From the IMG/VR virus record IMGVR_UViG_3300024433_000001, positions 1 through 58,212 of that record: a DNA stretch of 58,212 nucleotides. One strand, 5' to 3'. Under the pieces are notes generated by a model that worked only from the letters and a program-made list of their open reading frames with translations, did no database searches and was not told the origin of the DNA. Made by a program: the position numbers and the translations under genes. The stretch comes from a virus (Duplodnaviria; Caudoviricetes). Shown piece after piece: positions 1 to 58,212 of this stretch; positions within the stretch are counted from its first letter, which is position 1, and each line of letters begins with the position of its first letter.

Positions 1-127
1 CAAGCGTCTCCCTAGCGTTAGGCAGGACGATCCCGCGCTTTTCGGCCCAGAGCGTATAGGGCGATTTGTATGGATTAAGCCCTAACGCAGTGGCGACTTC
101 CGATGCGCCAATTCCCGCTTGGCGTTC
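1..127. repeat. Terminal direct repeat identical to 58086-58212 (assembly overlap of a circular or circularly permuted genome)
   Basis: caagcgtctccctagcg...cgcttggcgttc occurs at both ends; 127 nt is a common assembler k-mer; a CDS reads through the junction. Confidence 0.95.
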
Positions 128-178
128 CTTTATCCATTCCTCTTGTGTGAGCGTCTGGATTCCCAACTCTTTAGACAT
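1..178 (-). CDS. 5' part of YqaJ-like viral recombinase/exonuclease (continues at 58085 to 57304)
   Basis: ATG at 178 gives MSKELGIQTLTQEEWIKERQAGIGASEVATALGLNPYKSPYTLWAEKRG, the typical YqaJ N-terminus; in frame with ORF 57304..58083. Confidence 0.9.
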   Translation of the reverse strand, partial: MSKELGIQTLTQEEWIKERQAGIGASEVATALGLNPYKSPYTLWAEKRGIVLPNARETL

Positions 179-222
179 TTCAATTTCTTTGGCAGACATT
201 TGACATTGCCTCCTGTTCGGCT

Positions 223-471
223 TTATTTCCGGCTTGTTTTGGGTGGCCTGGAACGGTTCGACACCTTACGCTTTTCCGCTCGTTCGGCTTCCAGGTTCCA
301 GGCCACCACCTGTGTAAATACGCGCGATAATGGTGCGCGGAATACCTTCCTGCATCGCTCTTCCCGGAACGCAATTACATCGCCCGGCTCCAATATCACC
401 ACAAGTCTACGACCCTGATAGTTGTACGAATTCACTGTGCGACGTTTTATCCGTTTACGCAAATCGGTCAT
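223..471 (-). CDS. Hypothetical protein (82 aa)
   Basis: ATG ORF tiling the minus-strand operon, preceded by AGAG. Confidence 0.6.
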   Translation of the reverse strand: MTDLRKRIKRRTVNSYNYQGRRLVVILEPGDVIAFREERCRKVFRAPLSRVFTQVVAWNLEAERAEKRKVSNRSRPPKTSRK

Positions 472-474
472 GGC

Positions 475-669
475 TCATCTCTTTTGTTTTAGAATGCGCT
501 TATCCTTATCTTCTTGGTCTTGCGCATATTGCCGCGCGAACTTTCGGGACACAGCCCCGATCTTCATTTGCTTGCGTGTCCGCACACGTGGTGGGCCAAA
601 CAAATATGAGTCAATTGCCCAGACCAGCCCTACGCTCAGAGCGCCAAAGAAAAACCCTAGCCAGAACAT
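475..669 (-). CDS. Small membrane protein
   Basis: MFWLGFFFGALSVGLVWAI hydrophobic N-terminus; GGAGG upstream. Confidence 0.55.
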   Translation of the reverse strand: MFWLGFFFGALSVGLVWAIDSYLFGPPRVRTRKQMKIGAVSRKFARQYAQDQEDKDKRILKQKR

Positions 670-874
670 AATGTAGCCTCCATCTCCGTAGGAAGGTTGG
701 CAACCACCGCGCAAATGTCTTTATGCCACGCAGCCCCGCCTTGTTTTCCTGCACACATTTCGGACAAGGATGAACCTCGTCAGCCAATGTCCGAAACCGA
801 TAACCACATTCGGAACATATACGGTCTTTGATTTCCCGACCCTCAATCCATCCGTACCACGGGTCCCACTGCAT
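611..874 (-). CDS. Small zinc-ribbon protein
   Basis: CSECG...CPKC motifs; ATG at 874 directly after the upstream stop. Confidence 0.55.
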   Translation of the reverse strand: MQWDPWYGWIEGREIKDRICSECGYRFRTLADEVHPCPKCVQENKAGLRGIKTFARWLPTFLRRWRLHYVLARVFLWRSERRAGLGN

Positions 875-875
875 G

Positions 876-1913
876 TCAATTCCTTCCTGATTTGGGACTG
901 GGGTCATTACCAGACAACATCTCTTTTTTGAGCTTCTGGTAGCGTGCCACCTCAGCTTTCGCAAAGGTCAGTAGGTTTTTCCCAGTAATCCCGTAACGAT
1001 ACCGGTCACCGGGCATCAAGGTCTTTTTTGCCTTAAGGCACCTATGCTTAACCAAAAGAACAATTTCTGGATAACTACGTTTGAGAATATCTGCCGCACT
1101 GAAAAGGTTGTAAGACTGCTTAGGATCAATGTCGGGTAGGGTGGCAAGGCCCCATCGCACCAAACGAGGCAATCCGATATTATCGTGTTCGTCTGGGAAG
1201 TTCAGATAACAATTGTTGCCCCAGACTAGGCGTGCTGCGGCATCGTAAACACGAGCAGCATCTTCCGCTGTCTTGTGATAGCATAGGGAGAATTGGCGGC
1301 TATTGCGACCACAATAAATGGATGAATGCCATCTTGCCGTAGGTTTATGGAATGCCACGCCCTTGAAGCCCGATATCGAGCCTAGCCGAGGGCCACGTCC
1401 ACCAAGTTTTTGAGAACGGCGGTGTTCGCCAATCAATTTTGGGTTGTGTTTCTCGGGAAAGTTGAGCCAAGCAAACCCACGATATATTTTGCGCGCCGCC
1501 TCATCGTAAGCCATTGCAGCGGCCTTTTCATTATTAAACGTGCCAAGATAACGCGATCCGATATGCACTTCCCACCTATTTAGTTTAACCAGTTTTCTTA
1601 CACCTTTATATTGGCTGCTACGACCGCTATGGGGCGGCGCACTAGCCAACATCTGTCTCATCGAGCCAACTCGGAGGTTGGATTTGCGGTTATCGAGCGT
1701 GTTGCCGTTGATATGATTGACATACCAAGATTTTTTTGCGGCCAAAATCAGGCGGCACATACGGATTTGGCATTCCCCAATGGCACCCATCGCGTAAGGA
1801 ATATCTCTATTCGCCCCCTGCATTCCACAGTGCCATTTGATGCGAGATAGAAGTGGATAATCCTCATCGTCTACAATTGTGGATTTGCCTTGTGTTAAGG
1901 TGATTGTCTTCAT
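876..1913 (-). CDS. HNH endonuclease with two AP2 DNA-binding domains and a C-terminal HTH-like extension
   Basis: VNHINGNTLDNRKSNLR (HNH); SQYKGV...YLGTF...AAMAYDEAA...AWLNFP and SGFKGV...AARVYDAAA...YLNFP (AP2 x2). Confidence 0.85.
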   Translation of the reverse strand: MKTITLTQGKSTIVDDEDYPLLSRIKWHCGMQGANRDIPYAMGAIGECQIRMCRLILAAKKSWYVNHINGNTLDNRKSNLRVGSMRQMLASAPPHSGRSSQYKGVRKLVKLNRWEVHIGSRYLGTFNNEKAAAMAYDEAARKIYRGFAWLNFPEKHNPKLIGEHRRSQKLGGRGPRLGSISGFKGVAFHKPTARWHSSIYCGRNSRQFSLCYHKTAEDAARVYDAAARLVWGNNCYLNFPDEHDNIGLPRLVRWGLATLPDIDPKQSYNLFSAADILKRSYPEIVLLVKHRCLKAKKTLMPGDRYRYGITGKNLLTFAKAEVARYQKLKKEMLSGNDPSPKSGRN

Positions 1914-1937
1914 GATACCAAGTTCTCTTTCTCTGGA

Positions 1938-2219
1938 TTAGGCGCGCCAACTGGGTTTACTGCTTCCGTTGGCAATCCGTTCATATTCCGTTGGCAATCC
2001 GTTCACAAGATCGTCCAGATTGATCCCAAAAACCTGCGCGATAACGTTTAACGCATCGATATCAGGTTTGTTGCGCCCAGCTTCCCAGCGCCATAGGTCG
2101 TGTTCATTGGTTTTTCGACCGGCCTCGCACATTCTGCTGGCAACCTGCACGCGCTCAAACCCACGAGACTCTCGCCATGCTATAATTCGTTGTCCTAGCG
2201 TCATATTTCGTTCTCCCAT
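1938..2219 (-). CDS. XRE-family HTH transcriptional regulator (start may be the second ATG at 2204)
   Basis: LGQRIIAWRESRG...LWRWEAGRNKPDIDALNVIAQVFGINLDDLV. Confidence 0.85.
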   Translation of the reverse strand: MGERNMTLGQRIIAWRESRGFERVQVASRMCEAGRKTNEHDLWRWEAGRNKPDIDALNVIAQVFGINLDDLVNGLPTEYERIANGSSKPSWRA

Positions 2220-2225
2220 GACATA

Positions 2226-2254
2226 ATTTTAACAGATTGTGAATGTAAAGTCAA
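2226..2254 (-). promoter_or_regulatory. Sigma70-like promoter heading the regulator/recombination/replication operon
   Basis: TTGACT-17 nt-TAAAAT on the minus strand, with -10 ending 6 nt before ATG 2219. Confidence 0.75.
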
Positions 2255-2357
2255 GTAGTTTATTGAACTTTTTGCCCGCCCTAAGCTGGTGGTATGTATA
2301 GACATGCGCAGTCTCCTTATCGCCACACCAAAAAATTCTTAGAAATCTGGAGACATG

Positions 2358-2426
2358 AGGCCCCGGGGAAAGGAGAAACCGGGGCCTTGGTGTGGCAGGA
2401 AGCAGGCGGTGGGGAGGCCGCCTGCC
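2358..2426. terminator. Two GC-rich hairpins after the late/lysis genes (probable transcript end)
   Basis: AGGCCCCGG...CCGGGGCCT and GCAGGCGG...CCGCCTGC inverted repeats; no clear U-tract. Confidence 0.35.
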
Positions 2427-2441
2427 GTAGAAGACATTTGG

Positions 2442-2993
2442 TTAGGTTAGATCGGGGTCGTAAACTGCATATACCTCCATGTGGGTGCTCTCTTTACACC
2501 AACGGTTGAGGTCGGCTGGGCTTGGATGTTTTACAACCATGCGTGGCTCGGCCATCCGCAGGAACTCTGCGGCGCTCTCAGAACAGTAATCCAGGCTGGG
2601 GATGTTCAGCCACCGCAATCGCAACCGTTGGCCCAAAACACCTACCGGATCGTATAGCCGTTTTCTTTTTGGCAACGCGAGTTTGTATTTGATAGCGTCA
2701 ATAATTATCCAACAATCAGTATTTGTCCAGTGTTTACCTCGCCAGAATTTGAGCCGATATTTGCCGCCCAGATACCGATCAATAGACTCTTTATGGTATA
2801 AAACGCCTTGAGTCGCTACCATGCCACGCTCGAACATCCACATGGCATGATTGTAGTATCCAGGCGAACGATTTCTGCTCGTATGCCACTTGATCCGCCA
2901 CGAGATCCAGGATCTGACGTTGTCGGACAACACGAGCAACGGCATATCGACTGCCGGAATGCCAACAACTTCGGTTGTTGTAAGGTATTTCAT
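2442..2993 (-). CDS. Permuted papain-like (YaeF/YiiX, NlpC/P60-type) amidase
   Basis: YNHAM (His), YDPVG, DYCSE (Cys) and SPADL motifs in permuted order. Confidence 0.7.
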   Translation of the reverse strand: MKYLTTTEVVGIPAVDMPLLVLSDNVRSWISWRIKWHTSRNRSPGYYNHAMWMFERGMVATQGVLYHKESIDRYLGGKYRLKFWRGKHWTNTDCWIIIDAIKYKLALPKRKRLYDPVGVLGQRLRLRWLNIPSLDYCSESAAEFLRMAEPRMVVKHPSPADLNRWCKESTHMEVYAVYDPDLT

Positions 2994-3155
2994 TCTGTGG
3001 CCCCTTGCAACATAATACAGACCCGTGGCTAGCGCAGTCCAACTGTGGCAAGAGGCCGCAGTTGTCTCTCTGGATGCGGGGACAAGCGAGGTGATGTGCC
3101 ACCAACCATGGGTCTGTATGTCTCGAATTGTGTCATATCCTTTGCCGTTGTCCCG

Positions 3156-3620
3156 TCACAGGCATTGCAAGGCCCCCTTCGGATTTTTCAGCCCTCCATC
3201 TCTGTTATCGGCGTGCACATGTCCATCTTCATAATCGTCTCTTACCCAATCAAAATGATTCCGGGCCGCTTCGCCGACTGCCCGCTGCGGAATGCGGTCG
3301 CCCACCCGAACCACCTTAGCATAGAAATCCATCGCTATTCCACCATGGCCCGGCAGATGCTTCGAGTGCCGCGATACCGGCCCGCCATTGTCCAGCCAGC
3401 CGAACCGCGCGCCAAGCGCCGCATTGTCCGCCCGTGTCCGCGTACCGCTTGTGACGATGATTGCGACCTCTTCACCTTTCAACTGGCAGAGCTCGGCCCG
3501 CACCGCTTCAGCGCTGCGGATAAGCGACGGATGCACCGTGACAAGCCCTTCGCCATTCGCAAACTCGTACAGCCGGAAATGCTCGGACAACGGGAAATCG
3601 TTTGGTCGTTCACCCATCAT
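3156..3620 (-). CDS. Peptidase M15A-type endolysin
   Basis: LSEHFRLYEF, VTSGTRT..DN, SKHL...AMDF and HVHAD zinc-peptidase motifs. Confidence 0.8.
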   Translation of the reverse strand: MMGERPNDFPLSEHFRLYEFANGEGLVTVHPSLIRSAEAVRAELCQLKGEEVAIIVTSGTRTRADNAALGARFGWLDNGGPVSRHSKHLPGHGGIAMDFYAKVVRVGDRIPQRAVGEAARNHFDWVRDDYEDGHVHADNRDGGLKNPKGALQCL

Positions 3621-6600
3621 CTCGTTGTTGACCTTCCTGGACGCGTGAATTGACGGCCCCGAAGTGTTTGGCGACGTTGAGCAACCCCCTCACCCTTAAC
3701 TTTATCGCGTCCCCACCACGTCTCAAGTTTTGTATGTAGTTCCCTAGCCCATTTCTGGCTTTCTTCAACCATCTCACGTTGTGTTGGTGTCAAAAAGTCG
3801 CGCATGAACCGTTTCCGGTCAGTGTCGGATAGTCCGTACAAAGGATCAATATAGAGAAGAGATCGTTTGAAGTTCTCGACAGTGTTTTCTTCACCAACAT
3901 ATTTCTTTTTTGCGGCAAGAAACGCTTTATAGTTGTCGTTGATAGCCGCCCACTTCATGTTGCGGATTTTACTGGGCGGGAAGATCCCCTTCGTTTCTTT
4001 GCCCAAAACCGTTTTACGATAAGCGGTTTTCAACTCCAATGTTGCATAATACGCGTTCAACCTTGGTTGCGATACGCCAATAAAGTTTCGGGCGAAGTAA
4101 TCCGCTTTCACCGTTTCGCCAGTCTGTTTGGCAAGGCCCCTAACGGCCCGAGCCTCTTCCGCTAAACCTAGGAAGCCCGCTGCGGCCTCAATACGGCTAA
4201 TTGCCTTTGGCCGAGTTGGCTCGGGGAACAACCGCATACCTGTGACAACTTCCATCACCGTCTTTACATCGGGACGTATACCGAATACCACCTTTTTGAC
4301 AGGAGCGAGCGCCGCCTGTTTTGCAAGTTCACCCAAAGTGATTTGGTTATTAGCATATTTGGGATAATGCTCTATAATCTCGTTTATACCGAACACTTCA
4401 AGAACGTCGCCCAACGCGCCAGCGCTTCGCAATAGACGGATAGAGCCGTCTGGGTTACGCCCAAAAATAATATGTGGGGTTGCGCGTTCCCAACTGCTAA
4501 GCTCATCTTCTTCATCGGGGAACATTAAATGATTCCAGAACCACATGGCGCCATACAACCACAAAATCCGCGACATTGCTAATGTGCGAAATGCTGTGGT
4601 TGCAACGGTTTTGCCAACCGCTCCGGCTACAGCGCCCGTCTTTTCTTTGGCTTTGCCATAGACATAAGAGTTGCCAATCAACCGATATGTCCGGCCCATG
4701 TTGATTTCCTGCCAACTCCAGAACGGATACCAATGTTGGCGTATGACATCACCAAGTTCTGTCAGGTTTCTATAATCTCCAAGCAAATTGCGCGCCATAT
4801 GGGCTGCTGCAATATCGTCACCCAAATCTCGCCGAAGCGCTTCGACAACCCTTGGGTTTGCGCCACCATAATGAATGAGGTTGCCTTGTTTGAACTGGTC
4901 TCGGTAATAGAGAAAAGCTGCGTGCCGCAAAAGGTTCTCACGAAACATAGTCCATTTTTTTACAAAATCAAAATAATCGCTTACAATAGTCATGGCGTTG
5001 GTTTGTGAAGTATAGAATCGTTTGAATAAAGCCAAATTCTTTATGTCTGGGATTTCTGCGCGGGTCATTGAAGAAGAAATTACACATAGATCACGGGATA
5101 GCTCAAGTTCTTCAGTGATATTCTCGGGGTTACGATAAAATGCCCATAATTGGTCTACCGTAGGGACCACATATCGCGACCGTAATGCGCCTGGCGCCGC
5201 AGCAATGAGAGGATCAAGGTCACCTGTAAAATTACGGGCATTGTAGCCAAGCCCACGCTTGGGGTTCATCAACGTCCATTGTTTCCAATGACCCATAAGG
5301 TTACGCGATATACCACGTTCTACTTCGTTTGCCGTAGGCTTTCCCATCGCATTAAGTTGATGGACGATTTCTGTAGGCAATACCATTGCTTTGTGTGGCC
5401 CACCCATAGCGATCACCGTCTTTATCTGATCTCTGGATAGGCCTGGGAAAATACCGCTGCGTTCCAGATTTTCTACTGCTGCCGCTGGAATTGTATACAC
5501 AGGGAAAAACATGTTGCCGGATACGGATTGCCAGGGTTCATATCCATTGGGGATTAGGTCGTCCCATCCCAGATATTTGTCGCCAAGCCGATCTTGAACC
5601 ATTTTGCGTTTGTCGTTAAGCGCTTTGAAAATGCCTTTTGCCGCAATCCCAGCTTTTTGGTCTCCATACCGCATGATCAGATAGTTGACAAACGAAAACC
5701 ACTGATCCGAACCTGTGTCCAAAGATAGGTCATCTTCTTCAACAACCAAATCATCAAACTCGCCTAGCTCGATTGCACCCTTGTCGTACTCGCGCTGAAT
5801 CATATTTATAAACATCGCCAGCCGCTGACGGTATGGCATGGTTGGGTCCAGTTCCCAGAGTTCGTCGCTTAATTCTACTGCCCTAGCCTTCTCGTCCCTA
5901 TTCAGGCCGCGACCTTCTTCACGTGCTGTTTCCTGAAGCCCCCGGATAGCGCCTCGTAATTGTCTGATCTTTGCTACAACCTTCGGCCCACCAACAAGCG
6001 CCTCGAAGTTCATGGCCTTAGCGCCTGCCTTAAGCTCATCCAACCTATCATATCGGTCGCCGATCATGCGTAACGCTTTTTCTTTCTCGACCTCAACCAT
6101 CGCCTCAACCATCCATTCGCTTTCAGCTTGGATATAATCGGTATTGTAATCGTACTCTTCCGGCAGGCTTTCGCCTTTGACACGTTTTTTCTGGAACCCT
6201 CTTTTCATTCGTCGTAGCTTTCTGCCACCTAACCCACGACGCAATTTGAGCTTTGTCAGGACTTGCTGATGATAATACTGTTTCCGGTCAATTCCTTTCA
6301 GGATGCCGTATTCTTTAAGCATTTCACCAAGTACGTCAAGTAGCCGCTTCCGCTTGTTAAGCGCTTGCTGAATGGCCGGTGAACGCGCAACCGCGTTTCT
6401 AAATGTGATGAGATTTTCTTCAAGTTCTTCTATAGACTCATAACCGGATCGTAACGGTTCGCCAAACTTCCTGACAGACTCGTGCATGTTTAACATTATC
6501 AGATACCATTCAAAGGTGTCTTTTTCTTCAGGCGTTTTGAGGCTGCTTAATACATCAGCGATTTCCTCCTGTGTTTTTAGCAAAAGTTCATCTATACGAC

Positions 6601-9600
6601 CCCTGAACAACCGAAGTACTTCGTTTACAACAGCAAACTCGTCGGTATTGGGCAAGTGCTGATAGGCGCGAGTGGCTCGATGGCCTAACACCCTTAAAGT
6701 TTCTCGGATGCGCTCGGTCATTGTGAGGGTCGTAACGCCGTGCGCCGCTTTTCGCCGTCGTTCAACTTCTGGACTTAACGCTTTAACTGGGAGTTGCTTG
6801 GGACCGTACTCCGGCGGTTGCGATTCCCGAACCACACGACCTTTGACTTCTGCTCCGAAAAAGCGCTCATCTTGCTGATTGGCTTTGGGGCTTAGGATGG
6901 ATGTCATATTGTCCAAGTCGAAACCAGCTAAGATATGACCTTCTTCAAACAAACGGTCCAGGGCTAGTCCGCGATCAGAATCGGCAGTGGGAAACCCATG
7001 AACGCCGATGATGACCCTTGTCGCACCAAATCGACGCGCTTGGCCCCGAAGATAATCCAGGGCGGGCTTATAATGGTTAAAAATCCCGTATGGAACAGAT
7101 TGGATAGCGTTCAACTCATTCCGCGGGTTGCTGTAAAGCACAGTAACTTTATCTGCATCTGTTTCAATAGCCGCAAATATCTTGGCTGTCTGACTTGGCG
7201 TGACATGTTGTTTGCCCAATAAGCCTTGTTCTCGAGCGTACACATCTCCGCGCGCCGATTCTGGAAGCGCAGCAATACCTTGTTCTATAGTCTTATCTCT
7301 GTCTTTGTAACTCAAAAGGTTGTAAGTGTCATGGTCTATGATTATGTGTCCCCGCAAACCTGGAGCATACTGATGATACTGCTCAGTGACAAGGGCATCA
7401 GCGAACGACATAGTAACGTCGCCGCTAGGATGGTTATGGAGAAGATAGTAACCGTCTGCGCCCAACCGCTCGATACGGCGTTTCATGGCCGCGAAATGCC
7501 GCAGGGACGCTGATGGTTTATGCGTGGATGGACGTGCGACAGTAAGCCCAGGAAGCCCGGCAGTCATTCCCTCATGGGCGACAATCCGGTCTCCTTTAAC
7601 ATAAATTATTCGGAAAGTTTCAATCCGAGGATCGCGGTACACTTGAAGAAGGGCCGCCAACTCCCCTATGTCCGCAAACGTCTGGCCTCGGAGATCGATA
7701 CGACCTTTCCGGGCGAGGGTGTCTGTGATTCGAGTTCCGAGCGTAACAACTCCGCCTGTCCTCGGGGTAACACGGCGTCGTGCCGCCCGCTTAGCGGGTA
7801 GTACACCTCGAGCACGTTCGGCGGCAAGGTCCGCGGCTTGAAGTGCGTCAGCAAGGGTTTCTTGCGGGACATATTCAGGCTCCTTTTCATCTATTATAAA
7901 CGGTTTAACAGCAGATTGGTAGTCTTTTTTTGGTTCTTTAACCAAGCCCTGCTCCCCGGGTTTCGGTTCTACGGTTTCCTCATACGCCTCTTTTGGTTCC
8001 GCCCGTAACTGTCCGATAATATCGTCAACGCGCTTTGTACTTTCTTTGTTTTGCTCCAGCACAGCCCGCTGCCGAGTCAGCGCATCAACAGCGCGTTCTT
8101 TGTCGCCATACAAGTCAACAGCTTGTTTTGCGGCCTCATCAAGCGAGATATCCAGCCTGAACAGTTCGCCTTGGGCTTCTACGGCAGGAGCAGGCTTGGG
8201 CGCAACGCCTTTCTCGGCAAGCGTGGGTTTGGCCGACACCACCCCTTCCGGCACCTCGGCAGGTCCCTCAAAATCTCTAACATCGAACAGGTCGGCATCT
8301 GCTTTCCCTGTATCAAACAACTCGCCTCGCGCATGGGCTTTCTCCAAACGTTCCGCTTCAGTAGGCTCAGCCGTTTTACGGGCCTGAACTTTGCGTGGTC
8401 GTATAGGTTCGGCATAACGCTCAACGGAAGCGCGCGCAGGTTTCTTTTTCTCTGCCGCAGCAATTTCAGCTTGTTGCCGCTGAAACTCCTCAAGCGCGTA
8501 TGGATACAGCGGGTTGTCGGCGCGAATCACCTCTTTGACGTTAAGCGACTCAAAATCGGCTACATGCACCGTATCGTCATCTGTCAAATCTTTTCCGCCA
8601 CGGTCGCCAGCGTCCGTTACGCGCCGCCATTCGCCCTGGAAATATAGAAGATCGCCAATGTTAAGTTCCGTTTCGTTGATTTCGTGGGTCGGTTGGCGTG
8701 GCACGCGCTCAATAAAACCTTCGCCCGTAACCTTGGCTTCGGCGCCTACATCCATTATGGTAGACCCAACAAAAAGCGGCCTAAGCTCGCTTGGGTCGGG
8801 ATTGTCGGTTACGGGCAACCCCAGATCCCGCGCTCGAGCAAGGGCCGTATCCCATGCAAACACACCCCCTCGCTGCCAAATGCCTGGCGGTAAACGGCCA
8901 CCAAAATCGTCCACTATATTAAGGCCGGTTGGCGGTTGAATACCCGATTGCCGCATCTCGGCGCGAAACAAACGTAACGGTTCGTTGACTTCTTTGCCTT
9001 TGGGAAGTTTCCGGGGCTTCCTTACCCGTTTGGGTTGTGCGGTAGGTTCCTCGCTAACGATTTCTGCCGAAACAAATATACCTTTATGGCCGGCATTTCT
9101 AACTGCTTGTTCTGCCCCAAACGCTGTTTTTGCGCTAACAGTGAAATGGCGGTCTACATCCTCTGGGACCTTCCTCGGACCAACTGTAACTATCTGGCGA
9201 AGCGTTACATCCCATTCTTGTTCAGCACGAGGCCGAACCTTGCGCTTAGGCTTTTCAGTAGGAACAATAGGCGCGACCAGATCAATGCCAGCCTCATGAA
9301 GTTGGCTGATTTTGCCGCCCGTCAACGGTCCGAAGGCGTCAGATTCTGTAACTTTCCGCCCATCATATTCGCGGACACGCCAACCCTTTCCCCTCATACT
9401 GGTCCATCGCCGGCCCAGTACGCCCAAGGCGCGATTTTTCAGGACAGCTTCGGGCAGTGGCGCTTCAGGCGGCATGGCTTCTTCTGGAACCAATGCCGGG
9501 GGGGCCAATTCTGCTTCAGGGACGGCTTTCTCTGGTTCGGCGGGGCGTTTGCCCTCCGGTACGGATATCGGCACTATGGCGGCCCACCCCTTGTGCCAAT

Positions 9601-12139
9601 TGATATATTTCCTGCCTCCGGCGATTAAACCGGGATCATCCAGCTTTACCCGAGGAATACCCTTTTTGGTGAAATACAATGTTCCACTAATAACGGCGCC
9701 GGCTCCGGTTATGTCTGGAACAACAGCCTCAACCCTATCTCCATTTTTTAGTCCCGCTTTTATTGTTTCCTTTTTCCCAAGCGTAGCACGGCCTTCAAAG
9801 TATTCTTTCCGTTCTTTGTCGCGCACCTTTGCTAGGTTAGGATAAATCTCTTTATACTCATCGCTCGATAGCCATTTGTCCCTACCGCCATATTGGGCTA
9901 TCTTCCCCTTTTCATATATGCCAAACTCTTCTTGCGTCATTTCCCAAGGCTTTTTCTCGCTTACTTGTTCCGATATTTCGGGCACGGCAATCCCCAGACC
10001 CTCAAGGGTTTCTGCCGCGACCGTACTTCCATCACGTTCGCCCCCATGAATTGTAAATAGTGCGAAAGGTTCACCGCCCCCGGGCCGTTCCTGCATACCA
10101 ACAAACTCGGCAGTAGGCTTTGCCTCTTTCTTCGCCTCAACATCAACCGTCTCGCCCTGTAACGCGACAAGCCAATGATGTAACGGATCGAGTTCGATTT
10201 CCCCCTTTTCGGTATCCATTGGAAGGTTAACGTCCGCTTCGCCAACACGTTCTTGTTGTTCCTCCGAGAATCCACCACCGACAGGTTGCTCATGGTCTGA
10301 TATGCGGACCGTGCCCACATATTCGCCTTCTGCGTCCGCAACGTCTATGTACCGCGAACTGTCGCTCCACCCCCTTTTCCCCTGAACGGCAAACCCCTGA
10401 GATTCAATCTCTTTTTCTGTTTTGGCAACAGCGTTATCGTACAACGACGTTAGCCTCTTATATTCGGCAAGTTCTTCTTCTTCCGCTTGTTGTTTAAGAC
10501 GTTCTTCTTGAACCTCTGTTTGGGAAGCCCACAAGTCTTCGTCAATAACATTTTGCCGTTGTGCGCGCGTCAGGGTAGCCCAGTCTTCTCCGCTAAACAC
10601 CGTGATATATGGATCGCCATAAGGATCTAAGGCTGTCAAAGTCGGGTCGGGCGGTTCCCCGATCCTTGCCTTTTCCTCAGCGGGACGAACGGGAGAAACT
10701 AGTTCGCTTGTTTGAGAGGCCACCTCAGCAATATCAGCAGCCTGCTCGTCTGTGATGGTATCATTAAACAAATCATTGAGCTTGTCTATCCGATCATCGG
10801 TGGACATTGAAGATATTTCGCTATCGGGAACACCGAATGCACGCAACGCCTTCTCGATATCTCGTTTGCGATTAGCGTTTCCAGCAAGATATCCAGGAAC
10901 GCTAAGGGCGTATTGTCCGCCGCGCAACACCGACATGGATAACGCCATATCTGGCACTTGTTTTGCAAAGGTGATTGCCGCATCGGGAAGGTTCTGTAAC
11001 CCGACCTTGTTATATTCGTTCTGTAGGTTGCCTAAACCGTTCACAAAGGCCTCTGCGGCTTCCTCGCCAAGGATTTCCCGACCTAACCCCTGGAATCCGA
11101 TAGCGCGATTCAACGCGCGCCACGCTTTACTAACAGCCGGAACACGCGGCACCTTACCCTTTAGTAATTTGATCTTGGCAGCTAACGCTCTGATTTGTGA
11201 TGGGACAAGTTTGCCCCCTGTTTGTCTGAGCGTTTTGGCCCCAGGGATTTTGCTTAAAAGCCGACCTGCCGGAAAACTGCCCATTTCGATATAACGTGTT
11301 ATTGCAGCGCCGCCTGCGGCCTTTACCAAACTTTCAAAAACCTCAGCCCCTTCTTTAGACAACCGCAATTGGCCTTTCTCATCAATGTTAAATTGACCAG
11401 CACGCAGTTCACCAAACCGCGTAACCGCCTCGGCGGCAGTAAACCCCAAAGGACCAAGAGCCATTGAGACCATATACGGCGTCATTTCGTGAGCGCCCAA
11501 TACTGCGGTGGCAGGAATTGTCTCATCTCGCTCAACACGTTCTTTTTGCCAAGCCTTCACTGGTGTAGCATATTGTTTGCTCAACTGATGGAGTGTTTCG
11601 CGTGCGCCAAGACGTTCGGGCTCGTTACGGGCGCCTGACACCATAAACCGACTAGCAAGTTTCCGAATGTTGATGTCGGACAAGGGATTCATATAAAGTT
11701 GATTGCCCAACCTGAAATCAGACAACTTCTCGATTTCCGCCTTACCAGTATCAAGATTGCCATATCTGGAGGCATAGGCCAAGTCTTGCCGATTCGTCCA
11801 CCAATTCAGAGGGCTGGTCTTTGCCAGAGTAGCCACAAACCCAGGTATCTCTGGGCCGCCGATTTCTTCCCCAGCACGTCTGACACGTTCGCCAATGCCA
11901 ACAGGGGGCAATACGGTTTGCGGGGCTAGTCCAGGGACGGTTTGGCCCATAGGGGTTTGTTCTGCTGTCGGCTGTTCGAGTAGCGCCGTTGGCGCTGACA
12001 CTGGTTGTCCCGTATGCTTCCCGATAAAGACATCGGGATCAAACCCGGATTCCCCGTGGGCGTCCAGGAAAGCGTCTGGATCAAAGATGGGCTGCTTTGT
12101 ATGAGACTTTATAAAAGCGTCTGGGTCAAAAGGCATCAT
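3617..12139 (-). CDS. Giant (~2840 aa) internal virion/ejection polyvalent protein with RadC-like JAB domain
   Basis: Largest gene at the end of the virion module; likely start MMPFDPDAF (ATGA overlap with upstream stop); ETFRIIYV...YLLHNHPSGDVTMSFAD near 7400-7625. Confidence 0.75.
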   Translation of the reverse strand: MMPFDPDAFIKSHTKQPIFDPDAFLDAHGESGFDPDVFIGKHTGQPVSAPTALLEQPTAEQTPMGQTVPGLAPQTVLPPVGIGERVRRAGEEIGGPEIPGFVATLAKTSPLNWWTNRQDLAYASRYGNLDTGKAEIEKLSDFRLGNQLYMNPLSDINIRKLASRFMVSGARNEPERLGARETLHQLSKQYATPVKAWQKERVERDETIPATAVLGAHEMTPYMVSMALGPLGFTAAEAVTRFGELRAGQFNIDEKGQLRLSKEGAEVFESLVKAAGGAAITRYIEMGSFPAGRLLSKIPGAKTLRQTGGKLVPSQIRALAAKIKLLKGKVPRVPAVSKAWRALNRAIGFQGLGREILGEEAAEAFVNGLGNLQNEYNKVGLQNLPDAAITFAKQVPDMALSMSVLRGGQYALSVPGYLAGNANRKRDIEKALRAFGVPDSEISSMSTDDRIDKLNDLFNDTITDEQAADIAEVASQTSELVSPVRPAEEKARIGEPPDPTLTALDPYGDPYITVFSGEDWATLTRAQRQNVIDEDLWASQTEVQEERLKQQAEEEELAEYKRLTSLYDNAVAKTEKEIESQGFAVQGKRGWSDSSRYIDVADAEGEYVGTVRISDHEQPVGGGFSEEQQERVGEADVNLPMDTEKGEIELDPLHHWLVALQGETVDVEAKKEAKPTAEFVGMQERPGGGEPFALFTIHGGERDGSTVAAETLEGLGIAVPEISEQVSEKKPWEMTQEEFGIYEKGKIAQYGGRDKWLSSDEYKEIYPNLAKVRDKERKEYFEGRATLGKKETIKAGLKNGDRVEAVVPDITGAGAVISGTLYFTKKGIPRVKLDDPGLIAGGRKYINWHKGWAAIVPISVPEGKRPAEPEKAVPEAELAPPALVPEEAMPPEAPLPEAVLKNRALGVLGRRWTSMRGKGWRVREYDGRKVTESDAFGPLTGGKISQLHEAGIDLVAPIVPTEKPKRKVRPRAEQEWDVTLRQIVTVGPRKVPEDVDRHFTVSAKTAFGAEQAVRNAGHKGIFVSAEIVSEEPTAQPKRVRKPRKLPKGKEVNEPLRLFRAEMRQSGIQPPTGLNIVDDFGGRLPPGIWQRGGVFAWDTALARARDLGLPVTDNPDPSELRPLFVGSTIMDVGAEAKVTGEGFIERVPRQPTHEINETELNIGDLLYFQGEWRRVTDAGDRGGKDLTDDDTVHVADFESLNVKEVIRADNPLYPYALEEFQRQQAEIAAAEKKKPARASVERYAEPIRPRKVQARKTAEPTEAERLEKAHARGELFDTGKADADLFDVRDFEGPAEVPEGVVSAKPTLAEKGVAPKPAPAVEAQGELFRLDISLDEAAKQAVDLYGDKERAVDALTRQRAVLEQNKESTKRVDDIIGQLRAEPKEAYEETVEPKPGEQGLVKEPKKDYQSAVKPFIIDEKEPEYVPQETLADALQAADLAAERARGVLPAKRAARRRVTPRTGGVVTLGTRITDTLARKGRIDLRGQTFADIGELAALLQVYRDPRIETFRIIYVKGDRIVAHEGMTAGLPGLTVARPSTHKPSASLRHFAAMKRRIERLGADGYYLLHNHPSGDVTMSFADALVTEQYHQYAPGLRGHIIIDHDTYNLLSYKDRDKTIEQGIAALPESARGDVYAREQGLLGKQHVTPSQTAKIFAAIETDADKVTVLYSNPRNELNAIQSVPYGIFNHYKPALDYLRGQARRFGATRVIIGVHGFPTADSDRGLALDRLFEEGHILAGFDLDNMTSILSPKANQQDERFFGAEVKGRVVRESQPPEYGPKQLPVKALSPEVERRRKAAHGVTTLTMTERIRETLRVLGHRATRAYQHLPNTDEFAVVNEVLRLFRGRIDELLLKTQEEIADVLSSLKTPEEKDTFEWYLIMLNMHESVRKFGEPLRSGYESIEELEENLITFRNAVARSPAIQQALNKRKRLLDVLGEMLKEYGILKGIDRKQYYHQQVLTKLKLRRGLGGRKLRRMKRGFQKKRVKGESLPEEYDYNTDYIQAESEWMVEAMVEVEKEKALRMIGDRYDRLDELKAGAKAMNFEALVGGPKVVAKIRQLRGAIRGLQETAREEGRGLNRDEKARAVELSDELWELDPTMPYRQRLAMFINMIQREYDKGAIELGEFDDLVVEEDDLSLDTGSDQWFSFVNYLIMRYGDQKAGIAAKGIFKALNDKRKMVQDRLGDKYLGWDDLIPNGYEPWQSVSGNMFFPVYTIPAAAVENLERSGIFPGLSRDQIKTVIAMGGPHKAMVLPTEIVHQLNAMGKPTANEVERGISRNLMGHWKQWTLMNPKRGLGYNARNFTGDLDPLIAAAPGALRSRYVVPTVDQLWAFYRNPENITEELELSRDLCVISSSMTRAEIPDIKNLALFKRFYTSQTNAMTIVSDYFDFVKKWTMFRENLLRHAAFLYYRDQFKQGNLIHYGGANPRVVEALRRDLGDDIAAAHMARNLLGDYRNLTELGDVIRQHWYPFWSWQEINMGRTYRLIGNSYVYGKAKEKTGAVAGAVGKTVATTAFRTLAMSRILWLYGAMWFWNHLMFPDEEDELSSWERATPHIIFGRNPDGSIRLLRSAGALGDVLEVFGINEIIEHYPKYANNQITLGELAKQAALAPVKKVVFGIRPDVKTVMEVVTGMRLFPEPTRPKAISRIEAAAGFLGLAEEARAVRGLAKQTGETVKADYFARNFIGVSQPRLNAYYATLELKTAYRKTVLGKETKGIFPPSKIRNMKWAAINDNYKAFLAAKKKYVGEENTVENFKRSLLYIDPLYGLSDTDRKRFMRDFLTPTQREMVEESQKWARELHTKLETWWGRDKVKGEGVAQRRQTLRGRQFTRPGRSTTR

Positions 12140-13713
12140 CGGCCTCCAACGATCGCAAGAATTTGTGTTGCACGCGGATCTTGAGGATTCGCCTGCGCCC
12201 ATTCTAAAGCTGCCTGATATTCGGCTAGTGCCGTTGTTGGCACTGGCGCACCTGCAGTTGGTGGCGGAGCCCAACCCCTTTGTGGGGTTTCCGTTACTGG
12301 CGTAGGCTGACTTAATGGTGCTAGATTAGATGTGTCTACGGGCACAACAGATTCGCGTGCAGTTCTTTGGCGATTAGCCCGAAACTGCGGCAACCTGGAT
12401 GTGTTTACGGGCACGACAGATTCAGGTGCAGTTTTTTGGCGATTAGCCCGAAACTCTTGGAATCCAGAAACTATCGCTCTGGTCAAAGGCGGAAGCGCAT
12501 TATGCACCAGTTCAGACCAAGTCCGGGTTTGGGCAGTCGGCGGTGGCAGATTAGTGTCTTCAAACTCACTGGTCTGCGCCAAATCCATAGCGGCTTGAGC
12601 AATCGTTTCCAAAGTGACCCCGTCGGGTAACCCCTGTAATCCATAGAAAGTAAGCGCACTCATGAGCGCATAACCAGCTTCCGTTTCGCGGCCCATTGCA
12701 TCAAAAAATGCAGATGACGGAAGGCCCGTGTATGGAATGAAAATATCCACAAGTTCCCCAAGTTTCCCCGCAGAACCATATTGCTGTAAAGCAGATGGCT
12801 TCACTTGTTCTTCGGACGGGGCTTCTACAAGTTCTGTGTATGCGGGGGTCTCGCCCTTGAACGTAACGGCGCCAAGACCCGTCCCAGGGGTTCCTACAAC
12901 TCGTGGACGCTCGAGGGGTGGGGGAACCAATGTCGTTACCCTTGGGGCCGAAGGTTGAGCTGTAGTCGCCGATGAACCTGGCCTTGGCACGATTGCTTGT
13001 TGGCGCTGAGGCGGCGCAATCTCATAAATACCCGTACTTGGCGTTCCTACAATACGGGGTTGCATAAGTTGTCGTTGGCGATATTGTTGAAGGGCGTCAG
13101 CTTCCTGGCCCCGTAGGCCAAGCAATTGCTGGCGGTATTGTTGATCGCCACGAAGCTCTTGGCCCCGTAGACCAAGCGATTGCTGGCGGTATTGTTGATC
13201 GCCACGAAGCTCCTGGCCCCGCAGACCAAGCTCCTGGCCCCGCAGACCAAGCGATTGCTGGCGGTATTGTTGAAGGGCGGCGGCCTGCTGGCCTTGTAGA
13301 TCAAGTGCCCCTTCAGCGCGCGTTTCCTGTCTACCAAACCGCTGTTCTGCAAGCGCATCTTGGGCCCATTGTCGAATCTGTTCATTTTGCCTTAGTTGTG
13401 CGTTAATCGCATCTTGTTGTATTTGTTGACGCAACTGATAACCCAACACAGTCTGTGCGCGTGCACCCGCCAAACCCCTATCGCGTATCGTTTGGTAATA
13501 TGGCATAAAGTTTCCCTGCCACGCAGGTGCCATACGAGTCAACGCGCCAGCCGTACTAGCGGCAGCACCATATCTTTGGCGGGTGCTCAGACCACGTTGC
13601 CTTTGCCAGTATAATGGCCGGCTTGGCAACGAAGAAAGCGATGTTATGCTACGGCTCGGCCCATATTTGGCCTGGGCGCGGCCCCTTCGTTGTGTTGATA
13701 AACCTAAAGGCAT
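12136..13713 (-). CDS. Gln/Pro-rich internal virion (ejection) protein with tandem repeats
   Basis: Lies between tail nozzle and giant protein; QQYRQQxLGLRGQE repeats. Confidence 0.6.
   Translation of the reverse strand: MPLGLSTQRRGRAQAKYGPSRSITSLSSLPSRPLYWQRQRGLSTRQRYGAAASTAGALTRMAPAWQGNFMPYYQTIRDRGLAGARAQTVLGYQLRQQIQQDAINAQLRQNEQIRQWAQDALAEQRFGRQETRAEGALDLQGQQAAALQQYRQQSLGLRGQELGLRGQELRGDQQYRQQSLGLRGQELRGDQQYRQQLLGLRGQEADALQQYRQRQLMQPRIVGTPSTGIYEIAPPQRQQAIVPRPGSSATTAQPSAPRVTTLVPPPLERPRVVGTPGTGLGAVTFKGETPAYTELVEAPSEEQVKPSALQQYGSAGKLGELVDIFIPYTGLPSSAFFDAMGRETEAGYALMSALTFYGLQGLPDGVTLETIAQAAMDLAQTSEFEDTNLPPPTAQTRTWSELVHNALPPLTRAIVSGFQEFRANRQKTAPESVVPVNTSRLPQFRANRQRTARESVVPVDTSNLAPLSQPTPVTETPQRGWAPPPTAGAPVPTTALAEYQAALEWAQANPQDPRATQILAIVGGR
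13073..13282. repeat. Intragenic tandem repeats encoding QQYRQQSLGLRGQELRGD units
   Basis: Repeated ttgctggcggtattgttg and ctggccccg(c/t)agaccaagc units. Confidence 0.85.
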
Positions 13714-13734
13714 GTTTTGTTATCTCCTTTATTG

Positions 13735-14187
13735 TTAATCAGGAACGCCGCTCCTGTTTGTAAACTTCGACATGGGCTGCCAAACAGAGTCGCCCTTGGC
13801 CGCAGTCCATAGTTGGTTATCGCCAGTCCCATTAGTCATAAAACTTGAACTGGCCCAGAACACTATCTTGAAAAACTCAGGAATAGCAGGTAATTTTGCT
13901 ACTGTGTCTATCCTAAAGGCTGCATGTAACCACCAGAAAATCTCGTTTATCCGCTCGGAATTAACTGCGATGTTTCGAGTATTCTGGTTAACCTCGGTCG
14001 CCACATTAGTTTCGGCGGAAACGGCCGGCTCTGCTACTATCCCCGCAGTCGGAGTTTGCGCCAGCGTTTCAACGTTATCCTGTAATTCCTGGATAAGTTG
14101 GCGGGCAACCACATCTGTTACGTCGGTTGGCGCTGTCATGCCGAAGTCTGTCGCCGACTGTCTTCTTTTCCGTTTAATATCAACCAT
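13735..14187 (-). CDS. Hypothetical virion protein
   Basis: ORF overlapping the upstream stop within the virion operon. Confidence 0.6.
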   Translation of the reverse strand: MVDIKRKRRQSATDFGMTAPTDVTDVVARQLIQELQDNVETLAQTPTAGIVAEPAVSAETNVATEVNQNTRNIAVNSERINEIFWWLHAAFRIDTVAKLPAIPEFFKIVFWASSSFMTNGTGDNQLWTAAKGDSVWQPMSKFTNRSGVPD

Positions 14188-17100
14188 AATCCAACCTCGA
14201 CATAGAAGTTGCCAAGGCCATCTCGTGAATTAGAATTACTGGATCGTCGCTGTTTGGAACAAGGTCAATAATCCACTCTCGCTCAGGTCGTTTTTGGGGC
14301 AGCCTGAAAGCGTCCCCGCTGGCAACTGTTTTTGTAATCTGCAACTGGCCCCCAGCATACAATTTGAGCGTCAGTCCGTAACCATCCGCAAGCACACGGC
14401 CACAAGTGAAACATATGGGCCGAGTTGCGACAACCCGTTTATCCAGCCACGTGAACGGATCTTGTTCATATCGCACCCTCACAAGGCCGCTATTCACCGT
14501 ATATTGCTGACAGCCGATAAACAATAACTCAGAAATCTTACCACAATGTTTGATGTCCAACTGCCAATCTCGCGCATTAGGCAAAGTCACCCCGTCCTCC
14601 AGCTTGTCTTTAAACTTGAACTCTTGACTATCAAGAATTATGATAGGCCCATAATCCGTTCCGTTCGCAGATAGGGTAAGCTGAAGCCCAGTGTAATCCG
14701 ACGCCACTACCCGGCCTACCGAAAAGCTCCCTATATCAGCGAACCGCAATGTCTTGTTCCGCCACGCCAATTGACTGCTGCCATCACGCAACACAAGACC
14801 ATAATTGGGTATGGGGACATATTCTTCGGCGAATATACGGACCTCTTTAACGGTATAATCTACAAGATTTGTGCCTATCGGAACACCGTCATTATAATCT
14901 AAAAACCTGAATTCGACTGCACCACATACCGAACCAATGTTAAGCGCAACCTCGTCCGCGCTATCAATCTGTTTCGTCTGGGAACAGTTAGTATTTCCGT
15001 TAATAAATATCTGCATCCAAAGCGGATATTCTGTGGCTTCGACAGTAGCGCTTCTCAACTTGACCATATCAGGAAATTCGTATTGTGTGTAAAGCCACGG
15101 GGGTATAGCGGCATCGCCACTTGCCCGAACTATGCTGGTCACGGCAACTGACCTTGATGGTATAAGAAACAAATGATCAATTTCGGCGCCACATTGAACG
15201 TCCACCACCCACGCAACCGCTTTAGGTAAAGCGCCTCGTGGAAATTGAAATGGCCGGCCATCAGAAATGGCGTAGGAAAGGTTTGCCTTCTCCCCGTCAG
15301 CATAAAAATCGATTGTGGTGGTGGTGTCGTCGTCGCCGTACCCTTTGGCCCCGAGCACAGCACAAACAAATGTGTTTGGCTTCGGGAAGGCGAAATGAAG
15401 GTTGCGCCAGTTTATTCGGTTACTGAGCGCAATGCCATTTTCGCCGATTACTTGCACCTGTCGTCCAAAAATATGTACGTTAGTGACTTTGGCGTCGTTG
15501 CCGGAAAACTCAAACTCTATTGAGTTGCACGTAGGCGGAACCTTTAACTCAAGGGGGTATTCAACCCCAGACTCTAGAACAATCTCGGCAGTGCCATACT
15601 TGTCTGTGGCCCCATCAAGATAAAGGTTTATAGTCACGGCTCCGCCACCTTCCGTGTTCACCATAAGGCTTGTCAACTCTGTTGGTTCATTGAACTCATA
15701 TCGGGAATACAACCAGGACGGAATTGTCCCAGGGTTGGCAACGTGAATGTCCTTGCCCTGGATCGGTACAGGTTGGCGTGGTAAAAGAATAACACTGTCA
15801 ATTTCTACGCTACTTTCAACATCAACTTCCCATATCGCCGACTCAGGCGCACCTCTGCCGAGTGTGAATAGGTTGCCATCATAAATCTTCAGACCATAGT
15901 CGGTTGTATCGCCATTACCGTACAAATGAAGTTTGATGGGACCATCTTCGGAAGCATCTTCGGGATAACTTGTTGCGCCCACGCTGCCACAAACAAATCG
16001 TCCTTGGTCAGGGAACTTGAATAAACGCCTGCGCCAAGCCGGAGAATTGGTGAGTGTGATACCTTCGCCGCCAATTATCTCGGGTTGGCTGGCAAAGACA
16101 AGAACTTCTGTTACGGCATCATCATTACCCGCAAAATCAAACTCGATTGAACTATGACGGCCATAATCAAGTCGGAGTTCGATGCCGCTAACGATATTAG
16201 TTAATGTTTGGCTTGGCTCAGTGCTTCCATCAAAATAAAGGTTGATCTTTACCACCTTTGAGGCATGAACAATCAGGGAAGTGGGCTCAGCCTGGTCGGC
16301 AAACTCATATCGTTTGACCAACCAGGGTGGAAAGGGACCTGCGTTGATCTCATGAATGTTGCCTGAAACTAACTGCGTTTGCCGAGTAAACAACAAAAGC
16401 TCGTTAACATGTTTTGTCGTATCAACATTGACACGCCAAAATGTTCCGTCAGCCAATGTCCGGGGAAGCGTAAAAAGGGCGCCACTACTTGCATCTTTCT
16501 TGCAACTTACTATCTGCCCCTCGTCAATCGGATCGTCTTTGCCATCGGCATAAAATTTGATTGAGACAGTACCACTGCCCTGAGCTGCTATAGTGCCTGC
16601 AACAAACCTGTCTTTATGGGGAAACTTGAGCCAAATACAACGCCAGAGCAACGTGTTGGCTTCCGTAAGATGCGTGGTAAAGTCAGTAACAGTATGTAAA
16701 ACCCTGTCAAACAACTCTACCCGGCGAATTGTGGTTTCGGCATTCTTGATCTCAAACTGCCACTCGTGCGCATGGGTCAAATCGGACAACCGCACGAAAT
16801 CGTCAGATCCAATTGCGAACTCGGTAAAGTCACCACGGTCGCCTGCTATTCTGAAGGTTATTGCAGGCTCATAACTATCAGCTATAACCCGAACATAATC
16901 GAAAATAGTCTCTTGGTCGAACCAAAATCGTTTTGACCGCCACGTCAGGTTTCCGCCGCTTTTCGCTGAATATGACGTTACCGCATTTAACGTTTCATCC
17001 AGATCAAACCGGAGACCCAAAGTAGTTTCATCGGCATATTGACTTTCAATGAAAATGCTGTTATCCGCAGTCACAGCCTCCATCTTGTCGGGCGACAACG

Positions 17101-18544
17101 TAAGCCACTGTTCCCGGTTGAAGTGTCCATTTGTTACAATCTGCAGCTGGCTGCCCGTTGCGGCGGCAAGGCCATCGTAGGTAGCCCAAAACACTGTCTG
17201 GTTAATTCGGCACAGGGATTTGATGGTCAGCAAACATGCCGTCTCGCTCAATAGATATTTGGTCATGGTCGCTGGGTTCGAGCCTGCAACCCCGAACACT
17301 TTACCTGTTTCGCCTGACCCAACAAACACCAAAATCGTGTTGCCGCTCATAGCTATCGCCTGGACGGTTTGTTGGAAAGGAACCGTGTTTATATCGGGCC
17401 AACTATGAAAACGGTAAAAGTCTGAGAAATGCACCGTCTTTTCGTGAAAGGCTACAGCAAACCCCGCCGGATGAATCAGGCTACCTTTTAGAAATGTCTG
17501 TTTATTCGTATCGTCTGGTCCGGCCCCGGGGTAGTTTCCAAATGGTGGAATAATCTCATTTTGTGTAATAGGCATTGTTTGGGTGAATTGCCAGTGGTCG
17601 GCGTTAACATCGCCAACCAAAAGAAAGTCATCACCACCTGTTTGGGAGCAGTACAACCTGTTTTCGCTGTAGCCCGAACGGGGCGTGTTCAACGCTAAAA
17701 CCTGTCCTGGTTTAATCATAATTCGTGAAGATAACTCGCTTGGGGGGCCTTCTGCGCCAAAGGTTGTTATCAAACTTTGCACGAAATAATAGTGTTTCCG
17801 GCGCGTATCGGCATAGTTCAGGTTGACCTTGAATATCACCCAGGCCGGTTGCGGCCTATAATACATCTGTGGATAATCCCGAACGAAAAAGTCTTGGTCG
17901 TTTCGAGGACCGTAAACGTCGGTTATTTGCCAATGAGCATAAATGTTCCCATTGGCGTCAACAAGAGGTACTTGTTGCGACGGGATTTCGGGATCGGCAT
18001 ATGTTGTCGCCGCAGGAAGGGTTAAGGCAGCATTTGGGCCGCCGTTTGCGGGATCTGCGGAAAAACAGAATTGATATCGCGGCCCTCGCACATAATATGG
18101 GCTGTCGCTCTTTACAAACAGCTGCCGTATTCCCTGATCTATCCATCCCTCAAGGTAAAACCCTTCCTCTGTATACATGGCGACATTCAACGCAAGTTCG
18201 TCTGCTCGAATTAGAGAGACCATCCATGTTCCATCAGAGGCAATAGACGAAACCCAGTCGCGGGCCCAGACCCTTAACCAAGTTTGGGGGTTACAAATAT
18301 AGTTTAGACCCATCTTGGTTGGCGCGTCCGGCTTCTTAATATAACCCACATCGCCCGCGGGCACGCCAGCCAACAAACCGCCGTTACTATCCCGCATGGA
18401 TGCAAACGGCCCCTTTATGTTCAATGGTGTAAGCGCGCCACTGGTAACATCGACATTATGCGCAGTCCACGCCGCACCTTCCGGCAACTGTTCCGCGTTC
18501 AACCGTGGGATCATACCCGTGAACTTGTCAATTCGTATTGGCAT
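14180..18544 (-). CDS. Tail nozzle / tubular protein B-like stabilisation protein with nine repeated C-terminal ~100-aa domains
   Basis: N-terminal IDKFTGMIPRL...AHNVDVTSGALTP; EGPPSELS; HFSDFYRFHSWP; repeated W-x4/5-F modules. Confidence 0.7.
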   Translation of the reverse strand: MPIRIDKFTGMIPRLNAEQLPEGAAWTAHNVDVTSGALTPLNIKGPFASMRDSNGGLLAGVPAGDVGYIKKPDAPTKMGLNYICNPQTWLRVWARDWVSSIASDGTWMVSLIRADELALNVAMYTEEGFYLEGWIDQGIRQLFVKSDSPYYVRGPRYQFCFSADPANGGPNAALTLPAATTYADPEIPSQQVPLVDANGNIYAHWQITDVYGPRNDQDFFVRDYPQMYYRPQPAWVIFKVNLNYADTRRKHYYFVQSLITTFGAEGPPSELSSRIMIKPGQVLALNTPRSGYSENRLYCSQTGGDDFLLVGDVNADHWQFTQTMPITQNEIIPPFGNYPGAGPDDTNKQTFLKGSLIHPAGFAVAFHEKTVHFSDFYRFHSWPDINTVPFQQTVQAIAMSGNTILVFVGSGETGKVFGVAGSNPATMTKYLLSETACLLTIKSLCRINQTVFWATYDGLAAATGSQLQIVTNGHFNREQWLTLSPDKMEAVTADNSIFIESQYADETTLGLRFDLDETLNAVTSYSAKSGGNLTWRSKRFWFDQETIFDYVRVIADSYEPAITFRIAGDRGDFTEFAIGSDDFVRLSDLTHAHEWQFEIKNAETTIRRVELFDRVLHTVTDFTTHLTEANTLLWRCIWLKFPHKDRFVAGTIAAQGSGTVSIKFYADGKDDPIDEGQIVSCKKDASSGALFTLPRTLADGTFWRVNVDTTKHVNELLLFTRQTQLVSGNIHEINAGPFPPWLVKRYEFADQAEPTSLIVHASKVVKINLYFDGSTEPSQTLTNIVSGIELRLDYGRHSSIEFDFAGNDDAVTEVLVFASQPEIIGGEGITLTNSPAWRRRLFKFPDQGRFVCGSVGATSYPEDASEDGPIKLHLYGNGDTTDYGLKIYDGNLFTLGRGAPESAIWEVDVESSVEIDSVILLPRQPVPIQGKDIHVANPGTIPSWLYSRYEFNEPTELTSLMVNTEGGGAVTINLYLDGATDKYGTAEIVLESGVEYPLELKVPPTCNSIEFEFSGNDAKVTNVHIFGRQVQVIGENGIALSNRINWRNLHFAFPKPNTFVCAVLGAKGYGDDDTTTTIDFYADGEKANLSYAISDGRPFQFPRGALPKAVAWVVDVQCGAEIDHLFLIPSRSVAVTSIVRASGDAAIPPWLYTQYEFPDMVKLRSATVEATEYPLWMQIFINGNTNCSQTKQIDSADEVALNIGSVCGAVEFRFLDYNDGVPIGTNLVDYTVKEVRIFAEEYVPIPNYGLVLRDGSSQLAWRNKTLRFADIGSFSVGRVVASDYTGLQLTLSANGTDYGPIIILDSQEFKFKDKLEDGVTLPNARDWQLDIKHCGKISELLFIGCQQYTVNSGLVRVRYEQDPFTWLDKRVVATRPICFTCGRVLADGYGLTLKLYAGGQLQITKTVASGDAFRLPQKRPEREWIIDLVPNSDDPVILIHEMALATSMSRLDYG

Positions 18545-18615
18545 ACTTTACCTTCAAGTCAATATGTTTCAACTGACGATATATCCGCAACATCCACATT
18601 GGCCTTAGTCTATTC

Positions 18616-19005
18616 TTACACAGGATCGGCGATTGCGTCGCTGAACGTAGGCACTGTCACGGTGTTCCCGGAAGTCAACGACTGATTGGCGGCAAGTGTC
18701 GTAACCCACAGCACCTTTGCATTGGCACTATCGCATATCGCGACACAGTTTGCTGTACCAGTGTTTGTAATTGAAATACCGGATTGTTCGGTGACTGTCA
18801 GCTTCCGGCCACTTGGGGCTGCGTTTTCGACAGTATAATCCCCATTCCCATGACCTACAGTCATGTTGTGCTGAGCAAGCATATAGGTTGCGCTCGCTTC
18901 TGTGTATGTCGTGGGCTGGGCGCTGCAGACAAACAATTTGTCGCCATTGTCTGCCATGTACTTCAGAAGAGCGTCCATCACGTCATCATGTACAAACTTT
19001 GCCAT
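18616..19005 (-). CDS. Virion protein (paralog of 19031..19435)
   Basis: DNGDKLFVCSAQPTTYTEASATYMLAQHNMTVGHGNGDYT shared with the neighbouring gene. Confidence 0.75.
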   Translation of the reverse strand: MAKFVHDDVMDALLKYMADNGDKLFVCSAQPTTYTEASATYMLAQHNMTVGHGNGDYTVENAAPSGRKLTVTEQSGISITNTGTANCVAICDSANAKVLWVTTLAANQSLTSGNTVTVPTFSDAIADPV

Positions 19006-19030
19006 TTTTTGTTTCCTTTCATACAGTTAA

Positions 19031-19435
19031 CTACGGACTATCAGATATCTGCCAAAAAAGGCCTGGCACACTTACTGTGTCAGCGGCGCCAAGCGATTGA
19101 TATTGTATAAGCTCAAACACAACCAACACCTTACCAGCGCCCGCGCTATCGCAAATAGCGACACAAACAGCTAACCCAGGATTTGTAACACCAACCCCAG
19201 GTTGCGCAGCAATCGCTAAAGTGCGGATCATGCCGAACAGAATGAAACCGTCATATACGGTATAATCTCCATTCCCATGACCTACAGTCATGTTGTGCTG
19301 AGCAAGCATATAAGTTGCGCTCGCTTCTGTGTATGTCGTGGGCTGGCTGCTACAGACAAACAATTTGTTGCCATTGTCTGCTACATAGTTCAATGCCGCG
19401 CCAAACAGATCTTCGTGTGACACAGGAAACGCCAT
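19031..19435 (-). CDS. Virion protein (paralog of 18616..19005)
   Basis: Near-identical ~120-nt segment 19260-19381 vs 18833-18954. Confidence 0.75.
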   Translation of the reverse strand: MAFPVSHEDLFGAALNYVADNGNKLFVCSSQPTTYTEASATYMLAQHNMTVGHGNGDYTVYDGFILFGMIRTLAIAAQPGVGVTNPGLAVCVAICDSAGAGKVLVVFELIQYQSLGAADTVSVPGLFWQISDSP

Positions 19436-19440
19436 ATCTG

Positions 19441-19989
19441 TTAACTTTCAACCAACGCGCCAACCAACGCTGACGTATGGATATGACTGGCGTCGTTCGG
19501 GTTAATTGCAAAAAGTTCAACCAAACCTGGGCATGTAGACATAGTCGTGTGGGTTGTTGGGTTGACCACAAGCAAAGAAGCCTGCTGAACTGTTGGAGTG
19601 CTTGAACTATGGGTGTGGCTCGTGTTGTTCATAGCAAGATCCAGCTCGAGCGCAATGCTTGGCGATGAATGTCCGTGGCTTATTGAATCAGGTATGGGCA
19701 ATGACGCGACAGCTTCTGCAATAGAAACTTCTCGGGATGTTTGTGCATGGGTTGTGTTATCTATAGACAAACTGACCCCTATTATCAGGGTTTTCGAGGC
19801 GTATTCAATTGGATATGGGGCAGGCTGGGACGAATCCATTTCTTCATCAGCGACAGGCTCGTATGTCGGTTCGCAGGTATGGGCGTGCCAACAATTGTCG
19901 GGTTGCAACCGGAAATAGGACAGATAAAGTGGGGGGTCGAGTCTTGCGGATAAAACAAGGCTATATACCGATAGTTGATAGTCAGCCAT
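19441..19989 (-). CDS. Hypothetical Ser/Thr/His-rich virion protein
   Basis: Tiles the operon; repeated HxHTS-like motifs. Confidence 0.55.
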   Translation of the reverse strand: MADYQLSVYSLVLSARLDPPLYLSYFRLQPDNCWHAHTCEPTYEPVADEEMDSSQPAPYPIEYASKTLIIGVSLSIDNTTHAQTSREVSIAEAVASLPIPDSISHGHSSPSIALELDLAMNNTSHTHSSSTPTVQQASLLVVNPTTHTTMSTCPGLVELFAINPNDASHIHTSALVGALVES

Positions 19990-19992
19990 GTG

Positions 19993-20337
19993 CTATCTCC
20001 CTAACAGAATACGGAGCGCTTGGCCTAAAAAATCTTGGGCTCGTTGTTGGTTTGCCAAGTCGTCACTATCTTCAACCAACGCTGAGGCGCATGTTAACGC
20101 CGCAAGGGCTTGCCGGCTGTCCTCAGCAACCTTCAATGTTGTGCCATTACTCGTTATTTTGGACGGGCTAGACATGGTGCCATCCGATTTAAGGAACAAA
20201 TCCGGGCGCATATCAGCCAAACGCCGCTGTGCGTCGTCCAGATAACCCTGAAGGGTCGAATCGTCCCAACGGTAATTGTTCTGGTCCTGATCGTTCAGAT
20301 TTTGTCGTATCACATCTATTACATCGCCTGCGGTCAT
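19993..20337 (-). CDS. Putative head-tail adaptor
   Basis: DVIDVIRQNLND...RWDDSTLQGYLDDAQRRLADMRPD helical adaptor-like pattern. Confidence 0.6.
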   Translation of the reverse strand: MTAGDVIDVIRQNLNDQDQNNYRWDDSTLQGYLDDAQRRLADMRPDLFLKSDGTMSSPSKITSNGTTLKVAEDSRQALAALTCASALVEDSDDLANQQRAQDFLGQALRILLGR

Positions 20338-20349
20338 ATTGTCGGGCTC

Positions 20350-21504
20350 CTACACAAACTCCGGGATTGTTACTTGCAATGCGCCTGGTCCGCGTCTATC
20401 AAACGTTTCACGTTTGGCTTCGTTCACACCGACGTTGTAACTTTCCAGGTAAAATGCCGCGTTATTGGGGTCAAACCAAAGTTTGGCTGACATTGCTTTC
20501 AACGCGCCGATAGTTCCGTCAACAACCACACGACCCCACCGTTGTAGCAACCAGGTCGGGTAACCCGAACAATCTTCGTCGGGAATCAGCACAACCTCTA
20601 CGTCAATAGGTTCGCCATCTGTCGCAAACACCGGTAAAAGCCGTAGTGTGCCTCCATCTGCCGATACTTTATCGAATCCACATGCGGTACGGGCTACTAT
20701 CGTCCGAAAAGTCCAGTAATCCCCTTGGTCGTGGCCTGTAGTAGCCTCGAATGTGATGGTTATCCCATTGTTCAAGGTCTGTACTGACCCGGTGATTGGT
20801 ACACCTGTGGCGTTCCACGTGGAACCACCGTTATCAGACCATTTGAATGTGTCCGGGGCGCCTTCGGCATCAATCTCGATCTTGTACTGACATCCTGTGG
20901 CACCCGCAAACGCGCCTGTAACCGTTAAATCATTCAGGTTGTTGCCCCCACCGCTACCATTAACAAACGTCGCAGGGCCAACACTCGATGTGCGCGTTTG
21001 TACATTCAACACCCTGCGTACTGATGCGCTGTATGTCGTGATAATGGAATAGTTCTCTTGGTGGGCTGCTGAGGTAAGCGGAGCCAAATCTTCGTGCCAG
21101 ATCTCGCTCTTGACGCAGAAATCGTGTGCGCGTTTGCGTAAAACTTGTTTCATTAAAGGGTCAGGAACCCCGCCCACATAAGGCGCGACCTGTGGTATTA
21201 GGTTGTAAAGGTTTTCGCTCTGGTCTGCGCCCCCCGAGACCGTCCCCTGGAAGTAATACGTTTCGCCGGCGTAAACGATTTCTACATAGTATTCGTAGGT
21301 GAGGTTATCGGCTGGGTCCGTAAATGTATAGCTGTACGCGCCTGTGGACCCTTGGCTCATCACAGTATCATCTGCCACCACCACAGCCTGTGTATCAGTC
21401 CGCCTGGCACCATATGTCCCTGTCGGATCGGATAGTTTGCAGCTTGTCGGATCTACAAGAACGTTATCTACCTTGAACCGTTTCGCTATTGTTGTCTGGC
21501 TCAT
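20350..21504 (-). CDS. Putative tail tubular protein A-like adaptor with extra beta-rich domains
   Basis: LIPQVAPYVGGVPDPLMKQVLRKRAHDFCVKSEIW core; inserted FKWSDNGGSTW...GDYWTF domain. Confidence 0.55.
   Translation of the reverse strand: MSQTTIAKRFKVDNVLVDPTSCKLSDPTGTYGARRTDTQAVVVADDTVMSQGSTGAYSYTFTDPADNLTYEYYVEIVYAGETYYFQGTVSGGADQSENLYNLIPQVAPYVGGVPDPLMKQVLRKRAHDFCVKSEIWHEDLAPLTSAAHQENYSIITTYSASVRRVLNVQTRTSSVGPATFVNGSGGGNNLNDLTVTGAFAGATGCQYKIEIDAEGAPDTFKWSDNGGSTWNATGVPITGSVQTLNNGITITFEATTGHDQGDYWTFRTIVARTACGFDKVSADGGTLRLLPVFATDGEPIDVEVVLIPDEDCSGYPTWLLQRWGRVVVDGTIGALKAMSAKLWFDPNNAAFYLESYNVGVNEAKRETFDRRGPGALQVTIPEFV
20812..20825. promoter_or_regulatory. parS-like palindrome GTTCCACGTGGAAC (intragenic)
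   Basis: Matches the 14-bp core of the bacterial parS consensus GTT(T/C)CACGTG(G/A)AAC. Confidence 0.4.
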
Positions 21505-21525
21505 TTAATCTGTTTCCTCGCGCCG

Positions 21526-21651
21526 TTAGTCCGAACTTTCGTCCTCAAGCGTGAACACATCGTCTTCGAGGATAATATCATGCACAGGACTTTCCGGTTG
21601 CGGCGTTACCCCGAAACCATGCGACAAAATCGATAGCGCATCAACCTCCAT
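21526..21651 (-). CDS. Small acidic protein (41 aa) not in the ORF track
   Basis: TAATG overlap with the upstream stop; MEVDALSILSHGFG...EDESSD fills the gap. Confidence 0.5.
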   Translation of the reverse strand: MEVDALSILSHGFGVTPQPESPVHDIILEDDVFTLEDESSD

Positions 21652-22487
21652 TAGCTCTTTACCCTTCCACTACCATTTGTTTGAATTGTCAGCGTAATTA
21701 CCTTTGTTGTATCGTCGTTTGCGTAAAATTCGAGTGTAAGCGGATCGGTTGCCGTCCGAATGACTTTACCGCCTACCAACGAAGAAATTCGTTTCAAAGC
21801 TGTCTGGACATCTAAACTGCCATCAACGATTCCGGCGAGAATTGCGTCCCGGACTTCGTTTGCTGATGGGTCGTTCAAAGCGGCAACTGCGTTCGAGATA
21901 TTAGTTTGGTTGGCGAGAGTGGCATCACCGCCGCTAGGGGCTTGTTCTAAAGCGTTTTGGGTAAACCGATAAACGCCCCCGTCTTGTTCTACAGCCGTAT
22001 CAACTTTATCTGTCACACTCTGAATAGTTGATAGTGCAGCCACATTGGATGCGACGACTTCACCAGAGGCGTTACAGGCCAGTTTGTTGTTTGCGTTTGT
22101 CAACACGGCCCCGCCTATCACGGCAGCAGCCACTGTAGCCCATTCTGTGTCACCATGGGTTTTCAACCCGCCCGCGTCCAGGAAGTCTGTGCCCGCCCCT
22201 TGCCAATATCCGCTCTTTGACCCTACAGCCGGATCGCCTGGCGCTGGCGCCGATCCAACTTGTTGAAATGACACGATAAAATAGGAACCGGCGCTTACTG
22301 CCGGGAAGGTTCCAGTGTACACCCCGCTGGTATCTTGTTCTGTAAGCGTAATGTCGTAGGTGGCCCAATTGGCTTTGGCGTAGGCCTCGAACGCGGAACC
22401 ATTCCAGATATTGCCCGAGCTGTCCCGGACATGAAAGTATAGGGTTTCCCCTGTCCGACCTCGGGCTATCATAATTTCCTGGGCCAT
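21651..22487 (-). CDS. Hypothetical virion protein
   Basis: Beta-rich N-terminus, TAATG coupling, late operon. Confidence 0.65.
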   Translation of the reverse strand: MAQEIMIARGRTGETLYFHVRDSSGNIWNGSAFEAYAKANWATYDITLTEQDTSGVYTGTFPAVSAGSYFIVSFQQVGSAPAPGDPAVGSKSGYWQGAGTDFLDAGGLKTHGDTEWATVAAAVIGGAVLTNANNKLACNASGEVVASNVAALSTIQSVTDKVDTAVEQDGGVYRFTQNALEQAPSGGDATLANQTNISNAVAALNDPSANEVRDAILAGIVDGSLDVQTALKRISSLVGGKVIRTATDPLTLEFYANDDTTKVITLTIQTNGSGRVKS

Positions 22488-22948
22488 TATATAAACACCC
22501 TTATGTCAGTGATGTACCCGTCTGTGCCGTTATCACTATTCTCAATGTCCGACATGCCTGGGCGAAGATAAACCTGTGCAAACGATATTGAGTTGCTGTC
22601 CAACCCGGGCGGAGACGGGCTTACATTTTCGGCCCCTTGTTTGATGTTCACGCCTGCACCCAACGTAAACTGGACAAGGTCTATCCGATCATTATTCGTC
22701 GGTTTGGTCAGCGTCGGCGTCTCTGTAGCAGCAAGCCGAGCGATCCGTTTTGATATAAAACCCCGAAACGTGCCTACCTCGACCTTCATCGAGGGGGGAT
22801 CTTCTGCAACAACCTGGCCTTCATCGCCATCATTGCGGATCACACCGTCACCGCCGCCCCAAGCCAGCGATAGGATATACTCGAACTCTGGGTTGCTTAT
22901 TTCACATAAAACAAGTGGCATACCAAATCCCTTGTTTACTTGTGCCAT
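22487..22948 (-). CDS. Tail-fibre/baseplate-like protein
   Basis: PSMKVEVGT...DRIDLV...AQVYL...ITDIRVFI pattern. Confidence 0.55.
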   Translation of the reverse strand: MAQVNKGFGMPLVLCEISNPEFEYILSLAWGGGDGVIRNDGDEGQVVAEDPPSMKVEVGTFRGFISKRIARLAATETPTLTKPTNNDRIDLVQFTLGAGVNIKQGAENVSPSPPGLDSNSISFAQVYLRPGMSDIENSDNGTDGYITDIRVFI

Positions 22949-24291
22949 TCGCTCTCGTGTGGCAACTTCATTTCTAATGTTACGAATTGCCGAATAAATA
23001 ATAGGTTCCCTGACTGCGTGTGCCAGGGAGCTGCTTCAAGATAGTCTCCCCAGGCGCGTACGCCGGAACGTAGATTAAACCAAGCTACCATATCAGGTTC
23101 TGCGGAATTGAGTTGTGGTTGAATTACAATTCTAAAATCGTCTCCGCCCGGCAAAATAACGTTGTGAACGCTTTCTCCTGCCGGTATTGTTGTGGCAGAA
23201 GGGGAAACGGTAGGGTCGCTGTAAGACCCCCTAAATGTTCTGAACAGCATATCTGGCGCCCAGCTTGCTGGCACAAGCTCCTGGCATTGGTCATATCTTA
23301 CAAACTTGAGTTGGGCCGGAATGTCATTATCGCCCCACCAGTTGCCTATTAAGAAATAACGGTTTGTGGCCCAGCAAAAATTCCAATGAAAAAATATGGC
23401 AAATGTAGCATAATACTTTGTTTCTAAACCAACTTGCCCCATAAAAAAAGAGCCGGGAGGCGTGTCAATCCAAACAAGTGGATTTAGAAGTACACGAAAA
23501 GTATAGTCGGCAAGATATTCAAAAATATACTGCCATGTCGGATATATACGATCCACGAGGTATGGACAGCCAGACGAACCATCATGGGATATATTAGGGT
23601 TTATTTTGTCAGGGAACAATGGGCGTAGTTCCGTGTATGGCTGTGGCGGCCACCCCCCGCTTGCGGCGCTTACATACAAACGATCCGAATACTCTGAATA
23701 GGGACTATCGGGATCATATACAGCCCCCTCCGTACCCCACCAACCCTCGAATGGGGACGTAGCAGAAAAAACCCCCACATAATGATCTCCTTCAGTGGTC
23801 GGAGGCCACTCGATCTCTTCGGCAACTGAAGAAATATAGCAAAGATGATCTATAATAGTGCGAATGTCGTAAACAGACTGTTGCCACGACTCGGTTAGGT
23901 TAAAGGCAAACGGATGTGATACAGTTGTTGGCCCAGAATAACTCGTCCCGTCTGCGTCCGCCCACCGATATTGGGTACCGAACTTCGCACCCCCATGTGC
24001 GGCACAGTATTCAATGCTAGTTGTCTTTTCATGTAAAAGTTGTCTTATCATGTCACGCGCGTTTCGGCGACCTAAGAAAAATGCGGTTCCATCATCTTGG
24101 CCTACTAGAGCATTGTTCTCGGGGTTGGCATGCAACCAGCTGAAATCTGTTTTGTCTTGTCCAACAAACTCCCGACGACGATTGATTTCTCTAGCAAGTT
24201 GCGCCCAGATGTCGGATTTCAGCGGCCCCTCGGCACACGGATTTTTCCTTTGGAGCCAGTTCCCTACAGGTGGTAGATATTGTATTGCCAT
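22936..24291 (-). CDS. Hypothetical virion protein (451 aa)
   Basis: Long ORF in the late operon. Confidence 0.65.
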   Translation of the reverse strand: MAIQYLPPVGNWLQRKNPCAEGPLKSDIWAQLAREINRRREFVGQDKTDFSWLHANPENNALVGQDDGTAFFLGRRNARDMIRQLLHEKTTSIEYCAAHGGAKFGTQYRWADADGTSYSGPTTVSHPFAFNLTESWQQSVYDIRTIIDHLCYISSVAEEIEWPPTTEGDHYVGVFSATSPFEGWWGTEGAVYDPDSPYSEYSDRLYVSAASGGWPPQPYTELRPLFPDKINPNISHDGSSGCPYLVDRIYPTWQYIFEYLADYTFRVLLNPLVWIDTPPGSFFMGQVGLETKYYATFAIFFHWNFCWATNRYFLIGNWWGDNDIPAQLKFVRYDQCQELVPASWAPDMLFRTFRGSYSDPTVSPSATTIPAGESVHNVILPGGDDFRIVIQPQLNSAEPDMVAWFNLRSGVRAWGDYLEAAPWHTQSGNLLFIRQFVTLEMKLPHESEWHK

Positions 24292-24292
24292 G

Positions 24293-24544
24293 TTATTTTC
24301 CGCCTGAGACTGCTTCCCTCAGCTTATCCAAGGCTTGCCAGATTCGAGTTATCTCATCTTTGATCTCTGTTAGTTGTCTCTGGGCGCTTTCTTGAAAAAT
24401 CTCAAAAGCCTCTCTTCCTATATATTTTATCCCAGGGTTGTTTTTGTTTTTCCTGGAAGGTACAAGTCTGATAATAGCCGCTGTTATTGGTGCAGAGAAA
24501 GCAAGCATAACTAGACCAACACTTAAGATTGAAGTTGGTTCCAT
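24293..24544 (-). CDS. Single-TM coiled-coil protein, holin-like
   Basis: Hydrophobic ILSVGLVMLAFSAPITAAII followed by a coiled coil; AAGGA RBS. Confidence 0.5.
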   Translation of the reverse strand: MEPTSILSVGLVMLAFSAPITAAIIRLVPSRKNKNNPGIKYIGREAFEIFQESAQRQLTEIKDEITRIWQALDKLREAVSGGK

Positions 24545-24558
24545 TATTGATCCTTTCT

Positions 24559-24906
24559 TTAGGGTTTTGGTATCTCAACTATTTCTTCTTTTGTTATTGT
24601 TTTAATCGCTCTAACAATTTCGGAATCATCTTCCCAACCAGCCATAAAAGCATCCTGCAACCATCGTTTGGCAACTTCTTTCCGTTTTGCCTCATCTAGG
24701 GGCGGTTTCAGAGCCAATTCGATTGCATCTAGTTGTTCTTGGGTCAATAACGATTCTAAAATATGAACTACCCTCACAGCATCTCGATTCATGATCGTGA
24801 TGATTGCTTTTGGATGTTTGAAAGCTGGTGATTCCTGGGCAATCACAACTGTCGACCCTATAGCTATCGGGATAGCCAAAGCAACAAAAAACAGAATCTT
24901 ATACAT
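24559..24906 (-). CDS. Hypothetical protein with signal peptide
   Basis: MYKILFFVALAIPIAIGSTVVIA-QE; GAGGAGG RBS. Confidence 0.6.
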   Translation of the reverse strand: MYKILFFVALAIPIAIGSTVVIAQESPAFKHPKAIITIMNRDAVRVVHILESLLTQEQLDAIELALKPPLDEAKRKEVAKRWLQDAFMAGWEDDSEIVRAIKTITKEEIVEIPKP

Positions 24907-24915
24907 TTCCCCTCC

Positions 24916-26244
24916 TCAGTTTACGTCTGTCCATGTTCCATAACTACCAGTAACAACCCAAAATGAATTATTGACGGCGAGTAATGTTACAGTATTTCCA
25001 TGTGTAGAGGATCGAATTGCGTCACCGACAGCGTTTGTTAAACCTAAAATCCTGTCTGCATTGTCAGGATTAACGTCCATATTCTGTATTGCTAAAACAA
25101 CAAAAGTATAAGACATTCCGATAGCTGTACTTGCTTCTGGAAGATTCCAAACGCCTGCGCCGCCCGCTCCTGCATTAGTTTGTACTGTCTCAGTTTCGGC
25201 AATTGAACATGTTTTCCCATCTACATCGTTTACCACTTTCCTTAACATCCCGTAGGCTTCTGCTCCGCCATCTCCATAAATCGTTCCTTCTGCGCACAAA
25301 TTGCCTGTTACTTGTAAACCCCCGTTGATTAGGACTTTGTTGTTTGGATCGAGTGTGATAAGATTTGGATCTGCCGTTGCTCCTATTTGAAGACCATCTA
25401 CAGCAAGGTCGCCGTCCAGTTGCAGGTTGCCCGAGTTGTCAAATCTCCAGATCTCAGTTGATCCGCCATTATAGGCTTTGACCCCGCCAGTGCCGCCCCA
25501 CCGGTTTAGCTGGACGTAACTCGTGCCGCTGGCCATTAGACCCAATATCTGGTTTGTGGCACCGGGGAACAGGGACAGATTCACATTTGTAGGCGATCGG
25601 ATAAATGACCCTAACCCTGAGAAATTGTTGTTAACGCACAATGCCGCAGCGCTTGTATCTATACTAATTGTTCCAGCGTTTATGATGTTGCCGCCGCCCA
25701 CAGTAAGATCACCACCAATAGTCAGGTTTTTGTTCAAATCAAATTCATCGCCCGCCTCGTCCCAGGACAGTTTGGGTGTGCCGGTCACCCCTACAGTTAT
25801 CAGGTCGGCGTTGGCGTCGCCTGTCGGGTCAACGTCAAGGCCGTCTTCGTCAACTTGGAGATATGTCAATTTGGTGGTCTGGCCGATAGCGCTCCCGTCT
25901 ATTGTTAGCTGATCAGCCACGTCGCCGTCATCCCAAGGATGTGCGATGTTAACCCAATCGCCAGTGATGGTCTCTGCTTCGTCAAGCATTCCAATGCTTG
26001 CGGTATCAGACAATGCGTCGCTATTTATCTGAACCCCGCCGATTTTGTAAAGTTTGCCTGTACCGATATCGACGCCACCATCCGTGTTGATCTGGCCGTC
26101 TTTCTCGAAGTCAGCGCCACCGTTAACCGAATCGCCATAGCCCCCACCAACACAAAGTTCCTCAATGTATCGAGGGTTCGACCCTATCCCAACAGAACAT
26201 AGAACAAGACAACTGATTACCAAAATCCTGATATAACGGTTCAT
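24916..26244 (-). CDS. Gly-rich beta-structured fibre/spike-like protein with signal-peptide-like N-terminus
   Basis: MNRYIRILVISCLVLCSVGIG; repeated LTIGGDLTVGG / LQLDGDLAVDG / LINGGLQVTG motifs. Confidence 0.6.
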   Translation of the reverse strand: MNRYIRILVISCLVLCSVGIGSNPRYIEELCVGGGYGDSVNGGADFEKDGQINTDGGVDIGTGKLYKIGGVQINSDALSDTASIGMLDEAETITGDWVNIAHPWDDGDVADQLTIDGSAIGQTTKLTYLQVDEDGLDVDPTGDANADLITVGVTGTPKLSWDEAGDEFDLNKNLTIGGDLTVGGGNIINAGTISIDTSAAALCVNNNFSGLGSFIRSPTNVNLSLFPGATNQILGLMASGTSYVQLNRWGGTGGVKAYNGGSTEIWRFDNSGNLQLDGDLAVDGLQIGATADPNLITLDPNNKVLINGGLQVTGNLCAEGTIYGDGGAEAYGMLRKVVNDVDGKTCSIAETETVQTNAGAGGAGVWNLPEASTAIGMSYTFVVLAIQNMDVNPDNADRILGLTNAVGDAIRSSTHGNTVTLLAVNNSFWVVTGSYGTWTDVN

Positions 26245-26248
26245 CCGG

Positions 26249-26692
26249 CTATCTCCCTGTCCCGACACGTTCCTCCCGCTCGGATTCGAGTTCTTTCAAC
26301 TGTCTGCGCATACCGTCTACTGTAAGGTCTGGCGGCATTTCATAGCCAAAATGTGTAATGGCATACGCCATCAGCGCCGGGCGTGTCCGCAACCTATCTA
26401 TTGTCGATTTTGTCCGTGGACGGCCACCCAACCGGTTTGTTGGACCGTGGTCGGCTACGGGCTCGGTCTCATGCGATACTTCGGTTGGCTCAACTGCCTC
26501 GATCTCGGGCCCGACATCTGGCCCAGCCTCGGGTTCGCTGTCTACAGACTCTGCGATAACCCGCGTTGAGGGCAAAGGTTCCTGGCCGGTAACCTGATCC
26601 CGCGTTATTTCCTGCATATCATTCTGGGCCGCAAGTTCCGGTGTCCACAGGAATGTCGCTCGGTCGTTTCTCATCAAATATCGCGTTGCCAT
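26249..26692 (-). CDS. Hypothetical protein
   Basis: ORF with GGTGG RBS in the late operon. Confidence 0.6.
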   Translation of the reverse strand: MATRYLMRNDRATFLWTPELAAQNDMQEITRDQVTGQEPLPSTRVIAESVDSEPEAGPDVGPEIEAVEPTEVSHETEPVADHGPTNRLGGRPRTKSTIDRLRTRPALMAYAITHFGYEMPPDLTVDGMRRQLKELESEREERVGTGR

Positions 26693-26731
26693 ATAACCAC
26701 CATCCTTTCGCTACCCTGTAACCAAACCGGT

Positions 26732-27103
26732 TTATCCGATAATCGCCTCAAACGTACCGGATTTCGATGCGCCCCCTGCCGTAACCACAACTTTGATCCG
26801 TTCGCCAGCAACCCAGATGTGACATTCAACGGGTTCGCCTGCCGCAGCGTACAACGATGCCGCACCAGCCGGGTCGTGGGTCGGTTGCCGGGGACAAATA
26901 GCTTTACTAGCGTTTACGTTGTTCTCGGTCCAGACATTTTGCCCTGTCTTGTCTGTGGTAATGGCAAAGTCCACCCCATCGGCAAAATCCACTTTTGTAT
27001 AAGCGATTCTAAGCACCCGCCCTTGCGCGGCAGGGAAATATGCCGTGGCGCCACCGCCGGCAGCCGTTATAACAGAGATCGTATATCGTTCGGGCCTTTC
27101 CAT
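26732..27103 (-). CDS. Hypothetical virion protein
   Basis: AAGGA RBS; beta-rich. Confidence 0.65.
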   Translation of the reverse strand: MERPERYTISVITAAGGGATAYFPAAQGRVLRIAYTKVDFADGVDFAITTDKTGQNVWTENNVNASKAICPRQPTHDPAGAASLYAAAGEPVECHIWVAGERIKVVVTAGGASKSGTFEAIIG

Positions 27104-27230
27104 ACCAAGATCCTTTCACAGTAGTTCAAAGGGAATGCGCCCAAGCACTCAGGGTTCCGTGTGCAGGACAAGGGTCAGTCGTCTTGCATCGTATAGCCTG
27201 GGCGCAATATCCCGTCGTGCCCGGTTGTGG

Positions 27231-27698
27231 TTAACCGTCAGCGCGGTAGCTGTAACAAGCTGCCGTCACAGTAAGCACAAGCGTAGTCGGATTTCCGGTT
27301 TTGAGCTCGAGGTCAATCACATCAGCGGTCGCGTAAAAGACGCCAGCAGCTTCCTGGTCCGTTGAATCATCGAACACATCGGCTACAGCGCCAGTGCCGC
27401 CGTCGATCCATGTGTCAAGCGCAGTAGCATCGCCAATATCAAAGTCGGTGACTGCCGAATCAGCAACTTCAATATGTGTCCCGACGGTAAGCACTTTCGT
27501 GCCTTTCGGGATATTGAAAAGCTGAAGGATATCAGCGGCCTTAGGCGAATCTGTCTCGACATCACGAGACCAATCGCGCCATTTGGCGAAATTGATCCGT
27601 TTCCTCAAAAACACTAGCCCGCCCGCATGGTCTGGCGGTAGGGCGATAGGCACTGTCACAGAGTCGCCTACTCGCAGGTTAAAAGTTGACACGGCCAT
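27231..27698 (-). CDS. Capsid decoration/cement-like protein
   Basis: Directly after the MCP; IPKGTKVLTVG...FDIGD; GGAGG RBS. Confidence 0.6.
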   Translation of the reverse strand: MAVSTFNLRVGDSVTVPIALPPDHAGGLVFLRKRINFAKWRDWSRDVETDSPKAADILQLFNIPKGTKVLTVGTHIEVADSAVTDFDIGDATALDTWIDGGTGAVADVFDDSTDQEAAGVFYATADVIDLELKTGNPTTLVLTVTAACYSYRADG

Positions 27699-27743
27699 TG
27701 TATGGCCCTCCTTTCTTGTTGCGATTATCGCAAATGGTTACGG

Positions 27744-28673
27744 TCAGGATGCGCCACGAAGGTACAGATGACCGATCAACGCAGGTTTCACAACTTTGCG
27801 TCCATACGCAACAAGCGCACGGACTTTCTCGCCGAAATCGTCATTGTCCATGAACCGCTCACTGGCCGTAAGCTGGGCTGCAAACGACAACCCGTCCATC
27901 TGACCAAATACAGCATCCCACACCTTGACCGTATCGGTTCCGGTATGGAGATTGTTGGACCCAAAGATTTTGAACCTGTCGATCATCCCGATTCGGCCAT
28001 TACGGATAGGGCTTGTGCTATCGCCAGTCAAGCTAGTGACTTTGATATCACTGTCCTTGATCATCTGCGTGGCCCAAAGGGGAAGCACCATATAGCGACC
28101 ATCGTCGTCAGCATTTTGTTCGTCAAGCACCAATGCCGCATCCAAAACCACCCTGACGGCGTTTGACGCTGTAAGCTGAAGTGGCGCGGTTGCAGCGCCA
28201 AGATTGATATTCCCAGATTCGATACCAGCCGATGCACCCGTGTTGCTTACATGGGCCTGGGCGTAGGTATACGCGAGAACCTCTTTATCAATCTCGATCT
28301 GCACATTCTTGGTGCCATGGGCCATCCACGGCGGGACAAAATCGAACTGGGCCTGTTTTTGGTCAAGCGCGTTTGCGGGAAACGCCCAATAGAAGCCCTG
28401 ATCAATGTTCATCACCACAGTGCCAGGCTCGTTCTTTGTATAAACGAGCTTTTGGCCTTTGATATATTTTCGGACAGGAATATCCGGCATCGTGGGGATT
28501 GTTAGTTTATCCCCATGATTTTTGAACGTTCCTTCATACTTGGTGTTCGCGATCTCGCCAAACACTGTTTTACTGTAAAGTTCAATGTTGAACTCTGCCG
28601 CAAACAGTTCCGGGATCACGCTCCCTGACAGGACTGGGTGTCCTGCCACTATAGGGTACACAGCTTCTGCCAT
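27744..28673 (-). CDS. Major capsid protein (P22 coat-like)
   Basis: IPELFA...ANTKYEG..KNHGDKLTIP, NGRIGMIDRFKIFGSNNL, VRALVAYGRKVVKP; follows the scaffold gene. Confidence 0.85.
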   Translation of the reverse strand: MAEAVYPIVAGHPVLSGSVIPELFAAEFNIELYSKTVFGEIANTKYEGTFKNHGDKLTIPTMPDIPVRKYIKGQKLVYTKNEPGTVVMNIDQGFYWAFPANALDQKQAQFDFVPPWMAHGTKNVQIEIDKEVLAYTYAQAHVSNTGASAGIESGNINLGAATAPLQLTASNAVRVVLDAALVLDEQNADDDGRYMVLPLWATQMIKDSDIKVTSLTGDSTSPIRNGRIGMIDRFKIFGSNNLHTGTDTVKVWDAVFGQMDGLSFAAQLTASERFMDNDDFGEKVRALVAYGRKVVKPALIGHLYLRGAS

Positions 28674-28745
28674 GGTTCTCTCCTAACGGGCTGCTCCAAA
28701 GATATCGGATATACGGCAGCCTACATCAGGAGAAAACCCCTAGTG

Positions 28746-29855
28746 TCAGGCTACCAACCCTTTCTCTTGGGCTGCCTTGATCCGGTTTCTGATTTCTGTT
28801 GCCCGAGGACCGTTAATGGGGCCGTACACCCCCTTCACGACATCCTGGAGCATGTTTGCCGCTTCAGCGGCGGAGATGGTCGGCTCAGGCGTCCGGGGCA
28901 CATTTGCCGGGGGCCGCGGCATCACCTGAGACGAGACAGATGGGGTTGGCGCGGCAGCTGTAGGGTGAGGTAACGGTTGCGCAACGGGTTGAGTCTCGCG
29001 TTTGAACGTGTTGAAAAGCGTTGCAACAGTATCAACGTTATAATCGGCTTCAGCTTGTTGAAGCATTTCGTTGTGGGTTGCCATCCGCATAACGTCATAC
29101 TGGCCCAACCAATCTTTCCACTCTTCACTTTGATCAATCTCAGACCAATCAGGAACGTGTTGCGACAACTGCTCGAAAAACCGGCGTTTGGCTTGCGCCT
29201 CAAACCGGTCCTCAGCAGGTTTCAACTGTTCCTGCGCGACTTGTTTGGCAACCTCGCGGGCGTCCCGACGAATCATCTGAGATATACTTTCAAACAACTC
29301 TAGCGGAGCAGATTCAATCTGCTCGTTGGTCAGCCCGTACTGGTCGCGTAACGCGTCGTCAGTCAGCAGTTGGTCTTTTGCAATTGTGGTTGGGGCCGAG
29401 GCCGAGGTCGATTGTAACAATCGTTCAACCAAACGTGTCTCAACCGCGGCAAACTGCTCTTCTGCGCGTTTCAACTTTTCTTCTAACTCCTTAACCTTAG
29501 CGGTTTTCCGGGGAAGTTCTTTGTTATACTTCCCCTGAAGCGTATCTAACGCGCTTTTCAACCGTACATTTTGCGCTTCAAAATTATCCTCGTCTCCTAC
29601 TGGTTCTTCAGGCGGCTGGGCCGGTTCTACCCCTTGTTCCGGCGTCGGGCTCGGTTCCGTGGGCGTTGTCTCAGACCCCTGTGCTGGTTCAACAACAGGC
29701 GTCGGACCGCTTTCTGGATGTCCGGTATCCGGTGCCGGTTCGGGGGTAACGTTTCCAGCGTCACCTGTTTCTTGTGCCGTCACAGCTTTCTGGGCGGCCT
29801 CAAACCGTTCCCGTACCTGGGTTGGCACATTGTCCAGTTCAGCTTTTGTTGCCAT
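28746..29855 (-). CDS. Capsid scaffolding protein
   Basis: Acidic Pro-rich N-terminus, coiled coil TLQGKYNKE, VPDWSEID..EWKDWL; GGAG RBS before ATG 29855. Confidence 0.7.
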   Translation of the reverse strand: MATKAELDNVPTQVRERFEAAQKAVTAQETGDAGNVTPEPAPDTGHPESGPTPVVEPAQGSETTPTEPSPTPEQGVEPAQPPEEPVGDEDNFEAQNVRLKSALDTLQGKYNKELPRKTAKVKELEEKLKRAEEQFAAVETRLVERLLQSTSASAPTTIAKDQLLTDDALRDQYGLTNEQIESAPLELFESISQMIRRDAREVAKQVAQEQLKPAEDRFEAQAKRRFFEQLSQHVPDWSEIDQSEEWKDWLGQYDVMRMATHNEMLQQAEADYNVDTVATLFNTFKRETQPVAQPLPHPTAAAPTPSVSSQVMPRPPANVPRTPEPTISAAEAANMLQDVVKGVYGPINGPRATEIRNRIKAAQEKGLVA

Positions 29856-30032
29856 CTGCCTATCTCCTTGTGTGGGCCTTGATTCAAGGTGTCCGTGTTT
29901 TATACGGGCCTTGGGCCAAAGTGTCCATAGTCCGGGTATGCCAACCATTCAGGTCTCCGCAAACTCCTATACGGGCCTCTCGGTTGATATACCCTATACG
30001 AAAAATCCGGCTACAGGCCGGAGTTCGTGTTG

Positions 30033-30599
30033 TTAGGCCAGTTCAATGTAAACAACAAGAAGGTCTGCCGCAAGCTCCGCAAAATCGTTGCTGCCCGGCG
30101 TCCACGAGATTTCTTCTCCGCCACTGGTAAGGTCGGGCATCTCGGAATATAGGCCACGGTCGTCGGCGTTTGTGCCAGCCACATACATCGACAACAGTAC
30201 GCCGCGCGTGTTTGCCGCATACCAGTTGCTCGTGCCATCAAGCGCAACGCCCGGCCTGACAAGGCCCGCAGCTGCAACAGAAACTGCGTCTGCAAACCCG
30301 TCAGGGTCGTTGCTGCCGGCGCCGTCTGTCCCAATATCAATGGTTTTCGTCGCGCCAGTCGCTTCGACAACGCTGATGTTCAGCAGAACGTCCAGAACTA
30401 TTGCCGTACTTGGCAAGTCCCAGCCCATCTTGTTTTCGGAGACGCCGTCCCCGAACGCAATCGGGATTTTTTTGACCTTGATCTCGGCCCCAACGGCGCT
30501 CAAATCAAGCGTGTTGAGTTCTGCGGCGGTCGCGGTCAGGAGCGTCTCGTTGATAGTCAACTCGCCTACACTGAAATTCGGTCTTTCACCTCTAGCCAT
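30033..30599 (-). CDS. Virion protein resembling the decoration protein at 27231
   Basis: LPSTAIVLDV...TIDIG..DPDGF pattern; AGGAG RBS. Confidence 0.55.
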   Translation of the reverse strand: MARGERPNFSVGELTINETLLTATAAELNTLDLSAVGAEIKVKKIPIAFGDGVSENKMGWDLPSTAIVLDVLLNISVVEATGATKTIDIGTDGAGSNDPDGFADAVSVAAAGLVRPGVALDGTSNWYAANTRGVLLSMYVAGTNADDRGLYSEMPDLTSGGEEISWTPGSNDFAELAADLLVVYIELA

Positions 30600-30618
30600 T
30601 TCGGTTACTCCTTACAGT

Positions 30619-30849
30619 TCATTTTCCTAACGTTTCACGTGGAACGTGGCTCGCAGCGTAAGCCAGAAACTCTGATAGCGCTTGGCAATGACCACGAGCC
30701 ACATCGTCCCCTTCGTCTATCACCCGCTGCGTCTCGATGGCTAAAGACAAAGAAGTCCAATCAAGTATCCTTTGGAAAAGTGGGTTGCCCGACAACTGGG
30801 CCATAGCTTCCAACACCTCTTTGCCAGGCGTCTCATACACTTTCATCAT
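30619..30849 (-). CDS. Small hypothetical protein after portal
   Basis: ATGA overlap with the portal stop. Confidence 0.65.
   Translation of the reverse strand: MMKVYETPGKEVLEAMAQLSGNPLFQRILDWTSLSLAIETQRVIDEGDDVARGHCQALSEFLAYAASHVPRETLGK
30632..30645. promoter_or_regulatory. parS-like site GTTTCACGTGGAAC
   Basis: Exact 14-bp parS core inside ACGTTTCACGTGGAACGT; read as VPRET at the end of the small gene. Confidence 0.5.
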
Positions 30850-32909
30850 GCAAACCTCGCGGTAGCTTGTGGACCAGCCAACGCTGGCGCCCCACCACCC
30901 ATATCTGGGCCTGGGGCCGGTTCAGGCATCTGGTTTTGCACGTTCTGCTCGAACCGGGCCTTTAACTCTTGGTCGGAAGGCACAACATCTTCAACAGGAA
31001 GATCAAGCCCTTCCGCAGATTTCCGTAACGCTGCCGCACGTCCTTCGATACCCATGATTTGTTGGTCAATGCTGTTTAACGTGCGCGACAAAAACTCTTG
31101 CAACCGCAACTGGGTCTGCTCATGGACAAGTGTCGCCAACACGCCGCGCGGTACGACAAATGCGTCTCCTTTAATGCTGGTATCGTCAAGATATTTCATG
31201 TTCCACGCGAATATCCGTTCAATGGTGGTTTTCAACACATCCTGGTCCATATGCGCTATTACACGTTTGATACCACGTGCGCCCGCAGACATTAACATGC
31301 TCAGACCGGCTGCTGTTTTCCCCGCCCCGCTTATCTGTTCGTTCCCATGAGCGTACCGCGGGATCAGGGTCCGATCATCAGCCTTTTCTTCAAAATGTTC
31401 TGCGGCAGCAATAAGCTCTCCGGTGTGGATGTCTGGTTGGAAAAATTCTATGGGTTTTCCGGCAGTGCTGGCCCGCCGGCTATGCCACTGCCAAATCTTC
31501 CACGGGAACATACGTCTAGGATGTTCGCCAGCTTCTATGCTATCCAGGTCTTGAACAACCTGCGGCCCCGATCCAATTGCCATATTATCAATCAAATGGC
31601 GGTTTGTAGCCGCTGAGTTCTCTTGACAATCGCGCATCTTCTCGGGGAGCGCTTTGCCGTATAAGCTACCTCGGACTTTTGTATAAGCCGTCGCGCTGTA
31701 AGGGCGCCGTTTCAGCGGATCGGCGTTGTCGATCAGGTAAGCAATATGTTCTCCAATCAAAATAGCCGTGATCTCGTAGAAATCGTTGTCGTCATCGACT
31801 TTTATGTCCCAACCGCTAAGAAAGCTGCCCTGGATGCTGCCCCAGACTTCTACTGCGCGGATTACAGCGGTCTTTGCCGATGATCGGTCAGGCGGTTCAT
31901 GACTTTCCAGCCTGGCGCGCTCTTGAACACCTTTCGGGGCGGTGCCAGGCAGGCCGGGCGTGCGGCCCGCGGCGTGCTCGTTCAGGATCGCGTCCAAAGC
32001 CTCTGTGTTCCACCCTTCTGCGCCACGCATCAGGCTCAGATCGGCTGGGTCAAACTCTACCACCTCACAAATATAACTGTCTTGCGGCGTCCGAGCGCTA
32101 GGCGACGGATAAAAGTCAAATGGCGATATACAGGTCCAGGTAGGGATTGCCTCTACCGACACAACAATCTTGTCCCCATCCCATCTCATATGACGCCGTT
32201 GTCGTATTGTAGGCCCTTTGAGGATAGCCAAGGGGAATGTGCAAAGGTCCTGGATAAACTCGTCTAACGCTTCGTAAAAATCCCCTTCCGCAAGTTGATC
32301 TTCGATCCGTTGTTGCATCCGGTCGACACATTTCTGGGCCTGTTTTTGCGCCTCGATCAAGGTTTTGTCGTAAAGGTCTAATACAAACTGCTGGACATCG
32401 GGCGGTGTAACTGGCTCGGGGGCTGCGGGGGACCCGTCTTGGGCCAAGGTTGAGGGTTGCGCAGTACGGGCCGAGAACTCCGCTACCACACGTTCGACAA
32501 CTTCTCTTTGTGCGTTCTCGGGTAGCGACGGGACGGGTGTTGCATGAAGTTTGAAGAATGTGTCCGGCCCCGGATGGCCCATCACATCTTGCATCCAACT
32601 TTCTGCGGTCGAACATTTGGTGTCAGTGATGTTGAAAAAAGTCTGGCACCGGCCTTGCTCTCTGATTTTGGCTAGTTTGTCAGGGTCGTACTCGCCGTCC
32701 CGTTGTCTACGGCATTTGTAAAGCCGGTCTGTTATCCCCATCTCATCCCTGAAAGATACGGCTTGGTTGAACATGTCAAGAAGATGGTTATACAGACCAG
32801 TGCGCGACTCAGGCTCGGTGAGTTTACGCAACTCGTCATAGGTCTTTTGCTGGTCGCGCTCGATGTCAGCGTTGGTCTTGATTAGCGTTGAAGCCGCACT
32901 AAACGCCAT
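30846..32909 (-). CDS. Portal protein
   Basis: Follows terL; 687 aa; ISPFDFYP, GSLYGKALPEKMRDCQ...DNMAIGSGPQV, KTAAGLSMLM. Confidence 0.85.
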   Translation of the reverse strand: MAFSAASTLIKTNADIERDQQKTYDELRKLTEPESRTGLYNHLLDMFNQAVSFRDEMGITDRLYKCRRQRDGEYDPDKLAKIREQGRCQTFFNITDTKCSTAESWMQDVMGHPGPDTFFKLHATPVPSLPENAQREVVERVVAEFSARTAQPSTLAQDGSPAAPEPVTPPDVQQFVLDLYDKTLIEAQKQAQKCVDRMQQRIEDQLAEGDFYEALDEFIQDLCTFPLAILKGPTIRQRRHMRWDGDKIVVSVEAIPTWTCISPFDFYPSPSARTPQDSYICEVVEFDPADLSLMRGAEGWNTEALDAILNEHAAGRTPGLPGTAPKGVQERARLESHEPPDRSSAKTAVIRAVEVWGSIQGSFLSGWDIKVDDDNDFYEITAILIGEHIAYLIDNADPLKRRPYSATAYTKVRGSLYGKALPEKMRDCQENSAATNRHLIDNMAIGSGPQVVQDLDSIEAGEHPRRMFPWKIWQWHSRRASTAGKPIEFFQPDIHTGELIAAAEHFEEKADDRTLIPRYAHGNEQISGAGKTAAGLSMLMSAGARGIKRVIAHMDQDVLKTTIERIFAWNMKYLDDTSIKGDAFVVPRGVLATLVHEQTQLRLQEFLSRTLNSIDQQIMGIEGRAAALRKSAEGLDLPVEDVVPSDQELKARFEQNVQNQMPEPAPGPDMGGGAPALAGPQATARFA

Positions 32910-32924
32910 CTAACCGTCTCCTCG

Positions 32925-32972
32925 AAACAAAAAAACAGGTTCTATGACCCTAATTATCACGGAACCTGTTTT
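32925..32972 (-). terminator. Putative intrinsic terminator/attenuator between terL and portal
   Basis: AAAACAGGTTC...GAACCTGTTTT stem followed by TTTGTTT on the minus strand. Confidence 0.5.
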
Positions 32973-32985
32973 CTACACTATGTCA

Positions 32986-33014
32986 GTTGTAACAGAAAAT
33001 CGGTTCTTTGTCAA
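32986..33014 (-). promoter_or_regulatory. Putative late promoter upstream of portal
   Basis: TTGACA-17 nt-TACAAC with extended TGn. Confidence 0.55.
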
Positions 33015-33023
33015 ATTAACAGG

Positions 33024-34580
33024 TTATACGGCTGCCGCCCAACCATCTGTCTGCGGCCATGCCGCACCTTCCTGGCGATCCGGTTGGGCGCCCCCAGGGA
33101 ACCCTGTAGACAACCCCAAAAGAGAGTATTGCAAGGCTTCCGCTACATGGCTGTACTCGTTTTTGTCGGGTTCGTCCTTGTACGTGTCGCCCAGAACCGA
33201 TCTGACACGTTTGAATTGGTAGCCGCCGTTGAACCCTTCACGGAGCACAGAGCATCGCGGGTCAAGCTGGTAAGCGGGTTTGCCTCCCACCATCCGCGTC
33301 AACCAGAAGTTCACAGCATCCCGACGCATAACAAGATCCTGGGTCGACGCGCGTTCCGTCAGGATACCCAACCTGTTTAACTCGCCAAGACAGGTCATCT
33401 CGTCTACTTGAGACCGTTGCTGGCCCGATGGGTCGCATCGGCTGATAATCTGCATACCAGAGAACTCTGTCAACAAAGCTGGCCGGACAACATCAGTCAC
33501 AAACTGCTGCAGCCCGCTGTCGGTTGCCACATATTCCCGGATCGTGTTCAACCGGCCCGAGGGCGTTATCTGGCTTATCGTACATGCCGGACTAAGGCCA
33601 AAGTCCCAGCCCAGGTACAATGGCAAACCCTTATAAATCCCTATCGGTTCTTTAGCAACATGAACGCTATCGCGCCAGGTGGCCTCGTACACAGCCCGGC
33701 CTTCGAAAATCGCCCCATATTCGCCTAGCACACGGACGTTGATCCAGTCCTGGTCCTTGCCAGGGATCATCATAAGCCAATACTTGTAGCCCAGCGGCTG
33801 ATTCTGGACGTTTTCGGCCAACGGATTAGCAGAATATGTGCCGTCCGGCTCCCGGATAAGCGCCGCAGGTTGTCCAAAAAACCGCCAGTTGTCGGGTTGC
33901 TCTTGCTCAGCCAGCCTATACCACCAGTGACGAATTGACGGCGGGTTCGTGTCCATGATCACACCGCCCCACGTCGGACCGCCTTTGTTCTTGGCCGGAT
34001 ATCGGTTGACCCTGCCTGTGAGATCGTCCAGGATAGCTTTCGGGACTTCCCGGGCTTCGTTGATCCAGGCGCCGGTCAGCTCGAGACTTTGCAGGTGGCG
34101 GACATCCTTTTCGGTGTCCAGAGCCAGGAATATCACCTCCATATCAATTGTCGTTTTGCCGTCTGCGTGCGGGAACCCGCGCATAGAGGCCGTCAACGGC
34201 GGTGACCATCGAAACGGACACACCCGTTCCGGTATCCATTCTTGCCAGGTTTTGATTGCTGTGGTCCGCAGCTCAGGCGTCGTGTTGCGGATAACCGCCC
34301 AGCGAGTGCGACGCACACCTTGATGGGGCTCTTGCTCGTTTGCCCGCCGGAATATCTCCATCACCATGGCCGCAGACTTGCCAGTGCCAAACGGGCCGCG
34401 CATGCCTCGGACAAACGAGTGATCGGCATGGAACTCTGCCAAAGTCTGGCCGGCGGGGTGGTAGTCGATATATTCGGTCTTTTTGGGCGGGCCGTCAGAA
34501 GACGAGATCTGTCTGACCAGCGAATCAATCAACCGGCTTTTGGCCGTCGTCTTCGAGGACTTCGACACGTGAAGCTCCAT
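33024..34580 (-). CDS. terL: Terminase large subunit
   Basis: RGPFGTGKS Walker A, GAWINEARE Walker B, DTNPP, LGWDFGLSPA nuclease motif, SHVAEALQY. Confidence 0.92.
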   Translation of the reverse strand: MELHVSKSSKTTAKSRLIDSLVRQISSSDGPPKKTEYIDYHPAGQTLAEFHADHSFVRGMRGPFGTGKSAAMVMEIFRRANEQEPHQGVRRTRWAVIRNTTPELRTTAIKTWQEWIPERVCPFRWSPPLTASMRGFPHADGKTTIDMEVIFLALDTEKDVRHLQSLELTGAWINEAREVPKAILDDLTGRVNRYPAKNKGGPTWGGVIMDTNPPSIRHWWYRLAEQEQPDNWRFFGQPAALIREPDGTYSANPLAENVQNQPLGYKYWLMMIPGKDQDWINVRVLGEYGAIFEGRAVYEATWRDSVHVAKEPIGIYKGLPLYLGWDFGLSPACTISQITPSGRLNTIREYVATDSGLQQFVTDVVRPALLTEFSGMQIISRCDPSGQQRSQVDEMTCLGELNRLGILTERASTQDLVMRRDAVNFWLTRMVGGKPAYQLDPRCSVLREGFNGGYQFKRVRSVLGDTYKDEPDKNEYSHVAEALQYSLLGLSTGFPGGAQPDRQEGAAWPQTDGWAAAV

Positions 34581-34998
34581 TGGTTATTTGATCAGGCAGC
34601 GGGGGCGGGGTCAGATCAATCCGAAACACTAGCCCTTGACCAGTATGCTCGAGTGTGGCCTGATCCCGATACTTGTTGGGTTTCAGGGCTTTTAGTAGAA
34701 AAATCAGTAGTATGTCGCTGTACTTGCGGATAACCCCAACTTGCTTTTCTTGGCGGAATACCGGTTCGTCCCACCCTTCGAACGCCCGACGCCGCGCCTC
34801 GCCCTCGAGCAGCTCCGTCGCTGTGTCAACCGCATCTTCCCACGCCTCGGCAAACTCGGGATCGTTTTTCCGCCAGGTTTCGAGCGTCCTGCGGCAGACT
34901 GTACAAGCCTGTACCGCCAAGCTCACGTTGCCGGTCCTGGCGAGGTCCTCGAGAAATACTGCCTTCTGGCGTATCTGAGACCGCGTCCTGGCATCCAT
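34525..34998 (-). CDS. terS: Terminase small subunit
   Basis: FLEDLARTGNVSLA...WRKNDPEFAEAW...LEGEARRRAFEG...RKYSDILLIFLLKALKPNKYRD. Confidence 0.85.
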   Translation of the reverse strand: MDARTRSQIRQKAVFLEDLARTGNVSLAVQACTVCRRTLETWRKNDPEFAEAWEDAVDTATELLEGEARRRAFEGWDEPVFRQEKQVGVIRKYSDILLIFLLKALKPNKYRDQATLEHTGQGLVFRIDLTPPPLPDQITNGASRVEVLEDDGQKPVD

Positions 34999-35004
34999 AC
35001 TGGA

Positions 35005-35034
35005 AGTATAGCATACATTACACGGCTTGGTCTA
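35005..35034 (-). promoter_or_regulatory. Promoter for terS, probably leaderless mRNA
   Basis: TAGACC-18 nt-TATACT with TGn extension; ATG 6 nt after -10; no SD. Confidence 0.55.
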
Positions 35035-35130
35035 TCGGGGCCGTCTTTGGGCCGGCTACAGGTCGCCTACGGGCCGCCTATAAGTGTGCGCCTGCAGGGA
35101 TATGCCCTGCCACGCTCGGAGGCCAACGCC

Positions 35131-35170
35131 ATACCCTCAAAATACCCTCAAAATACCCTCAAAGTACCCC
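35131..35170. repeat. 11-bp direct repeat ATACCCTCAAA x3 plus a partial copy
   Basis: Seen directly. Confidence 0.85.
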
Positions 35171-35523
35171 CGCCATACACCTTCCGTACCACCAAAAGTA
35201 CCATGCCCGTACGTATTTATCTCTTTGAAGCCCCTGTTTTCGGGGCTTTCCCGCCCCAAATGCGTACGCACTTTTCTCTGCAGGATATGCTAGACGCAGG
35301 TGGATCGACCCCGGAGACCCGCCTTGGTATACTAAATCTGAATAATTTAGTTCCAAATTAGTAGATTCGCAAGTTATTTCGCACGGCAAAGGGGAGCCCG
35401 CCCGCCGGCGGCTATGCGTGACGGAGCCTCCGCAAGGGCGCGTCCAACGACGAAGATTGTTGTGTAGAAAGGAGTTAGAAAAAAGGCATTTCTGCGCAGA
35501 AAGACGCATTTCTGCGGAGAAAG

Positions 35524-35751
35524 CTAACGGCGCTGGTATGGGCCGTTGCTTTTGCCGTGCTCATCAACCCATGCAAAGAAATCGGCCTCCGAGATAAGTA
35601 CGCGACCGCCTACGCGCCGAATACAGCGGGAAAAGCCGTTCTCGGCTGCGCAGGAAATCAGCCAGCGCAATCCGCCAATCGAGGGCCACGGGTGATATTG
35701 CGACCACTTCGTGGCCGGGATAAAGCGTGTCTGCCTGTCAGTTTCCATCAT
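35524..35751 (-). CDS. Excisionase-like small DNA-binding protein
   Basis: WPSIGGLRWLI...IRRVGGRVLISEADFFAWV winged-HTH pattern; GGAGG RBS. Confidence 0.65.
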   Translation of the reverse strand: MMETDRQTRFIPATKWSQYHPWPSIGGLRWLISCAAENGFSRCIRRVGGRVLISEADFFAWVDEHGKSNGPYQRR

Positions 35752-35776
35752 GTGCCCTCCGGTTGTGCCTGCTCAT

Positions 35777-35805
35777 AGTATACAGCACAGGACAAACAAT
35801 ATCAA
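35777..35805 (-). promoter_or_regulatory. Sigma70-like promoter for the xis-like gene
   Basis: TTGATA-17 nt-TATACT. Confidence 0.65.
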
Positions 35806-36065
35806 CAAGCCGCTAGTGGCGGTCCTGGGCGGGTCTGATCCGCCGACACGGAAGACAGGCCCGATGAAGCAACACGCGATATTGCGCCCTCATGGCGAAG
35901 ATTTGCGCCTATAAGCGTGATATTGCGCCCTCAATGAATTGATTCCCCCTAGGTGCATGGAAACGAAATGGAAACGAAAAAGCGCCCAACACCCCTGGGG
36001 ATATTGGACAAAGACAGAAAAAAAGAAACAATACGGAAACAATGCGCCCCTAGCCGGCAGAGAAG

Positions 36066-36266
36066 TCACTTCCCCTTCCGCCTGAAAACCTCAGTTATTG
36101 GCCTGGCCTTAGGGACCTTGTTCTTAGGACGACCAGCACGCCGGATATACTCGTCAAATAATGTTCTGAAACGCAAGTATGCCTCAGAGAATCTGTTGTA
36201 CGCCCCAGCATCCGAGGGCGAGCGCCTCGTGCCGGCTAAATCGCGAAGCAATTGTTTGTCAACCAT
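36066..36266 (-). CDS. Small basic hypothetical protein
   Basis: Strong SD GAGGAGG; own promoter TTGCAA-17-TATCAT at 36324-36296. Confidence 0.6.
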   Translation of the reverse strand: MVDKQLLRDLAGTRRSPSDAGAYNRFSEAYLRFRTLFDEYIRRAGRPKNKVPKARPITEVFRRKGK

Positions 36267-36349
36267 CGCACCCTCCTCACCTTTTTCTTGCCGACATGAT
36301 ACTCAATCCTACTGCCGGTTGCAAACTCGGCACACAGGGGATCGAGCAT

Positions 36350-36376
36350 CCTGCCGGACAAAAAATGTCCGGCAGG
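36350..36376. repeat. Perfect 11-bp inverted repeat CCTGCCGGACA-AAAAA-TGTCCGGCAGG
   Basis: Seen directly. Confidence 0.8.
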
Positions 36377-37014
36377 GCCTCTGTGGCCGTCGAGGCCTCG
36401 GTGCTCCCTCAAGGAACTCGGGCGGCGGAGCGTGAGGAAGGGAACTGCAGTACCAGAAGTGGAACTTTAGTGCTGTTTTGGGAACTGCGCAACTGGACGG
36501 GGCACTTTGGCGGTGCAAAAAAGTATTGGCGCAGGCCGGAAAGCCATAAACAGCTGAGAATAAAGCCGTTGCGTTGTTGCAGGTTCCGCGCTCGTGCGAC
36601 AGGTCCGACCGGAACTGCAACAAAACTGCAACAAGCGCCTATCGGATATTGACCGTTACTACCTAACGTTAGGTATTTTTGTGGCACAGCGTTGCGGTAG
36701 GTCGATCCCAGCACCCATACACCATCATCGAAATGTAAGGTATCGGTTACATTTGGAATCCAGTAGCTATTAAGCCGAAAGGCCTCGTAACCATTGGCGC
36801 GGCAAACTGTTAACTATCATCCGAGGACCTCAAACCACTGGCGTCGGTGTAAGGTATAGGTTACATCCAACACTCGATAAAGTGTCCAGCGCGTGGTGGT
36901 ATTTTGGGGTGGTACTCGGTGGAAACTGCAACAGGGAAGAGGGGCGGGAGGACAAGGTGGGCTGCTGGGCTTAGGCCGCGGCCTTGCGTCACGGTGTGGG
37001 TGCCGACACCTGCC

Positions 37015-37048
37015 GCAATCTCCGGCAATCTCCGGCAATCTCCGGCAA
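37015..37048. repeat. 10-bp tandem repeat TCTCCGGCAA x3
   Basis: Seen directly. Confidence 0.85.
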
Positions 37049-37548
37049 ACTAGGACGCCGGCACGCAGAACCGAACCGTAACGCCCCCACCCCGCCGACG
37101 GCCATACGGGCCGTGCCGGCTAAGTCACGGACCGAGCGGCAGGACCCGGCGGTGGGACCGAGCGTTCTAGTAGCCTTCGCCGATCTGCGTCGCAAGCAAT
37201 CGGTAGAGGCCGCCGGTCACGAGCGCGAGCCGAAGGGCGCAACCGACCCTCGCGGCGACAGCCAGGGAAAGAGCGCACAGGTGGAAGGGGTCCACACCGC
37301 CCTGGACGCCGCCGCCCTCGATAAGCATCCGCTTGGCGTGCTAAGTCGCGGACCGAGCGGCACGACGGCCCGGGCGACCGCCGTAGTTAGCCGGCAAGCA
37401 ACATGGCGAGCGCCTCGCGGACCGAGCGGCACGACGGCGACCCAGCGCACAGCATTATCGTAATCGCGCGACGTGATGCGCTGGTCAAGGACGCACGGGC
37501 GCCGGTGCCCTAGGCCAGGAAGGCCAGCACGCCCCCCTGCCGGCTTGC

Positions 37549-37577
37549 TTGACAAGGACGCCGGCCAGGGCTATACT
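37549..37577 (+). promoter_or_regulatory. Near-consensus sigma70 promoter in the gene-poor region
   Basis: TTGACA-17 nt-TATACT. Confidence 0.75.
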
Positions 37578-37583
37578 CCGTCC

Positions 37584-37740
37584 TTGCGTCGCAGTGGACG
37601 AAACTCGGCCCCGCGCCGTGTGGGCCTGGCCTTAGGACTCAGGGCTCAGGGCCCAAGGCCAGAACCCTATATCCGCGGCGCCATGACTATGCTGGGCGTT
37701 GCCGAACAGTTTGAGGGCCGGCAGCGCCCGCATAGTGCCT
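37584..37740 (+). ncRNA. Candidate structured non-coding RNA
   Basis: Downstream of the promoter; CTGGCCTT/AAGGCCAG stem and an 18-bp hairpin at 37686-37736; no convincing SD-led ORF. Confidence 0.35.
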
Positions 37741-38351
37741 ATCCACCCCAGCGCATACTGGCGCATGAAACCTATAAACCCTTATGTTTCAACAACTTAC
37801 CCTATGCGCGGATACGCCTCAGCGCATACCAGCGCATGAGCGCAAGTACTCATTACCCAACCTCACAGTATAAGCCCCCCGAACTATCATCGGCCCCAGC
37901 TGTTTTGAGGCAAGCGGTCACCGCGTGCGCCTATCTGGCTGATGTGACAAGCCGGCTGGACCGAGCCTGAGTACGTCAAATTGAAGGAACAGCCCGGCTC
38001 GGCTCCCAGACCCGGTCCAAGGCCTAGACACAGCCCGGGGCCAGGGCCCAGACCAGGGCAAAGAACGCGTGTACTTCGCGCCCGCGCCAAAGGCTAAAGC
38101 ACCGCCACGAGTAAGGTTGCGCGGTTTCCAGGCCTCGGCCCAAGAACACGTGTACTTAACGCCCTCCGCCAAAGCCCGGATGCGGCCCAAAACCTACTTA
38201 CGCGTAGGTATTTTTTTCCCAGGGAACATGCGCAGCGCGCCGGCAAACAACCCTTCTGTTTTTCCAAAACTGCGAATTATGATACATATATGAAATCCAC
38301 CCTATCTTATATCTGGACATGTATTACCAGGCAACCAGAGTCTTTTAGCTC

Positions 38352-38531
38352 AAAAACTACCAAAACTACCAAAACTACAAATATAAGATATCTAAGGTAT
38401 CTCTAATACACCCTAAACCATATTTGCCACCACTCACCCCCCCCTAACCCCCCTAACCCCCCTTCCCCCCCCGGGGCTGGGCGCCGAGACGCTTTAACGT
38501 CAAAACGTCAAAACGTTAAAACGTTTTAACG
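38352..38531. repeat. AAAACTACC x3, AT-rich tract, C8-TAA-C6-TAA-C6-TT-C8, and AACGT(C/T)AA x3-4
   Basis: Seen directly. Confidence 0.8.
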
Positions 38532-38591
38532 CCACTATTGAGCTACTGCAGCGATTTCCCGTCGCGGCGGAATCGCCTGAACATGATCCGG

Positions 38592-38621
38592 TTGACAACT
38601 GCCCTTCGGCCGGGCTACAAT
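38592..38621 (+). promoter_or_regulatory. Sigma70-like early promoter 1
   Basis: TTGACA-18 nt-TACAAT. Confidence 0.7.
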
Positions 38622-38664
38622 AAGATCAATCCGCTGCTGCGGAGGTGGACGGTTCTTGCCGTTG

Positions 38665-38690
38665 GGGCCCATGAGGGCCCTTTTCTATTT
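38665..38690 (+). terminator. Intrinsic terminator ~60 nt after promoter 1
   Basis: GGGCCC-ATGA-GGGCCC-TTTTCTATTT. Confidence 0.65.
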
Positions 38691-38769
38691 CTACAAGAAT
38701 TTCCCTGGGCCAAACCTATCCGTCCATATATCCATACGCGCCATCGGTTTACGGGCCGCAAAAAAAGAC

Positions 38770-38799
38770 TTGACATATGCGGGATATGTCGTGTAAAAT
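38770..38799 (+). promoter_or_regulatory. Sigma70-like early promoter 2, driving the plus-strand gene cluster
   Basis: A-tract UP-like element, TTGACA-18 nt-TAAAAT, upstream of GGGAGG RBS and ATG 38842. Confidence 0.75.
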
Positions 38800-38841
38800 A
38801 GAGGTAGGTGGACAGGGCAACCAAGGGAGGGTATAAAGCTC

Positions 38842-39342
38842 ATGAAGAATAAGGCAGTAGTAGCAATACGCGGCGGGCGAATAGTCGTGCACGTGCCCAA
38901 CGCGACGGTGCGCAGTGACGGCACTATCTGGTATAGGGGCCGCTATCCCCTGCTTGACAGCGAGGCGGAGGGCGCGCTGCCGGCGGCCGAGGCCGCGCGG
39001 CTTATCAAGGCGGGCAAGCTGGACGATATCCCGGCCTCGATGTACGCTCACATGGGCACGACACAGAGCGGGATGCGGGTGATGTGGTCTGACGACTGGG
39101 ATGCCGAGCGGCGCGCCAAGTACGATACCGAGCATCCGGGCGCCAAGGAGCGCCAAGCGATACGCGCGCTCCTTGCCCAGGCTGAGGACCTGCGCCACCT
39201 CAGTCGTGAGGACAACGCAGGCAGGTACATCCGGCTGACCGTCCGCGCCGCCTTGCGACTATCCGCATGGCGGGAGCAGTATCCCGATGAGGCGCGCGCA
39301 GAGGATATGGCTCGGCTACAAGACCTGGGATTCCTGTGTTAA
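38842..39342 (+). CDS. Early hypothetical protein
   Basis: RBS and promoter upstream. Confidence 0.75.
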   Translation: MKNKAVVAIRGGRIVVHVPNATVRSDGTIWYRGRYPLLDSEAEGALPAAEAARLIKAGKLDDIPASMYAHMGTTQSGMRVMWSDDWDAERRAKYDTEHPGAKERQAIRALLAQAEDLRHLSREDNAGRYIRLTVRAALRLSAWREQYPDEARAEDMARLQDLGFLC

Positions 39343-39372
39343 CTAGGCCAACAACAAAAAGGAGACCGAGTG

Positions 39373-39546
39373 ATGAAGAACGTAAGCTACACGATCGAAA
39401 ACCAGATACTGGTCATCCAAGTCGACCTCAGCAAGCGGTTTGGCCCGTCCAAATCTGGCAAGACGCAGATCATTGCCACGAGCGAGGGCATAGTTGCGCT
39501 CGAGAGCGGGGCCCAGTTGGGCCTCAATGTATTTTGCCGCGAGTGA
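39373..39546 (+). CDS. Small early protein (57 aa) not in the ORF track
   Basis: AAGGAG RBS; MKNVSYTIENQILVIQVDLSKRFGPSKSGKTQIIATSEG...LGLNVFCRE. Confidence 0.75.
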   Translation: MKNVSYTIENQILVIQVDLSKRFGPSKSGKTQIIATSEGIVALESGAQLGLNVFCRE

Positions 39547-39554
39547 CAAAATAG

Positions 39555-39626
39555 GCGGGGACTTGCTCCCCGCAGGGCGGCCAGGGTTGGCCGCCGTGTC
39601 GGGAACAAGACCAGAAGGGAGGAAAC
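39555..39626 (+). repeat. Structured intergenic repeat, copy R1
   Basis: GCGGGGACTTGCTCCCCGC-AG-GGCGGCCAGGGTTGGCCGCC-GTGTC-GGGAACAAG then SD. Confidence 0.85.
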
Positions 39627-40079
39627 ATGATAATGACCATACTATCTGCAGGGGCGCTGGATGCGGCTGACACCGATCAGCTGGTTGCGCTAAGGGATGC
39701 CGTGGCGGATGAGCTGGCGCGCCGAACGGGACAGCCCGCCGCCAAGGTGAGGGTGGCGGTCGATTTTGGCGCGTACAACGCGCGCCGCTACGGCAAGCCC
39801 TGGATTGGACGTATAATCGCTTGGCCTGTGGGTGATAAGCCGACGATCACATGGGGTGCCTACATAGGCCGTCACGCATACACCGGCGCCCCTAACGGAG
39901 GCGAGGTAGAGATCATGGCCTATCCCGGCGATATTGTGCGGTGGGGCCAAAAGGACCATCGCGGCCATGACACAGAGGCCCATTGGGGTGTGGTCAACAT
40001 AGACCAGACCATTGCGGAGTTGACCGCTGCCGAGGCGCGGCAGCGGTATGTGGACAAACCGAAAGAGGAGGACGAGTGA
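39627..40079 (+). CDS. Early hypothetical protein (paralog of 40723..41175)
   Basis: KPWIGRIIAWP...ELTAAEARQRY; GGGAGG RBS. Confidence 0.75.
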   Translation: MIMTILSAGALDAADTDQLVALRDAVADELARRTGQPAAKVRVAVDFGAYNARRYGKPWIGRIIAWPVGDKPTITWGAYIGRHAYTGAPNGGEVEIMAYPGDIVRWGQKDHRGHDTEAHWGVVNIDQTIAELTAAEARQRYVDKPKEEDE

Positions 40080-40288
40080 TGACAAAACAAACCAAGGACG
40101 CTCTAAAGGCGGCGCAACTACGGGTGTTGGCAGTACAGCAGGAGCAGCGCGCTGCGGCGCACCTGCGCCAGGCGGCTAAACCCATCTATGCCGGCCAGGA
40201 CGTTATCTGTGCTGACAAGGCGGCGGAATGCCGGGCGTTTGCGGCGCAGAATCGCGCCCAGGCGGATCTGCTTGATCCGCAGCGCTAA
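40079..40288 (+). CDS. Ala-rich early protein
   Basis: TGATG coupling; GAGGAGG RBS. Confidence 0.6.
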   Translation: MTKQTKDALKAAQLRVLAVQQEQRAAAHLRQAAKPIYAGQDVICADKAAECRAFAAQNRAQADLLDPQR

Positions 40289-40293
40289 TGGCA

Positions 40294-40371
40294 GCGGGGA
40301 GCTTGCTCCCCGCAAGGCGGCTAGGGTTGGCCGCCGTGTCGGGAACAAGACCAGGAAGGGAGGAAACTACC
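40294..40371 (+). repeat. Structured intergenic repeat, copy R2
   Basis: Near-identical to R1, with a G(CTTG)C tetraloop. Confidence 0.85.
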
Positions 40372-40677
40372 ATGAAAACAAAAGAAAAAGTCCGATTCCG
40401 TCTCGGTCCAATCGTGGCTACACCCGGCGCACTCGAGGCCCTGTGCCAGAATAGCGCCAACGGCTTGAAGTATTTACGGCAACACGTCTTGGGCGACTGG
40501 GGCGAAGTCTGCGCTGACGACAAGGAAGCTAACGATCAGGCGCTGATTGACGGCAGTCGACTCCTGAGCGCATACACCCTATCCGATGGCACCAAGCTGT
40601 GGATCATCACCGACGCAGTTATTGACACCCAGGGCAATCGGTAGGGCACAACCTTGCTACTGCCCGATCAGTATTGA
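40372..40677 (+). pseudogene. Conserved phage/plasmid protein (LRxH..GDWG...LLSAY...WIIT...TTxLLP..Y type) with in-frame TAG at 40642-40644
   Basis: The family-like C-terminal tail GTTLLLPDQY lies in frame just after the TAG. Confidence 0.6.
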
Positions 40678-40722
40678 TTAGCAAGGGCAACCCATGGCGT
40701 GTTTTGAGCACAAGGAGGACGA

Positions 40723-41175
40723 GTGATGAAGAACGTGAGCTACACAATCGCAACCGATGAGGCGACCGTCACCTTAGGTGCGGGAACCAAAAACAGACGA
40801 ACAATGATGGAGCAAAGGGTAGTAATCACATGCCGTGATGAAAAGCCTTGGGTTGCGCGTGTAATAAGTTGGCCGATAGACGCTAGGCCAACGATCACGG
40901 GGGGCAGTTATCGGAGCCATCGCGAATATGGTGATGATCTTAACGGCGGGACTGTACAACTTATAGTCTCCCCGGGCGATACCGTGTGTTGGGGTGTAGG
41001 GAACCATCCAGAGACCTATTGGGGTATAGTGCATAGGGGTAAGGGCATTGAGGAGTTGACTGCTGCCGAGGCGCGGCAGCGGTACAATGGCGGCGGGGAT
41101 TTGCTCCCCGCAAGGCGGCCCGCAAGCAGGCCGCCATGTTGGGAGCAAGGCAAACCAGAAAGGAACGGGAAATGA
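40723..41175 (+). CDS. Chimeric early protein
   Basis: N-terminus MKNVSYTI as in 39373; core paralogous to 39627; reads through repeat R3. Confidence 0.7.
   Translation: MMKNVSYTIATDEATVTLGAGTKNRRTMMEQRVVITCRDEKPWVARVISWPIDARPTITGGSYRSHREYGDDLNGGTVQLIVSPGDTVCWGVGNHPETYWGIVHRGKGIEELTAAEARQRYNGGGDLLPARRPASRPPCWEQGKPERNGK
41093..41171 (+). repeat. Structured repeat, copy R3
   Basis: GCGGGGATTTGCTCCCCGC-AA-GGCGGCC...GGCCGCC-ATGTT-GGGAGCAAG. Confidence 0.8.
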
Positions 41176-41807
41176 TGAATAGAATTGAAAAGGCTCGACA
41201 AGCACTCGCGCGGTTTGAAGACCGGTTCCGTGCCGAGATCGTTCCCGCCGGCGCGCCGGACCGGCGAAATCTACAGAGGGCGGCTTGTGCCGAGGCCCAT
41301 CAGCGGGCTTGTCTGCCACGGAATATCAGGCGGCGACTCGCCTTGGTGGATGCAATTGGTAGTGCCCGTAAAAGCGAGAGGCTTCGGCAGGCATGGGCGT
41401 TGAGGAAGGCCGAGCCGGGATATCAACTACGGCAAAAAGTGTTCAAAACACTGCGCGCTATGGGGTTCCGGCGGGAGAAGCGCACATCGGGAAAGTCCGT
41501 ATATTATATTCGCGACGGCTATCGGGTCCGAATCAGCGACCATGACGTGCCTGACACGCCGGAACGCGAATACAATTGCCAGAATGGCGGTTTCGGCTGG
41601 GCGCACAGTCCAGACTCACTTGTGATCAATCAGTCTACAACTGAGCTCGACGCGGCATGTTGGCTAGTTGGGGTCCGCTCAAAATTAAGGCGGGGACAGC
41701 TAAGGATAAGAGCGGTATGGCGTTCAGAAAGGAGAGTAAAATATGACAACGATAACGAGCCTGGAAGAATTACTGGTGCTAGAGAAAAAGGGCAAGATTA
41801 TTGTTAA
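41172..41807 (+). CDS. Early hypothetical protein with S.YY...VRISDH motif
   Basis: AAGGA RBS; KSVYYIRDGYRVRISDHDVP. Confidence 0.7.
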   Translation: MMNRIEKARQALARFEDRFRAEIVPAGAPDRRNLQRAACAEAHQRACLPRNIRRRLALVDAIGSARKSERLRQAWALRKAEPGYQLRQKVFKTLRAMGFRREKRTSGKSVYYIRDGYRVRISDHDVPDTPEREYNCQNGGFGWAHSPDSLVINQSTTELDAACWLVGVRSKLRRGQLRIRAVWRSERRVKYDNDNEPGRITGAREKGQDYC

Positions 41808-42444
41808 CGACGATTGCAGGATTGTAGGACATCTTTACGGCGCACTCCCGAACCTGATCGTCGGAGGCAACCTATGGGTTCGAGACGACCTGATCGCCTT
41901 AGGCGGCCTAGCCGTCGGGGACAACCTAATCGCCAAGAGCGGCGAGCTGACCGCCTTAGGCGACCTGACTGTCGGACGCGACCTGATCGTCAAGAGCGGC
42001 GATCTGACCGCCGGACGCGACCTAATCGTCAAAGGCGGCAACCTGACTGTCAAAAGCGGCGACCTGACTGTCGGACGCGACCTGACCGTCAAAAGCGGCG
42101 ACCTGACCGTCAAAAGCGGCGACCTAACCGCCGGACGCGATCTGACCGTCAGGCGTGGCGACCTGATCGCCTTAGGCAACCTAGCGGTCGAGGGCAAGCT
42201 ATGGGTCGGAGGCGACTGGTACTGGTCCCAGATGTCATTGCCCAATGTTGCTGGCACAATGAAACATCATCGCGTATTGCCGGCGCCTTGGCAACGTAGT
42301 TATTGGGCGGATCGCCTTGGCGTCTCCATCCCCGTAAATTGTTACTATGACGCGATTATCGCCGGCCTGGACATTCCCAAGCTACTCCGGCTTCGTAAGT
42401 GGACGCCAACGGAAAGGTGGATACTTAAGTCGTTACAATCTTAA
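41743..42444 (+). CDS. GDL-repeat beta-solenoid protein (bactofilin-like repeat pattern)
   Basis: Many 6-7-aa xGDLTV repeats; AAGGAG RBS. Confidence 0.7.
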   Translation: MTTITSLEELLVLEKKGKIIVNDDCRIVGHLYGALPNLIVGGNLWVRDDLIALGGLAVGDNLIAKSGELTALGDLTVGRDLIVKSGDLTAGRDLIVKGGNLTVKSGDLTVGRDLTVKSGDLTVKSGDLTAGRDLTVRRGDLIALGNLAVEGKLWVGGDWYWSQMSLPNVAGTMKHHRVLPAPWQRSYWADRLGVSIPVNCYYDAIIAGLDIPKLLRLRKWTPTERWILKSLQS

Positions 42445-42457
42445 TGACAGCAGGGAA

Positions 42458-42488
42458 CGGCTGGTAGAGATATCAGCCGTCTTTTTTT
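42458..42488 (+). terminator. Intrinsic terminator ending the early operon
   Basis: ACGGCTGGTA-GAGA-TATCAGCCGT-CTTTTTTT. Confidence 0.8.
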
Positions 42489-42496
42489 GTGTCTTC

Positions 42497-42865
42497 TCAC
42501 TTTTTCTGGGCGTCATACATTTCGCGGACGCTTGGCAAAACCTGAGCCAGAAAAGACCCAACATCGTCACAGATTTCGCCATATTGTTCATGCGTCCAGA
42601 AAAAAATCACGTTTGAAAGGCGGCGCGCACAAATATCCGCAGGCTCGAAACGCAACCGGAGCAAAACAGCATCATATTCGAACGCCTCGTGCAATAAACC
42701 AGCCAAGACCCTTCGCCATGCGTGATCTCTGCCAATTAGCATTTTTGCAATGGTTTTATTATCCCAAACCACATAAGAATCTTGTCCCCTACAGAGCGAA
42801 ACCAATACAGGAACGCCGTGTAAAACACCCTTTACGGACTGTTTAACTTTCTTTTTTTTCTTCAT
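42497..42865 (-). CDS. Hypothetical protein with HExxE motif (metallopeptidase-like)
   Basis: GLLHEAFE; AGGAG RBS. Confidence 0.5.
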   Translation of the reverse strand: MKKKKKVKQSVKGVLHGVPVLVSLCRGQDSYVVWDNKTIAKMLIGRDHAWRRVLAGLLHEAFEYDAVLLRLRFEPADICARRLSNVIFFWTHEQYGEICDDVGSFLAQVLPSVREMYDAQKK

Positions 42866-42902
42866 ACAACATACTCCTAATTGGTTCTTTTTGAAGGAAA
42901 AA

Positions 42903-43085
42903 CTACCTTTTCTTTTTTGGTTTTCTGGTTCGTGCTCCAGTCGGGTGCCACCCATGCTCGACGCCGCGCAACAAACTGATCTGTTTTTCGGCCTTTGTGA
43001 GGCTATCGTGCGTGCCCTTCACATCCCCAGTCTGTGTGTTGACCACCTGATACTTCCGACCTCGTTTTTTGATCGTATACGGCAT
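42903..43085 (-). CDS. Small basic hypothetical protein
   Basis: AGGAG RBS; MPYTIKKRGRKYQVVN. Confidence 0.65.
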   Translation of the reverse strand: MPYTIKKRGRKYQVVNTQTGDVKGTHDSLTKAEKQISLLRGVEHGWHPTGARTRKPKKKR

Positions 43086-43279
43086 TTTAGTCTCCTTTCA
43101 GCCCACAAAAATAGGGGTATTGTCGTTATAATCGTTTCTGGGGCATCCTAGGCCCCTTCCTGGCGAAATCACCCCTTTAAGACATCAAAGCACTTTGGGC
43201 CCCAGATTATTAATCATGGGGCAACCTGAGTACATTTCCTATCATCCTAGGCTACTCTTGCCCAATAGACTTTCCCTTT

Positions 43280-43492
43280 TCATGTGAGCTTCACGAGATC
43301 ACTCGGTATCCCTATTTTCTTGGCACGCTTTTTCTCACACACTCGGCATCGGACCGTCGTGATGTCCTGATCCGTCCCTCGATACCACGCGAAAAAACCA
43401 AACCGCCATTTCCGGCACAGCGACCGCCGTTTGCGAAAATAGTGTGCACATCGCGCACCATTCGGCCTATACCATCCCTCACGTTTTGTCAC
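43280..43492 (-). CDS. Small Cys/His protein
   Basis: AHYF..SLC...CRVC; overlaps the rep stop. Confidence 0.55.
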   Translation of the reverse strand: MTKREGWYRPNGARCAHYFRKRRSLCRKWRFGFFAWYRGTDQDITTVRCRVCEKKRAKKIGIPSDLVKLT

Positions 43493-44549
43493 GATCGTTC
43501 TCCTTTTTTGGCCGTTGCAGCTTTGCCACTTGCTCCTTCACGAGATCGCCGATACTTACAGGGACTACTTCGTCTTCTGCGCGGTCATCTCCCCGCCTGG
43601 CTACCCGTCGCGCCTGGGCTTCATCTGCCGCTCGCGCCGCCACCATACGCTTGGCCTCTGCCGCCATCTCGCGTCCTGACTTCGGTGGGGCCCCTTTGCC
43701 ACTGTCTACAGCACGCCTAAACCAACGCGCCAGGAACGCCGGCATACCTCCAGCTGTTTTACGTTTCGCCTTATTATCGCGGCACCATTGACGGGCGTAC
43801 CGCGCTTCTTCAAGTACGTCAATCTGCTCGCCAAACGTTTCCCAATACTCATGGGCCTTTTCAAGCGTCAGAACCCATTGCTTTACTTTACTCTGTTTCC
43901 CTTTGCCGGATGTCGGGAAAATAAGCAACGTTTGATCAACATCGTTTGTCGGTGCGGCACGCTTAGAAAAGCGTTCCGTACAAACTTCTCTTCTTAGAGA
44001 AGTAGATCCGGATCCCGGATCCCGGATAGGGGATCCCGGATAGGGGATAGGGGATAGGGGATCCGGATCGCGCGCGCAGGAGACTGGGCCGGTACTGTGC
44101 TTGTCCTGTTCTTGTTCTGTGCTCGTTGCGGCACAAGGGTTTACAGATTTTTCTAAACCCTTCCCAGGCCAGCCCTGGTCTAGCATAGGTCTAGCACTGG
44201 GCGAGTCCGGTGCTGGTATAGTGCTGGCCGGTTCCCGGCTGTGCGGCCACTGGTGTTTTTTGAAGTTCACGACCTGGATGTATCGGCGCTTATTGACTTC
44301 ATACCGCACAATAAACGCCGGGCTTTTGTCGGCGTCGAGCACACGGGCTAGGTTGGTTAACAGCTCCTCTATATTCTCATCATCATAAGGCAAAATCTCA
44401 GCTTTAATGCGTTTTGGTCTGTCCTCGAGCCGCCCTTCGCGGTCTGCCAAAATCCATAAACCCTGGAATAAAATACGGGCGGCAAACGGTTGTTCTGCTA
44501 GGGCCTCGTTTTTAAAAAAGCCTGGTTTCAGGTTTCTTGCGCGCGGCAC
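43479..44549 (-). CDS. Phage replication initiator (replisome organizer type)
   Basis: RARNLKPGFFKNE...LWILADREGRLEDRPKRIKAEILPYD N-terminus; internal repeat region; FLARW C-domain. Confidence 0.8.
   Translation of the reverse strand: MPRARNLKPGFFKNEALAEQPFAARILFQGLWILADREGRLEDRPKRIKAEILPYDDENIEELLTNLARVLDADKSPAFIVRYEVNKRRYIQVVNFKKHQWPHSREPASTIPAPDSPSARPMLDQGWPGKGLEKSVNPCAATSTEQEQDKHSTGPVSCARDPDPLSPIPYPGSPIRDPGSGSTSLRREVCTERFSKRAAPTNDVDQTLLIFPTSGKGKQSKVKQWVLTLEKAHEYWETFGEQIDVLEEARYARQWCRDNKAKRKTAGGMPAFLARWFRRAVDSGKGAPPKSGREMAAEAKRMVAARAADEAQARRVARRGDDRAEDEVVPVSIGDLVKEQVAKLQRPKKENDRDKT
43984..44069. repeat. Putative replication origin: 7-bp GGATAGG/GGATCCC repeats inside the initiator gene
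   Basis: Six GATC; bounded by the 12-bp inverted repeat GATCCGGATCCC/GGGATCCGGATC; adjacent ACTTCTCT/AGAGAAGT hairpin. Confidence 0.6.
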
Positions 44550-44568
44550 GATTCATTCCTCCAATTTT

Positions 44569-45198
44569 TCAATTCTCTTCTGGAAACACCAATGGGGTTG
44601 CTCCATTTCCTACATGTCGTACAATATTAGCGTGCCCCTTCAAGGCTTCTTCTTTTGTGTGATAACGCGCTTCTGCTACTGGAACGTCATACAGTTCGCC
44701 CTTAAACACTATTGTTTCGAAAAGTATCGGAAGCTGGTTTGGCAGGGCATGATCAATGCCCAAGAAGACTGTGGATATTACTATATCACCAACACAATCG
44801 TATGCTATCCGCCGTTGTGCCTGAGATTCGCTGAACCAAACGCCCCATTTTATGACATCTGGTTCGACCCGCGGATTCCCTTGTTTGTCCAACACATACA
44901 TGAAAGCCATATTTGGTTCCCTTTCCGAAACGTTGGTCGTGGGCAGCTCAAGTTGATTGCCTACCTCAACAATCCGGTAATAATGTCCGTGGGATCGTTG
45001 CTTGTGTTCGATACACAAACCCAGGTCTGGCCGCCGTTTCAACTGATAATCAACCTCGGATTTGCGTGTAGAAACCGCTGTGACGTGCGCAAGTTCTGTA
45101 AGAGTCCAACCATCTACCCACTCGCCAAGACGCGCTGTTAACACCCGCAGGACCCGCGCAGGGGCCGTCTGTGGGTTATGTATACTCCCTACGTGCAT
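44569..45198 (-). CDS. Hypothetical protein (wHTH-like N-terminus plus STVFLGIDH...FET domain)
   Basis: GGAGG RBS; two-domain appearance. Confidence 0.6.
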   Translation of the reverse strand: MHVGSIHNPQTAPARVLRVLTARLGEWVDGWTLTELAHVTAVSTRKSEVDYQLKRRPDLGLCIEHKQRSHGHYYRIVEVGNQLELPTTNVSEREPNMAFMYVLDKQGNPRVEPDVIKWGVWFSESQAQRRIAYDCVGDIVISTVFLGIDHALPNQLPILFETIVFKGELYDVPVAEARYHTKEEALKGHANIVRHVGNGATPLVFPEEN

Positions 45199-45253
45199 TG
45201 CTCTCTTTCCTCCATTGGCGATATCGTCACATTTCTAAAGTGTTGACAAGGCA

Positions 45254-46036
45254 TCATCCAACTCCTAAGGGATACTCACGCAGCCGCAGATCCTCCGGCC
45301 ATTCGCCGAGGTCTCGCGATAACCGCCCATCAATCCGAAGCTGTTTGATAAACAACGGTACATGGAACTCGTTACATTGATTTTTGATACCTCGAACCCA
45401 ATTAAGTTCTGTTGGTCGTGCCCGTGGGCCAGATTCGCAGCCGACAATTACCCAGTCTAATAGCTCAATAACGGGTATGCAGATACCGGGCTGCTCTTTG
45501 AATACTACGATACGGGTAAGATCAATAGGGCCCAATAATGGCTCACACGACACAAATAGGACACGAGATCGCATCTCCAGCAAGTGCGGTATCCGTTCAA
45601 TGGCGGCATTGTGGTTCTCGACACTTGCGCCAAGCCAGATATTAGGCAGCGGCCATGATGGTAGCGTAGATTTCATTCGCTCGGGCCGTTTCGTCAACAC
45701 CAAAAATTTATGCCGATGGCAACAGCTCATCATCCTGACTATTTCAGCGATGGTTCCCGGGGCGACGTTTTCGTGAAAAAGATCGCTCATGGAGCAGACA
45801 AAGACACGTCGAGGTTTTTGCCAACCTAGCGGCCGTTCGAGACGATCTGGATGGTAGGTTACGCGGAAAGGATCGTCCTTGGGGTAGCCGAACCGGCCCC
45901 GTAGCCGTTGGGCCAAGCGTCGCGCATAACAGTTGTCGCAACCGGGCGTACCTGCATGTGAGCAGCCCGTTATCGGGTTCCAGCTTTCTCCCTTTGTGCC
46001 GTCTGGGTTTTGGACCCACTCTATATCTGTCGGCAT
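45254..46036 (-). CDS. Phage Gp37/Gp68 (DUF5131) family radical-SAM-like protein
   Basis: WNPITGCS..TPGCDNCYA, FVCSMSDLFH, LTKRPER, SCEPLLG, WVIVGCESG, FIKQ. Confidence 0.85.
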   Translation of the reverse strand: MPTDIEWVQNPDGTKGESWNPITGCSHAGTPGCDNCYARRLAQRLRGRFGYPKDDPFRVTYHPDRLERPLGWQKPRRVFVCSMSDLFHENVAPGTIAEIVRMMSCCHRHKFLVLTKRPERMKSTLPSWPLPNIWLGASVENHNAAIERIPHLLEMRSRVLFVSCEPLLGPIDLTRIVVFKEQPGICIPVIELLDWVIVGCESGPRARPTELNWVRGIKNQCNEFHVPLFIKQLRIDGRLSRDLGEWPEDLRLREYPLGVG

Positions 46037-46092
46037 TTGATTTTCCCCCCGTCAATTCATTTTGTTAATTTCCAAATGACGCATCTCGGCCA

Positions 46093-46200
46093 CTACGGGC
46101 CTATCCAGGTTTGTATCAAGTACCGAAAACCGCCTGCCAACCCAAAACCGGCATATAGGCAAAAAATCACCCAAAGTATTCTCCAAAGCATCTTTTTCAT
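46093..46200 (-). CDS. Small membrane peptide (35 aa) not in the ORF track
   Basis: MKKMLWRILWVIFCLYAGFGLAGGFRYLIQTWIGP; AAGG RBS. Confidence 0.45.
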   Translation of the reverse strand: MKKMLWRILWVIFCLYAGFGLAGGFRYLIQTWIGP

Positions 46201-46203
46201 AAT

Positions 46204-46359
46204 TTACCTTTCCTTCTCTGTGGCTCTTGGAATATTCGGTGGGCGTAATTTTCGGGAACAGGCATTACACAAGACAGGGAAACCGTGCGGGTTTTCAAAG
46301 TAAACGTAACAACACGAACAGCAAAGCCCTACGGGCATATCCTTGGCAATAGTATTCAT
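46204..46359 (-). CDS. Small Cys-rich zinc-binding protein (51 aa) not in the ORF track
   Basis: GLCCSCCYVYFENPHGFPVLCNAC; AAGGAG RBS. Confidence 0.55.
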   Translation of the reverse strand: MNTIAKDMPVGLCCSCCYVYFENPHGFPVLCNACSRKLRPPNIPRATEKER

Positions 46360-46542
46360 TTATCTGCTCCTTTCATCCTCTTGGCGGCAATGGTAGTGGT
46401 TCGGGATCGCCTTCCGCGTACCTTTACAAACCGCTACCGCGCCGGCCACTCCTGCCATTACTACCAAGACGAGCAAACCTGCATTTATCAGGCGTAACAC
46501 CATCAGGATTTCCTTTAGGACCTCTACAGCAGTGACCTCCAT
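46360..46542 (-). CDS. Small membrane protein
   Basis: AAGGAG RBS; hydrophobic segment. Confidence 0.5.
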   Translation of the reverse strand: MEVTAVEVLKEILMVLRLINAGLLVLVVMAGVAGAVAVCKGTRKAIPNHYHCRQEDERSR

Positions 46543-46595
46543 TGTTTTCTCCTTTCTACTCCGCCCGTACGTAGAACGCACGGCGAAACTTAAGA

Positions 46596-46799
46596 TTAGG
46601 ATTGTTCTGTTTCCCGTAACCCTATCCCTTGTTCTAGTTCCTCTAGCTCCTGCTCAAGTTGTTCAATTCTAGCATTCGCCTCATCTACGGCGTTGCATAA
46701 GTACCAGATAATCTCTTTTGCCTTTATCCCGTCTGTATTCGCAAGGCGCGAAACATCAAAACGTCCCCTGATCCTAATAGTATCAATGTTGTCTATCAT
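46596..46799 (-). CDS. Small coiled-coil protein
   Basis: MIDNIDT...IEQLEQELEELEQ. Confidence 0.5.
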   Translation of the reverse strand: MIDNIDTIRIRGRFDVSRLANTDGIKAKEIIWYLCNAVDEANARIEQLEQELEELEQGIGLRETEQS

Positions 46800-46800
46800 C

Positions 46801-47379
46801 CTATTGCTTCTTTCGTTCTCTCGGTGGCAGCGTGAACGGTTCAGGATCACCTTCTGCATAATCCAACACCCACAGACATTGCCAATCTTGTTCAGCCTCG
46901 GCGGCATTGGTGGCATAAGTAGAGATAGTGCGGGCATAAGTAGGATCGGCGATGGCCTTGGCGGCATAGCTGGCGGCAATAGCAGCATGATGGGCGGTAA
47001 TGTTGGAGGCATGGGCGGCGGCAATTTGAGCATCATCGGCTGCGATATTTACTTTCGCCAGGGTGGTTTTATTTTCACCACGAAGATATTGACGGGCAAC
47101 CACAATCGCTGTGCGTGGAGCTAGTCCCTCTGGGTGTGTCGTCTCGTAAACTGGCAACACATGGGCTGCAATGCCTGTAAGCAGCCACCGTAGTTTGGTT
47201 ACGCCCAGCATGTCTGAGTGCAGCCCCACACACAGAAAGTCCGTCAAGTTGTCTAGCATTGACCGCTTGTCCCAAAGTCCGCGCAAGTCCAGGCCATCAC
47301 CTACTATCTCGTGGACTCGCGACTCAGAATACTTTGGAGAAGGAGTGTGAGACATGATCCATTTAGTTGTGATTAGCAT
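46801..47379 (-). CDS. Ala-rich protein with Imm5-like core, paralog 2
   Basis: IAAHVLPVYE...APRTAIVVARQYLRGE; start MLITT. Confidence 0.6.
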   Translation of the reverse strand: MLITTKWIMSHTPSPKYSESRVHEIVGDGLDLRGLWDKRSMLDNLTDFLCVGLHSDMLGVTKLRWLLTGIAAHVLPVYETTHPEGLAPRTAIVVARQYLRGENKTTLAKVNIAADDAQIAAAHASNITAHHAAIAASYAAKAIADPTYARTISTYATNAAEAEQDWQCLWVLDYAEGDPEPFTLPPRERKKQ

Positions 47380-47425
47380 TTGCCATATTCCTTTTCTGTG
47401 TGGGCTTGTAGCTAAGCTCTTACCA

Positions 47426-47800
47426 TCAATATATCCACTGTCGAGCAATCTCACATAAAGCCACGAAAACAGAATCCTTATCGCGTTCGAGTTGTCCAAG
47501 GTCGGCATAAGGTACGAGGTCAGGATGTGTTTTCGCCTCTCTGTTATACACCTTCCCATAAACCCAACCCATTGTATAATACGCCTGCATCCAATTATCG
47601 TGTAACTCTTCCGGCGATCCCGATCGGTTGTCTCCACACTGTCGCTCGATCACATCACAAAACTGCTCTTTGAATGGCTCCTCTCTCTCGCTAAAAAGAA
47701 CAGGTACGATAGGGGCGTTTGCTGCTTGAGCTGCAAGCCTGGCAGCGTCGTAGACAAATTGTGCTCGTCTCTCAGTTAATGTTGTCATTATCTGTTTCAT
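47426..47800 (-). CDS. RyR-domain protein
   Basis: LHDNW...GWVYG...KTHPDLVPYADL...DKD. Confidence 0.75.
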   Translation of the reverse strand: MKQIMTTLTERRAQFVYDAARLAAQAANAPIVPVLFSEREEPFKEQFCDVIERQCGDNRSGSPEELHDNWMQAYYTMGWVYGKVYNREAKTHPDLVPYADLGQLERDKDSVFVALCEIARQWIY

Positions 47801-47813
47801 GTGTTTGCTCCTT

Positions 47814-48422
47814 TCATTCTCTTGGTGGCAACGGTAATGGTTCAGGGTCGCCTTCCGCATACTCCAGCGTCCGCAGACACTGCCACTCCCGTTCGGCATT
47901 GATCCTAACAGGGACATAGGTGCCATAGGCACTAGGCCCAGTTATGGCATAGGCGGCATAGGCGGCAGCGCTAGTGACGTGGGCGGCATCGTCGACCCCG
48001 GCAGTAGCATAGGCGACATTGGCGACGGCAATACCAGCGGCGCGAGCGGCGGTAGCGGCAACGTCACGGGCAACGGTATAGGCGGCATCGGCAGCGGGAT
48101 AAACTTGTTCTATCCCAATTTCACCTAGAAGGTATTGTCGAACCGTTACAATCGCGGCACGGGGGGCGTCCTGTGTCGGACACGCCGCCTCATATATCGG
48201 CAACGCACGGACCGCAATGTCTGTCCCCAACCAGCACAGTTTTGGGGTAGATAGCACCCGAAGCGCCACCAAGAGGAAATCCTCCAAACTATCTAACATC
48301 TGCCGCTTTTCCCACAGCCCGCGCAGGTCCAGGCCGCTGCCTAAAATATCACGGACGCGCGACTCAGAATAACAACCTAGGCCCAGTTCGCAGCCCACAA
48401 TCCGGTCAGTTGTGATTAGCAT
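47814..48422 (-). CDS. Ala-rich protein with Imm5-like core, paralog 1
   Basis: IAVRALPIYE...APRAAIVTVRQYLLGE; GGGAG RBS. Confidence 0.6.
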   Translation of the reverse strand: MLITTDRIVGCELGLGCYSESRVRDILGSGLDLRGLWEKRQMLDSLEDFLLVALRVLSTPKLCWLGTDIAVRALPIYEAACPTQDAPRAAIVTVRQYLLGEIGIEQVYPAADAAYTVARDVAATAARAAGIAVANVAYATAGVDDAAHVTSAAAYAAYAITGPSAYGTYVPVRINAEREWQCLRTLEYAEGDPEPLPLPPRE

Positions 48423-48476
48423 TATCTCCCTTTCTCCTTTCGGTTTCTGCACAGTATCCACGGCATGCTGGTTTTT

Positions 48477-48683
48477 CTAACTGCTTGACTTTCCCCTCTG
48501 GTTCTTCTTATTTGATTGTAGGAAAACGATACTTTTCTCAAGTTCGAGAATCCTGTCTGCTTGCTCAACGATCTCGGCTTCGTCGATTTCAAGTTGTTCT
48601 TCTGCATCAGCGAGATCCGCTTCCAAAATCTCTATTTCCCTTATGGCTGATTCTAATGACTTATATTGATCCTGTTCAAACAT
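48477..48683 (-). CDS. Small acidic coiled-coil protein
   Basis: AAGGA RBS. Confidence 0.55.
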   Translation of the reverse strand: MFEQDQYKSLESAIREIEILEADLADAEEQLEIDEAEIVEQADRILELEKSIVFLQSNKKNQRGKSSS

Positions 48684-48703
48684 CTTTTGAATTCCTTTAA
48701 GGG

Positions 48704-48961
48704 TTAAAGTTTTTCCAGATGAGCAAGGACCTCATCCAAACAATCAAAAACCTGCATAACCTTTGCTGATAGTCTAGGTATATATCCTGCCGGAGGCGGA
48801 TCATCCTTTGGGAAAATTTTGGTTTCTGGCGCCGACCCAAGTAATTCGGTCTCCTTCTCGATAGTAACATCCACAAGTTTTTGCGCATAATTTGTTAGGT
48901 TTATCAGCTGCATTTCAAGACCCTCAAAGGGACTCTGTTTGGCCTGTTCAGATGCTGACAT
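48704..48961 (-). CDS. Hypothetical protein
   Basis: AAGGAG RBS before MSASEQ. Confidence 0.55.
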   Translation of the reverse strand: MSASEQAKQSPFEGLEMQLINLTNYAQKLVDVTIEKETELLGSAPETKIFPKDDPPPAGYIPRLSAKVMQVFDCLDEVLAHLEKL

Positions 48962-49053
48962 TTTTACTTTCTCCTTTTTCGGACTCGATACCGACCCTGG
49001 GCACTTTATTGTAGTGCGTGTCCCTTCACGCCGCACAGGCCCACAAAACTGAT

Positions 49054-49323
49054 TCAACGGTCAATGGGTTCCACTAAGTTAATACGGAAAAGGTCCGGGA
49101 CCAACTCATCTGCAATCCGCTTTTCCAGCATATCAAGCACCCATTGAGTTACCTGAATGCCTTGGGGGGTAATAGAACATTGAGTTTTGGGTATCCAAAC
49201 AGGATAAAGAAATTCCCTGACCCAGGCAAAACTCTTTGTCTTTCGATGCCGATAATTAGCCGAAACCAGCAAATACTTTTTAGTTTCATTCTCTACAGAG
49301 GCATGGCTCAGTGTTTGTTTCAT
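49054..49323 (-). CDS. Hypothetical protein (paralog of 56131..56400)
   Basis: MKQTL...ETKK.LLVS...LYPVWIPK...QGIQVTQW. Confidence 0.7.
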   Translation of the reverse strand: MKQTLSHASVENETKKYLLVSANYRHRKTKSFAWVREFLYPVWIPKTQCSITPQGIQVTQWVLDMLEKRIADELVPDLFRINLVEPIDR

Positions 49324-49341
49324 ATGTTTGCCCCTTTCTTT

Positions 49342-50250
49342 TCATTTAGGCTCGACGGCCCCGCAAGTTGTAGGGTTATGGTCATCACAAGCGTTTCGGT
49401 TACGCGGGGCCGCCAAGAACAAGTCCAGTGTTTCTTTTGGCTCGTATTCAAAATCGTTAAATGGAATATGCTCGAACCACCGCAAGCGCGAATAATACCG
49501 CATCATTCGTTTTAATTCTCTGTCGGTCCACCCTGGGGCCACATAACTATCTTTAGAAAGCGCATCAAGTGGCTGAAACCGCATTGGATTAGGCCGCAAA
49601 TTGAATGAGCGTACCCATTCCAATCGAGACTTTGCGTTTTCCGGATCATCATCAAACCCTATAAGAACATAGATAGAAATATCCGTTAGATTTGCTCGCC
49701 GCGCTGCCTGAATGGCATCAGCAACAATGACTTCGTCTTTGCTCGAATCAAAAGCGAATCGTATTTTGACATGTTGTAACGTTGCCAACAAACCGGCATG
49801 TTGTGACGTAAATAAACCCGCATCTAATCCCTGATTAAAGTCCACAGCCCTAAAAGGCCGAAGGGAATCAATTACACGCTCAAAATGTTTCCAAGATGAT
49901 TCAAGAATGTTGTTGTCACAAATCATGGGCGCAGGTCGCCATGACGATAGTTCGCAAAAGTCCCCCTCAACCTTTGGAACAATGCAATATGGACAACGGT
50001 TTGGACAACCTCGTGTTGTGAAGGTTGCACAAGGATTGTGAAAAAGAATGGGTTCTATTGGTGCCTCTTCTGGCGTTTCGTCAGCCCAAGGCGCGCCTAA
50101 AAGGCTGACGGCTGGACCACCAGCAACAACACGTCCTTGATGTGCTGTTGCAATTATCTTGGCATTGGGCAACAACCACGTAAACGGGACAGATATATAC
50201 AGTGCTTCCCCAATGCGCCACTTAGCTATGTTTTTGTGCCACTGATTCAT
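49342..50250 (-). CDS. Radical SAM protein
   Basis: TRGCPNRCPYCIVP (CxxxCxxC), DNN, DFNQGLD, YVLIGF. Confidence 0.85.
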   Translation of the reverse strand: MNQWHKNIAKWRIGEALYISVPFTWLLPNAKIIATAHQGRVVAGGPAVSLLGAPWADETPEEAPIEPILFHNPCATFTTRGCPNRCPYCIVPKVEGDFCELSSWRPAPMICDNNILESSWKHFERVIDSLRPFRAVDFNQGLDAGLFTSQHAGLLATLQHVKIRFAFDSSKDEVIVADAIQAARRANLTDISIYVLIGFDDDPENAKSRLEWVRSFNLRPNPMRFQPLDALSKDSYVAPGWTDRELKRMMRYYSRLRWFEHIPFNDFEYEPKETLDLFLAAPRNRNACDDHNPTTCGAVEPK

Positions 50251-51635
50251 TCTTCACCACACGGGGCCGCCGAGGTTTCTGCTTCATGTAGATATATCTG
50301 GCTTGTCCGTTTCCTGGCCATATCACAATATTTAGGGTTAAGCTCGATACCAATAGCGTTTCGGCCAAGCCGCTGCGCTACGAGCAACGTTGTGCCCGAT
50401 CCCACGAAACAATCCAAGACCGTACAGGGAATGGGGGTAGGATAACTGTTCGTAACATCCATACCCCCAAAGTCTATATCGCCACACCCAACACAGTTAC
50501 AAGATGGTTGCCAACCAACTGTTTTCTTTGCGGCACAGTATTCGGCCCCCGCGATTCGGGCTGCTTGTCGCAATAAGGCTAGTCTGCCGACAGAACTACC
50601 GCTTGGATAGGCCGAATGTGTTTCAGCCTTATGCGACGCGGCGCTTTTTTTTACAACACGAATCCAGGGCGATCCACACTTCGGACAACATCCCTTTTCG
50701 CTTGTGCCGGCCTTGATACATCGCTCGACAAGCGCTTGGGGAAAAACGGCAAAGTGACTTTCCGAGAATGGCTCGGTTGGGATGGTCCATACATCACGGA
50801 CATTACGGCCCTTACTGGCATCGCCATAACGCTTCCTTCCGTTGTGTAACCCACCAGTCGTTCGGTTACCAGACTTGAGAAGCCCGAACGTCTTGTGATA
50901 TTCGGTCTCGCGCCGATATTCGCGGTCTGGATAAACAAACGGTTCCCGTATTGAGTCGCCATCCCAAAAATAGGTTGGCGATTTCGTAAGCAGAAATATA
51001 TGCTCATATGACTTTGTTGGCCTATCCGTCACGCTCTCGGGCATTGCATTCGCCTTTTCCCAGATAATGTCTGAGCGCAACCACCAGCCATCGGCCTGGA
51101 GAGCAAGCGCGGCCCTAGCGGGTATCATGCAAAGCTGCTTACGTTTCAGGCCGGCTTGAGACCAATCTGTTTTCGCCATATCATTATCCGTTATTACGGC
51201 TTTGCCGTGACCAGATCCGATGCCCTTTCCGCTCCCTGAATAACTGTCGCCTAGCACCAGCCAGAGCGTGCCATCGTCACGCAGCACACGCCGCACTTCC
51301 TGGAATACTTGAACGAGCTGGTCTACATAGGCCGCCGGTGTTTTCTCAAGGCCAAGTTGTTTGTCAACCCGTCGCGCACCGCATCTGGCGCAAATTTCCT
51401 TGTATCCTTCCTGGGATTGGGCAACTGTCTTTTTGCCTCCCCTTAATGTAGATGATGCGATTTGCGGATTGTTCCTAACCTTGTGGGCACATTCCGAATC
51501 TCCGCCCTCCCACGCCCTAGTACCAAAATCCCGGAGGCCCCAGTAAGGCGGCGAGGTACAAACGGTGTGTATTGATTCCGTCTTCATACCGCTTAATACC
51601 TCCAGGGCATCGCCCTGAATCACCTCAATGCTCAT
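50247..51635 (-). CDS. Beta-class DNA amino-methyltransferase (N4-C/N6-A)
   Basis: TSPPYW, HFAVFP, VLDCFVGSGTT, IGIELNPKY. Confidence 0.92.
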   Translation of the reverse strand: MSIEVIQGDALEVLSGMKTESIHTVCTSPPYWGLRDFGTRAWEGGDSECAHKVRNNPQIASSTLRGGKKTVAQSQEGYKEICARCGARRVDKQLGLEKTPAAYVDQLVQVFQEVRRVLRDDGTLWLVLGDSYSGSGKGIGSGHGKAVITDNDMAKTDWSQAGLKRKQLCMIPARAALALQADGWWLRSDIIWEKANAMPESVTDRPTKSYEHIFLLTKSPTYFWDGDSIREPFVYPDREYRRETEYHKTFGLLKSGNRTTGGLHNGRKRYGDASKGRNVRDVWTIPTEPFSESHFAVFPQALVERCIKAGTSEKGCCPKCGSPWIRVVKKSAASHKAETHSAYPSGSSVGRLALLRQAARIAGAEYCAAKKTVGWQPSCNCVGCGDIDFGGMDVTNSYPTPIPCTVLDCFVGSGTTLLVAQRLGRNAIGIELNPKYCDMARKRTSQIYLHEAETSAAPCGEE

Positions 51636-52093
51636 TCTGTCAATTCCTCAATCCGAATCCATGCGCCAGGCGGAGTATCATCGTGCGCATAGAACTTTGA
51701 CGTATCGCCAGTAACGGCCAGCGAATCGTCACGCCATATTGCAGCCTCAGTCAGCGCATCCTGCAAGTTCCTAAGCAACTTGTCCCGGTCCAGCCGTCGA
51801 AAAGCAATTGGATATGGCGGCGCAGACTTTTTCAGGTTAGCCTTATTTTTCCCCGTACCATAATGGGTTTTAGGGCGCGGGATGTAGAACGTTACGTCTA
51901 ACCGTACAGCGTTCTCTATAGGAGGTCCTTGGTATGCTTTCTGTGCGGCATATTTGACGCATTCTCGCCATTCCCCGGACCGCGGCGAGCTTTCCTTGGT
52001 GATAATACGGCCCGTTTTACTATGCAGAAAACTCACCTTGCTACCACTCGGATGCGGGAGTCCTCGTACAAAAAATTCAATCGTTTTGCCCAC
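51632..52093 (-). CDS. rusA: RusA-like Holliday junction resolvase
   Basis: FYIPRPK...DRDKLLRNLQDALT...WRDDS. Confidence 0.8.
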   Translation of the reverse strand: MGKTIEFFVRGLPHPSGSKVSFLHSKTGRIITKESSPRSGEWRECVKYAAQKAYQGPPIENAVRLDVTFYIPRPKTHYGTGKNKANLKKSAPPYPIAFRRLDRDKLLRNLQDALTEAAIWRDDSLAVTGDTSKFYAHDDTPPGAWIRIEELTE

Positions 52094-52141
52094 TATGATC
52101 CCCAGAAATCTATATATGAAGTTCGACCTGGTTATTTGCGC

Positions 52142-54085
52142 TCATGCTGTTTTTCCCTTCCCGACAAAACTACAGTTGCCATCGTTTATCCAAACTACGC
52201 CCGTAGGCCGCATCGCCTTGGTCAACTGATCAATATCCGGCTCCTGACGAAGACCCCATGCGCCGGCCAGAATAATGGTCCCATATTCTGCAAAAGCAGT
52301 TTCAAGTTGTTGAAAAATGATGGGTTTGAACTTCCCGTCTAGTCCATCAAGATCGTCAATCAATACGATTCCGTTATCTGCAAACGCTGTAGCAACCGCG
52401 ATCTGCGTAAGGGCTTGCTCACCTTTTGACGCTTGGGCGACAGGACGTTTTGCGGCGCCAGTATGCCCCAACATTACTGTTACGGTTTTACCACCAACAT
52501 CAACAGCCAATTCGTACCCATAAGCTCGAAGTTGTTCGTTGCACCGTTTCTCGAATATCCCGAGGTCGTCGACCATGAACTTCTTGAACAATGCGCCATC
52601 ATGCAAAGCGTTCACAGCCCAGTCCAAGTGAGATTTCTCGGCCCCAAGATCGGCCAAGTGACTTTGATGTTGCCCGAACTCCTTCAACAAGGATAGCGCC
52701 TTTTCAACATCAAGGCCATGTCTGATGCGTTTGTCCAATTTGTCTATCTCAACCTCGATATCTTCGCGTGAACGGTTAGAACATGGTATCAGCGCGGCGA
52801 GTTGTTTCAGTTCCGGGTGTGCTTCACGAAGGTCAGCCGCAAGTGGCCCAAGTTTCTCGTAAACGGCTTCGACTTCTTGGACAGCCTTTTTGCGCAACGC
52901 GTTTCTGTCCTCAATAAGCTGGTTAAATGTGTGCTCCCGATCCAGAAGCGTCCCAAGTTTCGTATTTGCTTCTGCAATTGTATCATCCATAGGAGAAAGC
53001 AGCTCTTTCCGGGCCTTCTCCCCAAGCCGTCTTTTACATGTTGGACATATAGCCCCATCAGCCAATTTGGCGCGTTGCGTCTTGGCTTGGTTCAATATGT
53101 TCTCTGCTTGGGCGCTTTGCCCATGCAGATCAGACAATTTGTCACCCAATTCTTTTATCTCGGCTCCGCAAGCCTCTTGTTCTCTTTCGAGTGAATCCAC
53201 TTGGGTTTGGAGCGGCGCAATTTTGTCCTCGATCTTCGCAATGCGATCTCTTACCTCTGCGCGTTTAGCATCAAGCCGATCTGCCGTCATCCCGCCCTCA
53301 GAAAGGCGGCCCCTTTCCTCGAGCAACGCATCTCGTTCTGCGCTAATAACACGAATCCGATCCCGGACATTAGACAAATCTGCGACATTCAGGGGCGTAC
53401 CATTGGTCGAGCAGGGGATTTCCGTGGTCTCTAGCTCGGCAATCTTGGTTTCAACCATCTTGATATCCCTGTTGATATCTGTTCGTCTCGTGTAGGCCGC
53501 TTGTCCGATAGATTTCAGACTTTCGAGGGAATCGAGCCCAGGCCATTGCTCAAGCCATTTCGCGTGGTCCCCAGCCGTAGCCATTAACTGTTTTCGGTCA
53601 ATATCGCCTACCAACATTTCTGACAAGACATCTCCAAGCTCTTTTGATGTGACATATGTCTTGGGGTTGCCCGCACATTCGGCATGTCGCGAGTTGGCGC
53701 CGATATAGTCCCAGAACATTCGCCGTACCTCGCGAGGATCGCCGGCAAACTTGACGCGGTTGTGTTTGTCAAACACCGTGACCGCAGCGTGGCCGGCTTT
53801 GATGGTCATTGACATGGTCAACTGCTCGCATTGTTTGCCATTCAGGGTCAGCCCAACCTCGACTGTGGCTTCCTTACCGTGGTCGCCTACTAAATCCAGA
53901 TTTTTGAGCCGATTGCCGTTTACATCGAACACACGACCCCAGATCAACATTCGTATAGCCTGAATCAGGCTGCTTTTACCAGCGCCGTTCAACCCCGTCA
54001 GAAACAGTCCTGTCGGTAGATTTTCCAATGTGGCAGATTCAATTCCGCGAAAGTTTTTGATCTTCACGTTGTCAATCGTAACCAT
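52142..54085 (-). CDS. Rad50/SbcC-like coiled-coil ABC ATPase
   Basis: IKNFRG, GLNGAGKS Walker A, central CPTC zinc hook, SKGEQ signature, VLIDDLDGLD Walker B/D-loop. Confidence 0.85.
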   Translation of the reverse strand: MVTIDNVKIKNFRGIESATLENLPTGLFLTGLNGAGKSSLIQAIRMLIWGRVFDVNGNRLKNLDLVGDHGKEATVEVGLTLNGKQCEQLTMSMTIKAGHAAVTVFDKHNRVKFAGDPREVRRMFWDYIGANSRHAECAGNPKTYVTSKELGDVLSEMLVGDIDRKQLMATAGDHAKWLEQWPGLDSLESLKSIGQAAYTRRTDINRDIKMVETKIAELETTEIPCSTNGTPLNVADLSNVRDRIRVISAERDALLEERGRLSEGGMTADRLDAKRAEVRDRIAKIEDKIAPLQTQVDSLEREQEACGAEIKELGDKLSDLHGQSAQAENILNQAKTQRAKLADGAICPTCKRRLGEKARKELLSPMDDTIAEANTKLGTLLDREHTFNQLIEDRNALRKKAVQEVEAVYEKLGPLAADLREAHPELKQLAALIPCSNRSREDIEVEIDKLDKRIRHGLDVEKALSLLKEFGQHQSHLADLGAEKSHLDWAVNALHDGALFKKFMVDDLGIFEKRCNEQLRAYGYELAVDVGGKTVTVMLGHTGAAKRPVAQASKGEQALTQIAVATAFADNGIVLIDDLDGLDGKFKPIIFQQLETAFAEYGTIILAGAWGLRQEPDIDQLTKAMRPTGVVWINDGNCSFVGKGKTA

Positions 54086-54111
54086 TGGTCAATAACCCCT
54101 ATCTTGCGGCG

Positions 54112-54717
54112 TTATATATGACAAACCTCTTTTAGCTTTACTGTGTCCATATCCCAAGGCATTACCAATGCGCCAATACGCCATTTGCCCCCCGATTTTA
54201 TTTCAAAGATTAGCGGGTGCAACAACAAGTTAGCTGGGCGGGTCCCTAACCATCTGCCGCCCTGGTCTGTGAACAACTGGATATAATCGAGACTTACAGC
54301 CAAAAGCGTAAAGAAATCTTTGGGGTTGTGATTCCGAAGTAGGCGCACAAGAATGTCCGCGTTATCGGGGTCCGATACCGGGTTTACTAAGTCAACAAAT
54401 TCAAGAACACAATAATCTTTGTACCGAAGACGAACGGACCGCATTAACTCTGTTATTGTAATTGGGCGGGTCGGCATTTTCGCCTTTTGACCAAACTTGA
54501 ATCCCCCACAATGGTCATAGCTGAATCGGCCACGGGATATGGCCTTTCGGAACTTCGGTGCGGTAAACGTCACCGGCAAATAATGGGTGTCAATAAGCCA
54601 ATGTCTATTTGTCAACCGACGCCCATCAAAGTATGTCTTATACTCTAGCTTGTTTATCCGCGTTTTTAGCACAATTGGTTTTCTTTCTATCTTCACCGCA
54701 CTGTTTGTAGCCATCAT
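54112..54717 (-). CDS. Hypothetical protein (201 aa)
   Basis: GGAGG RBS; tiles the operon. Confidence 0.6.
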   Translation of the reverse strand: MMATNSAVKIERKPIVLKTRINKLEYKTYFDGRRLTNRHWLIDTHYLPVTFTAPKFRKAISRGRFSYDHCGGFKFGQKAKMPTRPITITELMRSVRLRYKDYCVLEFVDLVNPVSDPDNADILVRLLRNHNPKDFFTLLAVSLDYIQLFTDQGGRWLGTRPANLLLHPLIFEIKSGGKWRIGALVMPWDMDTVKLKEVCHI

Positions 54718-55918
54718 TCAACAACCTCCATGCTGCCGCAGCCACTGCCGGAACCTGCCCATTGCCAAGGGCTTTAAGTCGGTCCACGCGATGGGCTATT
54801 TTCTGTGCAACACGAGGGATGGCAGCCTCCCAGGTTCCCTCCAGCCAAGCCGCTCTGCCGTATGATGGATAAATCTGTGGCACCAGATGCACAGGGTCTG
54901 CAAGTTCTCCAGCCTTATGTTCTTGTGATTTCCGTCGAGGTGGTGTGTCTGAAGTCGCCGTTTTATTCCACAAGCCTCGCAACTCTTCTTGCGATATTTG
55001 CTTGCCCGCCACAGCCAACCCGACTTGGATAAAGATTTCCTTGTGTTCGCACACGAAAGAGTGCAGTACTTTCGCCTCTTCCAAGCCCCCCAATCCTCCA
55101 GGCGCGTTCCGAACCTCTTGCGCCGCATCATTTTGCCGCATGTTTGGCACCGTTTCGGTTTTTCCACCTTTCGCCGCATGGGCTTCTCCTTGCCTGAACC
55201 CCCTAAGCCACTTGCTAAACGATAGCACGTTCATGGGGTCTAAGCAAGTCCAAAATTGCGGCCAGCCCATCAAAAGTTCGACCCACTCGGGATTCAACTG
55301 GCCCTTCTCGCCCGTCGCACGCTCCATCTGCTTGCGGAACTGACCACTTATCTGGCCATGCGTTTGTGGCCCTTCGCCCCCCACATTCGGGGTCGGGAAC
55401 GTCCGCCGGGTCGGTGTCCCACCAATGGATTTCCTGACAGCATCGTTCAGGGTGAAGGTCCGTTGCGGGTTGATTCGCCCCGGGTGTTGCCCGTATCTCT
55501 TGCCCTGTCCCGCGTCTGGCGTCAGCCACATGTGTACCGCCGTGCCGAGCTTGGGCGTTGATACCTTGCCCCCCGCTTTGCGCTTCTGAAAATTCGCGTC
55601 CCCGTCCGTCAGGGCCGTACTTCTCGGACTCGGCCATAATCCACAGCCTATTTCTCCGATGTGGCGCTCCCAACTCGGCTGCCGATAGACAACGCCATCG
55701 AGCATCATACCCGCTTTCGGCCAGGTCTCCGAGTATTTGTCCGAAATATCCGTGACTCCCGGCAAGCAGGTTTGGGACGTTCTCCAAGAATACGTATTGT
55801 GGTCGTACAATGCGAACCACTGCAATTGTTTCGGGCCACAGGTTTCGTTTGTCTGTCTCGCCTCTCCGGTTACCGGCACAGGACCAGGGTTGGCAGGGGA
55901 ATCCTGCCGTAAGGACAT
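54638..55918 (-). CDS. Second (beta) polypeptide of C5 methyltransferase in an overlapping frame
   Basis: WPSP/WLTP/FPTP repeats, GQLNPEWVELLMGWP (motif IX-like), RVDRLKALGNGQVP (motif X); AAGGA before ATG 55918. Confidence 0.7.
   Translation of the reverse strand: MSLRQDSPANPGPVPVTGEARQTNETCGPKQLQWFALYDHNTYSWRTSQTCLPGVTDISDKYSETWPKAGMMLDGVVYRQPSWERHIGEIGCGLWPSPRSTALTDGDANFQKRKAGGKVSTPKLGTAVHMWLTPDAGQGKRYGQHPGRINPQRTFTLNDAVRKSIGGTPTRRTFPTPNVGGEGPQTHGQISGQFRKQMERATGEKGQLNPEWVELLMGWPQFWTCLDPMNVLSFSKWLRGFRQGEAHAAKGGKTETVPNMRQNDAAQEVRNAPGGLGGLEEAKVLHSFVCEHKEIFIQVGLAVAGKQISQEELRGLWNKTATSDTPPRRKSQEHKAGELADPVHLVPQIYPSYGRAAWLEGTWEAAIPRVAQKIAHRVDRLKALGNGQVPAVAAAAWRLLNDGYKQCGEDRKKTNCAKNADKQARV
54796..55179 (-). 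CDS. HNH endonuclease nested inside the methylase beta ORF
   Basis: CEACG...THHLDGNHKNIRLENLQTLCIWCH; N-terminal CQTC/YC..SC zinc motifs; AAGGAG RBS. Confidence 0.8.
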   Translation of the reverse strand: MRRKVEKPKRCQTCGKMMRRKRFGTRLEDWGAWKRRKYCTLSCANTRKSLSKSGWLWRASKYRKKSCEACGIKRRLQTHHLDGNHKNIRLENLQTLCIWCHRFIHHTAERLGWREPGRLPSLVLHRK

Positions 55919-56138
55919 CAACCATTCCTTGATAGATTTCAGCGCATCCGTTTTCGATGAACGCACGCACATTACCGAAAATAGGCGCATCAGTAAGCAA
56001 TCCATCTTCGATCCGTTGTGCAATAACTTTTTGGCAAAAGCAGTCAATTTCTACGTAGCCTATCGTTGTCCAACCCAACAAATGTTGTGTGGCGAGCAGT
56101 CCGCCCCCTGCGCCACTGAATAAACTAAGCTCATACAT
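55215..56138 (-). CDS. DNA cytosine-5 methyltransferase, alpha polypeptide (motifs I-VIII)
   Basis: LSLFSGAGG, GFPCQPWS, FLENV, HRRNRLWI; lacks motif X; GAGG RBS before ATG 56138. Confidence 0.9.
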   Translation of the reverse strand: MYELSLFSGAGGGLLATQHLLGWTTIGYVEIDCFCQKVIAQRIEDGLLTDAPIFGNVRAFIENGCAEIYQGMVDVLTAGFPCQPWSCAGNRRGETDKRNLWPETIAVVRIVRPQYVFLENVPNLLAGSHGYFGQILGDLAESGYDARWRCLSAAELGAPHRRNRLWIMAESEKYGPDGRGREFSEAQSGGQGINAQARHGGTHVADARRGTGQEIRATPGANQPATDLHPERCCQEIHWWDTDPADVPDPECGGRRATNAWPDKWSVPQADGACDGREGPVESRVGRTFDGLAAILDLLRPHERAIV

Positions 56139-56400
56139 CCTCTGTTTTTTCCACTTCGATACCGACAACGGCATAACCGAACTTGTCTGCAATCCGCTCT
56201 TCTAATTTTTCGAGCATCCATTGGGTTACTTGAATGCCTTGACGGGTTACAAAACAGTGGCTTTTGGGTATCCAAATAGGATAAAGACACTCCTCAACTT
56301 TGGCAGAGTTCTGTGTCTCCCGATACCAATAGTTGACTGAAACCAGCAAACCCTTTTCAGTCTCATCCTCCACAACGGCATCAGTTAATGTCTGTTTCAT
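56131..56400 (-). CDS. Hypothetical protein (paralog of 49054..49323)
   Basis: MKQTL...ETEK.LLVS...LYPIWIPK...QGIQVTQW. Confidence 0.7.
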   Translation of the reverse strand: MKQTLTDAVVEDETEKGLLVSVNYWYRETQNSAKVEECLYPIWIPKSHCFVTRQGIQVTQWMLEKLEERIADKFGYAVVGIEVEKTEDV

Positions 56401-56424
56401 ATTATGTGACCCCCTTGTCGCCAA

Positions 56425-57282
56425 CTAAAACAATTCGTCCTTCATGGAATCATCGTTCTCCACCATCACCGATTCTGGTTCAGATGTTGCTTGTTCCGGC
56501 TGATCTGTAAGCTCGGGTTCGGGCAGAACCTCCGTAGTTTGGGTATCAAACTCCGTATCGGAACTTTGGTTCAAATCGGGCTGTCCCGACCCAAGCTGCT
56601 TCTCCAGATCCTCGAGCGTTGTAGGCGCATCAAATGGCTCATGGACTTCTTCTGCTACAACATCAATAGCTGCCGGCAGATCCCGGGCCTCTTCGGCGAT
56701 GTAAAGTCCTTTCAGCAAGTCAGGAAACGTGTCACGCAAGCAGAATCCACGTGGTCGGTAACGTAACATACGTTTTGGGTACGTAACCCAAGGTGTCGGT
56801 TGCCCAGTTTTCCCTGTTTTGCCCCAAAGCCCCGCCAGCTTGGCGTCTGCAATACTAAACTCAACCCTTACTGGTTTATCACGGCCTTTCCGTTTGGCTT
56901 CACAAACACCCCTGAAATCGTCATTCGGATACTCGCCCTCATACCATTCGTTGATATACTCGCAAAGGGGTGACGCCTCACAAAGGCCCTTTGCGGCATC
57001 GCCCCATACCGAAGGCCGACCGTTTATAACCGCAATGTTTTGTATACTTTGCATCGGAAGAAGCCCGATCTCGGCCCCCATCTGGATTGCGATAAGGACG
57101 CTCTCGGGCCGTTCCATTTGCTTGGGCGCGAAACCAGAAGCGACTACGTATTGGGCAAATCGATACATTGTACTCAAACTTGTTAGTTGTAACCCACGAG
57201 ACCCCGCCGCTATAAGCGCCTTTTCATTCGGCAGATTCTCTTTTGTCTCGCTTGGTTTAGGCATATCTACTTTTACAGCCAT
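56425..57282 (-). CDS. recT: RecT-like single-strand annealing protein
   Basis: GAEIGLLPMQSIQNIAVINGRPSVWG, AKLAGLWGK, PWVTYPKRML..R...LRDTFPD; acidic tail; next to YqaJ. Confidence 0.8.
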   Translation of the reverse strand: MAVKVDMPKPSETKENLPNEKALIAAGSRGLQLTSLSTMYRFAQYVVASGFAPKQMERPESVLIAIQMGAEIGLLPMQSIQNIAVINGRPSVWGDAAKGLCEASPLCEYINEWYEGEYPNDDFRGVCEAKRKGRDKPVRVEFSIADAKLAGLWGKTGKTGQPTPWVTYPKRMLRYRPRGFCLRDTFPDLLKGLYIAEEARDLPAAIDVVAEEVHEPFDAPTTLEDLEKQLGSGQPDLNQSSDTEFDTQTTEVLPEPELTDQPEQATSEPESVMVENDDSMKDELF

Positions 57283-57303
57283 GGTTGTCGTCTCCCTTAA
57301 CGT

Positions 57304-58212
57304 TTACTTGCCCACCTTCAACTTGCGCAAGACTCTAAACTGACTATCTTTTTGCTCGAATGGAATGTCCGTTGTAACCAAACGGTCAAGGTATTCATCC
57401 GCAACCGTGATTTTTCCTTTGCGCACTTGCGTTTTGAGGCTATACCGGACATTGCCAAACTCGCCAAATGTCGCATCGCCGATTTGTTCCTTGAACCAAT
57501 TCTCTAGCTCGATCTTCTCGGTCTCGAGCTTTTTCAGCATTGCCTTGATCTCGATTAGCCGTTTGTCCTGATTGACCGTATCAGACGATAAAGTTGCCGT
57601 GGCGCCGTTATCGTTCGGGTGTAGTAGGCATAACGTTTCCTTCGTTGATTTCGACCCGTCTACTGGCGGCGCAGTGCCGGTCTGAACCCGGTCCCAGAAT
57701 CGTTTAAGATGCTCCACGACCTTGAACAACAACCCATCCTGCCGATCAAAGTCTCGAGTGAAAAAGTCGCGGTTGCCAATCAAACCAGCTACCGACCCCC
57801 ATTTAAGGTTCAGAATCAACATCTGCGCCTGATTTTGAACTTGGTGGTGTAATGGCACAGACCCACCCCTCCAGTCCTTTGCGCTAAACTGACCAGAAGT
57901 CTTTAACTCGAGCGCGCCAAACCCTCGTTTACCGTCGTAAACAATCCTGTCGGGCGTACAAAACAGAAAATCCCAATCCGTACTTCTGCGGAATGCGAAC
58001 TCTCCAGGATCGTGTGTCCGCCGTCCCGTTTCGTCCTCGTAAAGCGTGGTAACAATTGGTTCCAAAAGGTGGCCCAACCGCATTGCAAGCGTCTCCCTAG
58101 CGTTAGGCAGGACGATCCCGCGCTTTTCGGCCCAGAGCGTATAGGGCGATTTGTATGGATTAAGCCCTAACGCAGTGGCGACTTCCGATGCGCCAATTCC
58201 CGCTTGGCGTTC
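57304..58212 (-). CDS. YqaJ-like viral recombinase/exonuclease (3' part; starts at 178 across the junction)
   Basis: GHLLEP, CTPDR, LELKT, QVQNQ motifs. Confidence 0.9.
   Translation of the reverse strand, partial: ERQAGIGASEVATALGLNPYKSPYTLWAEKRGIVLPNARETLAMRLGHLLEPIVTTLYEDETGRRTHDPGEFAFRRSTDWDFLFCTPDRIVYDGKRGFGALELKTSGQFSAKDWRGGSVPLHHQVQNQAQMLILNLKWGSVAGLIGNRDFFTRDFDRQDGLLFKVVEHLKRFWDRVQTGTAPPVDGSKSTKETLCLLHPNDNGATATLSSDTVNQDKRLIEIKAMLKKLETEKIELENWFKEQIGDATFGEFGNVRYSLKTQVRKGKITVADEYLDRLVTTDIPFEQKDSQFRVLRKLKVGK
58086..58212. repeat. Terminal direct repeat copy of 1-127
   Basis: Exact identity. Confidence 0.95.

Follow-up and report, generated by a model that had tools for sequence, protein, structure and literature searches.

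Genes and features of the locus

The window analysed here is a stretch of 58,212 nucleotides (positions 1 to 58,212 of the virus record IMGVR_UViG_3300024433_000001; Duplodnaviria, Caudoviricetes). On its minus strand, a putative C5 DNA methylase is divided over two overlapping frames, ORF A and ORF B, and a gene for an HNH endonuclease is nested within ORF B, between motifs IX and X. The features of the locus are listed in Table 1.

Table 1. Coordinates of the features at the methylase locus, with the evidence for each.
Feature	Position	Strand	Evidence
ORF A (alpha-like subunit, 307 aa)	55215..56138	-	Pfam, PHROG, sequence
Vestige of the family's usual beta start	56060..56134	-	ATG four bases after the ATG of A, B frame
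ORF B (beta-like subunit), +1 frame relative to A	54638..56047 (maximal open frame)	-	Sequence, gene call, PHROG
Double-coding stretch, N-terminal ~95 aa of B over A motifs IV-VIII	55640..55918	-	Stop depletion, synonymous constraint
Motif IX-like QLNPEWVELLMGWPQFWT in ORF B	55247..55300	-	Sequence, conservation, modelled interface
Insertion relative to HNH-free alleles, ~347 nt or ~115 B codons (boundaries approximate)	54850..55195	-	Alignment
Shine-Dalgarno AAGGAG of the HNH gene, inside ORF B codons	55186..55191	-	Six bases before the ATG
HNH endonuclease gene (127 aa), +1 frame relative to ORF B	54796..55179	-	PHROG, conservation, AF2 model
True double-coding 3' end, last ~18 HNH codons over B pre-X WLEGTWEAAIPRVAQK	54796..54849	-	Both readings conserved
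Motif X-like DRLKALGNGQVP in ORF B, 3' of the insertion and in frame with it	54749..54784	-	Sequence, conservation

The Pfam model PF00145 (DNA_methylase) matched residues 4-175 of ORF A over model positions 4-166 of 324 (E 1.1e-33), and ORF A therefore represents the N-terminal catalytic half only. A PHROG search also matched ORF A to phrog_363 (E 1.9e-51). Motifs I-VIII fall within residues 1-175; the sequence contains FSGAGGG, GFPCQPWS, ENVPNL and HRRNR, and the N-terminal motifs I (FxGxG), IV (PCQ), VI (ENV) and VIII (QxRxR-like) are all present. The last ~130 aa of ORF A are an out-of-frame shadow of the repeat region of ORF B. The Pfam match agrees with the preliminary description of this DNA, which had assigned motifs I-VIII, and no motif X, to ORF A at the same coordinates.

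The maximal open frame of ORF B begins with a TTG at 56047. Its start is likely the ATG at 55918, which gives a protein of 426 aa; this ATG is also the start in the public gene call (P0001, 426 aa), AAGGAA lies six bases 5' of it, and the A/B overlap counted from it is 704 nt. ORF B had been described as extending from 55918 to 54638 with an overlap of ~700 nt; those coordinates and the overlap hold, but the open frame reaches further upstream. ORF B contains (W/F)xTP-type repeats and motif strings (LWPSP, MWLTP, TFPTP, LNPEWVELLMGWPQFWT and DRLKALGNGQVP). Residues 3-224 were matched by phrog_1008 ('DNA methyltransferase', E 1.4e-24), and residues 340-411 aligned with the C-terminal end of the phrog_363 model ('DNA methyltransferase'). 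Because the Pfam methylase model gave no match to ORF B at E ≤ 0.01, the names of motifs IX and X were assigned by resemblance and are presumptive. Among the homologues of ORF B, conservation spans the full length: in 37 homologues, most of which bear the insertion, no variation was seen at P210, W212, V213 and M217 or at R377, R380, G385, N386, Q388 and V389, and LNPEWVELLMGWP and LKALGNGQVP vary little or not at all. Moreover, the invariance of the motif X residues argues that the read-through B protein is still under selection.

In the HNH gene, an N-terminal zinc ribbon is followed by the HNH core. PHROG families of HNH endonucleases matched the ORF at E 1.2e-9 to 5.6e-7, and Pfam HNH_3 scored 17.1 bits, under its cut-off of 24.8. 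A PDB profile search returned DotN (E 1e-4) and the HNH of IscB (5e-4), and a Foldseek search with the HNH model gave HNH-domain proteins and DotN as weak top matches (best E 0.066). The AF2 model (pLDDT 86.7) has strands at 76-80 and 93-97 and a helix at 98-111, and model and sequence together point to a beta-beta-alpha-metal core, His/Asn/His catalytic residues and CxxC zinc sites. The protein shares 39-54% identity over ~123 aa with those of nine other loci. In ten nested copies C11, C14, C39, C43, C67 and C70 are invariant, and likewise H79, H80, N92, C97, C100, H101 and H105; because the catalytic residues are invariant, the HNH appears to be under purifying selection. Its product would be an active nuclease. 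Many of the other nested copies have GGAG, GAGGA or GGAGG at distances similar to that of the AAGGAG in the window. At the double-coding 3' end, the conserved HNH tail reads RLG..(V/P)(A/G)GR(M/L)P.L and the conserved B reading is W.(D/E)G.WE.(A/G).PRV. The claim of an intact zinc-finger HNH gene with its own AAGGAG thus survives, both in its coordinates and through the PHROG match.

An insertion across which ORF B is open

The insertion was defined by alignment with seven HNH-free type-2 alleles (L005, L008, L094, L114, L120, L137 and L151), in which the layout from motif IX to motif X is the same and ~115 aa are absent; motif X of the window lies in the B frame. ORF B is open across all 384 nt of the HNH gene, just as had been noted. 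When the HNH codons were shuffled synonymously, 4.12 stops were expected in this frame, and 0.4% of 500 shuffles were stop-free. In all 17 nested copies, which cannot be counted as independent given identities of 75-89% between some pairs, the read-through frame had 0 stops compared with 89.5 expected from synonymous shuffles; the other frame of these copies had 94 stops compared with 79.1 expected. Two copies from cultured phages were found independently, via the HNH. In gp45 of Staphylococcus phage CUB-EPI_14 the read-through frame had 0 stops (11.2 expected), and in Komagataeibacter phage phiKX1 it had 1 (6.2 expected), which, as read from the open-frame coordinates, is the methylase's own stop. 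In contrast, five non-nested HNH relatives (three annotated HNH endonuclease genes and two unannotated ORFs) had 11-18 stops in the corresponding frame, as expected. These combined data (the HNH-free alleles, the 0 vs 89.5 stops and the stop-filled non-nested relatives) substantiate the earlier proposal that a nuclease has invaded the methylase gene and is tolerated by overprinting.

Conservation of the amino acids of the read-through loop did not exceed that of the control frame (identity excess over shuffles 0.058 vs 0.057 in group 1). To judge from these comparisons, what is demonstrably selected in the loop is its openness, not its amino acid sequence. Residues 255-351 of ORF B had pLDDT < 50, and the insertion segment lies outside the predicted A-B interface.

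Distribution of the HNH gene in the methylase family

The comparison set comprised 160 related loci, or 161 family loci with the window. The HNH was present in 17 of the 161, and the nearest A domains to that of the window on the tree (L014 at 68% identity, L015 and L005) are HNH-free. The carriers are scattered over the methylase tree. The A-domain tree is short and its support is weak, with stars on 27 of its 136 inner branches; on it, 15 carriers need 14 changes, equal to shuffled labels, and the starred branches alone force only 4 changes among 6 rows and 3 among 5 rows in the two larger carrier groups. The histories of HNH and methylase are also discordant (r = 0.34). For example, the A domains of L001 and L003 are 97% identical and their HNHs just 56%, and the reverse pattern was found for L001 and L002 (A domains 71%, HNHs 89%). 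Such a patchy and discordant distribution favours homing, by which the HNH gene has probably spread.

Alternatively, the HNH gene might not be selfish but serve the methylase as a functional partner, and the pair would be an ultra-compact restriction-modification-like or anti-competitor module. In that case, DNA without the methylase mark, belonging to the host or to a rival phage, would be cut by the nuclease, and nesting would secure co-inheritance and co-expression. The invariant catalytic residues are compatible with such a role, and in 14 of 36 pairs the HNHs shared higher identity than the A domains did. The C5 methylases that host relatives of the HNH are quite diverse in kind, and the site of nesting varies (in CUB-EPI_14, it is upstream of motif IX of a one-chain enzyme); a constant tie of the HNH lineage to methylase genes would fit a functional partnership also. 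However, so few family loci carry the HNH, and the HNH-free alleles include the nearest A-domain relatives of the window. Moreover, the discordance between HNH and methylase is that expected of a mobile element and not of an obligate pair, and the neighbours of the non-nested HNH relatives are capsid or terminase-region genes and not methylases. We therefore regard the partnership as improbable.

The A/B overlap in related loci

The layout with A in frame f and B in frame f+1 was found in nearly all of the 160 related loci, a set that was retrieved with motif IX and X patterns and ranked by B similarity, which could mildly favour uninterrupted frames. In 142 loci, stops in the B frame over the A catalytic domain numbered 0.75 per locus compared with 3.12 expected, whereas the +2 frame had 7.9 compared with 6.8 expected. 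Past A residue 60, no B-frame stop was found in 145 loci, and the B frame was open from A residue 5 or earlier in 122 of them. Moreover, synonymous sites of A are fixed where conserved B residues depend on them; the codon of A Gly143, for example, is GGG in 96% of cases vs 16% expected. The B residues whose conservation is visible through these constraints are YD..SW(K/R)T.Q..WP.(A/W)GM. A B-frame ATG lies four bases past the A start in 73 of 102 related loci, and the Asn codon at this place is AAT 70 times, AAC not being among the eight most frequent codons at the position. In the window, the frame opened by this vestigial ATG is closed by a TAG after 24 codons. In 118 of the 161 family loci, motifs I-VIII and X lie in one frame and motif IX in the +1 frame.

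ORF B modelled alone gave a poor fold (mean pLDDT 49). Modelled together, A and B reached an ipSAE of 0.91 (median of three runs) compared with 0.00 for the best control; in calibration, 58 of 80 solved complexes attained the ipSAE mark, as did 2 of 110 mismatched pairs. At least 71% of the contacts agreed among the runs, with partner pLDDT at least 50. The prediction used alignments made in the present analysis, and its score may partly reflect the model's memory of solved one-chain C5 methylases. Residues 38-80 and 216-242 of B lie within the predicted interface, and residues 376-404 pack against the motif I region of A. The two-frame split claimed in the preliminary description is therefore borne out by the recurrence of the layout, the B-frame stop depletion and the synonymous constraints, and the model that it had suggested places the two chains together. 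On the sequence comparisons, the A/B overlap is the norm of the family, and neither chance nor an assembly error. The A and B chains probably associate, and the methylase would be active with the loop in place.

We also considered that A and B might not be separate subunits but be fused by a programmed +1 frameshift near RLWIMA / GLWPSP, where a joining of the A frame to the B frame would yield the canonical order of motifs I-VIII, variable region, IX and X. This is very unlikely, because all of the 145 loci keep the B frame open over a stretch of more than 110 codons before the junction, B residues upstream of the junction are fixed via the synonymous sites of A, and the B-frame ATG past the A start recurs together with its AAT codon. 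The A frame also continues past the junction, no slippery or stop-stimulated motif was seen there, and in the 118 loci with motif X back in frame A, a second shift would be needed.

Splicing and assembly

Introns are the usual residence of homing HNH genes, and the cassette might thus be removed as a group I or group II intron, or as an intein, before the protein functions, its open frame being incidental. This usual home is also discussed in PMC11855218. However, an Rfam scan of both strands of 54300-56500 gave no match at E ≤ 1, and no Hint or intein domain was found in ORF B with Pfam. The HNH ORF occupies nearly the whole of the ~347-nt insertion and extends 54 nt beyond it, and there is therefore no space for a ribozyme core. 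Given also that a spliced intron would not account for the absence of the 89.5 expected host-frame stops, we hold removal by splicing to be highly improbable.

Finally, uncorrected indels would give three frames in 1.5 kb, and a single run, probably the source, contains the sequence. An artefact of assembly or sequencing, or a pseudogene in decay with indel-split frames, is extremely unlikely, however, since the layout recurs in dozens of independent assemblies, isolate genomes and cultured phages, every frame has conserved, selected residues, and a second assembler, applied to the reads of that same run, yielded the identical sequence (54400-56400; 0 differences, 0 gaps, ~31x depth).

Proposed invasion of the methylase by a splicing-free homing gene

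The observed frames, conservation, stop depletion, codon constraints, empty alleles and patchy, discordant distribution lead us to propose, with a probability of roughly 75%, that the locus is a two-polypeptide orphan phage C5 methylase invaded by a splicing-free homing HNH. ORF A would provide the catalytic half with motifs I-VIII, and ORF B, internally started in the +1 frame, would contribute motifs IX and X together with the (W/F)xTP recognition-type repeats and, at its N-terminus, a short overprinted segment; the two chains would assemble as in M.AquI or M.EcoHK31I. A homing gene of the free-standing HNH type would have inserted in this methylase, to be neither spliced nor excised. The +1 frame of the ~347-nt cassette between motifs IX and X would encode the 127-aa zinc-ribbon HNH from its own Shine-Dalgarno sequence and ATG, and ribosomes on B would pass through the cassette in the nuclease's -1 frame, adding a ~115-residue surface loop that is probably disordered. 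Selection on the synonymous sites of the nuclease would hold the read-through frame stop-free, and motif X would therefore remain attached to B. All three products (A, B and HNH) are probably translated. In co-resident phages or prophages, the most likely targets of the nuclease would be HNH-free alleles, cut near the IX/X junction, and the HNH would then be copied into the cut allele by repair.

More tentatively, and at a little under even odds, the window may exemplify a large architecture of two-frame C5 methylases and HNH colonisers that crosses phyla and for the most part lacks annotation. In this architecture two complete overlapping frames of ~250-300 codons each would start four bases apart (ATGAATG), one ribosome-binding site serving both starts and giving alpha and beta in a fixed ratio, and the HNH lineage would invade methylase genes of this and other kinds, occupying a further frame and keeping its own -1 frame stop-free.

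To our knowledge, homing endonuclease genes have been thought to persist in conserved genes solely by splicing (introns, inteins), or else between genes. A nuclease in another frame that is translated through would be a different solution and, beside introns and inteins, a third general way for a homing endonuclease to reside within a conserved reading frame. All three forward frames would then be protein-coding over ~1.5 kb of the window. One prior report, from 2025 and on actinophages, describes this solution (PMC11855218). The present case extends the strategy to unrelated phages with another frame offset and probably another nuclease lineage, and indicates that the trick is widespread and kept by selection, with statistical proof that the host frame is held open via the silent sites of the nuclease. 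How the hidden nuclease is translated is left open in PMC11855218; the case in the window offers an answer, as it has a plain Shine-Dalgarno sequence. Cultured systems include, for the nested HNH, phiKX1 (Komagataeibacter) and CUB-EPI_14 (Staphylococcus) and, for the two-frame methylase, E. coli prophages. Long same-strand overlapping genes such as these are missed by standard annotation, which bears on gene calling and on studies of overprinting. In RefSeq, one of the two methylase frames is annotated for E. coli PT62.

Comparison with known systems

The closest parallel is the ShiLan domain, or 'hidden HNH endonuclease', of actinophage DNA methylases (Arsenault, Gosselin and Gogarten, Genes 2025, PMC11855218; earlier paper, PMC9957025). 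Both ShiLan and the window element are insertions in a phage methylase that are absent from close homologues, add no stop to the host frame and encode a zinc-finger HNH endonuclease in another frame. In both, there is no detectable intron or intein signature, the in-frame reading is a low-confidence loop, and the distribution is patchy, suggesting homing. They differ in that the HNH starts at the second base of a host codon (+1) in the window and at the third base in ShiLan, as read from its 'GTG at positions 18-20', and in that the nuclease has 127 aa in the window vs 195 aa in ShiLan. The window HNH starts with AAGGAG and ATG, whereas for ShiLan a GTG with no detectable ribosome-binding site is described and leaderless initiation is proposed; at the 3' end, the window HNH overlaps conserved host codons, whereas the ShiLan insertion ends in TAAC. 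The host enzyme in the window is a two-frame split C5 methylase of an environmental phage, and none of the matches listed (40 of the 55 phage records matching the window HNH) is a Mycobacterium phage. PMC11855218 surveyed 'similar elements in other phages and prokaryotes', and that survey may already include relatives of the window element.

For the two-frame methylase, the preliminary description had pointed to M.EcoHK31I and M.AquI, and both comparisons are apt (PMC2836561, PMC3404938). M.EcoHK31I is one gene read in two frames to give two chains that must associate, with motif IX on the out-of-frame chain (PMC2836561, PMC3404938). The window is likened to it by layout, having a second chain in another frame that overlaps the first gene. 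The division in M.EcoHK31I, with motifs I-VIII and X on alpha and IX only on beta, is that of the 118 family loci noted above, whereas in the window motif X is on B; the recognition domain, which is placed on alpha in M.EcoHK31I (PMC2836561, PMC3404938), has its resembling repeat region on the B frame in the window. Also, M.EcoHK31I is part of a restriction-modification system and the window enzyme is an orphan phage enzyme. In its motif division the window agrees with M.AquI, in which, according to PMC3404938, the larger chain has motifs I-VIII and the other the distal variable region and motifs IX-X; compared on this basis, the window differs in that its genes overlap by ~700 nt in different frames, with a truly double-coding stretch. 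A further counterpart is found in methylases of Paenibacillus larvae phages, for example Shelly (gp55/gp56, NC_041909.1), where a +1-frame ORF inside the DNA-cytosine methylase gene is annotated 'g55 internal gene'. ORF A and Shelly gp55 match over residues 1-297 with about 30% identity, and the Shelly +1-frame ORF is matched by ORF B in its motif IX region. Unlike the window, the Shelly methylase has no HNH insertion, and its 'internal gene' is known from annotation.

Phage HNH homing endonucleases of the I-HmuI type are free-standing or intron-borne. The window HNH shares with these enzymes a small HNH core with CxxC zinc sites and its carriage by a phage, and its top structural matches were T5 SciA (E 0.066, prob 0.91) and EcoKMcrA (prob 0.93). 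It differs from them in lying inside a protein-coding frame, with no intron and a stop-free -1 frame. Taken together, an arrangement of this kind is already in print, in the reports on the ShiLan 'hidden HNH' (PMC11855218) and on M.EcoHK31I (PMC2836561, PMC3404938); new in the window are a probably different nuclease lineage, the frame offset, the host enzyme, the nuclease's own ribosome-binding site and the use of three forward frames.

Organization of the methylase locus

Over about 1.5 kb of the minus strand, all three forward frames are used by three ORFs (see table). The preliminary description had read the locus as a C5 methylase split over two overlapping frames, with an intact HNH nuclease gene nested, in a frame of its own, in the second subunit, and these features were recovered. 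ORF A, the alpha-like subunit, contains FSGAGGG, GFPCQPWS, ENVPNL, and HRRNR, and its Pfam match covers the N-terminal half only, in agreement with the claim that it carries motifs I-VIII and stops without motif X. For ORF B, the beta-like subunit, the public gene call (P0001, 426 aa) starts at ATG 55918, with AAGGAA six bases upstream; the frame encodes the repeats LWPSP, MWLTP, and TFPTP, a IX-like motif (LNPEWVELLMGWPQFWT), and an X-like motif (DRLKALGNGQVP). The HNH ORF combines two CxxC...CxxC sets with an HH...N...H core and matched HNH endonuclease families of PHROG (E 1.2e-9); its Pfam HNH_3 score was under the cut-off.

Features of the window
Feature	Coordinates	Strand	Description
ORF A	56138-55215	-	307 aa; Pfam C5 DNA-methylase model, residues 4-175 vs model 4-166 of 324, E 1.1e-33
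ORF B	open 56047-54638	-	frame +1 relative to A
HNH ORF	55179-54796	-	127 aa; +1 relative to B, between IX-like and X-like motifs; preceded by AAGGAG
Flanking ORF	54112-54717	-	201 aa; without Pfam or PHROG match; 80-nt overlap with 3' end of B
Flanking ORF	56131-56424	-	97 aa; without Pfam or PHROG match; stop overlaps start of A (ATGTATGA)
Second methylase, beside radical SAM protein	50247-51635 and 49342-50250	-	N6_N4 type (PF01555, E 4.8e-45)
Rejected candidate nuclease	50651-51007		118 aa; +1 ORF inside the second methylase
Long ORF	3617-12274	-	2885 aa; no PHROG match at E <= 1e-5
Internal-virion-protein-like ORF	14180-18544		1454 aa

A phage recombination module surrounds the methylase locus (RecE-like exonuclease, RecT, and SbcC-like protein by PHROG), and genes for terminase, portal, and internal virion protein lie on the same contig. 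Positions 54400-56400 were identical in a second assembler's contig from the same single run (probably the source), an agreement that bears on sequence identity alone; a reading of the locus as an assembly error was rejected. The sequencing runs listed with window DNA comprised one DNA run (probably the source) and no RNA run. In cultured phages, tblastn of the B region gave no match at E <= 1e-5; megablast of 53500-57500 gave none either, and the methylase family was reached via metagenome proteins and loci. The overlap between the stop of the 97-aa flanking ORF and the start of ORF A suggests that these two genes are translationally coupled. The +1 ORF in the second methylase, considered as another hidden nuclease, had no family match, reads as junk, and was rejected. 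Like the 2885-aa ORF, scanned ORFs of 525, 451, and 450 aa had no PHROG match at E <= 1e-5.

The A/B overlap is shared across the family

With tblastn, A, B, and the HNH were placed on 160 related loci, of which viral contigs contributed 80 and bacterial and archaeal genomes the other 80. Almost all had A in one frame and B in the frame +1 to it, and in prophages of Pseudomonas, Acinetobacter, Halomonas relatives, and E. coli about 300 codons were open in both frames. In 118 loci, motif IX lies at +1 and motif X in the frame of A (type 1, an M.EcoHK31I-like layout); both motifs lie at +1 in 9 loci without an HNH, and another 11, the window among them, have both at +1 together with an HNH at +2. 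Three loci have the type 1 layout plus an HNH at +1, and 20 were unclassifiable.

When the catalytic domain of A was compared with synonymous shuffles in 142 loci, stops in the +1 frame were depleted (0.75 per locus vs 3.12 expected), whereas the +2 frame held 7.9 vs 6.8 expected. No B-frame stop lay beyond A residue 60 in any of 145 loci, and the frame was open from residue 5 or earlier in 122 of them. Moreover, a B-frame ATG lies four bases past the start of A (ATGAATGAG) in 73 of 102 loci; the Asn at this site was encoded by AAT 70 times, with AAC outside the eight most frequent codons there. The N terminus of B is largely a shadow of A (for example, MSWLFS is NELALF shifted by one base, and DSPA is GFPC). 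Even so, several silent sites of A that determine conserved residues of B showed nearly fixed codons: Ala140 was GCC in 99% (36% expected), Gly143 was GGG in 96% (16% expected), and Arg112 was CGA in 93% (36% expected). For the N-terminal overlap of B this per-site analysis was more informative than the amino-acid constraint test, in which the overlap exceeded the control frame only modestly, peaking at A residues 121-172 (0.108 vs 0.064).

These comparisons indicate that the family shares the A/B overlap as a trait and that selection acts on it. The stop depletion, the ATG four bases downstream, and the fixed silent codons together argue for two separately translated chains, as the two-polypeptide reading had proposed, over a fusion of the two by frameshifting; a programmed frameshift was rejected, given that the B frame is open, and the silent sites that set B residues are fixed, upstream of the supposed frameshift junction. 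In the window, the customary early B start is vestigial and closes after 24 codons, and B must therefore start internally.

Several related arrangements were observed. Throughout the family, single genes hold two full overlapping ORFs of about 250-310 codons each (e.g., L105:3685-4620, L102:3871-4831, and L092:3478-4609 among the related loci). For E. coli PT62 (listed with L170:702-1461), RefSeq has the alpha frame only, and a 251-codon +1 ORF is unannotated. In type 1 loci (L105:4477-4606 and equivalents), motif IX with its tail (LNPDWVEWLMGWPIGWTDLKPL...) and the pre-X/X region (EPRLGRVADGVAHRMDRLKAIGNG...) are read from the same nucleotides in two frames. The frame bearing motif X changes often (17 changes on the A-domain tree). 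Directly past the HNH stop (window 54721-54795, minus strand), the HNH frame encodes PIAWTDLKPLAMGRFRQWLRQHGGC*, a relic of the type 1 beta-chain tail, which hints that the X region of the window derives from a double-coding ancestor.

Predicted A-B complex

Structure prediction also paired the two chains: A(1-180) with B gave an ipSAE of 0.91 (median of three runs) vs 0.00 for the best control, a mark that 58 of 80 solved complexes reached, as did 2 of 110 mismatched pairs. Contact agreement between runs was at least 71%, and partner pLDDT was at least 50. The modelled interface comprises B residues 38-80, 172-177, 216-242, and 355-404, and the insert lies outside it. Likeness to solved one-chain methylases may account for part of this result. 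B alone was modelled poorly in AlphaFold (pLDDT 49), which serves just to mark the insert as low confidence.

The HNH gene and its stop-free read-through frame

Close HNH homologues were found at 9 other loci (39-54% identity over about 123 aa), and a second, more distant subtype at 7 further loci. The zinc and catalytic residues were invariant in the ten close copies, and a GGAG-type motif lies 5-10 bases ahead of the ATG in many nested copies. The HNH model was confident (pLDDT 86.7), and its nearest structural neighbours, with weak E-values, were T5 SciA, EcoKMcrA, DotN, Cap5, and Cas9 HNH domains.

That B stays open across the nuclease, as originally noted in the window, proved general: in 17 of 17 nested copies the -1 frame of the nuclease is the methylase reading, and it held 0 stops vs 89.5 expected from synonymous HNH shuffles. 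The +1 frame of these copies had 94 stops vs 79.1 expected, and five non-nested HNH relatives (three annotated HNH endonuclease genes and two unannotated ORFs) had 11-18 stops in the -1 frame, as expected. The amino-acid excess of the loop over shuffles equalled that of the control frame, with no conservation beyond the control, and selection is therefore claimed for openness only. Motifs that recur in the loop are shadows cast by the nuclease, in that shifting the reading one base earlier turns CxxCG into (L/M)RxLW, and the read-through loop had a pLDDT <50. Motif X is still invariant and linked in frame past the loop. Taken together, these data indicate a real HNH gene that is nested and read through, with selection on the loop reading limited to its openness and its in-frame connection to motif X.

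Two cultured-phage copies were retrieved by the HNH alone. In Staphylococcus phage CUB-EPI_14, gp45 (L164:842-2647) is a 601-aa one-chain C5 methylase that contains a related HNH at +1. Its cassette occupies another position, on the upstream side of motif IX, and the host frame has 0 stops vs 11.2 expected. Komagataeibacter phage phiKX1 (L163, LC644975.1 11409-15708) has the type 1 arrangement with an HNH, of which its GenBank record gives two 'hypothetical protein' fragments only, leaving the methylase alpha frame and the HNH unannotated. Its read-through frame has 1 stop vs 6.2 expected, and by the open-frame coordinates this stop is the methylase's own.

Insertion and probable mobility of the cassette

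Seven HNH-free alleles share the IX-to-X frame and are about 115 residues shorter from '...W(L)xG' to 'WxDGxWExAxPRV'; by this alignment the cassette spans roughly 55195-54850. At its 3' end the HNH extends for 18 or so codons into conserved methylase sequence, which forms a truly double-coding segment. The loci whose A domains are nearest to that of the window lack an HNH: L014 (68% identity), followed by L015 and L005. On an A-domain tree of 141 rows, 15 carriers required 14 changes, no fewer than with shuffled labels, on a quick and weakly supported tree whose starred branches alone force fewer changes. Between loci L001 and L003 the A domains are 97% identical and the HNHs 56%; between L001 and L002 the values are 71% and 89%. 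The cassette thus appears, from these comparisons, to be an insertion that moves.

Removal of the insert as an intron or intein was rejected, since Rfam had no match over 54300-56500 and Pfam found no intein domain in B; with the HNH-free alleles, this supports the original proposal that the invasion is tolerated by overprinting. That proposal had left open a homing element or a functional pairing of nuclease and methylase. The comparative evidence favours the former, the pairing being less favoured. In splicing-free homing, the HNH would be carried inside the methylase frame and translated through, steps of expression and activity that we infer.

Comparison with known systems

Two-polypeptide C5 methylases are established enzymes: M.AquI divides motifs I-VIII and IX-X between its two chains, and the beta chain of M.EcoHK31I, bearing motif IX, lies in another frame inside alpha (PMC3404938, PMC2836561). 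The type 1 loci resemble M.EcoHK31I in layout, whereas the window has both motifs at +1. Paenibacillus phage Shelly has a +1-frame ORF annotated as an 'internal gene', an arrangement akin to the A/B overlap. Our literature search for two-frame cytosine methylases returned only mentions of M.EcoHK31I and M.AquI, and no description was found of a family-wide, full-length two-frame layout with starts four bases apart.

The ShiLan domain, published in 2025, is a phage methylase insertion that is free of stops and conceals an HNH in another frame (PMC11855218). The window element is of the same kind but not demonstrably of the same family; its frame offset, nuclease size, start signal, 3' overlap, host enzyme, and phage type are different. 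The HNH matches listed included no Mycobacterium phage; the survey that accompanies that paper may include relatives of the window element. We conclude that the window element is a variant of this recently described hidden-HNH kind.
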